From: a virus
Strand: one strand, 5' to 3'
Virus record (IMG/VR): IMGVR_UViG_3300035210_000132
Span: 28,596 to 92,595 of that record
DNA: 64,000 nt
The translations under genes were made by a program, and so were the position numbers. This document shows, one piece after another, positions 1-64,000 of this stretch. The first letter of the stretch is position 1; each line of letters starts with the position of its first letter. The notes beneath the pieces are model-generated. The model was not told the DNA's origin. It saw only the letters and a program-made list of their open reading frames with translations, and searched no databases.

Positions 1-2
1 AG

Positions 3-929
3 GCCAACAAGATCTACGGTTTACCGAAACTTGCTGCCTTTGATATGCGCGAAGTGGTCCTTAGGCACTGGGTGCTAGATGAGATGGTACGCCGGGGACA
101 AATCCTTGGTGGCCAAGTCGGGGTCAGTGTTCAGAACTACAACGACGAGAACGAGCAACGGCAGTTTGCTCAGAGCCTAGCCGCTCTGATCCAAACTAAA
201 CAAGCAGTGTGTCCAGCGAAAGAAGAGGGCATCGACATGAGCACGTTCACACCTCCTCCCCCTCCCCCCATGCCTCCTGGCCCCGGTGGAAATCCTCCGA
301 ACGGGGGTGGTGGCCCTCCCCAGCAGTTTTCTCCTCCTCCCCCTCCGATGGGTGGGCCGATGCCGCCGCCTCCTGGCTATGGAGCTCAGGCCCCCTACCC
401 GCAGCCGGGCTTCCCTCCGCAGCCCCAGCAATTCGCCCCTCCGCAGCCGAGCTTTCCTCCGAATGCGAATGTCCCGGGGGCTATTCCTCCCGGGCCTCCG
501 GTTCACCAGGTAACTCCTCCTGCTCCAACTCCAGGGCCCGGTCGGGGGCGGCGCAAGGCCACCCCGGATCCTCAGCAGGCAGGTCCGCCTCCGGTTGCCG
601 CTCCCGTTCCTCCGATGCCGGGGGCGGTGCCGCAGTACGTGCCCCAGCCCCAGGGGTTCGCCCCTCTCCCGGCTCCGGCGCTACCCCAACAGCAGTTCGT
701 TCCTCCGACTGGCCAGGCTGCTCCCGCACCGGCCAACGACGTCCTGCTGCAGAAGCTCGAACAGCTCACCCAGCTGGTCATGCAACAGGCTTCCACCATC
801 TCTCAAATCTCGAGGAAGCTCGAGATCGTCAGCCTGGTGGCCACGGCTTCGGCTCGTGTGCCCTACCAGCAGCAGACGACTGACGCAGAGACCTTCCTGA
901 AGGCCATCAACATCCCGGTCCCTCAGTAG
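3..929 (+). CDS. Proline-rich low-complexity protein (PPPPPP/PQ-rich core, coiled-coil-like C-terminus). The ORF is probably 5'-partial and continues upstream of the window; the first in-window ATG is at 45.
   Basis: Frame is open from base 3 with no stop. There is no SD before the ATG at 45. ~180 aa of P/G/Q-rich sequence is followed by 'LLQKLEQLTQLVMQQASTISQISRKLEIV'. Stop TAG at 927-929. Confidence 0.5.
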   Translation, partial: ANKIYGLPKLAAFDMREVVLRHWVLDEMVRRGQILGGQVGVSVQNYNDENEQRQFAQSLAALIQTKQAVCPAKEEGIDMSTFTPPPPPPMPPGPGGNPPNGGGGPPQQFSPPPPPMGGPMPPPPGYGAQAPYPQPGFPPQPQQFAPPQPSFPPNANVPGAIPPGPPVHQVTPPAPTPGPGRGRRKATPDPQQAGPPPVAAPVPPMPGAVPQYVPQPQGFAPLPAPALPQQQFVPPTGQAAPAPANDVLLQKLEQLTQLVMQQASTISQISRKLEIVSLVATASARVPYQQQTTDAETFLKAINIPVPQ

Positions 930-940
930 CGGCCACGGCA

Positions 941-977
941 CAGGAACCTGCGTCTGTTAGAGGGGCGCAGGTTCCTG
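941..977. terminator. Perfect 12-bp inverted repeat (CAGGAACCTGCG ... CGCAGGTTCCTG) with a 13-nt loop, immediately 3' of the proline-rich gene. Terminator-like or regulatory hairpin; no U-tract follows.
   Basis: Read directly: arms at 941-952 and 966-977 are exact reverse complements. Confidence 0.35.
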
Positions 978-988
978 GGTTAGATGAG

Positions 989-1189
989 GTGGTACTCGAG
1001 CCGAGGTCGAATACGCTGCCACCAACCCAAGTCCCTATGGTGAGTGTGACCAAAGAACAGCTCCGAAGAATGTCGAGTCAGGAGCTGACTGCCTTCGCTT
1101 GGGAGCACTTGGGTATTCCAATGGACCTGACGCAGGATCGATCCAAGCTGATCACCAAACTGCTAGGTTTGGCTACAAGGCTTTCCTAG
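989..1189 (+). CDS. Small hypothetical protein (66 aa from a GTG start; 50 aa if the internal ATG is used).
   Basis: ORF track only; weak or no SD. Low confidence. Confidence 0.25.
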   Translation: MVLEPRSNTLPPTQVPMVSVTKEQLRRMSSQELTAFAWEHLGIPMDLTQDRSKLITKLLGLATRLS

Positions 1190-1754
1190 AAAGCGCCAGA
1201 CCCCCAGCTAGTACGGTTCCTAAGATCGGCAGCGACAGGTACGTACCGTACGCCCGCAACATCCTCTTCCGATACTGCCCCTGCTGCTCTTTTGTCGCCT
1301 TGGCCTCCTGCAGAAGTGAATCGCCCTTTACTGAGGCGATGGCTTCTGACAGGAGAGTCGGGGCGGCGAGAGCAGCAGGGAGCAGGATCCCCCAGTTCGA
1401 TCCTTTAGCCATCAGCATGGAGGCGGGGATGCCTGATAGCCCTGAGGTCGCATGACTAATACGGGCAGGGAGATTCTGGATCAAACGACCGAGCACGTTC
1501 TCGTGGATCTGGACATGGCCAAGTTCATGCGCCAGCACCTCGTAGTCCTTCCTCGACATGCCGATCTCTTCCTTGCCCCAGTCGAAGTAGCCGCCTCCTC
1601 CGATGTCCGCGTCTTTGGTGATGCGGATCTTGACGGGAGATCCTCGCGAAAGCTTGCGGTAGATCCTTCCTGCAGCTGCCTGAATAGACACCTTGGCAGG
1701 AGCTGAGATCTTCAGCAACTCTTCGGAGAAGGCTAGGTAGTTGGGCCCCATCAC
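1173..1754 (-). CDS. Putative Zn-metallopeptidase-like protein (HExxH motif 'VLAHELGHV') with a hydrophobic C-terminal segment. Last gene of the minus-strand structural operon.
   Basis: HELGH motif in typical hydrophobic context. Its start overlaps the stop of the upstream tail-fibre gene (coupled). Confidence 0.45.
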   Translation of the reverse strand: MMGPNYLAFSEELLKISAPAKVSIQAAAGRIYRKLSRGSPVKIRITKDADIGGGGYFDWGKEEIGMSRKDYEVLAHELGHVQIHENVLGRLIQNLPARISHATSGLSGIPASMLMAKGSNWGILLPAALAAPTLLSEAIASVKGDSLLQEAKATKEQQGQYRKRMLRAYGTYLSLPILGTVLAGGLALSRKAL

Positions 1755-4700
1755 TAGACCATGGGGAAGATAGCAAGGTTGAACCAGAAGTTGGTCAGAG
1801 CAACCGTAGTGAAGTTGAGCTTGGTCAAAACTCCGGTAGTAGGGTGGTGCGTCCAGAGACCCACCATGGGATTGTTAGATGCATCAGCCGTGAAAGCGGG
1901 ATAGAGAGGGTAGCCAGTAGAGGGGGAGGCACTCTGAGGCCAGTAAACCGTCCCGCTCCCGAAACCTATCCAAGTCGTCGGACTACCTGCTGACAGGTGC
2001 AGGGTCAGATTCAGGTAATCTGTAGAAACCGTGGGATTAGCCATGCCATACTTGGCCCAGTTGGCTACCAGCGTCGTATTCGAGCCAGCCAGAGATGCTT
2101 GGAGAATTTGCTGAGGGAAAAGCTTGGCTTGGTAGTCCTTGTTCAGGGTGGTTACTAGCACCCATCCCGACCCCGCCACCCCAATATCAGATGATAAGAG
2201 GAAACCTCCTACGTAGAGGCTAAGGCCCGAGGTGCTCATCTTGTAGCACCAAGAGGGCTTCCCGTAACAGTCGACCATCCATTGTGGGGTGGGGTTATCC
2301 CAGTACGCGTTCACCGCTATCTCGATCCCTGTGGCGGTCGCGTACATACGGAACTTCACCATGCATACTTGACCACCAGAGCTGGTCTGGTTGCCAAGGT
2401 TGGCTTCCCACAAAAGTTTGCGGGGGTTTGGCGTTTGCGTTGTGATCAGTGCCGCGTCTGCAGCCGTGGCCCCTTCAAGGTACTGGGTAGCAGTGAAGTG
2501 GTTGACGGCGTTGGCCTTGACCAAAGCGTTGCTGTCGAAGAGGGTGTGCGCCCAGAACGTAGCATCGGCGAAGGAGCTTCCTGGGGTAGTGACATTCTGG
2601 ACGATCAACCTGCTTGCGTAATTGATGATGGTTCTAGTGGCGTCGTTCGTGGCGTTGTCCGTCTGCCATGCAGTGCCGTTCCACCGAGCGTTTTGTGTGT
2701 ACTCGATACCAGAGGGCCCTGAGTACAGCCGCATATAGACCGTACCAACATAAGGCATCTGCCAGAGCAACTTACGATCGATGATGGAGATGTTGGTGAC
2801 GAGAGCGGCGCTGGTGTCCCTTGTAGTGTTGCTGTCTGATCCCAACGCCCCATTCATGGTCTGGGTAGCCGTGAAGGTATTGGGAGAAGCAGCGCTGATG
2901 CCCGAGGCCGGCTGGGTGGTGATCAAGAACTGCTGGTAGCCGGAGATCCACGCCACATCTGACCAAGAGGCTCCCAGGTCCCCTTGGTATTTTTGCATAG
3001 CGAACCCTTCTTTTCGGAACTGATACCGAAGCGCTGGGTTCGTTATACTGGGGGTCACATCACCTGCCCACACAGTACCTGACAGAATGTTCGCGTTCAG
3101 GGTCACCTCGAAACCGTCAGCACTGTAGAAGAGGCGAATCTTTTGGGTGCTATTGAAATTCATCTCCCAAAGAAGTCGACGAGGATACTGGGGCGTGTCC
3201 GTCTTCATTACAGGGAGATTGGCCCCTACCAGGCCTCCTCCCGAGGTATCCCCGTTGAAGGTCTGAGCAGCCGTCCAGGTGTTGGCACGGCTCGTCCTGG
3301 CCCAATTGCTGGCGATGTAGTTTAGCTGGCTCCTAACCGAGTTTCCCGGAACCGCTGCTCCCGCCTCTAGAAGAGTAAAAGCACCTACCTTAGCTGCTCC
3401 GTCTTCTGTAGCCGAGGCAGTGGATTTCAGATCAACGATGATCTTGTTCAGGGCCTCAGTGAGACTGACATTACCTGGATTGGTAGTGGCAGGAGAATTC
3501 CCCCAGTCGCTACGAGCTGCGACCGAGATCTTGCTGGAGCCAGAATTGTTCTTCCCCAAAGCGGCAACGATGCCGTCGATGGCTGCATCTAGAGTGATGC
3601 CTGGAGTGATGACAGAGTCATCTTGCCAAGGACCAGAACCACTGTATGGAGAGGTGCCTCCCCCTCCCGAATGGGCAGTACCGTCGCTGACGTGGGCGTT
3701 CAGGTCACCGAGTAGAGCGAGGAGCTGGGACTTGACCGAGCCAGCCGCAAGCGTATTGGGTCCGGCGTTTGGGGCCGCTGCTGTGAGAGCAGCAGAACCA
3801 ATACGACTCGCCCCCGTCTCGGCACTTGTCGAGGTCTCGTTATCCCCCAACATCCCGATGAGACTGATGAGGATAGCTTGCAGGTCTGTCCCAGAAATCG
3901 TTTCTGCCGTACGCGCCCAAGTAGGCTGGGCAGCGTTCCAACTGATCGCCGAGGCAGGGTGACCACCGCTGGCAATGTGGTACTCGATGTAGCTCAGGAC
4001 AGCATCAGGAGAGACGTTGAACTCGGCCGCCAAAGCTTGGGCCGCTGCCAGCCGCATAGGCGTCCCTGTCTTTAGGCGCAGGACGACCGTATCAGCATAG
4101 CTCGTCAATAAGCCCCACGAGCTCCCTCCCACATGCTCTAGAGTGAAAACCAGGGAAGAAGCCGGGAGGTAGAATCCGATCGGAATTGTCAGGCTACCGA
4201 AGCCTCCGTTCGGGTTGAGCTCGGTGGGCCGATTAGAAGTGCTCCAGACCAAAGGCTCGTTGCTGGACTTGGCCCTGACTTGTACTCTGGTCTCGTCGAT
4301 GACCCGAGAGACGACGTACTCGCCGTTGTGGTTGAACGGAATACCGTTCGCAGCTCCTGTGATCCGGACGGTGTCCCCAGGCTGGACGTGTAGCGTTACA
4401 AAGGTTGCTCCTGCGCAAGAGAGCACATTGCCCGAGATCACAGCGGAGATGGCGATGGTCGGGTGCTTGGCCTTCTGGGCGTGAGTAGGGGAGACCCCAA
4501 AAATACTCTTGTCGTCCGGGCTACCCCAAGCCAAAAAGCTCGAGGAGGCTGTGTTACGAAAGTCTCCCGTAGTCGGTGCTGAGGAGTAGTGTACGCTCTT
4601 AACCCGATAGCGCCCCCCTCCAACAGTCTGCTGCAAGACTAGGTCAGTCTTCTTTACAGGAGGGCCGCTTACGACCTCCAGCATCTTGAAGATCTCTTCT

Positions 4701-5464
4701 AGCTCGGTGCCGCTTGGAGAGATGCCCGAGACGAAACCGATCGGGATACGTAGATTCGGGTCGTTGATGGTGAAGACGTTGGCTACCGTGCTTTGTGAGC
4801 CTCCTGGGATACCATCGGAGACCGCCACGATGTGGTTGTTGGCCAAGGTGACTATCACGTCCTTCACCACGGCAACTTCTCGATCCAGGTCAGTACGGTA
4901 AGTCTCGAAGTAGTTGATGACCCCCAACAGCGCCCGGTTGAAGACCTCGCTTGATAGGTCCTCATCTTTACCGATGAGCGCCGTGCCTTGTGGATTGTTC
5001 TGACGCCGGACTCCGGGAGTAGAGACCAGCTCTCCTGCGTAGCTGACCGATCCAGGATAAGGATCAACTGTTAGACCCAGAACGATGGCAGCGTCGTTCG
5101 CCGGGTCACCCTGAGCGATGATCTTGAGGTAGTGGGTGCCTCCAGAGTTGCGGTTCTTCAGGGCCAAGAAGCCATCCATATCGATGGCCTCTACGTTGGC
5201 TGAGTCTTTTCCCGAGATCTCGGTTAGGAGGTTGAGGTAAGAGTCTCCCAAGAAAGTAGCCGTCGCGGCCTGCACCACCCCATCGGTATCGGTGTACTCG
5301 AACGTCAGCGACTTACCTGAAATGCCGGGGTAGTAGGGCTCTGTGAAGGACCCCGAGGCATCCGTCCTGCGTACCGAGGCTCTGATGATAGGAGATAGGT
5401 TTCTAGGGATCGAGACATTGCCTACGAGGTTGGCAATGGTCAACTCGTTGGGTTGGAAGCTCAT
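1754..5464 (-). CDS. Tail fibre or tail spike protein, 1236 aa, with three internal ~130-aa repeats each carrying an R(K/R)LLWE motif and a fibre-like 'AAQTFNG' motif.
   Basis: The motifs 'PRRLLWEMNF', 'DRKLLWQMPY' and 'PRKLLWEANL' lie at ~130-aa spacing with conserved downstream blocks. Gly/Ser/Thr-rich beta composition. Sits at the distal end of a tail module. Confidence 0.55.
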   Translation of the reverse strand: MSFQPNELTIANLVGNVSIPRNLSPIIRASVRRTDASGSFTEPYYPGISGKSLTFEYTDTDGVVQAATATFLGDSYLNLLTEISGKDSANVEAIDMDGFLALKNRNSGGTHYLKIIAQGDPANDAAIVLGLTVDPYPGSVSYAGELVSTPGVRRQNNPQGTALIGKDEDLSSEVFNRALLGVINYFETYRTDLDREVAVVKDVIVTLANNHIVAVSDGIPGGSQSTVANVFTINDPNLRIPIGFVSGISPSGTELEEIFKMLEVVSGPPVKKTDLVLQQTVGGGRYRVKSVHYSSAPTTGDFRNTASSSFLAWGSPDDKSIFGVSPTHAQKAKHPTIAISAVISGNVLSCAGATFVTLHVQPGDTVRITGAANGIPFNHNGEYVVSRVIDETRVQVRAKSSNEPLVWSTSNRPTELNPNGGFGSLTIPIGFYLPASSLVFTLEHVGGSSWGLLTSYADTVVLRLKTGTPMRLAAAQALAAEFNVSPDAVLSYIEYHIASGGHPASAISWNAAQPTWARTAETISGTDLQAILISLIGMLGDNETSTSAETGASRIGSAALTAAAPNAGPNTLAAGSVKSQLLALLGDLNAHVSDGTAHSGGGGTSPYSGSGPWQDDSVITPGITLDAAIDGIVAALGKNNSGSSKISVAARSDWGNSPATTNPGNVSLTEALNKIIVDLKSTASATEDGAAKVGAFTLLEAGAAVPGNSVRSQLNYIASNWARTSRANTWTAAQTFNGDTSGGGLVGANLPVMKTDTPQYPRRLLWEMNFNSTQKIRLFYSADGFEVTLNANILSGTVWAGDVTPSITNPALRYQFRKEGFAMQKYQGDLGASWSDVAWISGYQQFLITTQPASGISAASPNTFTATQTMNGALGSDSNTTRDTSAALVTNISIIDRKLLWQMPYVGTVYMRLYSGPSGIEYTQNARWNGTAWQTDNATNDATRTIINYASRLIVQNVTTPGSSFADATFWAHTLFDSNALVKANAVNHFTATQYLEGATAADAALITTQTPNPRKLLWEANLGNQTSSGGQVCMVKFRMYATATGIEIAVNAYWDNPTPQWMVDCYGKPSWCYKMSTSGLSLYVGGFLLSSDIGVAGSGWVLVTTLNKDYQAKLFPQQILQASLAGSNTTLVANWAKYGMANPTVSTDYLNLTLHLSAGSPTTWIGFGSGTVYWPQSASPSTGYPLYPAFTADASNNPMVGLWTHHPTTGVLTKLNFTTVALTNFWFNLAIFPMV

Positions 5465-5523
5465 GAACCACCCGCCTTGTACTCGGAGACCAACTCAGCA
5501 ATTTCTAATTGATTACGCATAAT

Positions 5524-6180
5524 TCAGAAGCGAACCTCCCAGGAAACTTGAAGCACAAAGTTCTGGGTCTTCTTGAGAGGCTCAAAGGACTTGTAGGCAC
5601 AAGGAGCCTGGTAATTGGCCATCGCTAGCGTGCGATCTCTGGACCCTGGCAGGAAGATGACAGGGGAGCTGTTAGGTGACCCATCGGTAAATAGACCGGC
5701 CTCTTGGAGCACCACGGCAGTGGCTGGGGAGAGCTCTTCCTCACTGAACTCCCGTGTGTAGCGGACCGAGGTACCGTAGGATCCGACCGTTTCATAGGGA
5801 TAGGTGGGGATGTTTACTTCGGCTAGAAACAGCCCCCCACTCACACTATCGTAAGAGATGGGGTCGTTCAGCCTAGAGACACTAGCGACCTCAGTCGTGT
5901 AGCCGACACCAAAGCCGATGTAGCGGATACGGTCGGATCGGGCCGCCGTGAGAGGTGTGTAGGCGGAGTAACTTATCATCCTGGCAAGGTACTCACTGCC
6001 AGCCAAGGTCCAGATGTTGTGGCCCTCCCTCCGAGTCCCTGGAACCACTTTACCCCGCTCGCGACAGACGCAAGAGAAGAACCCTGTTACAGGTACACAC
6101 GCCTGCTCACGAGCTATCTTAGCCTTCTGAGGCCCGCTGGTTAGCTCCAAGTGGTCACGAACGAGGACTTCATCTTTCAT
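5524..6180 (-). CDS. Hypothetical virion or tail-associated protein (218 aa).
   Basis: Long ORF in the operon. It overlaps the upstream gene's stop by 11 nt. Confidence 0.6.
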   Translation of the reverse strand: MKDEVLVRDHLELTSGPQKAKIAREQACVPVTGFFSCVCRERGKVVPGTRREGHNIWTLAGSEYLARMISYSAYTPLTAARSDRIRYIGFGVGYTTEVASVSRLNDPISYDSVSGGLFLAEVNIPTYPYETVGSYGTSVRYTREFSEEELSPATAVVLQEAGLFTDGSPNSSPVIFLPGSRDRTLAMANYQAPCAYKSFEPLKKTQNFVLQVSWEVRF

Positions 6181-9100
6181 CTGAAACCTTCCTTCTGATG
6201 CCGTAGTGGAACTCGCCCGTGGCCGAAAGGGTGTCCAGTAGGTACAGCACTGTGTTGCTCACCACCTGCTGAATCATGAAGGTACCAAGACCGTCAAGGC
6301 CTAGTTTGGTACTATCAGGGCCCTCATAGAGTACAAGAAAGTCCCCTGGATTGACCAGAAGTTCGGAGAAGTCTGTTTGCTTTGTGCTGGTCACCCCGCT
6401 GCTGCCACCGTTGGTGACAATCTTGTCGTCGTAGACAAGAGAGGGAATAGCCACCAACTCGAGGGCATCTGGAGGAGACCTATCAAGGAGATCCATGGTG
6501 ATGGGGGCGGATCCTCGATTCGGGCGCAACTCTATCTCGACGTAAGCATCAGTAGAAGCGAAAGAGGGTGTTCCTGTTGTGTACGCTCTGCGTAGGTAGG
6601 GATCAAAACGTAGAACGACTAAACGGGAGTCGCCTACCTGGATGATGTCCCCATAATGCAGGAGAGCCAGAGTCAGCCAATCGTTCTTGTGAGATCCCCT
6701 ATCGACAAAGTCTACGTAGGGAACATGGGCCTCAAAGTCTGCCCAGAAGGCACTCGACTCCGAGAAAGGAGAAGCCCACTTTCTGAACAGCAGAGGCTCT
6801 CTGATAACCCAACCGTAGTACTCCCCGGTGGCTTCTACGGGATCGGGTACCACGGTGACATAAGGGCTGACCGGGCTAGGGACGACCGAGGTTATGGTGT
6901 ACACCCGGCTGACGGTAGGATTGTCTTGAAAGGGAGTGGTAAAGACTAGATGATCTCCTACAGACACACCTGCAGAAAAGATACCCGCACGCACACCTAC
7001 AGTCTCTTGGGTGGCTACTAACCCGTCTCCAATAGTCACTTTCACCAAGCCATCCCAAATGGGGTTCTGGATGGGGCGATAGACAGAGAACCGCTGTTTT
7101 GCGGAGGAGATGAACGACTGATCAGGCAGACCTACCATTTGCAGTTGGGTATCGGACACCAGGCTGGAGATGGGAAATCTTCCTGAGTTGAAGCCTCCGG
7201 ATATCTCCAGAAGGTCCCCAGGCCGAACCAAGGGAGGATCCCAAGACTCGTTCTGAGAGATACGTGGACTGTGAAACCCTCCAGAAGCCGAGCTCGCTTG
7301 CAGAGAACCTGAGGTGGTGACCAGGTCTTCTCCTGAGAGATACCGGGTAAACATCCGACCATCTACCAACAACAAAGAAGCGTTCTCGTCTCCCGCATCC
7401 AGCTTCAACGCAGAAGGCAGCTTCAGCCCTCCCAGGTCGTAAAACTGCATCTGCCGTCCGAAGCTGATGGCATCGACGATTGTCACATCATCGTCTACCG
7501 ACTTCAGCAGGGAGGCCAAAAGCCGTGCATAGTGAGCCTTGGCTCGCTGTAAAAAGATGGCAGACAGATCTGTATCTGAAGCAGATACAAGGTCAGCGTT
7601 TACTACCAAACGAAACGAGTGGTACTGACGCAAGAACGAAGCTGGGTCCTGGATCCGCATCTGCTCCGACCACTCGGGGGTGGCCAGGTATTCTTGGATG
7701 TCTACTCCCTTCGACAGCGGTACGAACTGGTTAACCCGGTCGGCTACTGCGTAGGGAAGTCCAGTGTTGGGGTTGATGGCTAGGCCAGAGTAGTCCGAGA
7801 CCGCGATGGTCCAAGTGTTCGTGGCAGCATCATACTTCTGACGTCCTTGGGGGTAGAGATAGACGTAGGTCAGCCCGGTCGGCTTATCGGACGCATCTCT
7901 GCCCTCTACCAAGATACGTCCGTACCGGACCGAGCCATCTTCACGCAAACGGTAGCTTGGGTTGATCTCTTTGATGATACCGGCAGCTTGCGTAAAGGGC
8001 ATGCCCAGAAGAATGTGCCCAGCCAACTTCAGGTTCGAGATGGTGGGGCCATTCACGAGAGCGTACATCAAGCCGGCTACGGCGCTCTTGTATGGGGCAC
8101 TGGAGTTGGCTTTCTCCAGGTCTTCTCGAGTAAGGCCAACAAGCGTGCCGAAATTCTTCTCGATCGCCTCGCCGTTGTCGAAGTACACCACTTCTGCCCA
8201 CAACCTCTTGGGGGCAGGGTTGTTCTTATTGAAGCGGTTGTTGATTAGACGTAGGTACTTCCCCGCTAGACGACGACGGATGGTGAAGGCCGCCCCAGCA
8301 GAGGTATCTCCGGGGGTCGGGTAGACCCGCAGTTTATCTGCCGCCAGGACTCTACGAATCTCGAACTTCTGGGTCTGGAAGCCCAGGACGACCTCGATGA
8401 CATCTTGCTCATGCACCGAACGATCGATCAGGTCCCCAAAGGGCACGGTGATCTCGTCCAGCCCTGCTGTGACCCCACACACGCCAGTGATGCGGGCCTC
8501 ATCATCGAGCACATAGTCAAGATTCTCAACCAGGAGGTGAGGTTCGTGCGTCACCTCCTTGGTCCCTCCGATAGTAGAGAGGAAAATCTTGCCTTGCCTC
8601 TTTATGACTTCGGGCTGACGAATGTACTCCTGTAGCATGGGTACCGAGGTGATGGTCGAGACCACAGGAAGAGCCTTGTTACGGATAATCTGTACGGGGC
8701 GCGCTCGAATACTGAAGACCCCCAGATCAATGTCATCGTAGGGAGTAAGCTTTTTCTCGTAGTAGGCTCTCTTGAAGACCAGAGAGCGCACGTTTCTGTT
8801 GAGGAGCTCGGCGTCCTCGGCATAGACAGGGCTTCCATCATCTCCCTGACTCAGGCCTACAACCTGGAGATCCTCGGCCAGGGATGCCTGGGTTGCTCTG
8901 TCTAGACCTTCTGCAGGCACACCATCGCGCAAATCCTCTAGGCCCAAGACAAAGCCCAAACAGTTTCTACATACGCTGACCACTTGCGCAAACAGAGTAC
9001 CCGTCTGAGCCAAGTCCGTACGGGTGATTTCTATCTCCAGGGTATCTCCTGGACTTACTCCATGATCCTCGTAGTCATACTCAGTTGAGATCAGAGTAGA

Positions 9101-10252
9101 GCTAAAGCGCCAGGCTTGAGCCTCGAGACCAGCAGGGACCTGGGCGACATCAGCGATGAACACACTATGAGTACTGGAGGCAGGTAGGACTGAGTAAGAA
9201 AGCCCGTTGGCGTTTGCAGGAAAGAGAGTTACGACCCCATCAAGGTTGGTTACCTCAACCTGTGTACTCGAAAGCACCGTAGTGATGCGCCAGTCTCTAG
9301 ATATCCCTGTCAAAGATCCGGCTACTTTTAGAATGCCACCACTCATACTGGAGGTGAAGCCGCTTCCCCTAAAGATCTGCGTTCCGATCAGGACTGAGCC
9401 GTCTCTGTCGTTGTTGACAGAAAGGGTGAAGCTGCTGGAGCGAGCCATAAGGAACGCACGATTCTCGAGACGAAGGACTCTACCGGCGAAGATCTTGGAC
9501 CCGAACCTAGTAGCCGAGAACTGGCCCTCGTTGATAGGAACCGCTACCTGACTGGTGTACCCAGGCTGTTGGGCATTTGGGACTCCGGTGATCGGGTCGA
9601 AGGTGAAAGTAGAGGCCCCAAAGCCGGCTTGGTCTTCTGCCAGTACAAAGTACGTGGCGTCTTTGTTTAACGGCAGACCGAAAGAGAAAGATAGCCACCG
9701 CTTCTGAGCAACTTCTTGTATGTCGCGGATGCTCTTGTTGTAATCGTATTGGTAAAGCTTGAGCATCTCCGCAGAGACGATCTGGATAGCGGCCGACCAG
9801 AAAGTCTCGAACTTCTCTCTCCCCTCTACCTTGTCCCAAAAGTCAGATAAGTAGTTCCAAATGAAGCTGGCGTCGGGAACTACACCACGATGGTAGGGGA
9901 CTAAGATGACCCTGACATCCACGTTGGCGAGCGCTGGGTCTGAATCTAAGCTACCATCTGATACCACAAGCTCGACTACATAAGGGCCTGTGATATCAGG
10001 GGCAAACGTGACGATGGAGGCATCATCTTCCAGGCCAGTGAAGCCATAACGCTCGACTTGAGATCCGATAGGAACCTGGGTAAACCGCCATTTGTAGGTG
10101 AGCCCTTTGCCTTCTGGATCAATGGAGGCGGTGCCATCGAGCTTGACCAGAGAGGTGACCACTGCCTCTTGATCTTCGGGAAGAACAATCGCAGTCGGGG
10201 CTACGTTAGACTCTAGGTCAAACTCGTAGTTTCTGAAGAGATCGTTAGGCAT
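6170..10252 (-). CDS. Large structural protein (1360 aa) with an N-terminal PKD/Ig-like domain. Tail-fibre or baseplate-associated.
   Basis: The N-terminus 'DGTASIDPEGKGLTYKWRF...GPYVVELVVSDGSLDS' fits the PKD-domain pattern. The rest is a long beta-rich protein. Confidence 0.55.
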   Translation of the reverse strand: MPNDLFRNYEFDLESNVAPTAIVLPEDQEAVVTSLVKLDGTASIDPEGKGLTYKWRFTQVPIGSQVERYGFTGLEDDASIVTFAPDITGPYVVELVVSDGSLDSDPALANVDVRVILVPYHRGVVPDASFIWNYLSDFWDKVEGREKFETFWSAAIQIVSAEMLKLYQYDYNKSIRDIQEVAQKRWLSFSFGLPLNKDATYFVLAEDQAGFGASTFTFDPITGVPNAQQPGYTSQVAVPINEGQFSATRFGSKIFAGRVLRLENRAFLMARSSSFTLSVNNDRDGSVLIGTQIFRGSGFTSSMSGGILKVAGSLTGISRDWRITTVLSSTQVEVTNLDGVVTLFPANANGLSYSVLPASSTHSVFIADVAQVPAGLEAQAWRFSSTLISTEYDYEDHGVSPGDTLEIEITRTDLAQTGTLFAQVVSVCRNCLGFVLGLEDLRDGVPAEGLDRATQASLAEDLQVVGLSQGDDGSPVYAEDAELLNRNVRSLVFKRAYYEKKLTPYDDIDLGVFSIRARPVQIIRNKALPVVSTITSVPMLQEYIRQPEVIKRQGKIFLSTIGGTKEVTHEPHLLVENLDYVLDDEARITGVCGVTAGLDEITVPFGDLIDRSVHEQDVIEVVLGFQTQKFEIRRVLAADKLRVYPTPGDTSAGAAFTIRRRLAGKYLRLINNRFNKNNPAPKRLWAEVVYFDNGEAIEKNFGTLVGLTREDLEKANSSAPYKSAVAGLMYALVNGPTISNLKLAGHILLGMPFTQAAGIIKEINPSYRLREDGSVRYGRILVEGRDASDKPTGLTYVYLYPQGRQKYDAATNTWTIAVSDYSGLAINPNTGLPYAVADRVNQFVPLSKGVDIQEYLATPEWSEQMRIQDPASFLRQYHSFRLVVNADLVSASDTDLSAIFLQRAKAHYARLLASLLKSVDDDVTIVDAISFGRQMQFYDLGGLKLPSALKLDAGDENASLLLVDGRMFTRYLSGEDLVTTSGSLQASSASGGFHSPRISQNESWDPPLVRPGDLLEISGGFNSGRFPISSLVSDTQLQMVGLPDQSFISSAKQRFSVYRPIQNPIWDGLVKVTIGDGLVATQETVGVRAGIFSAGVSVGDHLVFTTPFQDNPTVSRVYTITSVVPSPVSPYVTVVPDPVEATGEYYGWVIREPLLFRKWASPFSESSAFWADFEAHVPYVDFVDRGSHKNDWLTLALLHYGDIIQVGDSRLVVLRFDPYLRRAYTTGTPSFASTDAYVEIELRPNRGSAPITMDLLDRSPPDALELVAIPSLVYDDKIVTNGGSSGVTSTKQTDFSELLVNPGDFLVLYEGPDSTKLGLDGLGTFMIQQVVSNTVLYLLDTLSATGEFHYGIRRKVSDER

Positions 10253-12605
10253 CCATGTCCTCAGCGTATGCTATGACGATCGCCTGGGTCCCGAAGAGCT
10301 CCTGACGTAATACGGCATCGCTCTTATTCTTCTTGAAAGACACCTCGAAGCCGCCGCTAAAGAAGCCTCGGACGAACAACCACTCCGAGGTAGCGATGTC
10401 TCCGGTGAAGTGGCCGATAGCTACCGAGGGAATTCCTTCGAACTGCTGCTCAGGTAGCTTGTGAATCTCGGCTTCGGGTAGGTGGATGCGAGGATCAGCC
10501 TCGTTATCTATAAACACCCAGATACCCGCCCTATGTCTTCGCTCGATGCGATAAGTATGGAACTCGGTCCAGTCACAGAAGAACGAAAGAGCCGCACCTT
10601 CTCCATCACGACCTACGACCTCCTGGAACGTCCCCAAACCACTGCGCAGAGAGAGGCACACAAACTTGCCTATGTTGGTGTCGACGAAGGTCAGGGCGTA
10701 TGCATTATTCCCATCATCTAGGATCAAGTACACGCCACTTCTGGTGCGGGTCTTGAAGTCAGTGATACGTACTTTGGCTTCTATGATCCCTCCTCGATTT
10801 ACCGAGAAGGGTACGGGGCGATGGATCTTGGCCACCCCGAGAGGAGGTGTGCTGATCTGATAGACCTCTCCCATCGCATCAGAGGCCCCTCCGTACAGCA
10901 ACTTGGTAAATTTGGGATTCGTGTTGCCATCCGGAGGCTCTCCACTACGAGCTTCCCATTCTTGGTAGAGGTGGCAAAGAGTTAGTTCTTGGAAATCTAG
11001 GGTGCCTGTTACGTCCGAAGTAGCTGAGATGTACCCAAAGGCTACGAAGGGAGTTACCCCAGCAAGTCCCTTGTCTTCCGTCGAAGGCAGGGCCTCCCTG
11101 GAAAAGACGGTGTCAAGTACAGGATGGGTCGTGTCGTCTAGGGAATAGAATTTGACTCGATTGGACCTGGGGTCGACAACAAAGCGGAAGGCACTTTTTG
11201 ACCAGTCGATCACAGGGGAGGGCAATAGGTACTGAGTAGCATCAGAGTCTTTGGCGTCCTTCTTGGCCAGTCCTATGTTCTTGTTGGCGAAGTCGTTGAA
11301 GAGCATCACCTGGAAAAAAGAACGGCCGTCGTAGACCACAAATCCGACCCCTGTGCATGCGCCATCCTGCTTCTTGGGTCGGGCACTCATCCTTGCCTGC
11401 ACCATGAAGCCATCATTGTCAGATCGCAGCAACCCAGGCTCTTCTCGATAGAGAGCAAAAGAGGAGAGCGAGGTGGGCTTGTACATCTGGAAAACTCCAG
11501 AAGCTGCTGAGCCTTTCGCTAAGGCATCCGGGCTAGCAAACAAAGTGCTCGGAGGCGTGAGCCAGCAGCCCACGGACAAGGTGCGGGGATCCTGTGTACC
11601 CAGGGTCTTCAGGAGCTCCGTACCTAGCACCTGGGTGTTGAAGGTCCCTGGTCTTATGTTACCTAGAATAGGGTAGCCGACATCCTTGGTGAGAGCGATG
11701 TTCTTCCATATGGATGAGTCACCTGACTCTCCCTCTTGGCCGTAGAGACCTACGATGTCTCTGGCAGTGCTGAAACGAGCGAAGTAGTGCTCGGGCATGT
11801 CCGGGAGAGAGAGAATAGGAACCCGGAAAAGCCTAGAGGTAACACCGCGATTATCGGCGTAGACCTCTACGTAGCCATAAGCCTCGTTCCAGACCATCGT
11901 GTAGCGCTGATAGCCTGCCTGCCAGTCGTAGGGCATGGTCAAGCTCATGATCGGCTCACCTGTATCCTGCTGGTAGCTGGTGAGCTCTAGGTAGTTGCTG
12001 TTGCCGATCACGCTGAGGAACAGGTACGCCGCCTTGTTTCGAGGCCCGTACTCGAGCCCCAGGACTGTACCCGAGGCAAACTGAGCGAAGACCGTAGAGT
12101 AAGGCAGGGGCATCAGGGGCCCAGGAGTCACAGACTGATTCAAAGGGCCCCGAGAGAGATTGAGATTAGAGGTTAGTGTTTCTGGGCGGAGGACGCCGGA
12201 GATCATAGCGCTGGGGTAACCAGACCCAGCGTCTATAGAAGTGGCGTAGACACTCTTCTGAGGAGTAACCGAAGTTCTGGCGATGCGGAGGCCGTCGTCA
12301 GTAAGAGTGATGTCTGCTGTCGACGAGATGGCCCCCGCCTTGATGGAAACAAGCCTCGTCCTGGGCAGGTTGATGAAAGCATCAACACTGTCAGCATAAG
12401 CATGCACCTTCGCATAACCGACTTCTACGAGGAGCTGGGAAGAGTCAATGTAGCTTTCAGCATCCCGAAAGGTCAGCCGTACTGGATCAAGCAGGCTAAC
12501 ATGTGTGGCATTTGCCGCAGGGACGAGATTGGTGATCCAGGGCTTTCCCCCTGTCAGGCCTTCGCCCCCTAGGGGGAAACCGAGTATGCCGACAAGCTTG
12601 GCCAT
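10245..12605 (-). CDS. Large structural protein (786 aa), probably baseplate or tail.
   Basis: Coupled ORF (8-nt overlap) in the tail module. No motif recognised. Confidence 0.55.
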   Translation of the reverse strand: MAKLVGILGFPLGGEGLTGGKPWITNLVPAANATHVSLLDPVRLTFRDAESYIDSSQLLVEVGYAKVHAYADSVDAFINLPRTRLVSIKAGAISSTADITLTDDGLRIARTSVTPQKSVYATSIDAGSGYPSAMISGVLRPETLTSNLNLSRGPLNQSVTPGPLMPLPYSTVFAQFASGTVLGLEYGPRNKAAYLFLSVIGNSNYLELTSYQQDTGEPIMSLTMPYDWQAGYQRYTMVWNEAYGYVEVYADNRGVTSRLFRVPILSLPDMPEHYFARFSTARDIVGLYGQEGESGDSSIWKNIALTKDVGYPILGNIRPGTFNTQVLGTELLKTLGTQDPRTLSVGCWLTPPSTLFASPDALAKGSAASGVFQMYKPTSLSSFALYREEPGLLRSDNDGFMVQARMSARPKKQDGACTGVGFVVYDGRSFFQVMLFNDFANKNIGLAKKDAKDSDATQYLLPSPVIDWSKSAFRFVVDPRSNRVKFYSLDDTTHPVLDTVFSREALPSTEDKGLAGVTPFVAFGYISATSDVTGTLDFQELTLCHLYQEWEARSGEPPDGNTNPKFTKLLYGGASDAMGEVYQISTPPLGVAKIHRPVPFSVNRGGIIEAKVRITDFKTRTRSGVYLILDDGNNAYALTFVDTNIGKFVCLSLRSGLGTFQEVVGRDGEGAALSFFCDWTEFHTYRIERRHRAGIWVFIDNEADPRIHLPEAEIHKLPEQQFEGIPSVAIGHFTGDIATSEWLFVRGFFSGGFEVSFKKNKSDAVLRQELFGTQAIVIAYAEDMDA

Positions 12606-12608
12606 CTA

Positions 12609-13016
12609 CTACTCCTCAGGCTTGCTGGTCTTGGCTTGAAGGACGGCATTCATCATAGGCAGAAACTGCCTAGCCATCGAAGGGTGCTTACCGAAGCCAT
12701 GGATAAGCTGAGCGCCCTTGGGCCCCACATGAAGAAGCCTGGGCTCTTTGGTAGCAATCTCTAAGAGCTTGAAGTCTGGATCCTCTAACACCCACATACC
12801 TGACTCCTTGGCGACATAGGCCTTTGTGAAGGCGTTGAGGATGTTATCTTGGGCCTGAGCGGTGGCGTAACCGTCGGACCAGATGGGGTTCATCATGATG
12901 AGATTCAGGAAGTCCCCAAAAGTAAGAACCTCCACGCGCCCGTCTTGAGTCAGCTGCACCTTCGTGATCGGGTCATAGAAGACGAGACTCTCTGGAAAAA
13001 TGATCCAGCGGTTCAT
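12609..13016 (-). CDS. Hypothetical protein (135 aa).
   Basis: Tightly packed ORF, 3 nt from the next gene. Confidence 0.55.
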   Translation of the reverse strand: MNRWIIFPESLVFYDPITKVQLTQDGRVEVLTFGDFLNLIMMNPIWSDGYATAQAQDNILNAFTKAYVAKESGMWVLEDPDFKLLEIATKEPRLLHVGPKGAQLIHGFGKHPSMARQFLPMMNAVLQAKTSKPEE

Positions 13017-13024
13017 GAGACCTC

Positions 13025-13921
13025 TTAAGTGGTCAAGATGTCAACGAAGGCTGCACCTTCTAGGGAGACTTGAAGCTTCTGTGAGCTGCTATTGTAACGA
13101 ATACGGGCGTAGCCAGCTTCCCCCACAGGAGCCAGATTGTCCCCTCGGATATCTAGGTGTCCGCCTGCAGCAGTGATGCGGAACCCGGCACCGTCCGTGA
13201 ACCTAAAGGACTCTACCCCATTACTCAAGACTACGAGGTTGCTCAGCCAGCCCCCAGAGGTAGCCTCAGCGTATAGATCCCAGGTGTAGAACTGAGCCAC
13301 CGCCCCGGTCCACTTAGAACCGGTTAGGTGGAGAGCCGGGGTGTCTTGGAGAGGGGTAGGAGCCGTAGCGGAGGTCGGGTTGGCTATGGTGAGAGCAGGA
13401 GTGTTGTAGCCATTACTGCCGACCGCGTCTACGGCCAAGAGAAGGGGAATGCTGATACCGTCGGATCCGGAATTCGCCGAAGCGGAGACCACTCTTCCGT
13501 ACTCATCGACGACGATGTCGGCTTTGGTGTAGGACCCGGCAGGAGAAGGAGAGAGGATGGCCATATCCAAGCTGAGGTCAGTGTTCAAGCCCCCTCCTCC
13601 TGAAAGGGTCTCTCCCGTGTTGATCCTTCTGCTTGTATAGACCGTCTGGTAGTTCGTGTTACCCCTCTTTACGTTCAGAGCTCCCGTAGTAGACATCCAG
13701 AGATAGTCAGAGATGCCTGCAGGGAGGGGGTCGGTAGCTTGAACAGCCATACCAAGAGTCTTGGCTCCTCGAAGAACGCCTTTGACATCCTCAAGAGCCT
13801 GACAAACCTTATTCCAGTCCTCTGCAATGACATACTGACTCCGGTTCGCCGTAGGCGGGAGAACATTCAGATCTGTCTTGGGGAAATCTAGAGACGAGTT
13901 ATCCGTAACGTAGTTAGACAT
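13025..13921 (-). CDS. Tail-fibre-like protein (298 aa).
   Basis: Ser/Gly/Thr/Asn-rich with 'LSGGGGLNTDLSLD' and 'DEYGRVVSASANS' fibre-like segments. SD 'GAGGAGAG' upstream. Confidence 0.5.
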   Translation of the reverse strand: MSNYVTDNSSLDFPKTDLNVLPPTANRSQYVIAEDWNKVCQALEDVKGVLRGAKTLGMAVQATDPLPAGISDYLWMSTTGALNVKRGNTNYQTVYTSRRINTGETLSGGGGLNTDLSLDMAILSPSPAGSYTKADIVVDEYGRVVSASANSGSDGISIPLLLAVDAVGSNGYNTPALTIANPTSATAPTPLQDTPALHLTGSKWTGAVAQFYTWDLYAEATSGGWLSNLVVLSNGVESFRFTDGAGFRITAAGGHLDIRGDNLAPVGEAGYARIRYNSSSQKLQVSLEGAAFVDILTT

Positions 13922-13973
13922 CCAGCTCTCCTCGTGTGCTAGTCTAGCGACGAGGGGAAAGGCTAGTCAACGA

Positions 13974-14234
13974 ATGATCTTTAAGCCGATGCCAAAGGAA
14001 GAGATCCTCAAGGCCTTGCGGGGCCATGAGGACATCATTGATAGGGCCGTTAAGGAGCATGAGGCCTTTTTCAAGCGCCTGTCGTGCCCTTCTTGTGGGG
14101 GGGAGGTGATGCCTGTTGTAAATCCCAAGAGGCTCTTCCGAGAGAGCTCAGTGCTTCCCAGCTACCTAGGCAAGTGCCGGTCCTGCGGCGTAGAGTTCGA
14201 GCCGTACACAGGCATCCAAGTCACGCTTCGCTAA
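13974..14234 (+). CDS. Small Cys4 zinc-ribbon protein (86 aa), encoded antisense inside the minus-strand structural operon, in the gap between the tail-fibre and baseplate-J-like genes.
   Basis: 'CPSCGG...(22 aa)...CRSCG'. This is the only plus-strand ORF in the 44-kb block and it occupies a true intergenic gap (13922..14230). Confidence 0.5.
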   Translation: MIFKPMPKEEILKALRGHEDIIDRAVKEHEAFFKRLSCPSCGGEVMPVVNPKRLFRESSVLPSYLGKCRSCGVEFEPYTGIQVTLR

Positions 14235-17200
14235 GTCCTCGTCAGGTAGATCTGCTCTCCAGAAGGCCTGACCAGCTTCTTGGAGGTATTGGGGCCGGCG
14301 ATGAAGTAAGCCTGCAGGTAGTTCCCCTTGAAGAGGGGAGTTCCTGAGCTTAGCCCGATCGCAGTCTCTGAGCGCATGCCTCTGATACGACGATCAGTGC
14401 CGTGGAACAAGGCGATCAGGAAAATGGGCAGATTGACCTTGAGTGCCCCTAGGTTCTTGATCTTGTCTTGCACGAGGTCCGAGCGAATCTCCGCAACATT
14501 CGGATCGATGTTATTAAGATACTGGATGATAGCAGAGGCCACTTCTGCTTCTGCTGATCCTCCCGAGTAGGAGGCGTCCAGCATGACGTATCCAGGCAGG
14601 AAGTGGCGCACCAGCATATTGGCGTTGGTGACTCGATCTAGGGGTGAGTCGAAGAACGACTGCACGTCGTCGACCAGAGGGGCATAGTTGTAAGTAACCT
14701 GGAGGTTCTGGCCAGCCAAGCTGAACTCGTTCTCTAGGTCTGCTGTGGATCCCACAGGCAAGACCGCGTTGGGCAAGATAATGTCTACCTGCTCCTTGTT
14801 CGAGAAAACGAAGTTCTCATCAGCAACTTCTAGGGTGTAACCACCAATCTTGCGATAACCGGAGAGCACAAACCCATCCGAGAAGCCGACATTCATGGCT
14901 GCGGAAGGGCCGTAACCGACGACAGGAAGATCGACATAGTACAGAGCCCCGTCACGATTGCTACTCATAGCCGTAGAAGAAATGCGAGTGACCCCGGAAC
15001 GTAGGATGCGATAGGGACACTTGTGGGCAAAGTTCCTCTGCCCATTTCCTGTGTCTACCACACCGGGAGCCTCTAACTCCATCTGCTTCTCGCTCGTATC
15101 CAGCAAGGGATGACTCTCGTCAGGTGACCAAGGAAAGCTCGTGACTTTCAGAGTCTTGCTGATGGAGTCATAGAGGCGAAAGCGTGCGAACTGATCCGAG
15201 ATCTCAGTGCCCCCGTCGGAGGTAGGAAGAGGCTCGGTAGAAGGGACCGCATGCAGTACCCAACGAACGAAGACCAGGTCCTCTGGGAAATCGGCCGAAC
15301 GTTCCAGCTCCACAAAATAGTCAGTAGCCAGGGTGAAGTGTGGGTCAGTGCCTACGGACAAGATACGATAGGTACCCAGATAGGTAGCATCGTTGGGTAC
15401 TAGGGCAGCCAACAGCGCCGGGCTCTGAGCTGCGTAGATCGTTATCCAGTCGGTTGCCTTGGCGCCAGAAAGCCCAGAGCCAAAGAGTTTCTTCGTCCCA
15501 GGAAGGACCAGGGCTCCTCGAGCACTAATACCAACATCCCCTACGGTGAATCGGATCCCGCCTCCGTAAGCACTGTCCACAGAAGGAGCTGCTACTTTGA
15601 TCCTCTTGAGGGGCCCGGTCTCCTTCGAGCTGACATAGAGGCGAGCCTTTACCAAATCAGCGCTATCGACGGCAACAGCCAGATAGTGAGCAGAGAACAG
15701 GACGTTGGCATTGAGGTCGGCCGCAACGTGATCTAGGTCTGGGTAGTAGCCACTCACGGTGTGGGTGATGGAAAAGGTATGTTCTACGTCGCTGATCCAA
15801 GTTACACCGTTATCCAAGGAGGTCTGAAAACGAACCCTCTTGCCCAGTACAAGACCTGTGTTTCCCGGACCCCACCCAGCATCGGTGCGCACGAAGGCGG
15901 AGGTATAGCTTGAAAAGTCGATCACGGGAGGAGGTACAGACCCAGACAAGACGGGCAAAACTTCCGTCGTGTGTGTCATGGTCCTGTCGAGTTGGATGCG
16001 CAGTAGCGGAGGGTTGGCTACCCAATCTTGCTGAGTCACCTGGATGATCGTGTAGACCCCCAAATCGGGACCACTGTCGATGTAGAAGAGCTGTCCTCCT
16101 GCCAAGGAGGTAAAGTTATCTGCCCCTCCGTAACCTGGGTACGAAGTACCATCGCTAGGCGGGATCAAGAGCTGCACGATGCTCGACCCGGTTTGGGTCA
16201 GGCATAGCCAGCTAGAGGCCATGTCTCCTCGAGCAGGCAAGTCAAGCAACGCTGGGTAGTACTCGAGGGTGTCCCCGACTCGGATGCCCTTCTTGGCGAA
16301 GGAGGATCCACTGGTCATGGCCACAAACCGATCCTGCTGATTACGCAGACCCAGATCACGGTTCCATAGAGCTGGATGCGTCTGAGCAAATGATTCAGGA
16401 ATAATCTGAGCTGCAGGTAGCTTGGGATCGATACGAAACTTCTTGGATCCGTCGGTAGCTAAAGCAAAGGTAGTGGGGTCTTCTTTGGAGTGGAACTCTA
16501 CGGACACAGGATCCAAGAAGTAGAGACGGAAGTCTCCCTTGGCCGAAGGCCCCACCGAGTAGCTGGTCCGGATGAGAGCATCAAAGAAGGTTTTCAACTC
16601 CCCATCACTGGAAAAAGCTATCCCCAAAGAAGAAAGACAGGTGCGGAGTTTGGTAATAAAGGTAGGGTAGAAACCGGCTCCGTTATCCCAGTCGGCAGCA
16701 TACTCCAGAAAACCAAAGAGCTCATCAGCAGTCCAGTCCGGTGCTACGGACACGTCGTTGATGAAGTTGATGGCGGTTCTGAGTGGGTCAACCTTGAGAG
16801 GAGGATCGACCTGTACTATCGCTACGGACCGGTGACCCTGGTCAGCCTTGCCCCAGAGCTCTAGCACACGAAGGTCGGTGATAAGGTAGTTCCCTTGATT
16901 GGGGCCATCGTAGATCGTCAAAGAGTTACCAACGGCAGCATCGGCTAGGTAACTGGTACGATGAGCTCCTGGAACCGCCGAAGAGAACTTGTTGTCGCGG
17001 TGAGCCACGAGAGCTAGAAGCTTGTCTCTTCTACCGTTCCATAAAAATGGAGGCACGTTGACTTCAGTGGTCTCGACTTGATTGGAGGCGTGGTGTGTGA
17101 TCTTGCGCACCACACCATCAGGCTCTTCCAGGCCAAGCGTATACCGGGCATCGGTCGTGTCGTCGATTGCCCCAGGAAGGACAGGGTCAGGAGTAAGGCC

Positions 17201-19210
17201 TCCATTGGCCCACTCGATCATGTCGGGGAAAACTACCAACTGAGTGTCGTAGGTGATGAGCTCCCTACCGGCTCCTTCCAAAGTACCAACAGGACGAACA
17301 TCCACCGCATCCCCGTAGGGAATGACGATGCCTGTGCCCTGTCCCGTAGAGTCCAGGATCTCCAAGCTCTTCACTCTGACCAGGGGACGGCTAAGGCCTG
17401 TAAGCCTCGTGTATATCTGGTAGCTCAGAAACGACCCCGTAGCAGTAGCGGGCCGGTCTACCGTCACGGTTTTAGAGGCCACCGATAGAATAGAGAACTC
17501 TCCAGCATCGACCCCCTCAAGGATCCTGATCGTATCCCCCTCCTTGACCCCAAAATCCTGGACGTCGGTGTTTATGAAAGTGAAGGTAGTCTCCCCAACT
17601 CCTGTCTTCAGGTCAGAGATAGCACCGGTATTAAAAGGCAGTTTCGGTATGTGAGGTTCGATCAAGTCAACACGTATGTTACGCACGACACGGGCTCTGA
17701 GCTTGACCGAGACTGCTGTTGCGGTGGCAAAGATAGAATCAAGACGAAGGTAGTGAGGAGCAGATGCGCTGACCTCTACTACCCGGTACGTTCCTGCGAA
17801 CCCCGTCCCTGTCTCGATCACCAAGGTGTCCCCATCCACGACTCCTGCAAGAACAAAGTCAGTGGTGGGGGAGTAGGCTCGATTTGAGCTTGCCTCTGGG
17901 ATGGTGAGATCTACCACCGCGATAATGGGGGCCTCATCGGCCACATTGTCCAGTGATCCTTGGATCTCGACATCTTCAGTAGGCCGGATGTAGATGTCGG
18001 TATGTCCCCCCAGATGGACTTTGTTGTCGGGGACGGTAATATTGGTGGCCATCCCTCCAGGAATGCCCGATATCGTCAAGTAGCCAGGTTTGAGCAGAGA
18101 GAAGGATCCTTGTTTCACAACTCCGGAAGCATAAAGAGACCGATCGAGGAGGAGAAGGTACCTTCCTGCCGATGCTGCTAGTACGGTGGTTACCTGGGCG
18201 CTTTGGACACCTTGATTATCCTGGAACCTCACCGTGTCCCCAGGTTGCACCAAGATAGAACCAGAAGGGCCGGGGTCTCGGTACACCACCGAAGCTACCC
18301 ATAACCAGTCACCGTAAATCACAGCGGTTCCAGATAGGTGAAGGAAGCCCTCACCTGTACCCGTCAGGACATCCCGGTTCATACCGCTTTCGCCAGCTCC
18401 TATGACTTGGAGGGCGCGTACACTACTAAACAGGTCCTGGGTCCTAACCGAGGACCCTCTCTTGGTTACCAGCGACTTTTCTGAAAGTGCCTGGTTCACT
18501 CGATCGAGGAATTCTTGATTGTTCTCTCGTGGCCGTCCTGTGCCCACAGGAGCCAGATTCGCTACCTGCACTATGCCGGGAACCTGGTCTATTCCAGAGA
18601 TAGCGTTCTTGTCGACGTTGTACTCGGACCCAGGAGACTCGGCCCTGACCACGATGTCCAGGTAGTAGAAACTTCCCTGACGGTTGAACAGCATCTGCTG
18701 TGCTGTGATCAAGTAATTCTGTACCGGGAAGTAAGCTAACCCGGTATTTGTGTAGAGCCGCTTATCTGTACTGACCCTAGAAAGGGTGGGCTGTGCATAG
18801 TACAGGCGCACGAGGCCAGTAGCGTAATCGCCCTCATCACGGGTCTCGAACCAGTTGGAAGCAAAAGCGTCGGCTTCTCCGTCGGATAAGAGAGATGCAT
18901 TCTTGGCCGACTGGTTGATTTTGACCAGCTCGATCTCTCGCTTGAAGGGCTCGAGCAAGAGCTGTAGAGGTTTGATCAGTACATCTTCGAGAGCTCCGCC
19001 ATCGTCGGTAGCCAGATTGGGGAACTCTTGGGTAACTCGATCGACGATGAACGTCGGGACATCAGTAGAGAAAGGGTCCTCGGCAAACCTCTGGAGAATA
19101 GGTGTGATGACCTGCGCTTGTGCTGGGCTCCCAGAAGATAGATCGAGGGTGGAGTTCCAGGCCAGCAGCCGGTTCTCTAGGAAACTTTTCAGGTCGTCAG
19201 AAAAGGCCAT
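14231..19210 (-). CDS. Baseplate-J-like (gp6/gpJ family) baseplate wedge protein with a very long C-terminal extension (1659 aa).
   Basis: The N-terminal ~300 aa shows the characteristic blocks 'ATGLVRLYYAQPT', 'SFYYLDIVVRAESPGSEYNV' and 'IDQVPGIVQVANLAPVGTGRPRENNQEFLDRV' (compare the gpJ 'I.GV..V.N...GG.DsEsDe.LR.R' motif). Confidence 0.55.
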   Translation of the reverse strand: MAFSDDLKSFLENRLLAWNSTLDLSSGSPAQAQVITPILQRFAEDPFSTDVPTFIVDRVTQEFPNLATDDGGALEDVLIKPLQLLLEPFKREIELVKINQSAKNASLLSDGEADAFASNWFETRDEGDYATGLVRLYYAQPTLSRVSTDKRLYTNTGLAYFPVQNYLITAQQMLFNRQGSFYYLDIVVRAESPGSEYNVDKNAISGIDQVPGIVQVANLAPVGTGRPRENNQEFLDRVNQALSEKSLVTKRGSSVRTQDLFSSVRALQVIGAGESGMNRDVLTGTGEGFLHLSGTAVIYGDWLWVASVVYRDPGPSGSILVQPGDTVRFQDNQGVQSAQVTTVLAASAGRYLLLLDRSLYASGVVKQGSFSLLKPGYLTISGIPGGMATNITVPDNKVHLGGHTDIYIRPTEDVEIQGSLDNVADEAPIIAVVDLTIPEASSNRAYSPTTDFVLAGVVDGDTLVIETGTGFAGTYRVVEVSASAPHYLRLDSIFATATAVSVKLRARVVRNIRVDLIEPHIPKLPFNTGAISDLKTGVGETTFTFINTDVQDFGVKEGDTIRILEGVDAGEFSILSVASKTVTVDRPATATGSFLSYQIYTRLTGLSRPLVRVKSLEILDSTGQGTGIVIPYGDAVDVRPVGTLEGAGRELITYDTQLVVFPDMIEWANGGLTPDPVLPGAIDDTTDARYTLGLEEPDGVVRKITHHASNQVETTEVNVPPFLWNGRRDKLLALVAHRDNKFSSAVPGAHRTSYLADAAVGNSLTIYDGPNQGNYLITDLRVLELWGKADQGHRSVAIVQVDPPLKVDPLRTAINFINDVSVAPDWTADELFGFLEYAADWDNGAGFYPTFITKLRTCLSSLGIAFSSDGELKTFFDALIRTSYSVGPSAKGDFRLYFLDPVSVEFHSKEDPTTFALATDGSKKFRIDPKLPAAQIIPESFAQTHPALWNRDLGLRNQQDRFVAMTSGSSFAKKGIRVGDTLEYYPALLDLPARGDMASSWLCLTQTGSSIVQLLIPPSDGTSYPGYGGADNFTSLAGGQLFYIDSGPDLGVYTIIQVTQQDWVANPPLLRIQLDRTMTHTTEVLPVLSGSVPPPVIDFSSYTSAFVRTDAGWGPGNTGLVLGKRVRFQTSLDNGVTWISDVEHTFSITHTVSGYYPDLDHVAADLNANVLFSAHYLAVAVDSADLVKARLYVSSKETGPLKRIKVAAPSVDSAYGGGIRFTVGDVGISARGALVLPGTKKLFGSGLSGAKATDWITIYAAQSPALLAALVPNDATYLGTYRILSVGTDPHFTLATDYFVELERSADFPEDLVFVRWVLHAVPSTEPLPTSDGGTEISDQFARFRLYDSISKTLKVTSFPWSPDESHPLLDTSEKQMELEAPGVVDTGNGQRNFAHKCPYRILRSGVTRISSTAMSSNRDGALYYVDLPVVGYGPSAAMNVGFSDGFVLSGYRKIGGYTLEVADENFVFSNKEQVDIILPNAVLPVGSTADLENEFSLAGQNLQVTYNYAPLVDDVQSFFDSPLDRVTNANMLVRHFLPGYVMLDASYSGGSAEAEVASAIIQYLNNIDPNVAEIRSDLVQDKIKNLGALKVNLPIFLIALFHGTDRRIRGMRSETAIGLSSGTPLFKGNYLQAYFIAGPNTSKKLVRPSGEQIYLTRT

Positions 19211-19219
19211 GGTCTCTCC

Positions 19220-19870
19220 CTACAAAGTCATCTCAGCTACAGCTTGTTGCCCTGAGACAGCAGCCAGGGCGACGCGACACGAAAGGGTGGTAGTAGAGGC
19301 ATCAAAACCTATAGACTCTACCGAAGCCGACAGCAACCTTTCGCTGTTAGGTATGTTGGTCTTAGCAGCCTGGCGACTCATGATCTGGTCTCGGGCTCGG
19401 TTGACCGACGCCATGGCCGAGGCCTGGATGAGCTTTTGGTTGGTGTTAGAGACCGAGCTTCCTACGAGACGCAGTAGGCCGCCACCTTCCTTGGGATGGA
19501 AACGGTCGGATCCAGGGGTCTGTAGTAACATCCTGCAGAAGATCTGGACCAACCTCTCCAGGCCTTTCATCGTTTTGATGCTACCTGACACCTCGAAGTG
19601 CAGGGTGCTTTCCCTACTAACTGACGGCTTATCAGCAGACACTACTACAGAGCGAATAGGAGAAGCGCGCTCCGAGGTAGGAATCTGAGCTAGGAGTAGC
19701 CCAGACGACTCAACGATGAACTCAGGAGCCTCAACATCGTTGATCAGAACTCGGGATGCCTGGTCGAACTGATAGCCCACCACCACAAGACTGGGAGGAG
19801 AGAGGTCCGCATAAGCTACTTTAACAACTTCTAGGAGATCCCGGATCGTTAGGATCTTGATGTCTATCAT
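19220..19870 (-). CDS. Hypothetical baseplate-associated protein (216 aa).
   Basis: Coupled ORF adjacent to the baseplate-J-like gene. Confidence 0.5.
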   Translation of the reverse strand: MIDIKILTIRDLLEVVKVAYADLSPPSLVVVGYQFDQASRVLINDVEAPEFIVESSGLLLAQIPTSERASPIRSVVVSADKPSVSRESTLHFEVSGSIKTMKGLERLVQIFCRMLLQTPGSDRFHPKEGGGLLRLVGSSVSNTNQKLIQASAMASVNRARDQIMSRQAAKTNIPNSERLLSASVESIGFDASTTTLSCRVALAAVSGQQAVAEMTL

Positions 19871-20211
19871 GATACCTTTTCCGTAGCTTCGTTTTCCTTG
19901 TCGGAGGCCTCTGCCATGGCCTTGGCCTTGTCGTAAACCTTACTGAAGTTCTCCTTCAGAGTGTTCAAGGCATCGAGCTGAGAAGGCCGGGTATCCGTAC
20001 CACTGCCAGACGCAGATAGTAAGGCACGGGGTTCCTTGATGCGGCGTTTGGCTTCATCTATGTAGTGGTCGAAGGTGAAGTTGTTGATGGCCGTGTTGAT
20101 TTCACGACTACGAACCGCTACGTAGACATCGGCTATGGTTGCCCTGAGGTCATCCGCTTCTTTGGTCTCCTGCGGCACGGCCTTCGCATCATCGGGGGTC
20201 TCAGCAGCCAT
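19867..20211 (-). CDS. Hypothetical protein (114 aa), acidic.
   Basis: ATGA-type overlap with the downstream gene. Confidence 0.5.
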   Translation of the reverse strand: MAAETPDDAKAVPQETKEADDLRATIADVYVAVRSREINTAINNFTFDHYIDEAKRRIKEPRALLSASGSGTDTRPSQLDALNTLKENFSKVYDKAKAMAEASDKENEATEKVS

Positions 20212-22457
20212 TATCGCACCACTCCATCTCGGTCGGAAGCAGTCGACCTATTCTGTAGAGGGGCTTCAGTGTTGGTCGCTACTGGCTCTAGATCTCTAAG
20301 GTCTTCCTCTGTGGTAACTGAGGCTAGATCCGTCCTTCCCACCACCTCTATTGCTGCCATCAAACGACTGCCCGTAGAAGCAGTGGTGGTGGCAAGAGAG
20401 AAGAAGTCGAAGAACCGCCCATGGTTCAAGAGATCCAGGCCACGATCTATAGATCGTTCTTCTAGGGCTCGAACGATCTGTTTGGCTACTTCTGCATACT
20501 GCGCCGCATCATCATGAACCTCTATGACCGTCATGGCCTCGAGGAGCACAGTCAGTTTGTCTACTAGAGCTTGTATGTATTTCTTGGCGTCGTTGATCTG
20601 AGCCAGGGTGGGGCGAGATACAAGAGGGCTTAGGACTCTCTGCAAGTTCAGCGCATCGTTGGCGAAGGTACCTGCGCTAGGGGTAATCACCATGAGGAGT
20701 CTTCGTACTGCGTAGACGATCGGGGCGTTGATGATTACCGAGGCTTTGGTACACCTAGGCAAAGGGACGGAAAACCTTAGTCGCGTGCCCTCTACGGTCT
20801 TGATAGGGCTGGAGAGATTGCGGTTGGAGGACAGGTTAATGTCGTTGGTGACAACCAAACTTCCTGGGTAGACATCTACCGTCAGCGGGTCGATGGCTGC
20901 ACCGTCTTCTACCAGCTCCAGGTACGAAGGCTCTGCTGTGACGGTGCCGATAAAGCCCCAGTAGGTTGCCAGTTCTCCCTTGAAGCTAAGAGAAGAGGTT
21001 AAGGGATCCCCCTTCGAGGTGATCTTGAGCCGTCCTCCTTCAGCTACGTCGAAAGTGGCCGTAGGAACGTTAGCTGCGAGTACCGCTGCTACGAACTGAG
21101 GAGAAGGACTGTCTAAGATTTCACCAGTCTGGCCATCCGTGAAGCCTAGGATCGTATGGGCCGAAGGCGTTGCTGCCGTGTACACACCCGCTTCATCATA
21201 AGTACCTGGAACTGAGCCGACCACCGTCATGGAGAAGACCTGACTGAAAGCGACCAATAGAAGTCGATTGCTGCCAGGAGCTACCTCAACTGCAGTACCC
21301 CAAGTAAGGCCGGCATTCAACGCATCCAAGATCTGGGCTAGCGAGGCGCCTCCGAAGGTAGTGGGTAGCGAGACTGAGACCGTTTGCTCTGGTATAGGAT
21401 GCCCTTCGCCATCTAACCCCAGACTACCTCCAGGACCAGCACTGAAGTGCACGTAGAGTTTGTGCAACACCCCTAGGGGGTAGGTATCTAAGAGCGGGCT
21501 ACCGAGGATCCAATACTTACCTGAAGAAGAAAAGTAAGGGAGAGTGACCGTGTAGAAGTCAGGGTCACTCTCTGTCTTCATGATGAAATCCGATCCAGGA
21601 CTAAGGTACAGTAATCCCGAGATCGTGCTGGTCGCGGTAGCCGGTACGGTTTCCGAAGAGACGCGGATGTCTCTCTTGCTGGGTAAGACTCCTGTCTCTA
21701 CGGAGGGGTCGAACAAGGTTCTGGTGTTGGCTATGGACTCTAGGGCTGAAGTGCCTGCTAGGAGCTCTAACGCGGCTGCCGTGTTCGACAGGGTCCTGTC
21801 TTGGACACCTTTAAGAACGCGACGTAAAGAGGACCTTACCCGAGTCACGGTCTGAGTGGCTACGATCTGACTCAGGTCTACCCTCTCGAAACTGGCAACA
21901 CTGTCTACGAGGTATTGTAGATCAGCAGCCATCGTAGTGTGCATCGGACCAAAGTAACTCAAGGTGGCGAAGATGTCTTCCTTAGCCTCAGAACCAGAGC
22001 GCTCGAACTCACTGCGCCGACGCCGCTTCAGAGACTTCCCCAGCTCCACGTTCAAGAACCGCTTAACAGCTGAGGTATACCTCCCATACGCCTTGACATC
22101 AGATCCCAAGCGTCCTATCCGATCGACCTCCACCAGAGCGGTCTGTGCCTCTACCAGATCACTTGTGTCGCTTACTGCAGTATCAGGGTTGTTAACATCG
22201 TCTACCGCCTTGAACAAGAAAGCCAGTACTTCTAGGTCAGCGGTCAAGGTCTGCTGAAGCAGATTCTTGGCCTTCATCACAAAGCTCAAAGCCGCTTGAG
22301 GGAAAAGCAAGAAAGTAACAGCGATAGACTCCAGGATAGCCTGGACCTCTGATGCTTTGTCTGCCGCAGCGTCTTCCCTATTTATGGTAACGGTCCGCTC
22401 TAAGAACTTCCTGACGGCACTTACGCTGTCTACGTCACTACTCTTCGCCATCAGCAA
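20211..22457 (-). CDS. Large structural protein (748 aa). Position is compatible with a baseplate hub or spike role, but this is unverified.
   Basis: Long ORF coupled at both ends; no motif recognised. Confidence 0.5.
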   Translation of the reverse strand: MLMAKSSDVDSVSAVRKFLERTVTINREDAAADKASEVQAILESIAVTFLLFPQAALSFVMKAKNLLQQTLTADLEVLAFLFKAVDDVNNPDTAVSDTSDLVEAQTALVEVDRIGRLGSDVKAYGRYTSAVKRFLNVELGKSLKRRRRSEFERSGSEAKEDIFATLSYFGPMHTTMAADLQYLVDSVASFERVDLSQIVATQTVTRVRSSLRRVLKGVQDRTLSNTAAALELLAGTSALESIANTRTLFDPSVETGVLPSKRDIRVSSETVPATATSTISGLLYLSPGSDFIMKTESDPDFYTVTLPYFSSSGKYWILGSPLLDTYPLGVLHKLYVHFSAGPGGSLGLDGEGHPIPEQTVSVSLPTTFGGASLAQILDALNAGLTWGTAVEVAPGSNRLLLVAFSQVFSMTVVGSVPGTYDEAGVYTAATPSAHTILGFTDGQTGEILDSPSPQFVAAVLAANVPTATFDVAEGGRLKITSKGDPLTSSLSFKGELATYWGFIGTVTAEPSYLELVEDGAAIDPLTVDVYPGSLVVTNDINLSSNRNLSSPIKTVEGTRLRFSVPLPRCTKASVIINAPIVYAVRRLLMVITPSAGTFANDALNLQRVLSPLVSRPTLAQINDAKKYIQALVDKLTVLLEAMTVIEVHDDAAQYAEVAKQIVRALEERSIDRGLDLLNHGRFFDFFSLATTTASTGSRLMAAIEVVGRTDLASVTTEEDLRDLEPVATNTEAPLQNRSTASDRDGVVR

Positions 22458-23046
22458 CCACCAACGTAGTCTCCAGGGCCAGGGTAATAGGATCTTTTCC
22501 TGTACGCTCTAGAAACTCAAACTTCTTGACCTGGTCTCTAGTCAAATTCTTAGCCCACTCCAGTAGTTCTTTTGCAGGCAAACGAAACAGGAAGCAGATG
22601 TTCTCGAAGCTATTAAAGAGCCCAGAGGCTTCAAAGAACCATTTCCTGGCATCCTCTGCATATTTTCTCAGACGGAGATCGGCGGAATCCCTCCACAAGG
22701 CATAGTCGTAAGCAGCTCGGATGATGACCTTGACCCACATAACCCGGCAGGGGGTGTACCTTTCCTCGGAGAAGCTCTCTTGTGGAAGTGCTTGTCGTTT
22801 CTGTTGCAGTGTGAGGGGTAGGATCTTGGCAACAAAAGGAGGAGGGGCCTCAATAACCTCTATAGGAAGGGGTACAGGAGTCACGTAGTGCTCCTGCATC
22901 TCGGACAGTAACCTGACCTCCTTCACCAGCTCCTGACGAGCCTGCCGACCGACACCGTTAGTGAAGCCTATGCAAGAACTCAAGATCAGAATGTTCTCGC
23001 GAACTAAAGCAACGTCCCCCGTCAAGCTGCTGATAGACACTCTCAT
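22438..23046 (-). CDS. Hypothetical protein (202 aa).
   Basis: ORF overlaps both neighbours by a few nt. Confidence 0.5.
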   Translation of the reverse strand: MRVSISSLTGDVALVRENILILSSCIGFTNGVGRQARQELVKEVRLLSEMQEHYVTPVPLPIEVIEAPPPFVAKILPLTLQQKRQALPQESFSEERYTPCRVMWVKVIIRAAYDYALWRDSADLRLRKYAEDARKWFFEASGLFNSFENICFLFRLPAKELLEWAKNLTRDQVKKFEFLERTGKDPITLALETTLVVADGEE

Positions 23047-23954
23047 GGTGTCACCGTCAGGATCAAGGTATCGGAGATAAAAGGCTCGATGGGGTCGAAG
23101 TGAGCAATGGAAGGCAGAAGTCGCTTGACCGAGATGTTGGCTACTCCAGGGCTCAGGGGCTTGATGGTGATCGATCCCACCGACACACTAACATCGGCCA
23201 CAAGCGGGTTGTCGTTGAAGATAGAGACTCCTGCCCAAGCAAAGCTGTTCCAACGATCGACGTTATCGTTCCACAAGACCGATACGGTGTTAGACCTATC
23301 TTCTGTGGCCGAGAGGGGGAGACTAACCGAGAGCGCAGGTAGGAATGTGGCATCTACGGGGACAGGAAAGAGCAGCTTGTGTAGCTCTATGGCTGGTTGA
23401 TCAGGAACCACGATGGCCAGCTTAGCTGGAGGAGAAATGCCGAGGAAAGACTCCAGATAGAGGAAGTAGATTTCGTAGGGCTCTTTGCGCAGTAAATCGA
23501 ATTCGAAATAGCCGTATTCGTCAGAGGCCATCTCGGTCTGTTTTTCCAGGTCTACGATGTTACCGTCGAAAACGATGAGCTTCGTGGACGGGGCTACCAC
23601 CAACCTAGAGCTGTTCCTTCCTCCATCTACACCGACGATCTTTCCTGAGATACGGCATTTCCTAGGATCAGAGCTCTCCGGAAGAAGGCGTTCATGACAG
23701 CGCACCAAGAACGAGTTGGTCAGCAAAGAGTCGACTACGATGCGCTGAGGCTGCTTGGGGAGAATGGTTACGCCTGGTTTATAGAAGCCTATGTCGTAGG
23801 TGCCATCAGGAAGCGAGATGGTAACGGAACCATTGAGGTCAGTAACTCCTGTTGTCTGGAATAGGCCATCTATCCCGTAGAATTCTACATGTACCCCCGT
23901 CACAGGAGAAGAGAGCTGGAGGTCATTCTTGATAAGCAATGTGACCAGGGGCAT
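23043..23954 (-). CDS. Structural protein with two carboxypeptidase-regulatory-like (prealbumin-fold) repeats and a C-terminal Big-like Ig domain (303 aa).
   Basis: 'TDLNGSVTISLPDGTYDIGF' and 'DEYGYFEFDLL...YEIYF' are typical of the CarboxypepD_reg fold. 'SVGSITIKPLSPGVANISV' is Ig-like. Confidence 0.5.
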   Translation of the reverse strand: MPLVTLLIKNDLQLSSPVTGVHVEFYGIDGLFQTTGVTDLNGSVTISLPDGTYDIGFYKPGVTILPKQPQRIVVDSLLTNSFLVRCHERLLPESSDPRKCRISGKIVGVDGGRNSSRLVVAPSTKLIVFDGNIVDLEKQTEMASDEYGYFEFDLLRKEPYEIYFLYLESFLGISPPAKLAIVVPDQPAIELHKLLFPVPVDATFLPALSVSLPLSATEDRSNTVSVLWNDNVDRWNSFAWAGVSIFNDNPLVADVSVSVGSITIKPLSPGVANISVKRLLPSIAHFDPIEPFISDTLILTVTP

Positions 23955-23956
23955 CG

Positions 23957-24904
23957 CTAGGACATCCTGATAGGCATGGGAGGGGCGGTGTTGATGCTAA
24001 ATAGGTCAGGAGAGGTGGAGAGAGCCTCGAGCAAGTCGAACTCATCCTCATTTGGTACAACTAGCTCTCTTTGGTAAGGAGTGCCTTCAAAGAAGATGCG
24101 GTACGTTGCCCCCTTGATGACCTCCTGAGCAGCGTAACCAAAGCTGTCCGTCGTAGCGATGATCCGGTCCACACCAGGAAGAGCGCTGTAGGTCATCCCG
24201 GAGCCCACGTCTACGCGGCTCACAGAAACAGGAACAAAGATGATTCTCTTGCCTATCAAAGGCTTTCCTGCTCCATCAGCCAGATAAGCAAACGCCTTTG
24301 CCTTGAAGCTAGAGACGATGACCGTCTGAGGAGCTCCCTGCTGGGGAGCAGAAAAGGGACTGGCTGCTCCTGTCTTCGTCGAATAGAACCTGGTCCGGTA
24401 CCAATGAAGAGGAGACCCGCCAAAGTCGCGAAAGCGGTAGAGGGAGGTAGTGGGGGTTAGCTTGATGGTGCCGCTCTTACCTGAGATGATCTGAGAAGGA
24501 AGGCCCAGTGTCACCTGGGCACCCCCTGTAACAAAGATGGTTGCCTGGGTACCACTTAGTGGACTGACCAGAGCTAGTTTCCCGTCCGAGGCAAAAGCCA
24601 GTCCAGGTATTTTGGTGTTGATTTGTTTGATGACCGTCTGCAGGTCGATGGGAGTAGGCCCCAGGAAGGGGACAGTGACTGCATCTGAGCCACTGAGAGA
24701 GATCAGTAGACTCTGACCACTCAAGTTCCAGGGACCCTCCACGGTACCGACCTGGGTTGCTGGGGATGGCGTATCGCTTGTAACAGCTATGTAGGGGGCA
24801 GGTGAGCCGGACTGATCTACAGATCGCCAGACCTGGATGACATCATAAAGCGCCACCACTCCCGTTAAGTCGTCTACGACAATATTGAGACTGATGGTTG
24901 CCAT
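23957..24904 (-). CDS. Hypothetical tail protein (315 aa), immediately downstream of the repeat protein.
   Basis: Coupled ORF; beta-rich. Confidence 0.5.
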   Translation of the reverse strand: MATISLNIVVDDLTGVVALYDVIQVWRSVDQSGSPAPYIAVTSDTPSPATQVGTVEGPWNLSGQSLLISLSGSDAVTVPFLGPTPIDLQTVIKQINTKIPGLAFASDGKLALVSPLSGTQATIFVTGGAQVTLGLPSQIISGKSGTIKLTPTTSLYRFRDFGGSPLHWYRTRFYSTKTGAASPFSAPQQGAPQTVIVSSFKAKAFAYLADGAGKPLIGKRIIFVPVSVSRVDVGSGMTYSALPGVDRIIATTDSFGYAAQEVIKGATYRIFFEGTPYQRELVVPNEDEFDLLEALSTSPDLFSINTAPPMPIRMS

Positions 24905-24906
24905 GC

Positions 24907-27900
24907 TTACCTCGGTTTCGGGTCAGGGACTTGTTGCCCAGAGAGCTCTGCGGAGGTGGTGGACCCCTCGGCTACCTTGGGTCCTGGACCTGCTCCTCCT
25001 TCCCCAAACACTACCCCAGATGCATAAGCCTCGGAAGTTCCAAGTACGATCGCAGTCGCCTCGATGAGGTTACGGACAAGGTCGACCGCTAGATTTTCAT
25101 CGAGAGGAAGGAGCTCGGCAATTAAGGCATAAAAGTTGGCAAGAGCCCGCAGTTCTTCTACAAGCTCGACCTGCTCACTCAGATTTACCCGAGCTCCTAA
25201 GGAAGCATTCAGCTCCTCACTGATGGTCAAGAGCTCGGCAACGGCCACAGGGTAGTTCGCCGAAGCCCCAATCGCCTCCAAGACTTGAACCGTCTCCACC
25301 TGCTGCTGGATAAAGTGCGCCAGCAGAGAGACAGATTCCGAGACGATCAGGGTCTCGGATGGCTTCTCCTTGAAGCCCGCACTCGCCGTCATTGTCTCAG
25401 TGATAGAGAGGGTCTCTGAAGGCCTCTGAAAGTAGGTCGCAGCGGCTCGTAGCGACTCTGCCAGAGATACGGTCTCTACCGGCGTCGGCTTGAATCGGGC
25501 CAGGGAGGCCAGAGCTTCGGTGAGTGATATGCCTTCTGAGAGTTGGGCCAAGAGCTTCTTGGCAGCGACCAGAGATTCGGAAACGGGAACACTCTCGGAG
25601 AGGCTAGCGTGCCGACTGGCATGCACGGCCACGGCCTCAAGAAGACCGACCAGCTCTGCTTGGTGCTCATAGTACTTGGCCAGGGTCGAGACTGACTCAG
25701 TGACCACCAAAGTTTGGGTGAGGGCCGTGCGCATCTTCTGCGAGACGGCGAGGAGCTCGGTCAAGCTAGTCGTCTCTGCTAGAGCGACCACGTACTTGTT
25801 GTAGGAAGACAGCGCCTCCGCTAGAAAGACGTTATCCAGAAGCGTCTGCCGGAAGTGCATGACTGCCCTGACGGCTTCAGCTAGGGCAGGAGATTCGGTG
25901 AGATTGAGTCGGGTGGCTACCTTGGCCGTGACCGCTTCGAGCAGCCCCACTGCCTCATTGATGTGTACCGTCTCGGTGGCAGTGACTTCTGAGCCGACCA
26001 GGACCGTGATGGCTTCGATGACCGAGAGGATCTCGGTGATAACGGCATGAGCACGGACCTGGCTGACCAAGCTCTCAAGGATAGTTACATACTCTTGGAG
26101 AAGCGGTTTGGCCCGGAAGGTCGTTCCCAAGCTCTCGTTCAGGGTCATGAGTTGCGAGAAGGTCTGCTTGGCGGCCCAATGCGAGGCCAAGGCCTCACTG
26201 ACAAGGAGGGTCTCCGAGAGGATGAAACCAGCCTTGGATTTGCTAGCCAGGGACTCGGCAACCGATACCGTCTCTGTGAGTTGGGGCTTGGCACCTCGAA
26301 TCGAGTTCAAGAGCTCAGCCAAAGAGACACTTTCCGAGAGGCTCTGCTGCGTGACTCGCTTGCTAGCGAGTAGCTCACTGAGAGGCACCGTCTCCGAGAC
26401 CGGAGCGGCGATGTACCTGCCCACCCGTAGATCTTCGAGGAAGGTGACGATCTCAGAGACATGGGGGAAGGCCGAAGCCTTGGTGATGAGGGCCTCTACC
26501 AGGTTCGGACTCTCTGACAGCGCCTGGAAGGACTTGAGTTTGGAGCTGATGAGCTCGCTAAACGCTACGTTCTCGGAGAGGGCCTGCACCACCCTCTTGG
26601 CGAGGTTCAGGGTCTCTGAGAGCGCCAGGTTCTCACTGAAAGCAATGGTCGAGGCTTTCCTGGCCAGAAGTTGCTCGGTCAATCCTACCGTCTCGGTTAG
26701 GATCGTTGCCAAGATTTTCTTGGAGCTCAGAGACTCAGACAAGCTGAGCGACTCAGCGAGACCAATGAAGGCCTTCCACTTGGACGCCAGAGCTTCAGAG
26801 AGCGTTGCCGTCTCAGAGAGACTAACCTTGGCCACGCGAGCTGCGATAAGCGTCTCGGCTAGAGTGACGCTCTCTGCTAGAACCTGAATCACCACTTTCC
26901 TGGCGTTCAGGGTCTCCGTGAGAGTCACTGTCTCCGAAATTTGAGCGTAGCTACGACGGCTAGCTGCAAGGCTCTCAGAGAGCGAGTCAGTCTCAGTGAG
27001 GCTGGTGATGGCCCTCATCAAGGTCGCCAGGGACTCCGAGACCGTGATGGCAGTCTCAGAAACCGTGATGAACGAGTGTCTCGTAGCAGTCAGGGCTTCC
27101 GTAAGAACAGAACTCTCACTCAAGATCTGCTTCGTCGACCAAAGACTGCTCAAGCCCTCCGAGAAAGGCGTCAGGGTCTCGAAGAGAGCTACCACCGCAT
27201 TGGCGCTCAGGCGCGCGATGGAATTGTAGCCAGCTATGAGAGGCGTGCCTACGGGGTTGCGAAGGACGGCTCTGAAACCGTAGCTGTTGAGAAAGACCTT
27301 GAGGTAGAGATAATCCTGGAGGGCTTGGACGATGTGTTGGGAGACAGATAGACCTTCGCTGACCGACAAGCTCTCACTCAGAAGAGCGGTGTAAGCTGTC
27401 CCCGTGAACAGAGGGGCATCAAAGAAACCAAGGCCGGGAAAGCCCGTGACATCCGCATAGTCATACGCATCTGACCAGCTTCTGGCAACGATATCAGCCT
27501 TCGAGGGGAAGGGCAGTACAGTAGGGCCCAGATAGGTGTCAGCGTAGCTGAGCACGTCTAGGACGGCGGGGGCTCCGGCGCTGTCCAAAGCAAACAAGTA
27601 GAGCTGGGCGCCCTCATTCTGATTCGGGGTCCACGTGACTCCGTACGTTCCTGCGGCCACCACCACCTGAACAGCAACGGTGCATTGAACGAGAGCCGCG
27701 TCTTCGGTCACGGAGTCAACTCGACTCCACCCTGCGCTAGGCGTCATCGTGTGCAGCCCGTTGCCGATCCCGCCGTCACCCCAGCACAGCGCGACCAGCA
27801 CCGCAGGTCCTTCGACGGTAACACTCACAGCGGTTAGGGCAGCTGGGTAGAGACGCTCAACCCAGGTGGCAGCGGCAAGTCGTAGAGCTGAAGTGACCTC

Positions 27901-28899
27901 TACGGCAACCAGAGTTAGCTCGTCGTGGCTGCTTTTGGCAACTGCGACAACATGGTTCGCTCCGCCACTTGCGCCGATCTTGGCGTAGATGGCAGTCCCT
28001 GAAGAAGTCCAGTTCGTATACGTGTGGGAGGCGCCCACCTGAGCATAGAGGTTGCCCTTGTTGTCTGTGGGAACGACTTGCTCAGCTTGGATACCTCGAC
28101 CAACGGCAACGAGTATGGTGCTGCCAGAGGTTTGCGTGGTGCCCGGAGCCGTAGACACCGAAGTAGCAAGATCGTCAAGATATGAAAAACCGAGACGGTG
28201 CACTCCAACTTGCGGCCCGGTAGGGGCCGCCTTGAAACTGACGATCGCCGCGGACCAGGCTGTCTCGGCCAGGTTGGCCGTGTTGGTCCAGGTCCATGCG
28301 GCTGAGTACGTGCCGATGGGCGCGCCGTCACGGAAGCAGATCTCGGCGCCGGCGTCCGTCGTCGTGTTCTGCGCGGCGGCGGCGCTGGTCCACGAGGCGG
28401 GCGGGTCGGTGAAGCCCGTCGAGACGCGACCCCCGTTGGTGGTGCTGGTGCCGAGGGCAGCGAGCAGGATGTCGCCGACCTGTGTCGTTGTGATCGAGTT
28501 CGTGTCGCCGGTCGTGACCGACGTCTCGCCGTGATTCGTGTTGCTGACGTCGACGGCGGTGCAGGGTGGCAGCTCGAGGAGGACCCAGGTGCCCCACGTC
28601 GACACCGCGCCGTAGGACTGCGTGAGCGTGTGCGTGCCCGCGCTCGCCGACTGGCGCCACCAGACGCCGATCTTGGTCGCGTCCGCCCCGGTGTTGCCGG
28701 TGGAGTTGGGTGTGAGGACGGCCGCCCAGACATCGCCCGAAGAATCGGTCGGCGTGGGCCAGGCAGCGTCACCGACAAGGCCACTCGTCGAGACGATCAC
28801 GACCACGAGGGTGTTCCCGGCCGTGACGCCGGAGAGCGAAGCGGTGGGGAGCGACTGGAGGCTCTGGAAGCTGCCGTTGGCCTTCTGGATCCAACTCAC
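24907..28899 (-). CDS. 1330-aa protein made of an N-terminal ~480-aa globular beta-rich domain (its first ~200 aa are encoded by very high-GC DNA), about 34 tandem 20-aa repeats (consensus LSETxxLSExLxxKxxxxxx), and a short Gly-rich C-terminus. Candidate tail tape-measure protein (gene order sheath-tube-chaperones-TMP) or, alternatively, an alpha-helical fibre.
   Basis: Repeats read directly, for example 'LSETATLSEALASKWKAFIG / LAESLSLSESLSSKKILATI / LTETVGLTEQLLARKASTIA ...'. It lies downstream of the 650-aa gene, the two tube-like paralogs and three small ORFs. Confidence 0.6.
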   Translation of the reverse strand: MSWIQKANGSFQSLQSLPTASLSGVTAGNTLVVVIVSTSGLVGDAAWPTPTDSSGDVWAAVLTPNSTGNTGADATKIGVWWRQSASAGTHTLTQSYGAVSTWGTWVLLELPPCTAVDVSNTNHGETSVTTGDTNSITTTQVGDILLAALGTSTTNGGRVSTGFTDPPASWTSAAAAQNTTTDAGAEICFRDGAPIGTYSAAWTWTNTANLAETAWSAAIVSFKAAPTGPQVGVHRLGFSYLDDLATSVSTAPGTTQTSGSTILVAVGRGIQAEQVVPTDNKGNLYAQVGASHTYTNWTSSGTAIYAKIGASGGANHVVAVAKSSHDELTLVAVEVTSALRLAAATWVERLYPAALTAVSVTVEGPAVLVALCWGDGGIGNGLHTMTPSAGWSRVDSVTEDAALVQCTVAVQVVVAAGTYGVTWTPNQNEGAQLYLFALDSAGAPAVLDVLSYADTYLGPTVLPFPSKADIVARSWSDAYDYADVTGFPGLGFFDAPLFTGTAYTALLSESLSVSEGLSVSQHIVQALQDYLYLKVFLNSYGFRAVLRNPVGTPLIAGYNSIARLSANAVVALFETLTPFSEGLSSLWSTKQILSESSVLTEALTATRHSFITVSETAITVSESLATLMRAITSLTETDSLSESLAASRRSYAQISETVTLTETLNARKVVIQVLAESVTLAETLIAARVAKVSLSETATLSEALASKWKAFIGLAESLSLSESLSSKKILATILTETVGLTEQLLARKASTIAFSENLALSETLNLAKRVVQALSENVAFSELISSKLKSFQALSESPNLVEALITKASAFPHVSEIVTFLEDLRVGRYIAAPVSETVPLSELLASKRVTQQSLSESVSLAELLNSIRGAKPQLTETVSVAESLASKSKAGFILSETLLVSEALASHWAAKQTFSQLMTLNESLGTTFRAKPLLQEYVTILESLVSQVRAHAVITEILSVIEAITVLVGSEVTATETVHINEAVGLLEAVTAKVATRLNLTESPALAEAVRAVMHFRQTLLDNVFLAEALSSYNKYVVALAETTSLTELLAVSQKMRTALTQTLVVTESVSTLAKYYEHQAELVGLLEAVAVHASRHASLSESVPVSESLVAAKKLLAQLSEGISLTEALASLARFKPTPVETVSLAESLRAAATYFQRPSETLSITETMTASAGFKEKPSETLIVSESVSLLAHFIQQQVETVQVLEAIGASANYPVAVAELLTISEELNASLGARVNLSEQVELVEELRALANFYALIAELLPLDENLAVDLVRNLIEATAIVLGTSEAYASGVVFGEGGAGPGPKVAEGSTTSAELSGQQVPDPKPR
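25150..27430 (-). repeat. About 2.2 kb of in-frame tandem 60-bp repeats (~34 copies, degenerate) encoding the 20-aa repeat; recurring core GTCTC(N)GAGA on the plus strand.
   Basis: 60-bp spacing of 'accgtctctgtgag', 'cactttccgagag', 'caccgtctccgagac' (26266/26328/26386) and many more. Confidence 0.7.
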
Positions 28900-28932
28900 A
28901 AAAGTACCCCGCCGCCGGCGAGAGCCATAAAA

Positions 28933-29451
28933 CTACCCGTTCGGGTAGATCGTGTTGGGAGTGGTGCCGTAGATGTCGGGGGACCCGGCCTTGTACATGT
29001 TCAAGTAGTGCACTTCGTACCAAGGTGTCGTGACACGGAAGTTCCCTGATCCGTCAGAGGTCGTAGAGTCCTGAAGGCTGTCGTCGGCAGTCCGGAAGAG
29101 CTTGACGATGCAGGTACCCATAGGGCTGCCGTTGCCGTCACGCGACTTGCCCGTGATGACGTAACGGATACGGGTACCAGAAGTGTACTCCGGGGGCTCG
29201 AAGCCTCCAGCAGAGTAGGCATCCCCAAAAGGCAGACCAAGACCTGTCTCACCAGCACCAGAATCTCCTATAAGACCCCCGCGCCCAGGCCAGTAGAGGT
29301 TCCGGAACTCCCCTTCGATCTCTTTTGACCAGGGGTTGAGCTCGAGAAATCCATGGTTGCCCCACGCGGTGCGAATACGGGATTCTGCCCCCGTCAGGTT
29401 GTTGGCCTGGACGATGTTCACGTACAAGGCCGCTCCGACGAACTGACTCAC
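28933..29451 (-). CDS. Hypothetical protein (172 aa). Its position just upstream of the repeat protein is compatible with a tail assembly chaperone.
   Basis: ATGA-type 4-nt overlap with the upstream ORF. Confidence 0.45.
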   Translation of the reverse strand: MSQFVGAALYVNIVQANNLTGAESRIRTAWGNHGFLELNPWSKEIEGEFRNLYWPGRGGLIGDSGAGETGLGLPFGDAYSAGGFEPPEYTSGTRIRYVITGKSRDGNGSPMGTCIVKLFRTADDSLQDSTTSDGSGNFRVTTPWYEVHYLNMYKAGSPDIYGTTPNTIYPNG

Positions 29452-29753
29452 TTGGGCACCGGGGGTTTGCGATCGTCTCGATCATCGATGGCCAGATCGT
29501 GGTAGCCCATATCCCCTCTGGCCTTCCACCCCAGACCCTCTGGAGTCACCAGCTCGACGTCTCGGTTGGGCATGGCGATCTTCTGACCATCTGGCCTCAT
29601 CTGTCCGCGGATGGCGTCTTCGGCATGCTTCAGCATGGCCAGCGCGTAGGCCTTGTTGCCGATGTACCCTTCCACCGAGAGCGCTCCGTTGTCGTGGTGC
29701 TTGATGGTGATGGAAGCCACTACGGTGTCTCTCGTGAGATGGGGATCAGCCAC
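29448..29753 (-). CDS. Hypothetical protein (101 aa, GTG start).
   Basis: Its start overlaps the stop of the 56-aa ORF (GTGGCTGA). Confidence 0.45.
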   Translation of the reverse strand: MADPHLTRDTVVASITIKHHDNGALSVEGYIGNKAYALAMLKHAEDAIRGQMRPDGQKIAMPNRDVELVTPEGLGWKARGDMGYHDLAIDDRDDRKPPVPK

Positions 29754-29916
29754 TGACCGCCGCCTTCTCGAAGATCATGAGCCAGAGGATGTTCCCATCG
29801 TCTCCGGTGTAAGGCGTGGCCAACGTAGTGATGAGGCGCCAGCCATCACTGGCTCTGGAGGTGATGGTGCTTTCGAGTTGCGGCCAGCCCACTTTTTCCA
29901 CTGCGTACTCGTACAT
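29746..29916 (-). CDS. Small protein of 56 aa missed by the ORF track (MYEYAVEKVGWPQLESTITSRASDGWRLITTLATPYTGDDGNILWLMIFEKAAVSG).
   Basis: ATG at 29914-29916 preceded by GGAGGCAGAG, an SD with 5-nt spacing. The SD overlaps the TAG of the upstream gene, and the ORF's TGA overlaps the GTG of the next gene. It fills an otherwise unexplained 170-nt gap. Confidence 0.45.
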   Translation of the reverse strand: MYEYAVEKVGWPQLESTITSRASDGWRLITTLATPYTGDDGNILWLMIFEKAAVSG

Positions 29917-29925
29917 CTCTGCCTC

Positions 29926-30375
29926 CTACTCGTCTGCGACCACGTAGAGATCCGATGCCACGCCCGTAGAGACATTCCAGACGACTATACTTGACGCGAC
30001 GTTGAGGGTATTCCCCTGCGGAGGGATCACAAGCCCTCTTGGGAAGGTCCAGACTACTCCAACGCCAACGATGTTGGTGCTGTTCCATCTCCGCATGTAG
30101 ACGAGCGGCGCTGTGGGACTGGTGTTCCATGCCAACGCCACCTGCAAGACCGACTGTGGATCGTTCGGGTCATCTGGGGAAAACACCGTCTGGGACGAAG
30201 GGGTGACTCCGATCGCCTGAGGCCGAGCCAGAGCAACTGACTGCACCGTTGCAGCGGCCTGAATGTAAGAGACCTCGAGAAGCTTCGGCCGAACGCCCGT
30301 AGGTGCACGAATCTCTGCTGAGGCCTGCCCAGAGGTGGTGTTGGTCGTCCGGACGCTAACGCTGGAGGTTGCCAT
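29926..30375 (-). CDS. Small beta-rich structural protein (149 aa), tandem paralog of 30388..30816. Candidate tail tube protein given that it follows the 650-aa gene.
   Basis: Aligns end to end with its neighbour (M..S..LRT.N.T...A.E.R.G.R.K.LEVS.IQ ... IGVTP ... TW.TSPTAP ... RRWNS ... VGVG.VWTFPRG). SD GAGAGG. Confidence 0.45.
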   Translation of the reverse strand: MATSSVSVRTTNTTSGQASAEIRAPTGVRPKLLEVSYIQAAATVQSVALARPQAIGVTPSSQTVFSPDDPNDPQSVLQVALAWNTSPTAPLVYMRRWNSTNIVGVGVVWTFPRGLVIPPQGNTLNVASSIVVWNVSTGVASDLYVVADE

Positions 30376-30387
30376 GAGGAACCTCTC

Positions 30388-30816
30388 TTACTCGTCGCAA
30401 GCGAAGTTCACATCGAGCGCGACCGATGCTGTGATGTTGAAGATGACCACACTCGAGCTCACCGCCATGACGAAGCCTCTGGGGAAAGTCCAGACCATGC
30501 CGACACCGACGGTGGCTGCGCTGTTCCAGCGTCTCGGGTAAGGGTTCGGCGCGGTAGGACTGGTACCCCAAGTGAGCGCCGCTGTCAAAGTTGACGTGGC
30601 CTCGGCTGGGTCATCCATGACCGGGACTGAAGTCGTACCTGGAGTCACCCCGATCACTGCCGGCTTCCCAAAACCGAAGGAAGACGCTGTACCGGTGACC
30701 TGGATGAGCGAGACCTCGAGCACCTTGACGCGCAGACCGGCGCCCGTGCGCAGCTCACAGGCCGCGTTATTGATGGTGACGTTGCTGGTCCGCAGACCAA
30801 TTGAGCTGATAGGCAC
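30388..30816 (-). CDS. Small beta-rich structural protein (142 aa, GTG start), tandem paralog of 29926..30375. Candidate tail tube protein.
   Basis: Paralogy read directly. SD AGGAG 8 nt upstream of the GTG. Confidence 0.45.
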   Translation of the reverse strand: MPISSIGLRTSNVTINNAACELRTGAGLRVKVLEVSLIQVTGTASSFGFGKPAVIGVTPGTTSVPVMDDPAEATSTLTAALTWGTSPTAPNPYPRRWNSAATVGVGMVWTFPRGFVMAVSSSVVIFNITASVALDVNFACDE

Positions 30817-30847
30817 GACAGATGCTCCTAGCGCTGAGAGTTACTTA

Positions 30848-32800
30848 CTACCCCTCAACTGTAGTTGGGTAGCTGTTATCGGTTCTACCGACATGGGTCG
30901 AGTCCTGCCACATCTCCCAGTACAACAACTCCGTGTCGTTGTAAACGATGGTGCTGAAGATGCCCCCGACACCGGTAGTGACTTTGTAGAGCAATTCGCC
31001 ATCGGAGGCGCGATGAAGGCAGGCAGTCATGCCGGAACCATCGCCGGCGAAGTTCACCGCGTTGCCTCCCGTGGCCCAGGTCTGGGAGTGGTAGGTGCAG
31101 TAGATCGCGTACCCAGCGCAGCAGGTGGTCTTCACCGAGACTCTGTGGTACCGAGCCACTTGGGGGTCGAGAAGGCCTTGAGCCAGCGACGCGGAGTTCG
31201 GGCTGTCGTAGTAGACTCCAACAGCCGGCGTTCTCCTTCTGATGGTCGGGTACTGGTAGCCGTTCCCCACGTTCAGAGGCCCGATGACCCTCCAACCTTC
31301 ACCAGGAGATCCCGGGTCAGTCGACAAGATCTCGGCTAGGGCCACAAAGGTGAGGCCGTTGGTGGTGTCGCACTGAGGCATGGAGAAGTACGCGAGATCA
31401 GCAGCCACGAAACGGTAGTAGGTCTCGGGGATGAAGAAGGTGTTTTGAATCCCCTTCGACTCGACGGCGTCATTACCAGAAGAGGCGTTGCAGAAGTAGA
31501 TCGTGTGGTTGTGCGTGTCAGCTCCCAGAGTGGCCTTGTCGCTCGTGTAGTTCAGGTACAGAACCGCATCCAAGCCGTAGATCGACTGACCCGCCTGCCC
31601 TCTTCTGGCGTTGAACGTGATGCTGTTCGACCCTCGAGCCAGAGAAACTCCTGCTCCTAGAGCTGCTGCACTGTCTACTCTGATGATGCAGTCGAAGCCT
31701 CCCGCACATAGGCTGGCATAACCAGAGTAGGTTCTCTCGCTCTGCGCCCCACAGGAGACGATGAGATCGTTGGCCGTGGCGTACGCCGAGTAGCTGTGGA
31801 CCTTCACGCCACTCTGAAGCAGGGTGATGGTTCCTGGCTCGACAACGTCGAAAGAGAAGACCGAACGGTGCTTGTCTGTGGCTGTGTTGCCGTCCAGAAG
31901 ATCAGGTGCGTTGGCGATGCACATCTGAAGTGAGTTCAAGATGCGCGTGCTGTTCGTGTGGTTGTACTCGTAGATGACGACAAGCACGACCGAGATCCAG
32001 CTCGGTCGGATGCCGTTGGTGCTGGTCGTCCTGAACTTGATCGCATGAGTGGCCGACGTACTCATATCGTCGCGCACCCAGTGCTGGACGCAGTACCGTC
32101 CCGTAGACCCGCTCAAGGTCAGGTTGTGGGTACCATCGTTGACCTCAGACTCGGAGTCGAGCTGCATCCCGAGCTGGGAGTTGGTGGTACTGCCCGGCGT
32201 CTCGTTGTAAGTGATCTCGAAGTATTTCTGCCGGTAGACGACGCTGTTCTCGGGCAAGAAGGTGCTCAGGTTGGGCACCTGGCTGGTTCCGAGCTCCGCA
32301 AGAGAGCTCGACAAAGAACCCGTGTTGGCCGAGTCCAGGGGGATTTTGGCCATCTTGATACGGGTCGTCTGCGCGCTATCGTTGTACTGGTAGGTGATGA
32401 TCAGCTTCGCCGTGGTGTTGATGCGAGAGAAGCCGGTGATGGCCACCCCTACCTGGCACGTCTGTGACGTCCCAGAACCGAAGTTGGCATTGAAGTAAGC
32501 GGTGAAGTCGCGTACCAGAACGAACTCGCGCTCGTTGGTCGTGGACCGGCATGTTGGAGTACGGGTGATGTCAGAGAAGCCAGCCGCTGCCAGATTCACT
32601 CCGATGGTCCAGGAGGTCAGGGTGACAGCAGTGTTCGAGTTGTCGAGGAAGGTGACTTCGACTACCACTGAGACGAAGTTCCGGCTGGCGTTCTCTGGGA
32701 TGTAGACGGTGAGGGCAGACCAGTCGTACCGAACCGTAGACGCCCTAGCGGTCGTGTCGGTCGGGAATGCGTACTCCAAGGTTTTGGTTCTTAGAGCCAC
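30848..32800 (-). CDS. Major structural protein (650 aa), Asn/Ser/Thr/Tyr-rich beta protein with a very strong SD. Candidate tail sheath (layout: large protein followed by two tube-size paralogs) or major capsid protein.
   Basis: The SD TGGAGGGAG immediately upstream of a GTG start implies high expression. A 63-nt intergenic region precedes it. No sheath signature motif was confirmed. Confidence 0.4.
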   Translation of the reverse strand: MALRTKTLEYAFPTDTTARASTVRYDWSALTVYIPENASRNFVSVVVEVTFLDNSNTAVTLTSWTIGVNLAAAGFSDITRTPTCRSTTNEREFVLVRDFTAYFNANFGSGTSQTCQVGVAITGFSRINTTAKLIITYQYNDSAQTTRIKMAKIPLDSANTGSLSSSLAELGTSQVPNLSTFLPENSVVYRQKYFEITYNETPGSTTNSQLGMQLDSESEVNDGTHNLTLSGSTGRYCVQHWVRDDMSTSATHAIKFRTTSTNGIRPSWISVVLVVIYEYNHTNSTRILNSLQMCIANAPDLLDGNTATDKHRSVFSFDVVEPGTITLLQSGVKVHSYSAYATANDLIVSCGAQSERTYSGYASLCAGGFDCIIRVDSAAALGAGVSLARGSNSITFNARRGQAGQSIYGLDAVLYLNYTSDKATLGADTHNHTIYFCNASSGNDAVESKGIQNTFFIPETYYRFVAADLAYFSMPQCDTTNGLTFVALAEILSTDPGSPGEGWRVIGPLNVGNGYQYPTIRRRTPAVGVYYDSPNSASLAQGLLDPQVARYHRVSVKTTCCAGYAIYCTYHSQTWATGGNAVNFAGDGSGMTACLHRASDGELLYKVTTGVGGIFSTIVYNDTELLYWEMWQDSTHVGRTDNSYPTTVEG

Positions 32801-32863
32801 GAACTCCCTCCAAGCTCAGCTCCAGCGGGTTACCCCAGTGCTGCGTTATGATGCAACACTTAG

Positions 32864-33454
32864 TTAGCCTAACGTGATTGTGAATGTTACCTGGATCGTG
32901 TCTCCCACGATGAGCGACCTCTGGGTGAAGCCGAGCACGTGGTTCATGGTACCCGCCGCACCTGCCGTGAAGAGCGCTGCCTTCTGGCAAGCCTGGTTCG
33001 CGGTCGCACAGGTGAATGTCTTATCTAGCGTAGTAGTGTTGGTGCCAGCGCTGTGAGCGTAGGCAGCCACCGCACGAGAGAGGCCGTTGGCGGCGATCTC
33101 AGTCGAGAGAGTTGTCGATGCCGTGGTCTCCCCGACTGTGTCGTTCGACAGAGCGATGTAGTTCAGGCCATTGGCGCCAGGACCGGTACTGTAGCACTGG
33201 GCATGCAGGAAGTCTCGCCCAGCGTTGGTGATGAGGTTCCAGACCTTCTCTGGCTCACCGACCGGCTTGTAGCTTCGGGGATCGGGGACAAGAAGACCCG
33301 TCTTCTCGTCCTTCACCCAGTTGTCTGGGCGCTGCTGTTGGACAAGGAGACTGGCCCGGCCGATGGGGACCCGCTCTCGCAAATACTTGCTATGGAGGAG
33401 GGCGGTGATGGCTCGGTCTTCAGCAGCCTTGATCAAGTCGGTAAGTCTGGACAT
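32864..33454 (-). CDS. Hypothetical structural protein (196 aa). The start is trimmed to the ATG at 33452-33454; the ORF track's 33595 start would overlap the upstream gene by 133 nt.
   Basis: An SD (TAGGAGATGCG) precedes 'MSRLTDLIKAAEDR'. The upstream gene's TAG lies inside this SD. Confidence 0.5.
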   Translation of the reverse strand: MSRLTDLIKAAEDRAITALLHSKYLRERVPIGRASLLVQQQRPDNWVKDEKTGLLVPDPRSYKPVGEPEKVWNLITNAGRDFLHAQCYSTGPGANGLNYIALSNDTVGETTASTTLSTEIAANGLSRAVAAYAHSAGTNTTTLDKTFTCATANQACQKAALFTAGAAGTMNHVLGFTQRSLIVGDTIQVTFTITLG

Positions 33455-33462
33455 CGCATCTC

Positions 33463-33849
33463 CTAAGGATCGGGCGGCTTCTTGTCGAGATACACCAAGA
33501 CTTGCCCGGCGTTGAATCTCCAGAAGTTGTTTGTGCTTACCCGGCGCTCTTCTTTTACCGGGTGTCGGTAGATCATGTTCCCAGAACCATCCCACAGTGC
33601 AAAGAACTTAATGATTCCCCAGTCCGACTGGCCTACAGGGAAGGTGATTTCGTTGGTGCTCTTAGCGCAGCCTTCTAGCGCAGGACCAAACTCAACAAGC
33701 CGTCTCTGGTATTCCGGAGCTGTAACCTCCCCAGAAACATACACATCGCCGGGGTCGGTCAAATGCAATGAAATGTAGATCGGCCCACTCTCACGTAGAG
33801 AGTAGTTGAGGAGGCGGTTCCTTTGGTACAGGCTTAGCGCAGCAGCCAT
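33463..33849 (-). CDS. Small protein (128 aa) resembling the N-terminal 'tail-collar fibre' domain of P2 gpH-like tail fibres (DUF3751-like). Possible fibre adaptor.
   Basis: 'ITFPVGQSDWGIIKFFALWDGSGNMIYRH' matches the pattern seen in gpH 'IPPEVGGFWMRELGLYDDAGTLIAVAN'. The match is weak and was made by eye. Confidence 0.35.
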   Translation of the reverse strand: MAAALSLYQRNRLLNYSLRESGPIYISLHLTDPGDVYVSGEVTAPEYQRRLVEFGPALEGCAKSTNEITFPVGQSDWGIIKFFALWDGSGNMIYRHPVKEERRVSTNNFWRFNAGQVLVYLDKKPPDP

Positions 33850-34380
33850 TTACTGAGGAACTCTCTCGAATACACGAGTACCAGAAGGAGCCCCCAGGTC
33901 GTCCTTCAGATCGAAGCGCATGTACTCGGTAGTGCCATTAAGCTCGTAGAGGATCAGCTGGGTCCCGTTGATTCTCCAGCGACCGATCTGGATCTTCTTG
34001 ATGATGGCGCTATCGGTGGCAGCAGAAGCAGAAGAGGATTGGGCCGCTTGAGAAGCTAGCTTGGCCGCCGTGATGTCATCTACGTAGTCGCCCCAGAAGT
34101 AGACTCCCCACTTGGGTAGGGCGTTGAGGTCGTTCGAGACGGCGTAGACCCGCCACTCCCCTGCCGCATAAGAGCCGGTGGTGATGGTGTAGAGCCACAT
34201 CTTGGTCACAGCGTCCCAGGTCGCCGTGACAGGAGAACCGGTGTACACCGACCCATCGGGCTTACCGATGGTCAGGGTGCAAACATCAGTTCCCGCAGTG
34301 AGGTAATCTCCTGTGACTTTGCTGACGAAGGGAGTCAGCCGGATGCGCAGACTCTCGGTAGACTGGAACTGCCCTTTCAT
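33850..34380 (-). CDS. Hypothetical protein (176 aa).
   Basis: Coupled ORF. Confidence 0.5.
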   Translation of the reverse strand: MKGQFQSTESLRIRLTPFVSKVTGDYLTAGTDVCTLTIGKPDGSVYTGSPVTATWDAVTKMWLYTITTGSYAAGEWRVYAVSNDLNALPKWGVYFWGDYVDDITAAKLASQAAQSSSASAATDSAIIKKIQIGRWRINGTQLILYELNGTTEYMRFDLKDDLGAPSGTRVFERVPQ

Positions 34381-34383
34381 GGC

Positions 34384-34629
34384 TCACGTCCCCTTCTTGT
34401 TGGATCCTACCGTCTCTGGCGCCTTGCCTAAGAACTCGTCGATCGAATCCACTAGGATCTTGGCCGCCCCCTCAGCGTTGATGTCCTGCACCCCGACAGC
34501 CCCGCCTCTGGCCTTGGCCATCGCAGTCAAGAAATCGTACTGAGCGTTAAGGCGCTTGGTTTCTTTGTCGAAATACTCGGTGGCTGCTTTATTTAGCTCT
34601 TCCAGCCTCGCCGTTGCCTTGCCTGACAC
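34384..34629 (-). CDS. Small helical protein (81 aa).
   Basis: ORF 3 nt from its neighbours. Confidence 0.45.
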   Translation of the reverse strand: MSGKATARLEELNKAATEYFDKETKRLNAQYDFLTAMAKARGGAVGVQDINAEGAAKILVDSIDEFLGKAPETVGSNKKGT

Positions 34630-34637
34630 GGGACCTC

Positions 34638-35441
34638 CTACAGGAACTTAGCTGCATCCTGTACGTAGGTCGTGATCTTGCCACGGATGCGAGAGACCTT
34701 GGAAGGATGAATACCTGTCTGTTTGGAGATCTGCCCAGGCTGGAGACGAGGCTTGCCGTTTAGGCCCCACGTATATTCGTAGACCGTTCTCTCTTCTGGC
34801 GTCAAACGGCTGTCGTACTGCAAGATATGAATCGCCTCGAGCTCCTTAGAGTTCAGGAGCTCTGCTGGATCCTGATCCTCGGCGAACTGGGAGGCGATCA
34901 TGTCCTTGCGTGAGAGCTCCTTGGTCAGCTGAGCCACTTGCTTGGGAGACCACTTCAAGTGATCAGCAATGGCTTTCGTGTCTGGCTCAAACCCCAGAGT
35001 GTTCGACAGGTGCTCCTTGGCTTGCTTGAACTCGCGAATCTTGGCGATCTGGCCTTCGGGGATCTTGCCTAGATTCTGGTAGGTTTTGATGAACCTAGAG
35101 CTCTTCTTCAGATTCTGCTGCACCCAGGTGTTGAGCGCCGCCTTGGTCGGATTGAAGGTAGTCATCGCGGTGACGAACTGCTTCCGCATCTCGGCGTTGA
35201 TCGCCGACTTGGGGATCTCGACACCTCGATACTTGTTCGACTCCTTGTGAAGGAGAGGCTTGAAGGACTCGTAGAGGGGCTTTAGGTGCTCTGGTTTGCG
35301 TCCGTTGTTGTTCCAGTGATGCCAGAGGTCCACCTCTTTGCGCTGTGTGGCCTTGAACTGCTCTTTGTCTCTAGGAAGAGCCGCTTCCTTGGCCATCTCG
35401 ATGAACTCATCGAGAAGCGTTAGGTGGAAAATAGGGATCAC
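34638..35441 (-). CDS. RNA polymerase sigma factor, sigma-70 family (267 aa), with regions 2 and 4 recognisable. Located inside the structural (late) operon.
   Basis: Region 2.2-like 'TTFNPTKAALNTWVQQNLKKSSRFIKTY' (compare 'KFDPxxGxxFSTYAxWWIRQAI'). Region 4 HTH 'LTPEERTVYEYTWGLNGKPRLQPGQISKQTGIHPSKVSRIRGKI'. GTG start at 35441; the alternative ATG is at 35396. Confidence 0.65.
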   Translation of the reverse strand: MIPIFHLTLLDEFIEMAKEAALPRDKEQFKATQRKEVDLWHHWNNNGRKPEHLKPLYESFKPLLHKESNKYRGVEIPKSAINAEMRKQFVTAMTTFNPTKAALNTWVQQNLKKSSRFIKTYQNLGKIPEGQIAKIREFKQAKEHLSNTLGFEPDTKAIADHLKWSPKQVAQLTKELSRKDMIASQFAEDQDPAELLNSKELEAIHILQYDSRLTPEERTVYEYTWGLNGKPRLQPGQISKQTGIHPSKVSRIRGKITTYVQDAAKFL

Positions 35442-35944
35442 CCTCCACCAAAAATACGAGAAAGAATTCCTGGTGGCCTAGCTGCCGACGCCGCTCGCAT
35501 GGCCTTGACCTGGGGAGCCAACTGCCCTGGAACGTAGGATGAGGCACCTGCAGACGGATCCGGGATGCGCGTGATTCCTCCTCCTATCCTACCGTTCGAC
35601 ATTGCCCTATTGGCATTCCCAGCCGTGACCTGAGACAGGGTTCGACCAGGGATACCAACAGGCTTGCCTAGCGTGATCGCGATCTTCTGCAACTCGTCGT
35701 TGAAGCTGGGAAAGGCGAGCTTGAAGAAGGGATTGCCTCCGTGCTTGTCTCCCTTGCCCGGAAGCAGGCGCTTTAGGTCACTGGTAGCAGACCTCTCGAA
35801 GGCTCCTGTGTTGTCTAGGACCCCACTCAAGTAGGAGCGGGTAGAGGATCGGTTATCATCTACGTCAGCTACAGCAGCTTCCTGGCTGTTGCAGACCTTT
35901 GCTGCAGTCTCTTCGGCCAATTTCCTGAAGGAGGCTGATACCAT
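35438..35944 (-). CDS. Hypothetical protein (168 aa), Gly-rich C-terminus.
   Basis: Overlaps the sigma gene by 4 nt. Confidence 0.5.
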   Translation of the reverse strand: MVSASFRKLAEETAAKVCNSQEAAVADVDDNRSSTRSYLSGVLDNTGAFERSATSDLKRLLPGKGDKHGGNPFFKLAFPSFNDELQKIAITLGKPVGIPGRTLSQVTAGNANRAMSNGRIGGGITRIPDPSAGASSYVPGQLAPQVKAMRAASAARPPGILSRIFGGG

Positions 35945-35955
35945 GAGATCCCTCT

Positions 35956-36603
35956 TTAGCGAAAGCCTCGTAGGCGTGGAGTGTGGATGCGACCTGCCTC
36001 GAACCTACCTACCCTACTGGCGGTGGCGTTCAACTTGGCCGGAGTTTTTCCTATCCCGCCAAGAAGTGAAGCATGACCTAAAGAAGGAGACACCATGGCC
36101 TGCTTCTCTGCCTCCCCACTCCCAGGCAAGGGAAGGTGGTCATGTCGGTAAGCTCGGTCTGCTACACTGGCTGCGGCGCCACCTCCAGCGAGATAACGAG
36201 AGTTGCGGATAGCTTTGTGGATATTACCAGGGGCGCCATACTGGCCCGTCAGGGTTCGGTGAGCTCCGTACAGGGCTAAGCCATACGCGCCCCCTTTGAG
36301 ACCAGCGATCCCATAATCTCTCGCCTTCTGGTAGAAGTTGCGCTTCTTCTTGCGCGAGGTGATGTCGTAAGAGCCACTGGCTACATCAACCGCCGAAGGT
36401 CCCATGTATCCTAGCTTGATGGCGTATCGGCCTCCCATGTCTTCTATCGCGTTGCTAGGAAGCTGCCCGCCGGGCAGGTACTTCTCATCCCCACGACGAT
36501 CCGCATAAAGCTCGCGTAGATCTGCATCCAGAGGATCCTCTGGAACATCTGCAGCAGCCTTCATGATCTCGGTGGAGAACGCGTAGAAAGACCGGGCGTT
36601 CAT
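35956..36603 (-). CDS. Hypothetical protein (215 aa).
   Basis: ORF in the operon. Confidence 0.5.
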   Translation of the reverse strand: MNARSFYAFSTEIMKAAADVPEDPLDADLRELYADRRGDEKYLPGGQLPSNAIEDMGGRYAIKLGYMGPSAVDVASGSYDITSRKKKRNFYQKARDYGIAGLKGGAYGLALYGAHRTLTGQYGAPGNIHKAIRNSRYLAGGGAAASVADRAYRHDHLPLPGSGEAEKQAMVSPSLGHASLLGGIGKTPAKLNATASRVGRFEAGRIHTPRLRGFR

Positions 36604-36606
36604 AAC

Positions 36607-36837
36607 CTAACCGCCCTGCTGTAGCCGAACTTGCTTGCCGAGCTTCCTGTCTCGATTGGCCCTTCTAGCCGTCTCCCAGACCGCGGCACCAGCGGCGGCA
36701 GGGATCAGGTACTTCCCCTTGCCCTTCATGAGACCCGTAGGGGGAGCTTCGGCAGCGATCTTGCGAAGCTCGTCCTGAAAACCGTCCATCATGGGATCAA
36801 TATACATCTCTTCCTCCGTAGGTGCAGGGTACCGCAA
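36607..36837 (-). CDS. Small protein (76 aa).
   Basis: Chosen over the overlapping plus-strand ORF 36631..36861 because it fits the operon strand and packing. Confidence 0.4.
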   Translation of the reverse strand: MRYPAPTEEEMYIDPMMDGFQDELRKIAAEAPPTGLMKGKGKYLIPAAAGAAVWETARRANRDRKLGKQVRLQQGG

Positions 36838-36862
36838 GACCGAAGTAACGGGAAGGGCTAGT

Positions 36863-39800
36863 TTAACCCTCGAGACCTACGCCAAGACTACCGGTGGCAG
36901 CATGAAGTTGGCCGACGTAGTCACGTACCTTCTCCAGTCTTCCTGGTCTGGGATCTAGATCTCGGTGGATGATGGCTTTCTTTCCATGACCCTTGCGAAA
37001 CCGTGGGATCTTGAGATCTGGATTGGTCAGCAACCCCCGGAGCTGCCCGCCCGCATCGTAGACGGCCGCAGAGTGAAAGCCTGGGGTACCTGACACCAGA
37101 GCAATAGCATCTCCGGCATTGATGTACTCTAGATCAGCAGAACCGAGGATCTCTTCTAGAGTAGCTATGGGTCTTCTAGTGTAGTCCTGGATAAAGCGGT
37201 TGACGTCGAGACCCTTGCGCTTCACTTCTCCGTAGATGTACGCCAGCTCGTCTACAGCCGACTCAATGTCAGGTACATCAGCAATGCTATCGGCTAGAGC
37301 AGAATCCATGATCTTCTTGATCTCGTTCTCGTCCCCTGTACACGCTCTGATGTCGGCGAGAAGCTTCTTCTGCTTCTCTCTGGAGGTACCAAAACTCGCC
37401 AGGCCGTCGTTGGGAGTTACGTAGAGCGCCTGATCTACGATAGAACCGCAACCGAAGAACTTCTCGTAGATCTCTTTGCCGATGAACCAATTCGAGTAGA
37501 GGTTGCTGAACCAGGGAGGACGTAGACCCTCCTCGATGGGAATGGTCTTGCTGCTGCGCTTCCGGTAGGTGGCCTTCTCGTAGATCGTGGCCTTCCTCCA
37601 GTAGTAGATGACATCTGCCTTCGCTACCGGAGCTCCGTTGATCAGAAGCTTACCTGTACCTGGGTCGGTCTGAAACTCTTTGACCAACACAGCGTCCGAG
37701 GTCTTGACTTTCTTGTTCTTGGGAGGAGTTACTCCCTTGGTCGCAAGATTCTTGCCTACCAGGGCCACTGCCTGAGCGGTCAGCGTGACGGGGTCTCCGG
37801 CACAAGCAACCTGTACTATCTTTCCGCCCAAAGGTCCCTTAGAACCTGGACCTAGCTTGCCTCCAGGAGAAGGAATCAAGATCTGGGTCTCTCCCTTTGG
37901 CGCGTTACCTTTGATGACGTGCCCCCTAATAGAAAGATAGCTGTCTGAAGTTACGGGAACGGTCTCTGGCGTCTTAGTAGCCGAGCGCAGGTCGTTCAGC
38001 CCGGCGAAGCTGTCTACTACTTTGGGTAGGCTCGCGGGACGGCTCTCTAGCGGGATCTGCTCTTGTCCTGCCGCCCCCTCGTCCTCTTGATCTTGACGTT
38101 GAGCAAGAGACACAGCTACCTGGGCCAGATTTTGAGGCGTGATGTCACGAAGGAAGTTCAGCATCTTCCAGTTGCCTTCGGCGATCAACTTTTCTGCGTC
38201 TAGCTCTGTGGGCACAATCTCGGTGATGGGGGTGTTGGTGATCTCTGAAGAGATGGTATCCAAGAAGTCATCGTCAGTAATGCGATGCGTACGAGCATGC
38301 GTCATGGTGATGGAGGTGTGGCCACCCTCTTGGCTCACCGAATGGGACATGCCTGCGATCATGCCTATGTACTGAGTAGGCGCATTGAACTTACGAGCAG
38401 CCGTACGAACGAACTCAGACATGTCGTCTTTGAAGTTCTCCGGGACTGCCTGCAGCACCTCGTCGCGCCGCTCTGGGGTCAGGATGAAAGGCTTGTCCAA
38501 GATCACAGTGGGGAAGCCGCATACCAGCCAGGGAGTGAACTTGGCTGAGATCTCACAAGACCGGGCAGAGAAGCGATACCTCAGGTAGTTGAAATTGGCC
38601 GTCCTTTGAGCGTACTCAGATGCAGGTCCTGAGATCTGGGTGTTCTTATTGTTCTTGTTGATCTTCTCGACGATGTAGTTGACCTCATGCATCGTCTCGA
38701 ACTTCGGCAGGATGCCTGAGTAGATCTCCCAAGGAAGCAAGACACGGATGGAGCTGTTGCCCTGCTTCTTCGCCATCTCCATGAGCTGCGTAGTAGTGGG
38801 GGCAAAATGGTAAACGTCTAGTAGTCCGTAAGTCCCTTGATTGATACCAAAGGTCAGATCCGTAGATAGACGGAGCCTGGTGCACTCCTGGAGAAAGCTC
38901 CGCGAGAATTGGAACTGGGTGTACTGATCCGGGAACAGGACGTTGCATCTTGGCGCTGCAGCGAAGAAGCAGTCGGGGCGAAAGATCTGGGTCCCTAGCA
39001 TAGGGAGTTCCCCTTCTACGTACACATCCTTTTGCCCTGTGACTTTGCCGTCTCCCTGCAAAGCCTTCATGAGAAAGTCGTAGACCTTGGCCCAAACTTT
39101 ACGGTTACTGGAAAAAACTGGGGGGTCTTGGGGCACAGGCTCTTTGAAGAACACCTTGCTGCCTTTGTTATCCTCAAAGAATACTTTGTTGCCCTTGGTC
39201 TTACTACCACTCTTGCTGGCTGGAGTGCTGTTCTGGCGAATAAGGTTAGGCGCCAGCGAGCCCATAACAATGAGGTTGGCTTTATTCAGCTCAGCTGCCG
39301 TGGGAGAGAACTGTACATCTCTAAGGTCTTTAACCTCTCCTTTTGCGAGCTCCAAAAAATCGGCAGTTTTAGCAGGAATAGAAGTTTTCTTTGGAGGCGC
39401 CGGGACACTAGCAGCAGCTTGATTGAATAGCTGTTCTGGTGCAGAAGGCTGATACCCTGTAGTAGCATTGGTGATCAGCTGTTCAGCCGCCAAGTACTTT
39501 ATGTTCTGCTGCAGCTGCTCGATCCTACTATTTTTTGTCATAGCCAAGATAGCTTCTATTTCATCAGCTACTTGGATACCTAGGACCGTTTCTTTCCTTT
39601 CTTGGCCATCCGCTTTATATTTCCAATCCCTGTAAGTGGCAACTTTGACTGCAAGTGCACGGATCTTGTCCGACAGCTCGTCAGATAGGCCAGAACCCGA
39701 ATAGGTGTTCATTTTCTTGGTCGTACTGTCCTTGGACTTGGTGTACATCGCACAAGGATTAGGGACGACCTCGTAGTAGACATAGGTGAAGAGCAGCTTT

Positions 39801-40642
39801 ATCATGTCCCGGAAGGTCACCAGAGAGCCCATGCTGGACATGCCTCGCGTGAGCCAGTCCATGAAGGTCTTCTCTTCGAAAAGCCGGGTAGCTGTATCAT
39901 CATTCTCTTCTGCTACGATCTGCTGCAGGATGTGGTTCTTGAGCTCAGCAATCGTGAAGAAGTCGTTGACGCCACTGGTGTGGTTGGCGACCCCTCCCAT
40001 GGCCTCGAGGAGAGAGATGATACCTCCCATCAAGCCCTTGATCTTGGTTAGTCCTGGGGTCTGAGGAGCGGATCGCAGGTATTCGTCCATGACCGACGTA
40101 TGCCCTGAGGTCAGGTCGTCGAACATGTTATCGGCTCCGGCCCAGACCGCTGCCGAGGTACCAAGAAAGCCACTGCCTGAGTACGAGACGAAGAACTGGT
40201 AAGTGGTGTCCCAGTAGGTCGAGAAGTCAGAGCACTGCAGGACAGCCTGGCGACCCACCGGGCTCTTCGCCATCATGATGCCGATGATCTCACCGCAAAA
40301 GAAGAGCTTGTAGCCCCGGAGATCTAGGTCAAAACGATCCCCTGAGACGTCTTGGGAGCTTATCAGGTCTTTAGCAGCGTCGACTTCAATGTGATAGAGA
40401 GACGCCAACACTTGCGGATCAGTCGTCGTCGAAGGCGTACCTGCGACATCCAGGGTATAGTCCCAGAAGAAGAGATGGACCATGGTACGAGGCTTGAGAC
40501 TCAAGATCCCATCAGTGGGCACGACTTGGATGGAAGCCGTAGCGGGAGCGTTGATGCCCATCTGTACTTGGGCTGAAATGACGGGGACCTCGATGCCCTC
40601 GAGGAAAAGCCTAAGCCCTAGCCTCTGTCCTGTCATCGTCAT
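36863..40642 (-). CDS. Very large virion protein (1259 aa), mixed alpha/beta. No motif recognised; possibly a portal or other multi-domain structural protein.
   Basis: Long ORF. Its start overlaps the stop of the 407-aa gene by 1 nt. Confidence 0.55.
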   Translation of the reverse strand: MTMTGQRLGLRLFLEGIEVPVISAQVQMGINAPATASIQVVPTDGILSLKPRTMVHLFFWDYTLDVAGTPSTTTDPQVLASLYHIEVDAAKDLISSQDVSGDRFDLDLRGYKLFFCGEIIGIMMAKSPVGRQAVLQCSDFSTYWDTTYQFFVSYSGSGFLGTSAAVWAGADNMFDDLTSGHTSVMDEYLRSAPQTPGLTKIKGLMGGIISLLEAMGGVANHTSGVNDFFTIAELKNHILQQIVAEENDDTATRLFEEKTFMDWLTRGMSSMGSLVTFRDMIKLLFTYVYYEVVPNPCAMYTKSKDSTTKKMNTYSGSGLSDELSDKIRALAVKVATYRDWKYKADGQERKETVLGIQVADEIEAILAMTKNSRIEQLQQNIKYLAAEQLITNATTGYQPSAPEQLFNQAAASVPAPPKKTSIPAKTADFLELAKGEVKDLRDVQFSPTAAELNKANLIVMGSLAPNLIRQNSTPASKSGSKTKGNKVFFEDNKGSKVFFKEPVPQDPPVFSSNRKVWAKVYDFLMKALQGDGKVTGQKDVYVEGELPMLGTQIFRPDCFFAAAPRCNVLFPDQYTQFQFSRSFLQECTRLRLSTDLTFGINQGTYGLLDVYHFAPTTTQLMEMAKKQGNSSIRVLLPWEIYSGILPKFETMHEVNYIVEKINKNNKNTQISGPASEYAQRTANFNYLRYRFSARSCEISAKFTPWLVCGFPTVILDKPFILTPERRDEVLQAVPENFKDDMSEFVRTAARKFNAPTQYIGMIAGMSHSVSQEGGHTSITMTHARTHRITDDDFLDTISSEITNTPITEIVPTELDAEKLIAEGNWKMLNFLRDITPQNLAQVAVSLAQRQDQEDEGAAGQEQIPLESRPASLPKVVDSFAGLNDLRSATKTPETVPVTSDSYLSIRGHVIKGNAPKGETQILIPSPGGKLGPGSKGPLGGKIVQVACAGDPVTLTAQAVALVGKNLATKGVTPPKNKKVKTSDAVLVKEFQTDPGTGKLLINGAPVAKADVIYYWRKATIYEKATYRKRSSKTIPIEEGLRPPWFSNLYSNWFIGKEIYEKFFGCGSIVDQALYVTPNDGLASFGTSREKQKKLLADIRACTGDENEIKKIMDSALADSIADVPDIESAVDELAYIYGEVKRKGLDVNRFIQDYTRRPIATLEEILGSADLEYINAGDAIALVSGTPGFHSAAVYDAGGQLRGLLTNPDLKIPRFRKGHGKKAIIHRDLDPRPGRLEKVRDYVGQLHAATGSLGVGLEG

Positions 40643-41865
40643 CAGACGGGGGCCTTCGGAAGGTACTTCGACACCTGCAGAATCTGCTTGCCTGTGGCCA
40701 CTGAAGCGATCGTGTTCACGTTGACTGCTCCAAAAGACACTGAGCCTACGGTGGCTGCGATGTCGTCTTTGATGGGGATGGCCTTGGCGACTTCGAGGAG
40801 TTGTGACCCTCCGGGTAGTCCCTTGACCCCATCCCCGAGCCTTCCAATCGTAGAGTTGACGGTATCGAAGGGCAGCTTCGCTATCTGCTTGTCGATCTCC
40901 GAAGAGATCTTCTTCTCTGCGATAGCGATACCGGCCTTGGCTGCCTGTACCGCTATGGTCTTGACCAGGGAGACCAGCAAGGACTCCTTAGGGCCACTCA
41001 AGGCCGGAGTAGTCGAAGCAGGATAAGGAGAGTTGACAAAGTCACGAGAGATGAACTCATCCGAGTTGTCGCTGAGATAGGTACTGGTTACCTGCGCTCT
41101 TTTGGTGTCTGTCAAAGAGGCACCGTAGGCAGTTTGGGCGGCCTCCAAGTAAACCCCCTTATCAAACTCAGTCTTAGCCTGGGACCCAGTGTCGACTGTA
41201 GCTTTTGGGGCACTAGGCAACCACTTGGCCTTCGGGTTTCCTATGTTGGAGATGTTCTGGTAATTCGTCAGAAAGAGCTCGAACTGGAAGTGGACTAGAT
41301 TCCTCTCCTGGGACGATTCCTGGGCAGCTGCCTTGGTCATGTACCCTTCGACCACGATCTCGTCCCAGGACAAGTAGACTCGGCTGTTGGAGCGCACACA
41401 AGAAGTCCCACGAAGGTACCTCTCGTAGTTCTCCCACCACTCGGCTCTCCAGTTGAAGTCATCGGTGTTGAGGAGGACTCCCGTGATGCTCAGACTTCTA
41501 GGCTGCTCCCCGAAGAAGAAGATAAAGGGATCTCCGAAAGTCGTGATGATCTGCTGTTTCTCTACCCGCTGCTCGACTATCTGCTGGATCAGGAAGTTGG
41601 AGTTGTAGGCCCCTGTCCCTGAATTATCTTCCGCTGCCGCATCGAACAGGGGCATGGGGGTGCCATCGGCCTTCCTGACCTGGAGCATGGCATAGGTATC
41701 CTCTTTGATCTGGATGCCTCGCATGGGCCGTCGAACCATATGAGGAGAGAGCATCCCGTAGCCAGGAGTGGTTGGGTTCCCGATGACCCCTTGCTTCTGC
41801 TCATCGGCAACAGCGTTGAAGCGCTTGCCGAAAGCATCGGGCTCGATCACGACGAAGGTAGACAT
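40642..41865 (-). CDS. Structural protein (407 aa).
   Basis: Coupled ORF with a conserved-looking core 'FGDPFIFFFGEQPRSLSITGVLLNTDDFNWRAEWWENYERYL'. Function not recognised. Confidence 0.55.
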   Translation of the reverse strand: MSTFVVIEPDAFGKRFNAVADEQKQGVIGNPTTPGYGMLSPHMVRRPMRGIQIKEDTYAMLQVRKADGTPMPLFDAAAEDNSGTGAYNSNFLIQQIVEQRVEKQQIITTFGDPFIFFFGEQPRSLSITGVLLNTDDFNWRAEWWENYERYLRGTSCVRSNSRVYLSWDEIVVEGYMTKAAAQESSQERNLVHFQFELFLTNYQNISNIGNPKAKWLPSAPKATVDTGSQAKTEFDKGVYLEAAQTAYGASLTDTKRAQVTSTYLSDNSDEFISRDFVNSPYPASTTPALSGPKESLLVSLVKTIAVQAAKAGIAIAEKKISSEIDKQIAKLPFDTVNSTIGRLGDGVKGLPGGSQLLEVAKAIPIKDDIAATVGSVSFGAVNVNTIASVATGKQILQVSKYLPKAPV

Positions 41866-41867
41866 GG

Positions 41868-42074
41868 TTACTCCGATAGGGCTCCGGTACGAAGGAGGTA
41901 GTCTTTCAGGTTCCGGGTAATCTTGGGAAACACATCCCTGCCTGTGATCACCCGGTAACCTTCAGCCTTCATGGACAAGGTAAGCAGGTCTTCCATGAGC
42001 AGGCCATCCATGACCCTAACGGTCAGGCAGGTATCGCCTTCCAAGAACACTCGGTTGGTGACTTCTTTTCGCAT
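41868..42074 (-). CDS. Small protein (68 aa).
   Basis: ORF 2 nt from its neighbours. Confidence 0.4.
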   Translation of the reverse strand: MRKEVTNRVFLEGDTCLTVRVMDGLLMEDLLTLSMKAEGYRVITGRDVFPKITRNLKDYLLRTGALSE

Positions 42075-42075
42075 G

Positions 42076-42258
42076 CTACTTGCCGAAGGCTTTTCTTTCG
42101 GCTGCCTTTACAGGGCCTGGGCCTTTGAGCCCTTCTGGCGTACTCTGAAAGCTCTTCATCGCGTTCTCTATGGTCTGGGTAGCATTGTGGTTGAGGTCTC
42201 GTACTACCTTCCAGTAAGACTGATCCTTGACGGGAAAGAACTTGTCGAGAGATGACAT
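42076..42258 (-). CDS. Small protein (60 aa).
   Basis: ORF in a tight array. Confidence 0.4.
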   Translation of the reverse strand: MSSLDKFFPVKDQSYWKVVRDLNHNATQTIENAMKSFQSTPEGLKGPGPVKAAERKAFGK

Positions 42259-42266
42259 AGGTCCTC

Positions 42267-45200
42267 CTACGAGATGGTCTTTAGCTTCTCAAAGACAATA
42301 TTTAGGGCACTCGAAGCTGTGATGGCTTGCGCGTTGAGCTGGTTGAACAAGGACTTGACCGACTCTTCACTGACCCCGGCTGCCCCTGCTTTGGAGCCGG
42401 GGGTACTGAGGTGGCTGTGAACACCTTTATCTTTTATTAGCTTACTAATGTTGGCCATCTCGTCTGCATCGATCCGATTGTCCTTGTTGACATCCAGAGC
42501 TTGCCCTTCTTTGTAGAGGTCAGACCCAGCCAACCCTAGAGAGTCACCAACCGCCTCATCGAACGAGAGGGTTCTCTTCTTACCTCTCCGGTCGGTACCC
42601 TTCAACGTCTTACTGACCCCCTTCAACCTGACATTTTCCTCACCCAAGCGCAGAACATCAGGGGCAATATCTTTGTAGGCCGACATGGTTGCCCCTCTAC
42701 TCCTCTCATCCATCTCAGCGTAAGCTTCTCCTGCGGCTTGCAGAGCAAGACGAGAGTCTGAGAGGTTGGAGAGGGTAGCGGACTTGTATGTCTTGCCCAT
42801 CTGAGATAGGGCCTCTGAGAAAGCGGCACTCTTACCCTTAGTGGTTTTGGATAGGTTGGTGGCTACGTTAGAGCCTGTACCACCTGAAGCGAGTTCCGCG
42901 CCATGCCCCTGCAGCTTACTGATATTTTCTTTAGTCGCCGTAGCAGCGGTGAACTGAAGATAACCCTGCATAGCCTCTCGTACTTCTTTGGTCATGCCGG
43001 GTATAGCCGAGTGCAGTTTATTCCTCAGTCCTGACTTATCTTCATTGAATTTTTTGATATCCTCATCAGTCATCCCGTTCTTTTTTAGGAAGTCTACTTG
43101 AGCTTGGTTGAACTCTCCTCTTTGACTGAGGATGCTCTCGAAGATATCCGAAGATGCTGGGTCAAGGCTCTTCTCAATAGCCCTTCCTATTCCCGTATCC
43201 TCGTTGATTAGATCCTTGATCTGAGCCCAGGAAGCCGCCCCTTTTTCTCCTTTTAGGCTATGCCCTAACTGGGTATCAAGAGCCTTCGTAGACCTGGCTA
43301 GTTCCTGCCAGTCGTAGGAGGCCAAGGATCCAGAGTAACTTTTGCTTAGCTCCTTGGCTCCTGGCATGTAGCGGTTATTCTCAGGAGCCAAGGCTGTAAG
43401 AACTTCTATGGCTTTGCTTGGATCTCCTCCAGTGGCCTTTTCCCATAAGGCTTTCGTGGGAGACCCGAAAACGTTAGCAGCGGTCTGCACAAGACTACCC
43501 TCACTGCTACCACTAAGCCTATCCACCAGGTATTTGGCCTGACCTTCAGGGGATAGATTTTTTAGATCTTCGTCAAAAGAAGCCTCGTAGAGGCGCTTTT
43601 TAAGATCAGCAACTCCCTCGGGTCCTACCGAAGCTTCTAGTCTGGAGGCCAAGCTCTTCTTATTGGCGTCCAGAGAATTTAGGTAGCTAACCTGATCTGC
43701 TACATCTTGTTCGGTTACTACTACTTTGTAGTCGCCGTGCCCAGATAGCATCCCTGCACCCACGCCTATCCCTATGCCCAAACCAACAGGATTTCCTGTC
43801 GCGAAACCCGCTGCGACGGCGAAGGCGGCGTTAGCGCGTCGATCCCACTTACCTCTATCCTCTAGCATGGCTACATTTTCGTCGGTCATGGCCATGGGTC
43901 CGGAGTAGCCCTCGGCAGTCAAACTCATAAACCTACCACCAAACAGGGCTTTTCGTTCGTCAAGAGAGCGTTGATTTGGATCAACTACTCCGATGCCCTT
44001 CAGTATGTCGGTGTCTAAGCCATATTTCGAGGAGTCATAAATGGTGGTGGCGTCAGTATGGGTACGCTTACCGACAGCACTCAAGTAACTCAGTGCAGAG
44101 GCGTCGCCACGAGAAGCGTCGTTAAATAGACGAGACCCTCGCTTTGTGACCTCGACTTTATAAGACCCAGTCATGGTGTCGACAAAGTCTTCGGCCCAGT
44201 CACCGATATAATCTCTGACTGCAACTCCCAAGTCCTTGGCGAAATCGACTCCGGTGATATGACTGAGTTTGGTCGAGATCTTTTTCTTGACCGCTTCCCA
44301 GGAGTTCTCTCCTAGAGCTTGGTTACGGGCTGCCTGTTCTGCCGCCATGCGACGCTGGGAAGAGAGTTCTAGGCCCACAGTCTTGAGGTTCGGCATGACC
44401 TGCTGCAGCAGGGTGGCTTCTTCTTCCGTAGCTCCGAACCGCTGCATGACCAGGTTCATGGCATCTTCGTTGTGCCATCCACGCTCTCCCAGAAGATGCT
44501 GCAACTGGGAGGCGATCATTTCTGGTCCTGCTTCCCCTACCATGTTGGCTGTAAGCCGGGCTCGCTTGGCTACAAAAGAGAGTTTGGCCTCGCGGGTGTT
44601 GGCCTTCTGATGGGCTATTTGTAGGAGCTCTCCCTTGCTGAGCCCCCCAGAGCGAAATCTTTCCAGTAGCTCCTGGTCCATAGCCCCCGTGTAGCGGCCA
44701 TCTACCACCTCGCCCATCGCCAAGGTCATCGCTGTGCCGACCCCAGAGCGAGCCATCTTATAGCCCAGGTTGTTCAGGCTCACGGCCATGTCCTGCAGGC
44801 CTTCCGCGCCCTCCTTACCTGTCATCTCCACAATCTGAGAGTTGGAGAGTATCCCTAGCTGATTGGCCATACCCAACTGGTTGGCCGTCCGGGTAATAGC
44901 ACGCGCTCCAATCTGACGGCTACCTCCACGAGAATGACTAACCTCGCCCCCAAACTGCTGAAGGCGACTGACCTGCTCTTGGGTCATGCCCGTAACACTA
45001 GCCGTAACCTGCTTCAGTATCTGGTTGCCTCGGATCTCCTGATCGGTATAGAAGCCCGAGAGACGTGATTCAGAAAAGGACTGCAGGGCTCCTTCCATGG
45101 TCGTGCCCATCATCTTCGCCATGTCGCGAAGTGTGGTGACCATCTTCTGGAACTTGCCTGTGAAGTCTCCTACCGTCTTGAGGCCTTGCATGAGCCCCAT

Positions 45201-45821
45201 CTGACCCATCTTGTCCATGAGCTGATTCAGCTCACCGAATGAGGTCAGCATCTCGGGCATGCGTTCCATGTGGCGCACCATGTTACCGATGGCGGCCGTG
45301 TCCATGCGCGAGAAGCCTTGGCCTTGAAATCCAGAGGGATTCTGAAAACGGAACTGGCCTAAGGTCCTCTCGAGCTGGGATTGCTCCTGGGCCCCCTCCA
45401 TCATGTTGCCGAAGATGTGGCTTCCTATGGCCCCAACTCCCATACCAAGGACACCGCCTGCCACTGCGCTGCGTACGACTCCGGCGGTACCCATGCCCAA
45501 GCCGTGGGCTGCAAGACCGGCACTCATGCCGAAGCTGATCCCTTGGGTCATCGGGCTGAAGACAGCCTGACCGATACCTCCTACAACTGACGTACCCAGG
45601 TTGGCGAGACCTCTGAGGTCTCGAGCCGCTCCGTAGTTGAAGCCTGGTCCCGGACCTGCTCCGTAAGCGGATCCTCCCTGAAGAGGTGACCCCATGAAGC
45701 CAGGACCCGACTGCCCTCCGTAAGCCCCGGGCATCTGAGCAGACAGGGGAGGAGCCATGGGAGTAGAAAGCATCTGCCCCTGCTGGGCATGCATTGCGGA
45801 GATCTGCCAGGAAGATAACAA
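42267..45821 (-). CDS. 1184-aa Gly/Met/Gln-rich, mostly alpha-helical protein with glycine-zipper hydrophobic segments. Resembles a tape-measure or ejection (internal virion) protein. First gene of the minus-strand structural operon (TTG start; the first ATG is 9 codons in).
   Basis: Segments such as 'GISFGMSAGLAAHGLGMGTAGVV...GGVLGMGVGAIG' and 'AFAVAAGFATGNPVGLGIGIGVGAGMLSG' are typical of membrane-inserting segments in tape-measure-like proteins. GGAG lies 9 nt upstream of the TTG, and an in-frame TAG just upstream fixes the 5' limit. Confidence 0.5.
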   Translation of the reverse strand: MLSSWQISAMHAQQGQMLSTPMAPPLSAQMPGAYGGQSGPGFMGSPLQGGSAYGAGPGPGFNYGAARDLRGLANLGTSVVGGIGQAVFSPMTQGISFGMSAGLAAHGLGMGTAGVVRSAVAGGVLGMGVGAIGSHIFGNMMEGAQEQSQLERTLGQFRFQNPSGFQGQGFSRMDTAAIGNMVRHMERMPEMLTSFGELNQLMDKMGQMGLMQGLKTVGDFTGKFQKMVTTLRDMAKMMGTTMEGALQSFSESRLSGFYTDQEIRGNQILKQVTASVTGMTQEQVSRLQQFGGEVSHSRGGSRQIGARAITRTANQLGMANQLGILSNSQIVEMTGKEGAEGLQDMAVSLNNLGYKMARSGVGTAMTLAMGEVVDGRYTGAMDQELLERFRSGGLSKGELLQIAHQKANTREAKLSFVAKRARLTANMVGEAGPEMIASQLQHLLGERGWHNEDAMNLVMQRFGATEEEATLLQQVMPNLKTVGLELSSQRRMAAEQAARNQALGENSWEAVKKKISTKLSHITGVDFAKDLGVAVRDYIGDWAEDFVDTMTGSYKVEVTKRGSRLFNDASRGDASALSYLSAVGKRTHTDATTIYDSSKYGLDTDILKGIGVVDPNQRSLDERKALFGGRFMSLTAEGYSGPMAMTDENVAMLEDRGKWDRRANAAFAVAAGFATGNPVGLGIGIGVGAGMLSGHGDYKVVVTEQDVADQVSYLNSLDANKKSLASRLEASVGPEGVADLKKRLYEASFDEDLKNLSPEGQAKYLVDRLSGSSEGSLVQTAANVFGSPTKALWEKATGGDPSKAIEVLTALAPENNRYMPGAKELSKSYSGSLASYDWQELARSTKALDTQLGHSLKGEKGAASWAQIKDLINEDTGIGRAIEKSLDPASSDIFESILSQRGEFNQAQVDFLKKNGMTDEDIKKFNEDKSGLRNKLHSAIPGMTKEVREAMQGYLQFTAATATKENISKLQGHGAELASGGTGSNVATNLSKTTKGKSAAFSEALSQMGKTYKSATLSNLSDSRLALQAAGEAYAEMDERSRGATMSAYKDIAPDVLRLGEENVRLKGVSKTLKGTDRRGKKRTLSFDEAVGDSLGLAGSDLYKEGQALDVNKDNRIDADEMANISKLIKDKGVHSHLSTPGSKAGAAGVSEESVKSLFNQLNAQAITASSALNIVFEKLKTIS

Positions 45822-45899
45822 GGGCCGCTACTCCGTCTAGGTGTGGGCCCTCATTGTAGGAGGGTACCTAGGGGAAGGGCAAGAGTTTGGGGCTAGGGC

Positions 45900-45945
45900 A
45901 AAAAAAGGGCCCGCCTGGGTTCCAGTCCAAGCGGGCCTTCTACAC
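45900..45945 (-). terminator. Rho-independent terminator on the minus strand: a GC-rich hairpin (GGCCCGCCTGG / CCAAGCGGGCC) followed by a T7 run (A7 on the plus strand at 45900-45906). It terminates the RHH gene upstream of the structural operon.
   Basis: Read directly; this is the only clear hairpin plus U-tract in the window. Confidence 0.6.
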
Positions 45946-45973
45946 ACCGGGAGGTCACCCGGTAGAGGTTGTT

Positions 45974-46264
45974 CTAAGCACTTTGTTGCGTGTACGACTC
46001 TACACTTGTGCCTACGCCCTTGGCCTCTCTAAGCTGGCCAAGGATGATGTCTAGAAGCAGGTCAGTACACATGGACTTCTCGTACCGGGAGAGAGGTGCA
46101 CCAGTGATGGCTCCTTTCTGCCGACGTTGAAGGCTGAGATCGTAGGTCTTGAGGTCGCCGCTCAATAGAAACCTGGCGATATAGCTCTCCCACTGATTCG
46201 GGTCAGCGGGAAGGCTCTCAAGCAGGTCATCTGGGAGAATGACTTTGATTTGATAGGCGCTCAT
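45974..46264 (-). CDS. Ribbon-helix-helix (CopG/Arc-like) DNA-binding protein (~96 aa from the ATG at 46262-46264). Candidate transcriptional regulator at the early/late boundary.
   Basis: The N-terminal strand 'YQIKVILPDDLLESL' matches the RHH beta-strand pattern (xIxVxLPDELxExL). It has its own terminator and sits in a divergent promoter region. Confidence 0.5.
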   Translation of the reverse strand: MSAYQIKVILPDDLLESLPADPNQWESYIARFLLSGDLKTYDLSLQRRQKGAITGAPLSRYEKSMCTDLLLDIILGQLREAKGVGTSVESYTQQSA

Positions 46265-46303
46265 GGCGTCATTCCTGGTGTGGTGGTCCCTGCCCCATTT
46301 CAT

Positions 46304-46465
46304 AGCTTATGTTGGTGATTCTAGCAAGCAACTATACGTAGGAGCACGGATTTTCTCTCTGTGATGATGCACTTTTTTCATAGGTCCTAGTCTGCATTTG
46401 TGACGGGACTTGCGGCATAAGGACACTGAGACCACCGTGATTATCTTTCGGGCTGGAGAAAGAAA
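46304..46465. promoter_or_regulatory. AT-richer intergenic region with divergent promoters for the RHH gene (minus) and the ligase (plus). Contains TTGTGA / TTGCGG -35-like elements and the SD GGAGAAAGAAA before the ligase ATG.
   Basis: Local drop in GC. No confident -10 assignment was possible. Confidence 0.3.
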
Positions 46466-47974
46466 ATGCCAAAGCTTTCAAGCGGTTCCGTAAGTTATGT
46501 AGGGCTTTCTTTTGAGGAACGACAGAGGCGCTGGAAGGGGGAGCTCAGGGAGTTTCGACAGCATCATGGGCGAGGTGAGAGGGAGTCGGTTTGGGAGATC
46601 TGGGTAGTAGGCGACAGGGTGTTTTCTCGGTTTGGGTTACTGGGGGGTGCCCAGCAGGTGACGAGTTACGTCGGTAAGACGAAGAACGAAGGTAGGTCTA
46701 ACGAGGTCACTACAGAAGAAGATGCCCTCGCCGAGGCCCGCCGCGATGTCCGCAAGAAGTGGGAGTACGAGGGTTACGATGAGTACGAGGACGGGGCGAA
46801 CATCGACTCCCGGAATAACGGGCTATCGGTACAAGCTCTCCTCACCAACTTGCCAGGGTCGTTCTGCCTCTACAAGCCCGAGAACAACCTCTATGACCAG
46901 AAGAAGCTGCTCAGCAAGGCTAAGGAAGGCAAGGTCTGGTACACGTTCAAGAGAGATGGCGTCGCCAAGTTGATCGTCGTCGATTACTACGGCGAGGTCA
47001 GGATCTACTCGAGGCGGGCTAGAGCCTGGCAAGACAAAGAAGGACCTACCGAACTCCCTGATGGCACGTTGGACTACAGCACCATGATTCCCTGGGCAGC
47101 TCGCTTTCCCCACCTGATCGAGGCAGTCAAAGACCTGAACCTGCCCAAGGGAACGATGATGGCGACCGAGCTCGTAGCTCGGAACAAAGACAACTTCCCC
47201 TATATCTCTGGGCTGACTAAGGGCTACACCCAGAGAGCCCTCGACGACATGAAGGCGAACGGGTTTCCTATTCTTTACTGGTGGGATCTTCCGTTCTTCG
47301 GCGGAGAGGACTTGGTGAGCACCGTCCCCTTCAAGCAGCGCGTGTTCTTGCTGCAGCAGCTCATCATGCAGGGAGGCAAAACTGCCCTCGAGAACATTCA
47401 GCCGCTGAACTACAGCACCAACGGGGCCTTTGCCAGTCCCGAGGCTGCTGTGGACTACGCCAAGAGCATCGGAGCCGAGGGCTTCGTGGTCGTGGATCCG
47501 GATAGTATCTATGGGGATAAAGGCTGGAACCTGAAAGGCAAGCCAGACCGCCCCTCCATGTGCGCCAAGCTCAAGCCGGCCTACGAGGACGACTTCGTGG
47601 TGATGTGGGATCCCGACCGAGACACCAGCTCGACACGAACCCTTGGTGAGTGGGGTACGGGAGACAACGAAGCGAATAAGATCGTCAAGCTACCCGATGG
47701 TCGTATGGTGAAGCACGGGGGTGTGGGATCCGTAGGTCTCTGGCAGTACAACGCAGCCGGGGAGCTCATCTTCATCTGCAAGTGTGCCTCTGGGATGGAC
47801 TATACGTTCCAGGCCAGTCTCACCCCAGCGGACTTCCCGGCTGTCTGGGAGGTTCGCTACAACGAGAGGACCTATGTGAGTGAGGGAGACAAGACTAACG
47901 CTCTGAAGTTCCCAAGAGTCTTGCGGGTGCGAGACGACAAGGCCATGGCCGAGTGTATCAACACCAGACTCTAG
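46466..47974 (+). CDS. ATP-dependent polynucleotide ligase of the covalent nucleotidyltransferase superfamily (502 aa), with KxDG motif I and DNA-ligase-like motifs III, IV and V. DNA ligase is likely; RNA ligase is not excluded.
   Basis: Motif I 'FKRDGVAKLIVV', motif III 'MMATELVARN', motif IV 'AEGFVVVD', motif V 'CAKLKP'. A ~160-aa N-terminal extension precedes motif I. Strong SD. Confidence 0.6.
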   Translation: MPKLSSGSVSYVGLSFEERQRRWKGELREFRQHHGRGERESVWEIWVVGDRVFSRFGLLGGAQQVTSYVGKTKNEGRSNEVTTEEDALAEARRDVRKKWEYEGYDEYEDGANIDSRNNGLSVQALLTNLPGSFCLYKPENNLYDQKKLLSKAKEGKVWYTFKRDGVAKLIVVDYYGEVRIYSRRARAWQDKEGPTELPDGTLDYSTMIPWAARFPHLIEAVKDLNLPKGTMMATELVARNKDNFPYISGLTKGYTQRALDDMKANGFPILYWWDLPFFGGEDLVSTVPFKQRVFLLQQLIMQGGKTALENIQPLNYSTNGAFASPEAAVDYAKSIGAEGFVVVDPDSIYGDKGWNLKGKPDRPSMCAKLKPAYEDDFVVMWDPDRDTSSTRTLGEWGTGDNEANKIVKLPDGRMVKHGGVGSVGLWQYNAAGELIFICKCASGMDYTFQASLTPADFPAVWEVRYNERTYVSEGDKTNALKFPRVLRVRDDKAMAECINTRL

Positions 47975-48159
47975 ATTCGGGAGGAGGTGTACTTGGTACC
48001 GCAACCCGTACAGCGGAACACGACACCTCCCTTGCCATCAGGGACCTGCACCGCGATCCCTTTGCAGCTACCACAACGCAGCTGACTGCCATCAGGCCTG
48101 GGCCCAGCAATGACTTCGCGCTTCCGTAGGTCTTTTGTACCGCTAATAGTCATGTTCAT
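47971..48159 (-). CDS. Small Cys4 zinc-ribbon protein (62 aa), convergent with the ligase gene (their stops overlap).
   Basis: 'CGSC...(17)...CTGCG'. Confidence 0.45.
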   Translation of the reverse strand: MNMTISGTKDLRKREVIAGPRPDGSQLRCGSCKGIAVQVPDGKGGVVFRCTGCGTKYTSSRI

Positions 48160-48162
48160 CTC

Positions 48163-48861
48163 CTAGGCCCCACCGAAGACATCGACCCCATCAGGGATCG
48201 CTACTCCAGGCCCTCCAAGGGTTGCCGCAACAGAACGCTCCTCCCGGGTAGCGTTCTTCATCTCCTCCTCGACTCGATCCTGCTCTTCCACCTCTAGGGC
48301 GGCCTTCTCCGCCTCTTCCTTAGCTGTCTGTTCTGCCGCCTGCTGCGCTACTCGCTCCTGCGCATCTTTCTCTAGGGTCTCACTCACCCGCTCGAAGGCT
48401 GCCACCGTGACTTCTTTGTACCACCGGACTGCCTCTTCTTTGATAGCCCCTGCCTCGGTCTCGGTGGTGTCTAGGCTCATGTTAGCAGTACCAGCAAGCT
48501 TCCTAAGGAAGAAGTCGACCTGGGAGAGTTGCCCAAAGACTTCCTGGGAGATCTCTGCTAGGGCCAGGACATTGCGATCCATGCCCGTCAGCGTCCGATC
48601 GCACTCCTGAGAAATCACCTGCATCCTCCCCATCATCTGGCCTATCTCTGAAGACACAGCGGCTACCACCCGCTTCATGAGATCCTCACAGGCCTGCACC
48701 GCTGCCGCCATGCTGTTGTGCTTGGTGGCCATCTCCTTCATCTTGTTCTCGAAGGCATGGGTGAGAGCATCTTGCTTCTCCACCAAGATCTTCACGCTGC
48801 TCTCGTAGTCGTGCTTGACGGTACGTTTGATGACCTTCTTCTGTCGGAGCTTGTTGCTCAT
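48163..48861 (-). CDS. Coiled-coil protein with an acidic C-terminus (232 aa).
   Basis: Heptad-like helical sequence. The C-terminus 'EEAEKAALEVEEQDRVEEEMK' is strongly acidic. Confidence 0.5.
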   Translation of the reverse strand: MSNKLRQKKVIKRTVKHDYESSVKILVEKQDALTHAFENKMKEMATKHNSMAAAVQACEDLMKRVVAAVSSEIGQMMGRMQVISQECDRTLTGMDRNVLALAEISQEVFGQLSQVDFFLRKLAGTANMSLDTTETEAGAIKEEAVRWYKEVTVAAFERVSETLEKDAQERVAQQAAEQTAKEEAEKAALEVEEQDRVEEEMKNATREERSVAATLGGPGVAIPDGVDVFGGA

Positions 48862-49145
48862 GCTTTAGCCTTGGCCTCTCCAATCACAACAACTTCTTGG
48901 TTCTCAATAGTGTTAATCTGTTCCTGGAGTTCAGCGATGGGACCATCCCCAATCGCCTGGAGCACCGACTCGACCATCTCCTCGGGCACGATCTCGACAG
49001 CACAGTTGGGGACACGGACAGCGCTGGCCTTGCGTCCGTCCTTGCTGATGAACTTCTCATCGACCAGGTAGTGGATAGCCTCCCAGACAGCGAGACGGTG
49101 CTTGAGCTTGGTGATTTCCTCGACCTGTTCCTTTAGCGTGGCCAT
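48858..49145 (-). CDS. Small hypothetical protein (95 aa).
   Basis: ATGA-type overlap. Confidence 0.45.
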   Translation of the reverse strand: MATLKEQVEEITKLKHRLAVWEAIHYLVDEKFISKDGRKASAVRVPNCAVEIVPEEMVESVLQAIGDGPIAELQEQINTIENQEVVVIGEAKAKA

Positions 49146-49732
49146 GTCGGTTCCGTGTAGTTCGAGAGCTTGAACTCAAGGCTGGGGCCGGTATGCCAGA
49201 AGTCCAGGGATGGCCAGGCCCTGGCTTTACCGTTTAGGACAGTAACAGAAGCTGCCTGGATACGACGAAGAGCCAGATCCCGAACTGCATAGGTGACCGC
49301 TTCCAAGAGACCCGGGAATATCTTCTTCACCTGGTTAACCTCTAGCTGGTTCTCGGGATGGTTGACTCGGGTCAGCCACACCATGAGTTCTAGGTTGTCC
49401 GAGTAGACAGGAAAGCCTAGAAGCTTAGCAACGCTGGTGTCGGGAACAGACGGCTTGGGGCCTAGCCACTCGATGATCATCCCTTTGATGATCTCCGTAA
49501 GAGGCAGCTTATAAGCCAAGAACTCCTGGACACTGAGCTGCTTACGGCAGTAGTTATCCGCTTCCTGGAGTTGGATGGTAATAAGCTCTCTTGTTCTCTC
49601 GATTCTGTGACAGGCGAGATGGGGATAGCCCTCTTGATGGAGAAACGTGGTGATGAGCTGCTGGACCTTTTTCGGATCCTTGTCGAGGTACTCAAGGGTC
49701 TTCTGGTTCAGGTACGAGACGGCATTTTCCAT
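49133..49732 (-). CDS. Hypothetical protein (199 aa).
   Basis: ORF in the early-gene array. Confidence 0.5.
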   Translation of the reverse strand: MENAVSYLNQKTLEYLDKDPKKVQQLITTFLHQEGYPHLACHRIERTRELITIQLQEADNYCRKQLSVQEFLAYKLPLTEIIKGMIIEWLGPKPSVPDTSVAKLLGFPVYSDNLELMVWLTRVNHPENQLEVNQVKKIFPGLLEAVTYAVRDLALRRIQAASVTVLNGKARAWPSLDFWHTGPSLEFKLSNYTEPTWPR

Positions 49733-49929
49733 GGTGCAAAACCTCGCAAATCACGGTGATAAGCAAGATGCAGAAAGCGCGTGGACTGTACCAGGCCGGG
49801 CGTACCTGCAATATTTTGCAAACAGCCGAGATAAGAGCACTGGATACAAACCGGGGAAGATCACTGCACTGGGCGTACTGGATAGTCCGGGAAAGCAGTG
49901 CAGTCGAGGGTCTGGTTGTGAGCGCGACA
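49733..49929. promoter_or_regulatory. AT-richer ~200-nt intergenic region upstream of the 199-aa gene. Contains TGCAA-TATTT-TGCAA repeat elements; candidate promoter or operator.
   Basis: 'ctgcaatattttgcaaac' at 49805-49822. The ORFs predicted here are low-complexity and unconvincing. Confidence 0.3.
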
Positions 49930-50106
49930 CTACTGGGCTCCTCGCTTTACTACTTCCCAGGCCCCATGAATCGAGCATCCTACCATCCTAGCGATCTCAG
50001 GATAGCTCTTTCCATTGTTTCTTAGATCCAAGATTTTCTGCCGACGGTCACTTCGAATCTTTGGGCTACGCTTGGTCTTAAAACGAGCTGCCCACTTATA
50101 GCTCAT
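49930..50106 (-). CDS. 58-aa helix-turn-helix DNA-binding protein missed by the ORF track (MSYKWAARFKTKRSPKIRSDRRQKILDLRNNGKSYPEIARMVGCSIHGAWEVVKRGAQ).
   Basis: Strong SD GAGGGGG 8 nt upstream of the ATG at 50104-50106. 'RRQKILDLRNNGKSYPEIARMVGCSIHGAW' is a classic HTH of the sigma-region-4 or resolvase type. Confidence 0.55.
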   Translation of the reverse strand: MSYKWAARFKTKRSPKIRSDRRQKILDLRNNGKSYPEIARMVGCSIHGAWEVVKRGAQ

Positions 50107-50151
50107 TTCAGGTACCCCCTCTAACGCTGGACAGTAGCTTCCTTCATTCTT

Positions 50152-50607
50152 TTAGCCCATAACCAGTCCGGCCAGACGAGCGAAGGCTTCTTTCTTTAGC
50201 TGTGGAAGCGACCCCTGAGCCTTGAGCTCTAGCTGTACCATACGCACGTGCTTGCAGTCTCGGGTCTTCTGGCCCTTCTTCCACGACTTCGCGTAAGTCC
50301 AGTCACCGCAGTTGCAGGAGTAGCGGTCTGCTTCTGGATGGTACTTGACTGTGTAGTGCTTACCAGAGACCTGACTGGGTACCTGGAACGACGGCACGCC
50401 CTTGGCCTGCTTGTGCCTGGCGATGTTCTCGGAGAAGCGCTTGAGCTTGCTGTCCGAACGTGGATCTTCCTTTACGGCCTGCACGAAATCCTTGGAGCGC
50501 AGGTTCTTCTGGAAGGTCTTCCACTGGGGCGAGCCGAAGTGGCTGTCGAGAAATTCCTGGGACGCCCCAGCAATCTTGACCAGGGCCTCGAACAGCTGCT
50601 TCTTCAT
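50152..50607 (-). CDS. SWIM zinc-finger protein (151 aa).
   Basis: 'CNCGDW...(17)...CKHV' fits the CxCxnCxH SWIM signature. Confidence 0.55.
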   Translation of the reverse strand: MKKQLFEALVKIAGASQEFLDSHFGSPQWKTFQKNLRSKDFVQAVKEDPRSDSKLKRFSENIARHKQAKGVPSFQVPSQVSGKHYTVKYHPEADRYSCNCGDWTYAKSWKKGQKTRDCKHVRMVQLELKAQGSLPQLKKEAFARLAGLVMG

Positions 50608-51221
50608 GCCTTGAATAATGCCGTGAAACGGTCTACGAGAGAAGCTCCTGTCGAGGTGTCCTGGATGATGTGCTTCAGGGGGTACAAGAAAGCCCCACGA
50701 AGTCTTCGAGCTTCCTCCATGCCCTTGACCTCCGCCTGAGTGCGGTAGCGGATGTCGAGCGGGTGGTACTTGCAGTAGACGTCGGCGTCACTGTTCAGCT
50801 TGCGGAAGAGCAGTTCGGTGAGCTCAGACAGTTCCTGGATACTGCCGTAGAAAGGCATCTGGCCAGTCAGGTGCATAGACGGGATGCGTCTCTTGCACCC
50901 AGTGCACAGGGCCACATCGGCGATGATGTTCATGGATCCGATGGGAGCACCGCAACCATGAGGCGTGGGCTCTTTAGCTTGTGCCATGCGCTTCAGGGTC
51001 GGCAGCACCGAAGGCGGAGTGGTGTTGCTTTCTTCAAACAGCCGGTGGTCCAGGCACAGGTACATCTGACCATCGCCACCACCATGGAAGAACTTCCCGG
51101 ACTCCATGAGGAGCACCAGGGCCTTGAAGTCCTTCTTGGTGGTCCGATCAGGGCCAAAGTGGATCTCGATCTTGAACTTGGCCCGGATCTCTCCGAACTC
51201 CGTACTGAGATCGTCACTCAC
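50604..51221 (-). CDS. Hypothetical protein (205 aa) with a possible Cys-rich metal site ('HGCGAP...CTGCKR').
   Basis: ORF with ATGA-type overlap. Confidence 0.5.
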   Translation of the reverse strand: MSDDLSTEFGEIRAKFKIEIHFGPDRTTKKDFKALVLLMESGKFFHGGGDGQMYLCLDHRLFEESNTTPPSVLPTLKRMAQAKEPTPHGCGAPIGSMNIIADVALCTGCKRRIPSMHLTGQMPFYGSIQELSELTELLFRKLNSDADVYCKYHPLDIRYRTQAEVKGMEEARRLRGAFLYPLKHIIQDTSTGASLVDRFTALFKA

Positions 51222-51706
51222 TTGACTTCCCCTCCTGGGCGGCTGATGCGGAAGTCGCTCTTACCCCCGACGGTGTAGGCGCCTTTGCCTAGGGGTGTGG
51301 GCAGTCGATCACCCGTTACCCCAGTGAACTCCATCTCCTCGAGCTCCCCTGCCCGTACCTTGGACAAGGTCCCCGGGTCCTCTCCCCGAACCACTCGATT
51401 GAGGTAGTCCAGGGAGGTGCTCATGTCCAAAGACTGGATCGAGACGTTCCAACCAAACACCAGCTTCTTCTCTTTCAAGAAATATAGACGACAGATGTGA
51501 GCCTGCCAGCTATAGGGCCGCCCTTGCTCTATCTCGGTGGCCAGGAGCAACCGCCTCACCAGACCGACCCACTCGTCGTCCTTACCAGGCAGCACTCTAC
51601 AGAGCACTCGAACCTGACTCTCTCCGTAAGTGCTGTTCACCGCTTGAGCCAGCCCGGTTGCTTCCAACGCTCTGGCTAGACGATCTGCGTAGGCCTTCGA
51701 GCTCAT
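51218..51706 (-). CDS. Hypothetical protein (162 aa).
   Basis: ORF. Confidence 0.5.
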   Translation of the reverse strand: MSSKAYADRLARALEATGLAQAVNSTYGESQVRVLCRVLPGKDDEWVGLVRRLLLATEIEQGRPYSWQAHICRLYFLKEKKLVFGWNVSIQSLDMSTSLDYLNRVVRGEDPGTLSKVRAGELEEMEFTGVTGDRLPTPLGKGAYTVGGKSDFRISRPGGEVK

Positions 51707-51707
51707 A

Positions 51708-52028
51708 TTACTCCTCTTTCACGAGACTAAGAGCACGTTTTACCGTATCAAGATTGGGGACCTTGCCCTCATGGACCAGCCTCTCGAGTTCGGAGATCTC
51801 CAGGATCTTCTTCTCAATCAACTGGGTTGAGAGCTCGAGGGCTCCGATGCATGCCCAGGTACCCGACCAGCGCTCCAAGCCAGCCGCCCGTGAAGGGCTC
51901 TCCTCAGAGCTCTCGAGTAGCCGCTTGCGGATGAGATCATACGCTGACATGAACGCCAGAAGATCCTTGCGAAGCTCTCGCCTCTCTTCCACCAGAGTAC
52001 TCAAGCTGTATCCTACTAGCTCCGCCAT
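51708..52028 (-). CDS. Small helical protein (106 aa).
   Basis: ORF. Confidence 0.45.
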   Translation of the reverse strand: MAELVGYSLSTLVEERRELRKDLLAFMSAYDLIRKRLLESSEESPSRAAGLERWSGTWACIGALELSTQLIEKKILEISELERLVHEGKVPNLDTVKRALSLVKEE

Positions 52029-52327
52029 TTCTCCAGAACCTCAGCAGGAGCGTGAAAACCCAAGACGAAGTCGCCGTAGGAGATCTTGGCCCTGAACCCT
52101 TGACTGCTACTCAAGGAGATTTCGTACTGCACTCCTCCTGGCCTTGCTTGGTTGCTAACTTCCTGGGCAGGTTGACTGTAGTCGACCACCTTGATGGAGG
52201 GCGACCAGCCCGGATGCTGATCCGCGTAGCAGTAGTGACAGAGGAGCTTCTTCGTGTCGAAGTCGAACTCGGTCTGCTCCTTGAGCAGGTCGCGACGACC
52301 ACATTGAGGATTTTCACACCACGCCAT
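52016..52327 (-). CDS. Small zinc-binding protein (103 aa).
   Basis: 'CENPQCG...(21)...CHYC'. Preferred over the overlapping 52111..52362 ORF. Confidence 0.45.
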   Translation of the reverse strand: MAWCENPQCGRRDLLKEQTEFDFDTKKLLCHYCYADQHPGWSPSIKVVDYSQPAQEVSNQARPGGVQYEISLSSSQGFRAKISYGDFVLGFHAPAEVLEKWRS

Positions 52328-52358
52328 GATGTCTCCCTTTCCAGCCAGCCCGACTGGT

Positions 52359-52799
52359 TCAATCGACGGTCACAAGCAAAGCGATTACTCGGTCTTGGTT
52401 AAAAATTAGATCGATGTCCAAGACCGTCTTGGTATCCCACGTCATAGGGTCCTCTGTAGAGACCCTAACTCGAACCCCTCTAGTCAAGTTCGCCATGTTC
52501 CTAGATACCAAGAGTACGAGACGGTCCATGGTGTCTAGGTAGCCCTTGAGGGATGCATTACCCGGGAGCATCACCACCACTTCGCGCTTGGCGTCTACTT
52601 CCAAGCGCGTTTCCCTAACCTCGTTGGCGTCTTCGAGAAGCTTCTCGATGTCTTCGGCGAAATCAGCCAAGGCGAGTTTTGCCAAGTCCCCTGCTTTGTC
52701 AGAAGCCCCTACATCGAGCTGGCCCCAGCTCTCCAGCAACCGAAGGACGTGAACATCGATGATCCCAGAGGCGATCATCTTCTCTGTCAATGGCTTCAT
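52359..52799 (-). CDS. Hypothetical protein (146 aa).
   Basis: ORF. Confidence 0.5.
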   Translation of the reverse strand: MKPLTEKMIASGIIDVHVLRLLESWGQLDVGASDKAGDLAKLALADFAEDIEKLLEDANEVRETRLEVDAKREVVVMLPGNASLKGYLDTMDRLVLLVSRNMANLTRGVRVRVSTEDPMTWDTKTVLDIDLIFNQDRVIALLVTVD

Positions 52800-53320
52800 G
52801 GAATCACCGCCTTAAGGGAAAACTGCAGCTCACCCTCATCGTCAGAGCCGCACAACACGAAAACGTCTTCTTCGATGGCGGTGTCAACCTGCACCGGTAC
52901 CCCAAAGAACGCTAGGTTGGTGATGGGGATCTGGACGCGAAGCCACTGTTGGAACAAGAACCGATTGCCGAGGAGCAGGTGACTCAGGCTCAAGCCTTCG
53001 TTGTGGATGATCTGACTCATCTCCCACAAATGAGCAAAAGCTGGGCGAGACCGTGACTCCTCCTCGATCACGTACTCTGTCATCGGCTTGGCCTTGATCT
53101 GGTCGTAGACCGAGACGGTGGCCTGGTCCGGAGCTTTATCCTTGGGCACCATCTTCTCAAAGAGGATGGGCTTGCCTATCTCCAGGGTCAGCTTCTGAGT
53201 ATAGGGGTTCTCCTTGAGAACGGCCCTGATGGCCGTGACAATGTCATCTACCCCCTTACCCAGAAAGGGAATACTGTCCTTGACCCGAACCCACCCGGGT
53301 TTATCAGAATTGCGGGACAC
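52796..53320 (-). CDS. Hypothetical protein (174 aa).
   Basis: ORF with ATGA-type overlap. Confidence 0.5.
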   Translation of the reverse strand: MSRNSDKPGWVRVKDSIPFLGKGVDDIVTAIRAVLKENPYTQKLTLEIGKPILFEKMVPKDKAPDQATVSVYDQIKAKPMTEYVIEEESRSRPAFAHLWEMSQIIHNEGLSLSHLLLGNRFLFQQWLRVQIPITNLAFFGVPVQVDTAIEEDVFVLCGSDDEGELQFSLKAVIP

Positions 53321-53486
53321 TGCCAGCCTCGACGTTCTTCTTCAGCTCCGTGAAGTAGTCCACGATGAGCTGGGTGACGTTGGTATTATGCTCGTGCGCG
53401 TACCGCTTGGCCCAATAACTCAGGTCCATAGGAAGCCGTATGTTCAGACGGATCTTCTCCGCCTTCCTCTTGTTTGGCCGAGCCAT
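53304..53486 (-). CDS. Ribbon-helix-helix (Arc/CopG-like) DNA-binding protein (60 aa).
   Basis: 'IRLNIRLPMDLSYWAKRYAHEHNTNVTQLIVDYF' shows the canonical RHH strand plus helix pattern. Confidence 0.55.
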   Translation of the reverse strand: MARPNKRKAEKIRLNIRLPMDLSYWAKRYAHEHNTNVTQLIVDYFTELKKNVEAGSVPQF

Positions 53487-53495
53487 CAGGTGGTC

Positions 53496-53843
53496 CTAAG
53501 AAAACGCCCCCAGCTGCACATCTTCTTCGATGACGGCCATGACATCCTCAGCACGAATCATGAAGACGGGGTTATCTCCCTCTGCATCGAAGCCTTGTAC
53601 TGCATCCTTGAGAAAGCCGCGGTAGCAAACACGCATCCCTGGTTCGAGGTCGTAGCCGATCTTGCCCCGAATCTCGTCCCGGTCGCCTACCCGTAGAAGA
53701 TGCCCAGTACCTTCCATGACCCTCTCGATGCCCGTGATGGCCTCGGTCAAGTAGATCCCTCCCTTGGTCTTCTTGACGCGAGGGTCGCCTTTGACGATCA
53801 GCCACAGGTGCAGCGGTCTAGTGTCTTTCCAACGCAGGCCCAT
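53496..53843 (-). CDS. groES: GroES-like co-chaperonin (Hsp10 family; functional analogue of T4 gp31), 115 aa.
   Basis: Aligns with E. coli GroES at 'RPLH..LIVK', 'KTKGGIYLT', 'LRVGDR' and the C-terminal 'PVFMIRAEDVMAVIEE'. Confidence 0.7.
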   Translation of the reverse strand: MGLRWKDTRPLHLWLIVKGDPRVKKTKGGIYLTEAITGIERVMEGTGHLLRVGDRDEIRGKIGYDLEPGMRVCYRGFLKDAVQGFDAEGDNPVFMIRAEDVMAVIEEDVQLGAFS

Positions 53844-54125
53844 CTAGACCTCCGAAACCGCGTCCACCGACAGCTTCAGGGCAGCCATGATGTCGCGCTT
53901 GGCCCAGGCTTGAGCAGGGCGTAGGCTAACCGCGTTCTCGTTCAGGTAGTAGATCTCTCCTCCTGGGATGACCAGGACGATCTTGATCATCTCTTTGCCG
54001 AAACCGTCCCGCATCTTGACGATGGCCGTCTTGATCTCCTTGATGCCCAACACCCTAGCGCCCGATAGATCTTCCTCTGGCAGAGGAGTTGCTCCCGTCT
54101 TCTGGTACTGATCCTGTGTCGCCAT
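53844..54125 (-). CDS. Hypothetical protein (93 aa). The start is set at the ATG at 54123-54125, which has a perfect SD AAGGAG 7 nt upstream.
   Basis: SD read directly. Overlaps the 3' end of the next gene by ~70 nt in a different frame. Confidence 0.5.
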   Translation of the reverse strand: MATQDQYQKTGATPLPEEDLSGARVLGIKEIKTAIVKMRDGFGKEMIKIVLVIPGGEIYYLNENAVSLRPAQAWAKRDIMAALKLSVDAVSEV

Positions 54126-54411
54126 AACCAATCTCCTTCTTGGGGGTCAATGCTGGGGCGAAGGCACTCAGGTCCATCGGAGCCAGCTTTCCTGTGGAGC
54201 AGCCGCACTTCCGTGCGACTACCTTCTTGATGACGTCTACTTGGTAACTGACCGGCTGCGTGCATACGGGACAGATGTGCTTCTGATCCCCTAAGGGGGT
54301 CAGAGTAAATTGGGGGCCAGGCGCCACCAGCTGGGTGAGTAGCTCCAGCACCAAATCAAGCTTGTGCTCAAGGCGCATCTGGGCTTCGGACAGGGCATCA
54401 TCTGCTGCCAT
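54055..54411 (-). CDS. Small zinc-finger protein (118 aa). This is the C-terminal part of the 219-aa track ORF, starting at 'MAADD'.
   Basis: The ATG at 54409-54411 lies 2 nt after the upstream TAG, preceded by the SD GAGGT. 'CPVC...(14)...CGC'. Confidence 0.45.
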   Translation of the reverse strand: MAADDALSEAQMRLEHKLDLVLELLTQLVAPGPQFTLTPLGDQKHICPVCTQPVSYQVDVIKKVVARKCGCSTGKLAPMDLSAFAPALTPKKEIGYGDTGSVPEDGSNSSARGRSIGR

Positions 54412-54413
54412 AA

Positions 54414-54848
54414 CTACCTCGCCTCGGTTACTTTGAACACGGTCGCCCCCAAGGTAGAGGACGCAAAGTGGATGACCTTGGTACCAAGGGTCAAAGATAT
54501 GATCAGAGACCGCTGAGGGTCGGATGACGCTTTCAGGTCGACCTCGGTGATGGTGGATCCAAGCAGGAGCTTGCGTAGATCCTTCGGACCGCAACGCTTC
54601 TCGTTGGGGAGCCCAGCGCCGAACGATGCCTGGAAGAGCTGCAAAGCACTGATGTGCTGCGACCCCTTCACCTTGATGTTGCCGGCGGCGTAGATCTTGA
54701 CCTTGCCCCCGCAAGCTTCATGATTCGGACAACGCATGCTCTTCTTCAGCAGGTGAGCATTCGGGTCAGAGTCAGGAACCACAAAGGCTGCTGAGCAGCC
54801 CTTGCAGATGTAGATGCGAACAGGCGAGGCCACCGATCCGCGGTTCAT
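54414..54848 (-). CDS. Zinc-finger protein (144 aa).
   Basis: 'CKGC...(22)...CPNHEACGG'. Confidence 0.5.
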   Translation of the reverse strand: MNRGSVASPVRIYICKGCSAAFVVPDSDPNAHLLKKSMRCPNHEACGGKVKIYAAGNIKVKGSQHISALQLFQASFGAGLPNEKRCGPKDLRKLLLGSTITEVDLKASSDPQRSLIISLTLGTKVIHFASSTLGATVFKVTEAR

Positions 54849-55186
54849 ATCTGATCTACCCCATCATCAGGCGACTCCTGAGCCTCGTCTGAGTCACCCC
54901 CTTCGTCGGTCAACTGACTTTGTTGCTCGGCTACCCCGTTCCCCTCGGCGTACATGATCTTGATAACTTCCTGGGCAGCTTCAGGAGAGATGGGGATCCT
55001 GAGTGCCCCTTTGTTCAAAACGAGAAGGAACTGCACCACCCCGTCATTGTCGAAGTCACTCTCTTGCGCTAAGCCCGTAACCTTGAGGTCTTTCATATGG
55101 TCACCTTTGGTGCAGGGGGAGGAACGGGACGGGGTACCTGCACCCCAGGATGGGCAATCTTCTCGAGCAGCCGCAAAAGAGTACAA
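54845..55186 (-). CDS. Small acidic protein (113 aa; possibly starts at an internal Met).
   Basis: Acidic C-terminus 'DEGGDSDEAQESPDDG'. Confidence 0.4.
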   Translation of the reverse strand: MYSFAAAREDCPSWGAGTPSRSSPCTKGDHMKDLKVTGLAQESDFDNDGVVQFLLVLNKGALRIPISPEAAQEVIKIMYAEGNGVAEQQSQLTDEGGDSDEAQESPDDGVDQI

Positions 55187-55244
55187 GGCTCTTTAGGGCC
55201 TACTACATAGGCCTTGCAGGAATCACGGCACAAGCGCAACCCAT

Positions 55245-55661
55245 CTAGAAAGCAGTACCTCTGGGACGGCGCCGGGCTTTCTCCACCGGGTCGAGCTGAG
55301 TCAACTTGCCCTCCTCGGTCATCGACAGCCGCTTGGCCTGCTCCTTCTGGCCTTGCTTCAGGCGAGCCTTGACGCTCTTCCTGGTCATATCTTCTAGTGG
55401 GGTCACCGACAGCACCCCCCGGTTGATTTCCTTCATCAGCTGGTTGCGCCACTTAGAGGACTCCTCGGCCTTGGTGTTCCGATCGAAGGGGAAGTAGGCC
55501 TCCTTGAGCTGGTCGAAGACCTCCTTGATGACCTTCTCCTCGGCATCTTTCTGCGCCAGTAGGCTTTGTACCAGCGCTCGAGATTTCTGGAACTCGATCT
55601 TCTGCCGCATCTGCCATACGAGAATGAAGACTATCTCCAAAGGGGTGCCGGGCTCCGGCAA
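55245..55661 (-). CDS. Basic helical protein (138 aa).
   Basis: ORF. Confidence 0.45.
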   Translation of the reverse strand: MPEPGTPLEIVFILVWQMRQKIEFQKSRALVQSLLAQKDAEEKVIKEVFDQLKEAYFPFDRNTKAEESSKWRNQLMKEINRGVLSVTPLEDMTRKSVKARLKQGQKEQAKRLSMTEEGKLTQLDPVEKARRRPRGTAF

Positions 55662-55714
55662 CTTCGCCGCCTTCTCGTATAGTATGTTTGCCCGCGCCCA
55701 TCCCAGTGGAGTCT

Positions 55715-56608
55715 CTAAAAACCCTTGATGTTGTCCACCACCAGAAGGCGTTGAACACGTCGGCTGAACCAGGCGTAGTTGACGCTCAAGTCAGCAAGCA
55801 GGGTAAAGGGCAACTTCGAGATGAGCTTGAGCTTGGCCTCAAAAGCTTCTTTGTCCGGCTCCCCACTCTTGTCCAGATGGGAGGGGAAAGGCCGACCATT
55901 CAGGGCGTAGATGCCTGCCGTCAGATTCAGGAGCGAGTAGCGATCCATGATGTACTGCTCACTGCCACGCTCACTCGACATCCAGCGCTTGATGAAGAGA
56001 TCTTCGCTGCCTGACACCGAGCGATACACCGGCTCGAGCTTCCCTGGGATGATAGGTACTTTCTGGCGGATCTCCCCCTGAAGGATGAGGTCCTCCACCT
56101 GCATCTCGTCACAGCGTTTCTCGATGGCCTCACGACGGACCCGGTTAGCCGTCAGGCTACGTACTTTCCTTCCGAACTCATCGGTCTCGTACTGGGTGTC
56201 AATCTCGTCGATCTCTTCTTCTACTTTCTTGAGATCGTCCTCCTTCGCAGGCTTTTCCGCGTTTGCCTCGAGGACCTCCCGGACTTGCTGGGCTGTGTCA
56301 GGACGGAGCACTGAAGATCCAGGGGGCCTGGGGGGGTTCACGAATTCCCCCGTCTCGGGCTTGGGTTCCTGGGTACGAGGCACCTTGGGTTGGTTCGCGG
56401 CGTAAGCCGACCCGATTCCGGGGATGAAGCCTCCGGATGACTGCAGACGAGCTTGTTCCTCGGCCGTGAGGACTTTGCGGGCTGACTCCGATACCACCCT
56501 ACCGGGAATAGGGTCCTGGTCGAACCGAGGAAGGGGAGGGAGATTGGAATGAGGAGCTCTGGTTTTCGCAGCCGCCATTTTGGCGGCGTAGTCGTCATCA
56601 TCAGACAT
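55715..56608 (-). CDS. Hypothetical protein (297 aa) with an acidic N-terminus.
   Basis: ORF. Confidence 0.5.
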   Translation of the reverse strand: MSDDDDYAAKMAAAKTRAPHSNLPPLPRFDQDPIPGRVVSESARKVLTAEEQARLQSSGGFIPGIGSAYAANQPKVPRTQEPKPETGEFVNPPRPPGSSVLRPDTAQQVREVLEANAEKPAKEDDLKKVEEEIDEIDTQYETDEFGRKVRSLTANRVRREAIEKRCDEMQVEDLILQGEIRQKVPIIPGKLEPVYRSVSGSEDLFIKRWMSSERGSEQYIMDRYSLLNLTAGIYALNGRPFPSHLDKSGEPDKEAFEAKLKLISKLPFTLLADLSVNYAWFSRRVQRLLVVDNIKGF

Positions 56609-56610
56609 GG

Positions 56611-56937
56611 TTACTCGTCTCCGCCGAAGTTACGGCTGGGGTCGCGAAAAGCAGCTCCGGTGTACTGCACCGCAGGAAGATCATCAGCGGGAGCAGGAAG
56701 GCCAGCAGGAGGCGGTGCCTCTAGGAAGTCAGGCTTGGCCGCCCCCATGGATCCCCCAGACCAGCGATTACCACACTTACGACAGTCGAAGAAGGTCTCG
56801 TACTGATTCTGCCTTCCGTCGTATTCAGCGCTCTTGCACTTGGGACAACGAACGACGGCCTGGAGACCGCTACCTTCTTTCTTGAACGGGTGATCGAACA
56901 TCCTAACCTCCGGAGTACGTTGTCTGTACAGCATCAC
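56611..56937 (-). CDS. Zinc-ribbon protein (108 aa).
   Basis: 'CPKCKSAEY...(17)...CRKCGNRW' is a CxxC-x17-CxxC ribbon. Confidence 0.5.
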   Translation of the reverse strand: MMLYRQRTPEVRMFDHPFKKEGSGLQAVVRCPKCKSAEYDGRQNQYETFFDCRKCGNRWSGGSMGAAKPDFLEAPPPAGLPAPADDLPAVQYTGAAFRDPSRNFGGDE

Positions 56938-56945
56938 AAAGTCAA

Positions 56946-57236
56946 CTACTTTGTGGCTGGCCTAGAAATTCCCCTATGAGCCTCTACGGTTATCGCCACT
57001 CCTCTCCTGATCTCCTCGGATAAAGTAGCCCGTACCAGTGGCTCTACGATCCCCTCGGAGAAGTCACGGTGGCAGCCCACCCAGACCGAATAATGGGAGG
57101 GCATGTAATCGGTCGCAGGACGAATCGACACTCCAGCAAAGAGGACCCCGGAGGACTCGGGCAGAGCCAGAAGCCGCTTCTCCATAGATCGTGCCAAATC
57201 CGCTTCTTCCTCGGTCACCAGGACAACTACTTTCAT
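56946..57236 (-). CDS. Hypothetical protein (96 aa), first gene of the minus-strand early block.
   Basis: ORF. A 70-nt divergent intergenic region follows. Confidence 0.45.
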   Translation of the reverse strand: MKVVVLVTEEEADLARSMEKRLLALPESSGVLFAGVSIRPATDYMPSHYSVWVGCHRDFSEGIVEPLVRATLSEEIRRGVAITVEAHRGISRPATK

Positions 57237-57307
57237 AGCCTAGATCCCTACCACCAACCTCCAAGAAAACCAATCTTCTCACAGCAACCTAGTCGGACCA
57301 GGCTGGA

Positions 57308-57547
57308 TTGATGGCAATGTTGGCTGAGGATCTAGTTAAGGCGGAGCTTAGACGTCTGCGCTTCTTGGATCGAGAGCACCGGCGTATCAGTGAAGAAGCA
57401 GAGTCCCTCTCCAGAGAAGTAAGAGACAAGGCACGGGCCATCTCGAAACAGCTTCGCGAGCTGCTGGGGCAAGCTAGGCAGAGTCCTGAGAAAGAACGCG
57501 CCTGGACACTCTGCCAGCAGTTGGTAGAGCAGCTTGCTCATCTGTAG
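57308..57547 (+). CDS. Small coiled-coil protein (79 aa), first plus-strand gene of the late cluster.
   Basis: ORF; helical and charged. Confidence 0.4.
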   Translation: MMAMLAEDLVKAELRRLRFLDREHRRISEEAESLSREVRDKARAISKQLRELLGQARQSPEKERAWTLCQQLVEQLAHL

Positions 57548-57624
57548 GCTACGAAGTCCTTCTCTCTTAGTAGTGACGCACGTAACATCGCGTCTAGGGC
57601 TACATCTATAAGGAGGCAAGGTTA

Positions 57625-58314
57625 ATGGAAACGTTTCGAGCGTTCTGGGCAAGTTGGGGTCCGTGGATCACTGTGAGTCTAATTCCGACCTTGATCACAG
57701 GATTGTCACTGTCACCAGCTACAGCTGGGACCGTGAGTACCGTTCAGAAGGTCTGGGATCTCATCAAGCAGGTCCTGGCTTTCCTCTCCGTGGCGACCTT
57801 CAAGGATCAGCCGGGAACCTTCCAACTCCCAGTGGTCGGAGGACTCAAGATGACGAAACAGCTGCGCATGGCCAAGAAGCCCGTTACTCCCAACAGTGGC
57901 AACCTCGGAGGACCCGGACTGGCCTTGGTGATCTGCTTTGCCCTGATCCAGAACGCTTGCTGCGCCTGGACGGGGACCTGTAAGACGGTTCCAGGGCAGA
58001 TAGCTACAGATGTGATCGATTGTGGCAAGGACTCTATCAAGGCTGAAGTCGCACATCTTCTACCTACGGTTGTTGCTATCTTGACCGGAGGTGCACCGGA
58101 CTGGTCGAGTCAGCTCGATGCCCTGAAGATCATGGGCTTCGAGGCCTTGTCCTGTGCCATCGCAGCTGCTGCCCAAGATCTCCAGAACCTGATGGCTGCT
58201 CCTGGGCCTTCGGGAGTGCTGAGCTCGACCAGCACCAAGGCCGCTTCTGACAAGCACAAAGCCGATACCTGGCTGAAGACCTACAAGGTCACGTTCAGCA
58301 ACGTGGAGAAGTAG
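57625..58314 (+). CDS. Membrane protein with 3-4 predicted TM segments (229 aa). Holin-like candidate.
   Basis: SD AAGGAGG 9 nt upstream. TM-like segments 'WASWGPWITVSLIPTLITGLSL', 'GLALVICFALIQNACCAW' and 'LLPTVVAILTGGA'. Immediately precedes the peptidase gene. Confidence 0.5.
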   Translation: METFRAFWASWGPWITVSLIPTLITGLSLSPATAGTVSTVQKVWDLIKQVLAFLSVATFKDQPGTFQLPVVGGLKMTKQLRMAKKPVTPNSGNLGGPGLALVICFALIQNACCAWTGTCKTVPGQIATDVIDCGKDSIKAEVAHLLPTVVAILTGGAPDWSSQLDALKIMGFEALSCAIAAAAQDLQNLMAAPGPSGVLSSTSTKAASDKHKADTWLKTYKVTFSNVEK

Positions 58315-58315
58315 C

Positions 58316-59110
58316 ATGCCTCTGCATCAGGAGATCAACGGCAAGCTCCGCAACATGTATGGCTGGCGTAGAGATCTCCCCGATCACCGGGACGAGAACT
58401 ACAAGGTCATCTTCGACCGCAAGGTTATGCCCAGGATGCTTGATCTATCGGCTAACTGCCCCAGGACCGAGGATCAAGGTGGCTTGGGCAGCTGTACCGC
58501 CAACGCCGCGACTTCAGCCATGGAGTTCCTCTACAAGAAGGTAGGCAAGTCCCAGCCCGAGCTCTCTCGCCGATTCCTGTACTTCGCTACCCGAGTCTGG
58601 ATCGCCCACGGTCTCCCTGGGGATGATAGTGGGGCCCAGATCCGTGATGTCATGAAGGCTCTGGCCAAGTACGGAGTCTGCCTGGAGACCACCTGGCCCT
58701 ACGATATCGATCAGTTTTCAGTCTCTCCTTCGCAACAAGCGCGGGAAGATGCCCTGACGCACCAGATCACCAAGTACTCCCGCCTGCCCAACGTCTCGAC
58801 CATCCGGGCTTGCATGGCCCAGGGCTATCCGGCAGTAGGAGGATTCTCGGTCCCTGCCAGCATGATGGATGAGGAGACCAGCAAGACGGGGATCGTCAAG
58901 CTACCAGGAAAGAACGAAGAGTTCATCGGAGGACATTGTGTGTTCTTCGTCGGCTACGACGACTACAAGCAACTCCTCAAGTTCCAGAATTCTTGGGGAG
59001 AGAGCTGGGGAGACGACGGCTTCGGCTACCTGCCCTATGACTATGTCACCAACTGGCTTGCCAGTGACTTCTGGTCTATCCAGGACGAGGAATTCGCAGC
59101 CGCTGCCTAG
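58316..59110 (+). CDS. Papain-like cysteine peptidase, MEROPS C1 family type (264 aa).
   Basis: Catalytic-Cys block 'QGGLGSCTANAATSAMEF', His block 'GGHCVFFVGYDD' and the Asn/Trp block 'NSWGESWGDDGFGYLPY' match C1A signatures. Confidence 0.65.
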   Translation: MPLHQEINGKLRNMYGWRRDLPDHRDENYKVIFDRKVMPRMLDLSANCPRTEDQGGLGSCTANAATSAMEFLYKKVGKSQPELSRRFLYFATRVWIAHGLPGDDSGAQIRDVMKALAKYGVCLETTWPYDIDQFSVSPSQQAREDALTHQITKYSRLPNVSTIRACMAQGYPAVGGFSVPASMMDEETSKTGIVKLPGKNEEFIGGHCVFFVGYDDYKQLLKFQNSWGESWGDDGFGYLPYDYVTNWLASDFWSIQDEEFAAAA

Positions 59111-59121
59111 GAGACTTATAA

Positions 59122-59520
59122 ATGAACGTCCTCTACGACAAAGGTCGCCAGGGTTTCCTGGATGGCTTGATCTCATGGACCAGCAATGTCATCAAGGCGG
59201 TCCTGGTCGACACAGCATCGTACACGGTCAACCTCGCCACGGATCAGTACCTGAGTATCATCCCAGGCGGGGCGAAGCTTGCGACCTCGAGCGCCTTCAC
59301 CAACAAGACCAGTGTTGCTGGGGCAGCTGATGCTGACGACCTGCTCTTCCCGGCAGTTATGGGAGGGAGCACAGCCAGAGCCGTGGTGATCTACCAGGAC
59401 ACAGGGGATCCGGCTACCAGCCGGCTCATTGCCTTCGAGAACGTGGCCAACACACTGCCCCTGGCTACTTCGGGAAGTGACGTCCTGATCGAGTGGGCTT
59501 CTTACATCTTCAAGCTCTAG
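59122..59520 (+). CDS. P2 gpH N-terminal-like 'tail-collar fibre' domain protein (132 aa). Candidate fibre or baseplate adaptor.
   Basis: 'LLFPAVMGGSTARAVVIYQDTGDPATSRLIAFEN' compared with gpH 'IPPEVGGFWMRELGLYDDAGTLIAVAN'. SD AGGAG. Confidence 0.4.
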   Translation: MNVLYDKGRQGFLDGLISWTSNVIKAVLVDTASYTVNLATDQYLSIIPGGAKLATSSAFTNKTSVAGAADADDLLFPAVMGGSTARAVVIYQDTGDPATSRLIAFENVANTLPLATSGSDVLIEWASYIFKL

Positions 59521-59531
59521 AGGAGTAGCAG

Positions 59532-60578
59532 ATGCCAGGCTCGATCCCATCTCAGATCAAGACGTGGGAACACAACGTCAACCTCCTGGTGTCAAGCACT
59601 GGGGTGGACGGCAGCACCGACAAGTCCATCCTCCTCACTATCAAAAATGCCCTGATCGGCTTCGCAAACGTTCCCTGCGTGGTCAAGGGATCCTCCAACG
59701 GCTCTAGTGCCGGAGCTATGGATGGAGTAGATCGCTGGGGCAGCATAGCCAGTATCAACCAGGGAGGTGTGGGCTCTAACCACTCCTGGATCGTTCTTGA
59801 ATTCCCTGGAGTCAACAACGGATCTGGAGGGAAGCTCCAAGTCTGCTTCGAGTACACCACCCTTGGCGCTGGTAACATCGACAACTGGATCCTGAAGATC
59901 TCTCCTGCGGCTGGCTTCACAGGAGGTTCTGTAAACACAGCACCTTCGGCTACCGACGTCATTTCCCTCCAGACGGTCTCCATCGCCTTCGCCTACAACT
60001 ACCCCGGGGTACCGAAGCCCCATCGCCTGCACTTCTTTCATTCTACGGACGGCGCCATCACTCACCTGGTCATCTCTGCCAACAACACGTCCCTTTGCCA
60101 CTTCATGTTTGCGGCAGTGACGCCTACAGTCGATGCGGTCACCACAGGACAGCCCGCTGGCTGGAACTACCCCTGTATCGTCTCCGCTGAAGCGGCTAGC
60201 GCAGGAGGAACAAACAACCTAACGCCTGCCAACTATACCACCTACGGGCTCAAGCACGCCAGCATCCACAACGGCCTCGGACTGGCCTGTGGCTTCGAGT
60301 GGGAGGGAGGATCTTCCTTCATTGCTGCAGGGGGCATGGCAGAAGTGCCGAACGATATTACGGGACAGTACCCCATGCTGCCTTATGGCATCTGGTCCAA
60401 TACAGGAGGCGGGAATGGAAGATACGGCTACGTACAAGATATGTGGTTTATTTCTTCCACGGCGTTTGCCTCTATCGGTTCGACCATCGGCGCAGACGAC
60501 AACCATCGTCGCTGGGCCGTGTTTGGATGTCTCGTACTACCATGGCTAAACGATAGCACGCTTCCTCTAGGGAGTTGA
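59532..60578 (+). CDS. Structural/adhesin-like protein (348 aa), tandem paralog A.
   Basis: Shares N-terminal ('MPGSIP..KT.E...IGFANVPC.VKGSSNG..AGAMDGVDRW') and C-terminal ('DDNHR.WAVFGCLVLPW.ND.T.P') blocks with the next gene. SD GAGGAG. Confidence 0.55.
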   Translation: MPGSIPSQIKTWEHNVNLLVSSTGVDGSTDKSILLTIKNALIGFANVPCVVKGSSNGSSAGAMDGVDRWGSIASINQGGVGSNHSWIVLEFPGVNNGSGGKLQVCFEYTTLGAGNIDNWILKISPAAGFTGGSVNTAPSATDVISLQTVSIAFAYNYPGVPKPHRLHFFHSTDGAITHLVISANNTSLCHFMFAAVTPTVDAVTTGQPAGWNYPCIVSAEAASAGGTNNLTPANYTTYGLKHASIHNGLGLACGFEWEGGSSFIAAGGMAEVPNDITGQYPMLPYGIWSNTGGGNGRYGYVQDMWFISSTAFASIGSTIGADDNHRRWAVFGCLVLPWLNDSTLPLGS

Positions 60579-60580
60579 AC

Positions 60581-61600
60581 ATGCCTGGCTCAATCCCGAC
60601 TCCCCTCAAGACCTACGAGATTCACGCCAACAACTCCTTCGTCAATAACAACAGTTCACCCAACGATCCTAGGAATGATCTGTTTACTGTCAAGAGCGCT
60701 CTCATAGGGTTCGCCAATGTACCTTGTATTGTCAAGGGCAGCAGCAATGGTGCTGGTGCTGGTGCTATGGATGGTGTCGATCGTTGGGCAGGCACAGGAA
60801 ACCTGAACTGGGCTCTTGCTGGATCGAACCACTCGTGGATTGTTCTTGAGTTTCCAAGGATCAACGATGGAGCAGGACACAAACTACAGCTGTGCTTTGA
60901 TCTGAACTTTAGCTCTCCTTCAGCGAATATAACTATTGTAGTTTCTCCAAAAGGTTTTTCGGGTGGAAGCGCCACGGCCAGACCGACTGCTTCAGACGAG
61001 GTCAGCCTTGGCACCATCGTCCTTCCTAGCGGATCAGGAACAGTGCGTTGGCAATCCATTCACGCTACAGATGGAACAACTACACACATCATATTTTCCT
61101 CTAGTAACGTCGTCGTAGCTTGGTGGATGTTTTCCACAGTTATCCCTACCATCGATGCTGTAACCACGGGACAGCCGACAGGCTGGGACTACCCCTTCGT
61201 AGTCTGGGTAGAGGCAGCTTCCAATCTTTCGAATCCAGTGATGACCCCTGCCAACATTATCTCGTACCAACCTAGACACGCTGGAAGCCACGCAGGAATA
61301 GACCTGGGGCTGGCTCTGACCATAGAGGGTGGTGCCACTACCATCAACAGTGGGGGATCTGGGGCATCCCAGCACGCCATCACTTCTCAATACCCGATGT
61401 TGCCACATGGTGTCTGGTGCAACGTAGTGGGGGCAAGAGGGCGGCTAGGGTACATCCCAGACCTCTGGTTCGTATCTACGACCGCCTTTTCCCAGATTGG
61501 ATCTACCTTAGGAGAAGATGACAACCACCGGAAATGGGCCGTTTTCGGGTGCTTGGTACTGCCCTGGACCAACGATACTACCGTACCAGCGGGAGCGTAG
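60581..61600 (+). CDS. Structural/adhesin-like protein (339 aa from the ATG at 60581), tandem paralog B.
   Basis: Start moved from the track's TTG (60575) to the ATG that aligns with paralog A's 'MPGSIP' and has the SD GGGAG 6 nt upstream. Confidence 0.55.
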   Translation: MPGSIPTPLKTYEIHANNSFVNNNSSPNDPRNDLFTVKSALIGFANVPCIVKGSSNGAGAGAMDGVDRWAGTGNLNWALAGSNHSWIVLEFPRINDGAGHKLQLCFDLNFSSPSANITIVVSPKGFSGGSATARPTASDEVSLGTIVLPSGSGTVRWQSIHATDGTTTHIIFSSSNVVVAWWMFSTVIPTIDAVTTGQPTGWDYPFVVWVEAASNLSNPVMTPANIISYQPRHAGSHAGIDLGLALTIEGGATTINSGGSGASQHAITSQYPMLPHGVWCNVVGARGRLGYIPDLWFVSTTAFSQIGSTLGEDDNHRKWAVFGCLVLPWTNDTTVPAGA

Positions 61601-61603
61601 TAG

Positions 61604-63811
61604 ATGGCCAACTTCACAAATCTTGAGAAGCAAACCTACGTTGGTTTCTACTCAGGCATCCCTGACGTCTATAAATCCCTGGCGGTCGTAGCTGTACAAT
61701 CCTCTAAGAAAGACCGCTTTGGTAGGGCCCCCAGTTGCGACCTTCTAGGCCCTACCAACGGAACCACCATCAACAAGACTACTCCATTGGTCTTTCGCAT
61801 CACCGACCCTGATGCTGAGGCCTCTACTGCCAGTGTTGTCCTGACCATCTCGAGAACCCCGAATGCGGAGACTGTAGATATGATCCGAGCCGGCACCAGG
61901 GTCTACTCGGAAGGCGGTACCAAGGCGACGGTCACCGTTACCTTCACCAGATCCGAAAACATCTCTTATCGGTCGGTGCGCTACGCAGCGGGGACACGCT
62001 TCTACAACGCCTTTGCTAGCCGAGCCTACCTGATCAACAAAGAGGTCTATCTGTCCTCGACCTCAGCTGCCGGCTACCCTTCGAGTGTGACCTGTACTGC
62101 CGAGGCATATGGCTACGACCCCTACATCTGGGGAGAGATTCCAGCAGGAGCCAAGATCTTCACCGACCCTGATGGTTCTTCGGATGTGGTAGGCACACAG
62201 ATTGTCTACTACCCTCAAACAGAAGATCAGGGCTGGGTTCAATGGCAACCCAACCATGCCTACTCCCTTGGAGATCAGATCGGGCACAATGGAAACGTCT
62301 ATCTTTGCTACCAGGCGGGTGTTTCTGGAACTCAAGGTCCGTCGGGGCTACTGAACATCGCAGACGGTACCGTGTGGTGGTCCTATCGCTTCGAGGACAC
62401 CAAGAGCCGTATCACCATGGCCATCGCGCATGCCCAGAGCACACCCCCAGCAGGAAAGATCCCAGCTGGCTACCGACTGCAGGCCGGTAGTGGGCAGTAC
62501 TTCCGAGTTATTTCTGATACGGTAGTTGGGGCAGGCGTCACGAGCTACAATGTCGCTTGCCAGGCTGAGGAAGCCGGTATAGACGGGAACGTTCCCGCCA
62601 ACACCATCAGACTCCAGCCCGCCCAAACCCTACCAGCAGGATCGAACTTCGACCCCAACTGGACAGTAGACAACGCTGCCCCTGCTAGCGGGGGTACGGG
62701 AGCCACAGACTCGGTCAGCTTCTACACCAGAGAAGTCGGTGTGCTTCTTCCAGGATCCGATGTCTGTTACGTTTGGGCCGATGCCGAGGTACCAGGAAGT
62801 CTGGGAAATGCTCCGGCGGGATCGTTGACCCAGCTGCGCTTCGAAGGGGTCGCGTATAGCATCGCGGGCCTGACCTGCACCAACACCCTACCCGCCTCAG
62901 GGGGAGAAGACTCGTCAGCTCTAGAGAGAGCTCTTCCTTGTATCAAGTTCAACATCTCTGGTCGAGTAGAGAGCGTTCACGACGGCACGACCTTCATGCC
63001 AGGTTATGCTGACTTGTCTGCCATCGAGTCAGTTCCAGGGGGCTATCTCTACAGTGTAAAAAGAACGGGAGGGTGGACGGACACCTCTATCACACTCTAC
63101 CCCGCTGCCTACGATGTTTCTGGTAATGAGATGGCTCCCATCTCGGTGGGGTCTTGGGCAGTTTCCATCCCTTCTCTGTCTGTCACTCTGGTGTCTCCGA
63201 CCAACGGCGCCGAGCTCCTCACCAACGCAGACCCTCTCGTAGTCGACCTGGTAGGCGACATCGTTACGGGCGAAGTCGTGGTCAACAGCGAGCTCGTGTA
63301 CGCTGCCGGAGCGTTTCAGACAGGCTTCTTGGCAAGCTCGACCAAAGTCGCTGTCACCGACGGCTACCGGTTGTCGATCGTGAGAGACGCTGGCTGGGTG
63401 CTGAACCCGACCATGTCGGTGCTCTTGATCGACACTCGAGGCAACCACCAGACGGCGTACTACACCTGGCTCTGGGGAGCGTCGATCACAGGAACTCCTC
63501 CTGTCATCACCATCATCTCTCCTCCTGCTAATGACCATGGGCGCAGCATCTACGCCAATACCTTCCTGGTCTTCGAGGTCACGGATCCCGATGACAACCT
63601 ACGGGGCTTCTACCCCATCATCTACTATCCAGATGGCAGCGACGCCCTGGTTCATGATGGCACGAGTTTCAGGCCCAACTTCGCGACGTACTCGACTCGG
63701 GATGTGATCACCCACGGCTACCGCTTCCGCATACGGCCAAACGGCGGCTGGGCAAAGTCCCCATCACTCTTCCCTGTGGGCTACGATGAGGTCGGCCTGG
63801 AGATTCCATGA
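61604..63811 (+). CDS. Large beta-rich protein (735 aa) with a CBM5/12-like (chitin-binding type 3) motif. Candidate receptor-binding or glycan-binding tail protein.
   Basis: 'WVQWQPNHAYSLGDQIGHNGNVYLCYQAGVSG' fits the CBM5/12 'W....Y..GD.V..NG..Y.C.Q' pattern. SD GGGAG. Confidence 0.5.
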   Translation: MANFTNLEKQTYVGFYSGIPDVYKSLAVVAVQSSKKDRFGRAPSCDLLGPTNGTTINKTTPLVFRITDPDAEASTASVVLTISRTPNAETVDMIRAGTRVYSEGGTKATVTVTFTRSENISYRSVRYAAGTRFYNAFASRAYLINKEVYLSSTSAAGYPSSVTCTAEAYGYDPYIWGEIPAGAKIFTDPDGSSDVVGTQIVYYPQTEDQGWVQWQPNHAYSLGDQIGHNGNVYLCYQAGVSGTQGPSGLLNIADGTVWWSYRFEDTKSRITMAIAHAQSTPPAGKIPAGYRLQAGSGQYFRVISDTVVGAGVTSYNVACQAEEAGIDGNVPANTIRLQPAQTLPAGSNFDPNWTVDNAAPASGGTGATDSVSFYTREVGVLLPGSDVCYVWADAEVPGSLGNAPAGSLTQLRFEGVAYSIAGLTCTNTLPASGGEDSSALERALPCIKFNISGRVESVHDGTTFMPGYADLSAIESVPGGYLYSVKRTGGWTDTSITLYPAAYDVSGNEMAPISVGSWAVSIPSLSVTLVSPTNGAELLTNADPLVVDLVGDIVTGEVVVNSELVYAAGAFQTGFLASSTKVAVTDGYRLSIVRDAGWVLNPTMSVLLIDTRGNHQTAYYTWLWGASITGTPPVITIISPPANDHGRSIYANTFLVFEVTDPDDNLRGFYPIIYYPDGSDALVHDGTSFRPNFATYSTRDVITHGYRFRIRPNGGWAKSPSLFPVGYDEVGLEIP

Positions 63812-64000
63812 GCCCGAGCATCTACGAGTGGTACCTGGTCACCGATGTCCTGCACTGCCTGATGGAGGCTATTCCCTCGGCAGAGCTCTTCCCGACGCCT
63901 ACGATCTACCGTGATCACAAAGACATCCCCTTTGCGCCCATCCCATCAGCAGAGGACTTTCCTCTTCCTACGGTCCGGCTCTACGCAACTTCAGTAGCCA
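63808..64000 (+). CDS. 3'-partial gene (at least 64 codons, MSPSIYEWYLVTDVLHCLMEAIPSAELFPTPTIYRDHKDIPFAPIP...) that continues beyond the window.
   Basis: The ATG at 63808 overlaps the TGA of the upstream gene (ATGA coupling). The frame is open to the end of the window. Confidence 0.45.
   Translation, partial: MSPSIYEWYLVTDVLHCLMEAIPSAELFPTPTIYRDHKDIPFAPIPSAEDFPLPTVRLYATSVA

Follow-up and report, generated by a model that had tools for sequence, protein, structure and literature searches.

A xylellain-type C1A peptidase coupled to an envelope protein in a lysis-type gene cluster of large phages: a candidate accessory lysis protease

Lysis of Gram-negative cells by phages proceeds through a holin, then an endolysin, then a spanin, and to our knowledge papain-type C1A proteases have no established role in it. 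In the window, as we call the whole 64,000-nucleotide stretch of phage DNA that was analysed, a gene for a papain-like cysteine peptidase nevertheless directly follows a gene for a membrane protein, which raises the question of what such an enzyme does at this place. The DNA comes from a large and very divergent tailed phage of at least 199 kb. Among the papers searched, none describes how a C1A protease takes part in phage lysis, and for a xylellain-type phage peptidase neither a place in a lysis cluster nor a dedicated partner appears to have been described. The genes concerned are as follows.

57308..57547, plus strand: 79-aa cytoplasmic coiled-coil protein, first gene of a conserved trio (open reading frame; synteny)
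57625..58314, plus strand: 229-aa envelope protein, read as a fusion of an N-module and a C-module (open reading frame; orthologues)
58316..59110, plus strand: 264-aa xylellain-type C1A cysteine peptidase (Pfam, PHROG, PDB, fold, alignment)
59122..64000, plus strand: co-oriented tail-fibre/baseplate block (Pfam, PHROG)

The frame of the 229-aa protein, which has a strong Shine-Dalgarno sequence (TAAGGAGG-N8-ATG), ends in TAG, and after a single base the ATG of the peptidase follows (GAGAAGTAGCATG); the coordinates of both frames and the 1-nt spacing are as given in the preliminary description of this DNA. In every examined member of the clade the partner gene lay directly upstream of the peptidase gene at a spacing of -4 to +5 nt, and the peptidase gene is translationally coupled to the gene of the envelope protein. 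The small coiled-coil gene upstream, also pointed out before, is present as an open reading frame and conserved in relatives, with orthologues of 63-86 aa at the same position in L008, L010, L015, L091 and L092. Its product has no hydrophobic segment by Kyte-Doolittle analysis, and neither the 79-aa nor the 229-aa protein matched any family of Pfam, PHROG or NCBIfam. A DNA-level search of phage GenBank records with window positions 50000-64000 gave no match, and a promoter and terminator scan of the region was uninformative.

We identified the peptidase by family, sequence and fold searches. The 264-aa protein matched Pfam Peptidase_C1 (PF00112) with 51.5 bits (E=1.8e-13) against a gathering score of 20.7, over profile positions 14-201 of 220, and phrog_16701 'peptidase' matched it at 1.5e-16. 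A sequence search of the PDB found xylellain (3OIS) at E=1.7e-43, with query residues 10-256 aligned to residues 28-287 of 3OIS. Foldseek searches with the AF2 model (pLDDT 90.8, pTM 0.89) again gave 3OIS as the best match (TM 0.81 over 264 columns), and the top 50 PDB matches were all C1A enzymes, with E from 2.7e-25 to about 1e-12. The three C1A catalytic blocks that had been quoted at the outset are all present in the translation, in agreement with Pfam, 3OIS and Foldseek. Among 25 homologues, the following four catalytic residues are invariant and stand in canonical order.

58475-58477, plus strand: Gln54
58493-58495, plus strand: Cys60 (in GSCTANA)
58934-58936, plus strand: His207 (in GGHCV)
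58988-58990, plus strand: Asn225 (in QNSWG)

These sequence and fold criteria identify the 264-aa protein as a genuine C1A peptidase of the xylellain type with an intact active site. CHAP, NlpC and C39_2 gave no Pfam match to it (E<=0.1), and CHAP and NlpC-P60 were absent among the 60 PDB sequence matches listed and the top 50 fold matches. The earlier preference for a C1 enzyme over CHAP/NlpC-P60 was thus borne out, since the Pfam match, the xylellain match among PDB sequences and the top fold matches were C1 and neither competing family appeared. The mycobacteriophage LysA N5 domain (Peptidase_C39_2), which has been placed in the 'large papain family' (Payne & Hatfull 2012, PMC3314691), was rejected as well: in hhalign the peptidase alignment matched Bxz2 gp11 with a probability of 17%, over a local match of 52 columns around the His motif only, which is likeness at the clan level only.

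The enzyme does not look like a classical secreted cathepsin or papain. No signal peptide was found, as the N-terminus is not hydrophobic (maximum Kyte-Doolittle value 0.74), and a pro-peptide of the classic I29 type, a feature raised in the preliminary description, gave no Pfam match, with about 45 residues preceding the Cys block. All that precedes the peptidase domain is a short segment that aligns with the N-terminal segment of xylellain and in which W17, D23, R25 and D26 are invariant (25 homologues). The catalytic Cys is the only invariant Cys in the same set, so that there are no conserved disulfide pairs. Pfam found no cell-wall-binding domain, and Pfam and PHROGs gave no match to a structural-protein domain or a virion-protein family. 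Xylellain of Xylella fastidiosa, a 'short bacterial C1A' enzyme, is 38% identical from end to end, N-terminal segment included, and shares the similar size (about 260-290 aa type), the missing signal peptide and the catalytic residues; the window peptidase differs in being encoded by a phage, coupled to a phage-only partner and placed in a peptidoglycan hydrolase cluster. According to a 2013 paper in FEBS Letters, xylellain reportedly has a self-blocking N-terminus and is regulated by nucleotides. Xylellain-type C1A genes have been acquired by Caudoviricetes and giant viruses, and gain of C1A genes by viruses through horizontal transfer has been noted (PMC10380794).

The partner turned out to be simpler in topology than the three to four transmembrane segments first assigned to it, which were an overstatement. 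Kyte-Doolittle analysis gave one strong hydrophobic segment (residues 94-117, 1.74, in which the stretch itself is about 12-15 residues) and one weaker N-terminal segment (residues 11-35, 1.36), while the other candidates (137-184) fall in a confidently predicted soluble four-helix bundle. Judged by its alignments, the 229-aa protein is a fusion of a holin-like module with one transmembrane segment (N-module) and a lipoprotein-derived periplasmic domain (C-module), and the two modules are separate genes in some relatives. The term holin-like refers to architecture only, because no holin family of Pfam or PHROGs was matched. The following features were located.

57646..57723, plus strand: predicted N-module transmembrane segment, residues 8-33, FWASWGPWITVSLIPTLITGLSLSPA, with many G, S, T and P residues
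57787..57831, plus strand: invariant loop motif S55..K60-D61-x-x-G64-T65-F66-x-x-P69, with a K/R-rich stretch after it (alignments)
57838..57852, plus strand: possible internal start of translation, GGAGGA-N6-ATG (Met76), just 5' of the signal-like segment
57907..57963, plus strand: short hydrophobic stretch up to and including the invariant Cys113, LALVICFALIQNACC (Kyte-Doolittle, alignment)
58012..58281, plus strand: predicted four-helix bundle of the C-module with the invariant Cys133 and Cys177 (AF2 pLDDT about 90 over residues 130-219)

The N-module segment is the most conserved part of the family: W14, I15, L19, P21, T22 and I24, and likewise G26, L27, S28, S30 and P31, are invariant in 13 sequences. 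As a separate gene of 77-115 aa the N-module occurs in L013, L181 and several representatives, where it consists of one transmembrane segment and a charged tail and carries the same loop motif ('THKDxxGTFKLP'). The positive-inside rule predicts this loop to be cytoplasmic, and the sequence suggests an N-out, cytoplasmic basic loop, C-out topology for the whole protein. In the C-module, which is predicted to be periplasmic, no column except C113, C133 and C177 is invariant across 22 members; a fold search with the AF2 model of the 229-aa protein returned no structural match at E<=0.001. The Cys113 stretch aligns with the N-terminal lipoprotein signals of L011-L014 and with the internal lipobox LAGC of L015, and it may represent an internal, degenerate signal of the lipoprotein type or else a second transmembrane anchor. 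A PROSITE-style lipobox test was passed by 39 of 52 stand-alone C-modules versus 4 of 12 fused members. Read by eye, the sequence in the window (...LIQNAC-C) fails the lipobox at position -2, and its signal is internal.

By these predictions the partner would differ from known spanins. The o-spanin of a two-component system begins with an N-terminal lipobox signal, which the window C-module does not have, and i-spanins have an N-in type II transmembrane domain with a periplasmic coiled coil behind it, whereas the charge distribution of the N-module, read from sequence only, suggests the opposite orientation. The predicted topology is unlike that of u-spanins too. An o-spanin embedded out of frame in the 229-aa gene was also considered and rejected, as the sole alternative-frame reading frame (57654..57983) has neither signal nor lipobox. 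Translation from the internal start, giving a separate lipoprotein, is a weak possibility: the same Shine-Dalgarno sequence and ATG are found in L093 and are missing from 5 other orthologues, and sites of the form GGAGG-N-ATG/GTG are common by chance (50 in the window, 7 of them at gene starts).

The partner family proved to be large. Word-indexed homologue searches found 11-14 clusters only, while an exhaustive profile search gave 656 representative clusters, in which the two modules are fused or stand alone as N-only or C-only proteins. In L008, L010-L015 and L091-L094 the gene immediately 5' of the peptidase is an orthologue. The partner profile matched phage loci only, in each case beside the peptidase; of 80 loci from bacteria and archaea with peptidase homologues it matched none. 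The modules also recur in other combinations: in L177 a stand-alone lipoprotein module is followed by a C1 peptidase 15 nt later, in L180 the lipoprotein module comes one gene after a Pfam Phage_holin_6_1 protein, and L181 keeps the N-module, with the lipoprotein and a putative Cys peptidase both apparently swapped. The 262-aa replacement in L181 was not recognised as a cysteine peptidase (hhalign probability 1.5%, no Pfam match).

To place the pair in its context, we compared 11 related phage lineages that contain it, most of them with the short coiled-coil gene before it. In 9 of the 11 a peptidoglycan hydrolase lies within 1.2 kb of the pair; our hydrolase search panel found none near it in L011 and L012. 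The hydrolases are of several types.

L010, L093, L094: Amidase_2 next to the pair
L092: GH25 next to the pair
L091, L005: PG_binding_1+3D
L013, L014: M15_3
L015: Amidase_2-like

Endolysin modules typically vary in this way, with non-orthologous hydrolases replacing one another at a fixed place. The big-phage lineages, L181 included, also encode a conserved protein of roughly 220 aa with PG_binding_1. Its M15 character was not established by profile search (a weak VanY match at 5.2e-5, below the cut-off; LdcB at E about 0.6), and we call it M15-like on the basis of its SxHxxGxxxD and HxH-like motifs. In L015, the single lineage with spanin-like genes, a Pro-rich lipoprotein and a coiled-coil protein with an N-terminal transmembrane segment, resembling an o-/i-spanin pair, lie between the peptidase and the amidase. 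Comparative synteny thus supports the placing of the envelope-protein/peptidase pair in a lysis-type cluster. To this extent the unusual lysis cassette proposed in the preliminary description stands, on the hydrolases in nine lineages and the spanin-like genes in one; what does not stand is the peptidase as the sole endolysin.

The same contig also encodes conventional peptidoglycan hydrolase candidates, so the peptidase does not fill the endolysin slot on its own. Two genes (L005:17130-18206 and L005:18221-18877), encoding a PG_binding_1+3D protein and an M15-like protein with PG_binding_1, lie about 1.4-3.2 kb past window position 64000. These candidates lack a transmembrane segment or signal and therefore need a membrane-permeabilising partner. 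Apart from the pair, the scanned reading frames of the window contained no recognisable lysis gene, and no holin family was recognised there. Between the peptidase and the hydrolases stands the tail-fibre/baseplate block, which includes a 132-aa phrog_644 protein, 348- and 341-aa paralogues and a 735-aa Baseplate_J+CBM_5_12 protein. Such genes directly follow the peptidase in 2 of the 11 lineages, the window phage and L008, and are missing at this position in the other 9 (among them L010, L091-L094 and L013-L015). We interpret the block as an insertion separating the peptidase from the peptidoglycan hydrolases, which would account for their distance of 6.3-7.4 kb downstream, just outside the window. 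Against a role in lysis, it must be said that the window peptidase gene is co-transcribed with the baseplate and tail-fibre genes and that the hydrolases are more than 6 kb off.

Taking this evidence together, we lean, with slightly better than even confidence, towards an accessory lysis protease which has an envelope partner and belongs to the proximal part of a conserved late lysis cluster. The fusions of distant phage homologues to PG_binding_1 and glycosidase domains, and the C1 peptidase gene beside a GH25 endolysin in phage THSA-485A (both described below), speak for this reading as well. The peptidase would be made in the cytoplasm, without signal peptide, classic pro-domain or disulfides, and its short N-terminal segment probably blocks the enzyme itself, as in xylellain. 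The N-module would be a holin-like inner-membrane element with one transmembrane segment, and the C-module a periplasmic, Cys-containing helical domain that descends from an outer-membrane-type lipoprotein of other phages' lysis cassettes. The protease would build up late in infection, get to the envelope only once the membrane is permeabilised, and act there beside the neighbouring peptidoglycan hydrolases, possibly positioned by its envelope partner. Its target would be a protein or peptide part of the envelope, candidates being wall-tethered lipoproteins, outer-membrane proteins and stem peptides. Classical C1A enzymes cut L-peptide bonds in proteins and not D-amino-acid stem peptides, and xylellain presumably cuts ordinary L-peptide bonds likewise, so that a direct role on murein is not implied.

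Whatever its substrate, the peptidase brings to light a previously unannotated envelope family of 656 clusters that is coupled to a C1A protease in the lysis clusters of many uncultured large phages. This lipoprotein/transmembrane family is a new candidate lysis component, labelled no more than 'hypothetical' by current annotation pipelines. Should the enzyme act on the envelope, the lysis toolkit would gain an enzymatic activity, with a possible new type of enzybiotic, and the widespread xylellain-type proteases would gain a first physiological context.

The lysis context is specific to this clade, as most distant viral and bacterial homologues of the peptidase have heterogeneous neighbours and no peptidoglycan hydrolase nearby in the same search panel. 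On these distant IMG/VR and genome loci we rejected the wider idea that every xylellain-type peptidase of a virus serves in lysis. The closest homologues in GenBank phages, those of LR756511.1 (uncultured, 595 kb) and of FLC9, a jumbo phage of Burkholderia, are lone genes with no obvious lysis neighbours. Together with homologues in Lak phages and giant viruses, likewise without lysis context, they fit a cytoplasmic protease for host takeover, anti-defence or scavenging, whose position near lysis genes would be incidental. We regard this alternative as unlikely. Xylellain-type enzymes are widespread as intracellular proteins of bacteria and archaea, and the chagasin-type inhibitor that adjoins the peptidase in 2 phage loci fits an enzyme in need of restraint. 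The absence of a signal peptide and disulfides points the same way; canonical endolysins, however, are signal-less cytoplasmic proteins too, so that a missing signal does not discriminate. A cytoplasmic protease leaves unexplained the strict coupling to an extracytoplasmic, phage-specific partner, the recurrence of a peptidoglycan hydrolase in the adjacent slot across lineages, and the fusions of distant relatives to PG_binding_1 and glycosidase domains.

A bolder form of the lysis reading, in which the peptidase and its envelope partner make up a new protease-based lysis module, seems to us distinctly unlikely. In one version, the enzyme freed at holin triggering would dock on the lipoprotein-type periplasmic or outer-membrane domain and then cut the proteins that tie the outer membrane to the murein, either in place of spanins or in support of them. 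The second version has it cleave the invariant cytoplasmic KDxPGTFxLP loop of the holin-like N-module and so time hole formation. If either were true, the apparent swap in L181 would be the mark of an exchangeable two-gene cassette.

Still less probable, in our view, is a peptidoglycan endopeptidase, that is, a new C1-type endolysin domain comparable with CHAP or NlpC/P60. The known endolysin domains of clan CA (CHAP, NlpC/P60, which is LysA N4, and the C39-like LysA N5; the N4 domain of D29 LysA is a C40 enzyme) have a papain-like fold, a Cys/His site and a use in lysis, and the window peptidase shares the clan fold with known murein peptidases. Distant relatives of the window peptidase do show endolysin-like multi-domain architectures: the 754-aa 'endolysin' of Alicyclobacillus phage MMB025 combines Peptidase_C1, an Rv2525c/GH25-like domain and PG_binding_1, and L090 combines Peptidase_C1, PG_binding_1 and a weak SLT match. 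The peptidase also adjoins endolysins and small transmembrane proteins in several compact cassettes, and that of Thermoanaerobacterium phage THSA-485A lies 16 nt downstream of a GH25 endolysin. The C1 domains of MMB025 and THSA-485A are thus in an unambiguous lysis context, but they are only 26-28% identical to the window peptidase, come from phages of Gram-positive hosts and lack the lipoprotein/transmembrane partner of the window type. The window protein, unlike the clan CA endolysin domains, is free-standing, has no wall-binding domain and has C1A enzymes alone among its top 50 fold matches; the one family member with a solved structure cleaves proteins as an endopeptidase, as do all of the closest structural neighbours, and the relation to LysA N5 of Bxz2 is not significant. 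One or two conventional peptidoglycan hydrolases always stand beside the peptidase, which is therefore not needed as a murein enzyme.

Least probable of all is a virion- or tail-associated protease, which from the baseplate would digest a surface protein layer at infection or would mature tail fibres: the window and L008 do have the peptidase in one tight operon with phrog_644, Baseplate_J and Laminin_G_3 tail-fibre genes, with no terminator found between, and tail-fibre PHROGs are common near distant homologues, but the virion-associated alternative named in the preliminary description gains little from this, because the tail block looks inserted and is absent from most lineages where partner and hydrolases stay, the protein has no virion-type domain or family match, and tail-fibre genes followed by lysis genes are the usual end of a late operon.

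An accessory lysis protease, the reading we prefer, would have functional parallels in other systems. The mycobacteriophage esterase LysB, and the spanins and disruptin that act on the Gram-negative outer membrane, have no homology to the window pair and share with it the concept alone, an extra function beside holin and endolysin directed at the outer layer or at its tethers. The 229-aa protein has a predicted transmembrane segment and a K/R-rich region, stands beside lysis enzymes in relatives and carries a large extra domain. The class III holin T of T4 likewise joins a membrane anchor to a sizeable periplasmic domain with conserved Cys in a protein of about 220 aa, and stand-alone N-modules, with one transmembrane segment and a charged tail, are similar to small holins; no sequence or fold similarity to T or the lambda-type holins was found, and the likeness is one of predicted architecture. 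The V-cath protease of baculoviruses, a descendant of an insect cathepsin, carries a pro-domain when secreted and has tissue as its target. It belongs to a different C1A branch and a different host biology from the window peptidase, yet it is a virus-encoded C1A enzyme that acts late on host barriers for virus release, as we propose for the enzyme of this phage.

The best-supported reading of 57308-59110 is that it forms the near end of a lysis cluster conserved among related phages, in which a C1A cysteine protease would be an accessory lysis enzyme working with a dedicated envelope partner. The genes from this point onwards are arranged as follows.

57308..57547, plus strand: 79-aa ORF.
57625..58314, plus strand: 229-aa ORF (envelope partner), with a strong Shine-Dalgarno upstream (TAAGGAGG-N8-ATG).
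58316..59110, plus strand: 264-aa ORF (peptidase), its ATG one base past the TAG of the 229-aa ORF, as the preliminary description had stated.
59122-59520: 132-aa phrog_644 protein, 3' of the peptidase (E=8.5e-36).
59532-60578 and 60575-61600: 348-aa and 341-aa tandem paralogues, stop/start overlapping, 49% identical.
61604-63811: 735-aa Baseplate_J/CBM_5_12 protein, after the paralogues.

The plus-strand genes 3' of the peptidase are spaced by -4 to +11 nt, and a scan for terminator-like sites among these genes and the peptidase found none. Upstream of the 79-aa ORF, the genes beyond a 71-bp gap lie on the minus strand.

The 264-aa protein is a bona fide C1A enzyme. The preliminary description had assigned it to the C1 family and quoted three sequence blocks; all three are found in the window, and the protein matches Pfam Peptidase_C1 at 51.5 bits against a threshold of 20.7. 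A better fit to CHAP or NlpC/P60, which that description would have taken as a refutation, was not seen: neither gave a Pfam match, and no C39 match was found. Among PDB sequences it is closest to xylellain of Xylella fastidiosa (3OIS; E=1.7e-43, residues 10 to 256 aligned), ahead of mite allergens, chymopapain and cathepsins. A confident AlphaFold model (pLDDT 90.8), for which 25 homologues were used, again had 3OIS as its top structural match (TM 0.81, full length), after which only classical papain-family enzymes were matched. Gln54, Cys60, His207 and Asn225 do not vary across the family, and the active site is intact. The enzyme carries no export signal. Since hydropathy revealed no hydrophobic N-terminus, the I29 pro-domain (a pro-peptide check had been suggested earlier) was not found, and the only conserved Cys is the nucleophile, we expect the peptidase to fold in the cytoplasm. 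A short N-terminal segment, with W17, D23, R25 and D26 invariant throughout, can be aligned to the corresponding part of xylellain, which is said, in a 2013 FEBS Letters structure paper, to block the active site there.

For the 229-aa protein, the 3-4 TM segments described earlier were not borne out; hydropathy shows just two hydrophobic segments, a strong one at residues 94-117 and a weaker one, rich in Gly/Ser/Thr/Pro, at residues 11-35. In the AlphaFold model a helical hairpin forms the N-terminus, and a basic linker predicted to be disordered leads to a short helix (99-113); the C-terminus is a confidently modelled bundle of four helices (residues 130-219, pLDDT about 90), for which no PDB structural neighbour was found at E<=0.001. 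Alignments divide the family into two modules. The N-module (residues 1-75) has a near-invariant TM segment, then a loop motif whose residues S55, K60, D61, G64, T65, F66 and P69 never vary, with a Lys/Arg-rich stretch after it. At the start of the C-module is a hydrophobic stretch, just 12-15 residues long, that ends in an invariant Cys; the module contains two further invariant Cys. In the phage contig L013, the gene for a motif-bearing 77-aa one-TM protein overlaps by 4 nt that of a 141-aa protein with a textbook lipoprotein signal at its start (…LVIGLAGC). The contigs L011, L012 and L014 have the lipoprotein form only; in L015 the modules are fused and the internal lipobox, LAGC, is perfect. 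An exhaustive profile search yielded 656 representative clusters in fused, N-only and C-only architectures. A PROSITE-style lipobox test was passed by 39 of the 52 stand-alone C-modules (with Asp at +2 in only one) and by 4 of 12 fused members; the LIQNAC-C of the window partner, judged by eye, fails it. The partner is modular and lipoprotein-derived. Because its modules are separate genes in relatives and the window lipobox fails, the 229-aa protein reads as a fusion, best described from these alignments as a holin-like one-TM module joined to a periplasmic domain that descends from a lipoprotein and has a decayed lipobox. Its topology, judged by the positive-inside rule, would be N-out, with the basic loop cytoplasmic and the C-terminal domain out. 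An internal GGAGGA-N6-ATG lies 5' of the signal-like segment in this gene; of six orthologues just one shares it, and motifs of this kind are frequent by chance.

Genomic context in relatives is the decisive evidence. Seven big-phage lineages with look-up annotation were compared (the window phage's own contig L005, together with L008, L010 and L091-L094), and all have a minus-strand small-gene block followed by a plus-strand trio of short coiled-coil gene, 207-251-aa envelope protein and C1 peptidase. The small coiled-coil gene pointed out earlier upstream of the pair is present as the 79-aa ORF and has counterparts of 63-86 aa in most lineages. The gap between envelope protein and peptidase is -4 to +5 nt. 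After the trio comes a peptidoglycan hydrolase whose type differs between lineages (Amidase_2 in three, Glyco_hydro_25 in one, PG_binding_1+3D in two; in L008 PG_binding_1 proteins alone were seen up to the point where its contig ends), then a conserved ~220-aa protein with a C-terminal PG_binding_1 domain and M15/LAS-like His/Asp motifs in its N-terminal domain, and then LigD/methyltransferase/ThyX genes. Only the window phage and L008 have a tail-fibre/baseplate block between peptidase and hydrolases, which, from the gene order, reads as an insertion. The check for holin, endolysin or spanin genes elsewhere on the contig, suggested at the outset, turned up hydrolases at distances of 6.3 and 7.4 kb on the 3' side of the peptidase, just beyond the window end; the window ORFs scanned contain no other recognisable lysis gene. 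An eighth clade member, L181, shares the left-hand block and the right-hand M15-like gene with the other seven. It keeps the N-module and flanks; at 5311-6497 it has an unrelated 133-aa lipoprotein (lipobox LSAC) instead of the usual one and, instead of the peptidase, a 262-aa protein in which the motifs YGCCTFAG and GGLGGHAYNIFGH place Cys/His in matching positions, but whose homology to C1 is without statistical support. The two may be a swapped pair.

Three smaller phage contigs have peptidases at 43-48% identity in compact cassettes, in this gene order:

L013: TM protein, N-module, lipoprotein, peptidase, M15_3 endolysin.
L014: TM protein, lipoprotein, peptidase, small Cys-rich secreted protein, M15_3.
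L015: coiled-coil protein, fused partner, peptidase, Pro-rich lipoprotein, N-TM coiled-coil protein, Amidase_2-like protein.

Synteny with peptidoglycan hydrolases is conserved, and in one case spanin-like genes join it, the Pro-rich lipoprotein and N-TM coiled-coil protein of L015 resembling an o-/i-spanin pair. Matches of the partner profile were confined to the phage loci compared here, each directly upstream of a peptidase, with none at 80 bacterial or archaeal loci with peptidase homologues. A C1 peptidase also begins 15 nt after a stand-alone lipoprotein that is more distantly related. A further phage, which has no peptidase there, encodes the lipoprotein one gene past a Pfam Phage_holin_6_1 protein, which argues that the lipoprotein family is a lysis-cassette component in its own right.

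The peptidase family is large: a first search returned 358 hits at E<=1e-5, and members are found in many bacterial and archaeal MAGs, phages and giant-virus MAGs. Rosetta-stone (domain-fusion) evidence comes from distant members only (26-28% identity). A 754-aa "endolysin" of Alicyclobacillus phage MMB025 combines Peptidase_C1 + Ig-like + Rv2525c/GH25-like + PG_binding_1, and an L090 protein has Peptidase_C1, PG_binding_1 and a weak SLT match; the peptidase of Thermoanaerobacterium phage THSA-485A lies 16 nt after a GH25 endolysin. At phage loci the neighbourhoods are heterogeneous overall: in a census of 143 same-strand neighbours at 54 phage loci, Peptidase_M15_3 was the commonest Pfam, and PHROG "endolysin" and tail-fibre families recur. 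In a peptidoglycan hydrolase panel, a hydrolase near the peptidase was mostly seen within the window's clade; the lysis context is a property of this clade and not of all viral xylellain-type enzymes. A 595-kb uncultured phage and Burkholderia jumbo phage FLC9, whose homologues are the nearest among GenBank phages, have the peptidase as a lone gene. At two loci among the 143 neighbours a chagasin-family C1 inhibitor adjoins the peptidase, as with the 106-aa Inhibitor_I42 protein with an NPTTG motif directly 3' of a C1 peptidase on a 50-kb viral contig (L054:10839-11159); such adjacency argues that these peptidases are active.

In the lysis-cluster reading, the peptidase would be expressed late, would gain the envelope only once the membrane is permeabilised, and would be in contact with its envelope partner; wall-tethered lipoprotein and outer-membrane proteins are candidate substrates at the level of a guess. 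Our guess is also that a proteinaceous envelope target is likelier than murein itself, since the family members characterised so far cleave proteins as endopeptidases, and the peptidase always has one or two conventional murein hydrolases beside it. A proteolytic lysis step in the form of outer-membrane tether cleavage or protease-timed holin activation is rather doubtful. Among the alternatives, a cytoplasmic takeover or anti-defence protease fares best and is still unlikely, with the expected cytoplasmic folding on one side and the coupling to an envelope-protein gene on the other. A true C1-type murein endopeptidase has poorer prospects: the domain fusions of distant members would suit it, and the protein specificity of characterised relatives speaks against it. 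A virion- or tail-associated protease is the least probable, the neighbouring tail block being confined to two lineages.

A 2023 survey reported that Caudoviricetes and Mimiviridae acquired xylellain-type short C1A peptidases horizontally (PMC10380794), so that such a gene in a phage is already known and as such not new; clan CA cysteine peptidase domains in endolysins and GenBank labels "peptidase" or "endolysin" on distant members are likewise known. Apparently undescribed within the searchable literature are the clade's conserved lysis-cluster setting, the tight pairing with an unannotated 656-cluster lipoprotein/TM envelope family, and the fused partner architecture of the window phage. 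The pair is a concrete, testable lead and does not overturn current views. Giant-virus (GVMAG) contigs in IMG/VR (L017, L018, L020, L035, L043, L044, L047, L073, L086) carry xylellain-type homologues at 34-44% identity, in agreement with the published independent acquisition by Megaviricetes (PMC10380794).

The window looks like a very divergent large tailed phage, with giant ORFs without family match, two Baseplate_J-like proteins and a DNA ligase; its host is probably Gram-negative. No tRNA was found in the window and GenBank phages gave no DNA-level match to it; public metagenomes contain an identical peptidase on contigs that reach 199 kb. Five minus-strand ORFs of 1184-1360 aa (1754-5464, 6170-10252, 24907-28899, 36863-40642, 42267-45821) have zero Pfam or PHROG matches and are presumably virion proteins. 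The second Baseplate_J-like gene encodes a 1659-aa giant (14231-19210, minus strand), and the CBM_5_12 (chitin/carbohydrate-binding) match in the 735-aa protein is slightly below cut-off (25.8 against 26.2 bits). The 348/341-aa paralogues, without Pfam or PHROG family match or an orthologue in L008, are probably diversified tail-fibre or receptor-binding components 5' of the Baseplate_J gene. An ATP-dependent DNA ligase-like gene (phrog_114; 46466-47974, plus strand) is the sole long plus-strand gene in a long minus-strand region, and a 479-aa LigD_N (phosphoesterase) protein lies just past the window end (L005:18867-20306, minus strand); the phage thereby has two distinct functions in end joining or ligation. 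The minus-strand block of ~20 small genes (48000-57236) keeps its order across all related big phages and includes a weak Cpn10 (GroES-like) match; a Sigma70_r3 match also occurs among small ORFs of the window. On L092, a 217-kb phage contig, the gene directly after the M15-like/PG_binding_1 gene (12581-15289) encodes a 902-aa protein for which precomputed Pfam results list MVP_shoulder and a weak match to Vault_3; both domains belong to the major vault protein of eukaryotes. The 132-aa phrog_644 protein has ~50% identity homologues in 443 GenBank phage records, every one "hypothetical" (396 from Mycobacterium phages, 37 from Pseudomonas phages), an unusually high conservation between actinobacterial hosts and the window phage's uncultured host.

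Follow-up and report, generated by a model that had tools for sequence, protein, structure and literature searches.

In the Pseudomonas siphophage JBD30, the adjacent paralogues gp47 and gp48 have similar folds, and three gp47/gp48 heterodimers make up the lateral fibre, which binds the type IV pilus (PMC11445458, Valentova et al. 2024). The same interpretation has been predicted for gp67/gp68 of phage Lydia (PMC11946847). The gene pair of JBD30, a small siphophage, lies between the genes for the tape-measure and the distal tail protein gp49, residues 2-74 of which wrap the gp47/gp48 fibres. In addition, placement of gp47 in the nitrilase superfamily has been suggested and a hydrolase role proposed for it (PMC11445458). 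Mycobacteriophage Bxb1 carries an accessory structure at its tail tip that it can do without, the tail wing, with gp30 as base, gp31 as arm and gp33 as brush (PDB 9D93; PMC12646305). Here we describe two tandem genes, A and B, in a window of 64,000 nucleotides (positions 28,596 to 92,595 of the IMG/VR virus record IMGVR_UViG_3300035210_000132) from a phage of ~199 kb, which are best read as a variant of the known two-paralogue bead-like arm design. By analogy, their products may be heteromeric arms at the periphery of the baseplate, anchored by the N-terminus of the wedge protein encoded downstream, a reading to which we give a probability of about 0.55.

Paralogue A (59532..60578, plus strand) encodes a protein of 348 aa and is preceded by a GGAG Shine-Dalgarno sequence at 59522-59525. 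Paralogue B (60581..61600) follows on the same strand after a gap of 2 nt and encodes 339 aa when read from ATG 60581. In the mechanical list of open reading frames, B started at TTG 60575, overlapping the stop codon of A. The most likely start is ATG 60581; a GGGAG Shine-Dalgarno sequence (60570-60574) is located 6 nt upstream of it, and the independent gene call of the database protein P0002, which is identical to B, also begins there. The tandem duplication reported in the initial annotation is real, as the adjacent A and B aligned end to end with 49% identity and 67% positives (E 5e-119). The C-terminal block DDNHR.WAVFGCLVLPW.ND.T.P listed there was found as well, with 85% identity over residues 321-340. 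At the amino acids conserved between A and B, only 35% of the codons were identical, even in the best-conserved blocks, and synonymous sites were saturated. The duplication is therefore ancient, and gene conversion, which was rejected as the source of the conserved blocks, has not made the two genes alike again. Both proteins retain all the family-invariant residues and this, together with the saturation of synonymous sites, indicates long-term purifying selection on A and B. Among the related loci compared, the nearest relative of A was B and vice versa; as judged by sequence, the A/B split is lineage-specific and not orthologous to the split between gp47 and gp48.

A conserved N-terminus of ~70 aa and a divergent middle had been claimed for the pair. 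Residues 1-10 and 35-100 (65-85% identity) were indeed conserved, but residues 11-34 were the most divergent (15-20%), and the middle, with only 15-45% identity at 101-190 and 211-270, harboured a conserved island at 191-220 (70%). Residues 271-348 showed 50-85% identity. This patchiness was above chance, the variance among 20-aa blocks being 0.038 as compared to 0.012 in shuffled alignments, and none of 5000 shuffles reached 0.038. The identity is thus non-uniform along the alignment, yet its profile mirrors conservation in four orthologues from other phages (r = 0.56) and correlates with that in distant family members (r = 0.45). Since the profile correlates with orthologue conservation, the pattern is largely a property of the family and not of this duplication, and the alignments suggest that it reflects fold constraints and not a swapped specificity module. 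These data bear on an alternative, along the lines of the initial annotation, in which A and B are alternative receptor-binding proteins, each forming separate homo-oligomers that would use the same docking site through their conserved ends, while the diverged regions would recognise different receptors and widen the host range. The significant patchiness, with its two stretches of 15-45% identity, is in keeping with such proteins, but its match with orthologue conservation argues against them.

Structure prediction gave one compact alpha/beta-sandwich body (monomer pTM 0.86), a fold common to A/B and to JBD30 gp47/gp48 (PDB 8RK3/8RK5), their closest structural relatives. Profile-profile alignment of the A/B family with the gp47/gp48 family was collinear over 230 columns but weak (hhalign, E 0.0018, probability 15%); the profile did not match single gp47/gp48 sequences, and neither HMM search nor Foldseek against PDB recovered gp47/gp48 for the A/B family. 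Like gp47 and gp48, which are of comparable size (305-350 aa), A and B are encoded by adjacent and almost gapless paralogous genes (1 nt between JBD30_047 and JBD30_048) and, by analogy and from the genes alone, would be located at the baseplate periphery. Unlike gp47 and gp48, to which they have no significant sequence similarity, A and B arose by a lineage-specific duplication that left them about half identical, are encoded in a separate operon ahead of a Baseplate_J-like wedge gene, and belong to a family with its own motifs (GSSN, DGVDRW, HSWIVLE, RPTATDE, STDG and GRxGxxxDxW) and with arrays of up to 7 copies. The model is a single compact domain devoid of a separable tip, and the only structural relatives, gp47/gp48, act as an obligate heterodimer; both points speak against alternative receptor-binding proteins. 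The proposed modular architecture of attachment ends and an exchangeable core was likewise not borne out, given one compact body and a conserved/variable pattern that mirrors a family-wide constraint.

The family to which A and B belong comprises ~2,900 metagenomic clusters at 50% identity and has no Pfam or PHROG model. A did not match any of 50,697 GenBank phage records (tblastn, INPHARED), and no PHROG, tail-fibre families included, was matched by A, B or the 62 members of family alignment A2. A scan of GTDB genomes with a degenerate DNA pattern returned 10 matches, and the family was encoded in only one of these, a Dependentiae MAG. Similarity to a Streptomyces protease inhibitor, obtained by phmmer/hmmsearch against PDB sequences, was discarded as chance-level (E 7e-4 with a single sequence, 0.18 with a profile, and then gone). 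Related loci carry 1, 2 or 4-7 tandem copies; many relatives are single-copy, and the long arrays of 4-7 copies occur in large phages. With so many single-copy relatives, homodimers must be possible wherever dimers are formed, a point against the heteromeric reading. In the arrays of loci L034 and L036, copies at odd positions are 55-63% identical to one another and those at even positions 47-55%, whereas identity between odd and even copies is only 23-29%. L018/L019 and L033/L040 alternate in the same way, and such identities indicate that in several lineages the duplicated unit is the pair and not the single gene. Single-copy relatives, which show function without a paralogue, and arrays readable as specificity repertoires would suit alternative receptor-binding proteins. 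However, it is the pair that was duplicated in relatives, and no cassette-swap boundary or recent recombination was visible, contrary to the cassette swapping across related contigs that had been envisaged. We consider alternative receptor-binding proteins rather unlikely and retain heteromeric arms as the preferred reading.

Several polar residues are invariant or nearly so in the family (S54, S55, D64, D67, R68, S85, D142, D173 and D303) and could form an active or metal-binding site; W86 and P138 are family-invariant as well. A and B might then be virion-associated or soluble enzymes, such as hydrolases of cell-wall or surface polymers, instead of arm subunits, a possibility with which the hydrolase role proposed for gp47 (PMC11445458) and a C1 peptidase gene in the same operon would agree. 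However, no Pfam family was found for A and B at E<=1 or for gp47/gp48 at E<=0.01, neither CN_hydrolase nor, for A and B, any tail-fibre family, and the PHROG searches with the 62 members gave no enzyme match either. Moreover, no Cys is conserved among these 62 members, and the nitrilase Glu-Lys-Cys triad is therefore absent. Cryo-EM shows gp47/gp48 as structural fibre subunits. An enzymatic role in place of an arm function appears very unlikely.

A and B are part of a tightly packed plus-strand operon with gaps of 2-11 nt and a Shine-Dalgarno sequence at every start, in agreement with the earlier description of a plus-strand cassette apart from the main tail genes; the main baseplate genes, including that of a Baseplate_J-like protein of 1659 aa (14231..19210), are on the minus strand. 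A scan for promoters and terminators gave nothing above shuffles. The first gene of the operon (57625..58314, plus strand) encodes a 229-aa protein with hydrophobic N-terminal and central segments that could be assigned to no family, its Pfam matches all being sub-threshold. The second (58316..59110, plus strand) encodes a Peptidase_C1 cysteine peptidase of the papain family (264 aa; Pfam PF00112, E 1.8e-13; phrog_16701 peptidase) and ends 11 nt 5' of the gene (59122..59520, plus strand) for a 132-aa homologue of the Bxb1 gp31 'tail wing arm' (phrog_644, E 8.5e-36). A connection of the C1 peptidase with an ORF of locus L041, suggested by jackhmmer, did not recur with blastp and was discarded. 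The 132-aa protein had been taken for a gpH-N-terminal-like adaptor, but it is not gpH-like; its residues 29-127 match residues 2-100 of gp31 in PDB 9d93 (99 residues, E 1.1e-13). The gene 5' of A is thus a gp31 sequence homologue and, as in Bxb1, a peptidase gene is found directly 5' of the arm gene. Unlike in Bxb1, the peptidase is papain-like (C1) and not a D-Ala-D-Ala carboxypeptidase, and the host and the tail type are probably different. Neither a gp30-like D-Ala-D-Ala carboxypeptidase base nor a gp33-like brush was found at this locus.

Directly downstream of B, on the plus strand, is the gene (61604..63811) for a 735-aa Baseplate_J-like wedge protein (Pfam Baseplate_J, E 4e-13; phrog_6 baseplate wedge). 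This had been described as a CBM5/12-motif protein, and a CBM5/12-like insert is indeed present at residues 213-241 (62240-62326), just below the Pfam cut-off (CBM_5_12, E 1e-5, 25.8 versus 26.2 bits), but the protein is primarily Baseplate_J-like. It further contains three beta-sandwich repeats of ~100 aa (~419-510, 520-626 and 627-735) and a probable fourth at ~40-140. Two lectin-like (Laminin_G_3) proteins are encoded just 3' of the wedge gene. The tail and host-recognition character ascribed to the locus is supported, in that A and B are best taken as structural components of the tail or baseplate, encoded among host-recognition genes. The wedge protein begins with MANFTNLEKQ, and its residues 1-67 (61604-61804, plus strand), the proposed anchor of A and B, share 47% identity over 67 aa with the protein encoded after the family member in L001. 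An MA[DN] start was found in 13 of 27 genes directly 3' of family genes as compared to 11 of 448 other genes (p 4e-12), a motif picked post hoc in a setting where Met-Ala starts are common generally. JBD30 is similar in that the product of the next gene, gp49, starts with a comparable N-terminal peptide (MATFPGF), which in that phage wraps the fibres.

Two separate operons of the window each encode one Baseplate_J-like protein, and in L001, L023 and L035 the family gene is located between the central spike gene and sheath-initiator or wedge genes. Both observations would be compatible with A and B being core wedge-like parts of a second baseplate-type assembly that includes the second Baseplate_J-like protein. 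However, the family gene is missing from MW202816, which is closely related to the L001 baseplate module, and is hence accessory; core wedge proteins do not usually vary in copy number from 1 to 7, and the structural homologues gp47/gp48 are peripheral. We regard core wedge-like parts as very unlikely. Elsewhere, the family gene is found downstream of Baseplate_J (L003) or directly after Mu_Gp48 (L006). Family genes are located within baseplate modules and end or adjoin baseplate genes, as do those of classical tail fibres or receptor-binding proteins, for which the slot after Mu_Gp48 is an example, and a host-recognition role is presumed for them as well. Unlike classical tail fibres, A and B lack fibrous repeats as well as a separable N-terminal adaptor or C-terminal tip domain, are not accompanied by a chaperone gene, and are predicted to have a compact, globular body.

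In the reading as heteromeric peripheral arms, A and B would be virion proteins at the baseplate periphery, each folding into one compact alpha/beta-sandwich body. By analogy with gp47/gp48, we infer that they most likely pair into A:B heterodimers. Stacks of these would give short, bead-like arms at the sides instead of a trimeric fibre of the classical type. The arms may be held on the baseplate by the extended N-terminal part of the 735-aa wedge protein, much as residues 2-74 of gp49 wrap the JBD30 fibres. They would then be the first to touch a surface structure of the host, probably reversibly, and their putative partners in this are the CBM5/12-like insert carried by the wedge protein and the pair of Laminin_G_3 proteins.

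More tentatively, it is possible that the family supplies half of a general plug-and-socket system by which accessory arms for host recognition are hung on the baseplate of any long-tailed phage. The socket may be a compact subunit of the gp47/gp48 fold working as an alpha/beta pair, and the plug may be a short N-terminal peptide (MA-D/N-hydrophobic-D/N-G...) on the next-encoded protein. Carriers of the plug may include the siphophage distal tail protein, the myophage sheath initiator, the Baseplate_J-like wedge, an FN3-rich giant protein and a ~90-aa adaptor. In large phages, multiplication of the pair, up to at least 7 genes, may serve to make bead-chain arms that are heteropolymeric, or several different sets of arms.

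No part of phage genomes is annotated less well than the receptor-binding hardware, which sets the host range. Through the locus described here, a large 'dark' family can be connected to a structure that has been solved and whose part in adsorption is demonstrated. On the best reading of the pair, small pilus-specific Pseudomonas siphophages are not alone in having the two-paralogue, bead-like type of fibre, which also occurs beside myophage-type wedge genes and in large phages, frequently in multiplied form. Should the N-terminal docking peptide prove real, it would provide a simple rule for finding the attachment partners of such arms and a handle for engineering accessory adhesins.

The two adjacent plus-strand ORFs A (59532..60578, 348 aa) and B (60575/60581..61600, 339 aa from ATG 60581) aligned end to end in BLASTP with 49% identity and 67% positives (E 5e-119), which confirmed the tandem duplication proposed in the initial annotation. 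The start of B is almost certainly ATG 60581, since it is preceded by GGGAG at 6 nt and is also the start in an independent call of P0002, a database protein identical to B. From 57625 onward, genes either overlap or are separated by gaps of ≤11 nt, and GGAG or GGGAG precedes each start read in this plus-strand run; they therefore form a single, closely packed operon. Scanning for promoters and terminators added nothing. The first gene (57625..58314, +) encodes a protein of 229 aa that has no assigned family and contains hydrophobic segments that apparently span a membrane. A gene for a papain-family (C1) peptidase (58316..59110, +) lies directly upstream of that for a 132-aa protein (59122..59520, +). 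The latter had been taken for a gpH-like adaptor; instead, it matched phrog_644 (E 8.5e-36), annotated as of unknown function, and the Bxb1 'tail wing arm' gp31 (PDB 9D93, E 1.1e-13). In Bxb1, the 'wing base' that carries gp31 and gp33 is gp30, a D-Ala-D-Ala carboxypeptidase, and the wing is dispensable for growth, as a gp30 deletion mutant is viable (PMC12646305). The order of C1 peptidase and gp31 homologue found here resembles that of gp30 (peptidase wing base) and gp31 (arm) in Bxb1. This parallel is suggestive, and the two genes suggest an enzyme-bearing accessory tail appendage.

Identity between A and B was uneven beyond chance, the observed block variance being reached in 0 of 5000 shuffles. 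The anticipated pattern of conserved ends and divergent middle held only in part. Residues 1-10, 35-100 (65-85%) and 271-348 (50-85%) were conserved, and identity was 15-45% over residues 101-190 and 35-45% over residues 211-270, but residues 11-34 were the least conserved of all stretches (15-20%) and a conserved island (70%) occupied residues 191-220. The initial annotation had seen in this pattern two alternative receptor-binding proteins with a diversifying specificity region. However, the profile tracked conservation within the family (r 0.56 for four orthologues of other phages, r 0.45 for distant members), and the pattern is thus mostly a signature of the fold and not of paralogue-specific diversification, which disfavours that reading. 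Identical codons were used at only 35% of the amino acids common to A and B, and at 18-33% within the best-conserved blocks, ruling out gene conversion between them. The duplication is ancient, and both copies are kept by purifying selection.

Neither A nor B matched Pfam or PHROGs or had a meaningful match among PDB sequences, and tblastn of A against 50,697 GenBank phage records gave no match. A word-indexed search found only 17 relatives, and an HMM run exhaustively against 1.84 billion cluster representatives returned 2,888 clusters at E≤1e-3, 1,252 of which reached E≤1e-30. Nearly all of the best 150 matches listed were 310-350 aa and aligned over their full length. As judged from these searches, the family is large, unnamed and essentially metagenomic. 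Residues S54, W86, P138 and D303 are invariant, and near-invariant ones include D67, S85, D142, S171, D173, G174 and G299. The family alignments A1 and A2 also revealed the highly conserved polar motifs GSSN, DGVDRW, HSWIVLE, RPTATDE, STDG and GRxGxxxDxW, and the invariant or near-invariant polar residues persist across a mean column identity of ~27%.

The AlphaFold2 model of A, built from an 18-sequence alignment, was confident (mean pLDDT 80.5, pTM 0.86) and predicted a single compact body of beta-sheets with an N-terminal helix packed on them. The fold-matched chains were confirmed as gp47 (JBD30_047, 318 aa) and gp48 (JBD30_048, 307 aa) of Pseudomonas phage JBD30, and structure matches in BFVD were 'virion structural proteins' of siphophages KL1, AH2 and AchV4. 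The adjacent JBD30 genes for gp47 and gp48 (1 nt gap) are flanked by the tape-measure gene (gp46) and by that of the distal tail protein (gp49). Cryo-EM of this phage revealed three lateral 'bent-arm' fibres projecting from the baseplate, each consisting of three heterodimers of gp47 and gp48, two proteins similar in fold; the fibre clasps the type IV pilus (PMC11445458). Phage Lydia gp67/gp68 have been interpreted likewise (PMC11946847). Profile-profile comparison of 62 A/B family members with 40 gp47 relatives gave a collinear alignment of 230 columns, but with weak statistics (E 0.0018, probability 15%). The fold relationship predicted by the model is solid, and homology with gp47/gp48 is plausible from the profiles. 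A and B are predicted to be baseplate-peripheral structural proteins of gp47/gp48 fold, and we put the probability that they are structural proteins of the baseplate at roughly 0.85. The same fold disfavours two alternative receptor-binding proteins. A nitrilase-type hydrolase assignment was suggested for gp47 (PMC11445458); this was not reproduced, as neither gp47 nor gp48 had a Pfam match at E≤0.01. The only precomputed Pfam domain among the gp47 relatives listed was PA14 (PF07691), in three proteins of ~456-474 aa (P0226, P0232 and P0244), and a further relative, P0257, has the UniRef name F5/8 type C domain protein. Fusions of this kind are in keeping with an adhesin and not with a nitrilase.

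When all fetched loci were searched by HMM, ~16 distinct loci carried a single family copy and ~10 carried two, including that of the window phage; L034, L037, L005, L038, L018, L033 and L040 had 4-7 copies, and most of these contigs are 72-377 kb long. These tandem arrays, from IMG/VR and ENA contigs, occupy L018 7992-16969, L033 and L040 2600-11200, L034 4600-8920, L037 5800-11700 and L005 3650-10150, besides that in L038. The arrays are made up of alternating alpha/beta pairs, often spaced by small (~75-120 aa) genes. In a neighbour-joining tree (no bootstrap), odd-position copies clustered together, as did even-position copies, in L018/L019 and in L034/L036/L033/L040. Identity in L034/L036 was 55-63% within the odd type and 47-55% within the even type, but only 23-29% between types. 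Thus, the alpha/beta pair was duplicated as a unit, as would be expected if both proteins function together. With these pair-wise duplications added to the fold and the conservation profile, it is unlikely that A and B are alternative receptor-binding proteins. The same tree placed the two copies of the window phage, and those of L017, L020, L024 and L028, as mutual closest relatives, indicating that pairs arose repeatedly and independently; A and B grouped with L001 and L006, which are single-copy members from myophages.

In L001, an E217/Pam3-like myophage, the family gene lies between a Gp138_N-type spike gene and that of the sheath initiator, with a wedge protein encoded next; L023 and L035 have an apparently similar layout, from gene order and sizes only. 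The family gene follows Mu_Gp48 in L006, which is the slot of the fibre in Mu, and lies a few genes past Baseplate_J in L003/L004. The gene is missing from MW202816, whose baseplate module is closely related to that of L001, and is therefore accessory. Directly downstream of A and B is a 735-aa Baseplate_J-like protein (61604..63811; Baseplate_J E 4e-13, phrog_6 wedge match) with a CBM5/12-like insert scoring 25.8 bits, below the 26.2-bit Pfam cut-off, and three C-terminal beta-sandwich repeats of ~100 aa, three or four copies in all. This repeat recurs downstream of family members in L001, L011, L023, L026, L028 and L035. The main baseplate genes, for a 1659-aa Baseplate_J-like protein (14231..19210) and a baseplate protein (19220..19870), are on the strand opposite to A and B, and the two Baseplate_J-like proteins belong to different operons. 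In L007, a separate assembly of the same phage, the region past the gene of the 735-aa protein encodes two Laminin_G_3 lectin-like proteins, then two PG_binding_1 peptidoglycan-binding proteins (L007 14865-16612) and, just past the window end, has a LigD_N-domain gene (L007 16602-18041); an ATP-dependent DNA ligase gene is at 46466..47974 of the window. Of the very large minus-strand ORFs between 1754 and 45821, nearly all lack a Pfam or PHROG match (1236, 1360, 786, 748, 1330, 650, 1259, 407 and 1184 aa), that of 1360 aa having only weak sub-threshold PKD-domain matches. The phage (contig ~199 kb) has diverged strongly from phages in culture.

Highly varied products are encoded directly downstream of family copies or pairs: proteins of ~75-120 aa; proteins of 141-213 aa, those of L023, L026 and L035 ending in the beta-sandwich domain of the 735-aa protein; a 293-aa protein with a sheath-initiator domain (L001); a 326-aa protein with a GP46 domain (L006); a 1080-aa FN3-rich protein; and, in the window phage, the 735-aa protein itself. 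These products tend to start with MA-(D/N/T)-hydrophobic-(D/N)-G. With a regex that had been tuned once the sequences were inspected, 14 of 27 downstream genes matched, as did 1 of the 448 others; the untuned ^MA[DN], itself a motif noticed post hoc, matched 13 of 27 and 11 of 448, respectively (p 4e-12). The 735-aa protein (MANFTNLEKQ...) and the L001 downstream protein (MANFTTPELQ...) share 47% identity over their first 67 residues. JBD30 gp49 starts with MATFPGFQ, and the segment so starting wraps the gp47/gp48 fibres (PMC11445458). In view of these shared N-termini, the N-terminus of the downstream protein is a putative docking element, offered as a lead. Proteins of ~90-120 aa following family copies or pairs share a peptide of MA(D/T)V(D/N)G type at the N-terminus and the motif Y-x-(M/K)-R-(G/A)-x-D at the C-terminus, and are an unannotated partner family (L018 9996-10292, 13622-13909 and 15941-16225; L014 8988-9263; L016 8988-9293; L019 10000-10362; L020 7709-7972 and 8961-9308; L025 8945-9223; L038 8770-9099). 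The window has no member of this partner family; there, the 735-aa Baseplate_J-like protein bears the N-terminal peptide instead.

A and B resemble JBD30 gp47/gp48 in fold and in two-paralogue logic. In contrast, they belong to a different sequence family that tends to form arrays, and are set in a myophage-type wedge neighbourhood of a ~199-kb phage. We lean slightly towards a picture in which A and B would assemble as a heteromeric, bead-like arm at the periphery of the baseplate, anchored there through the N-terminus of the wedge protein encoded downstream.
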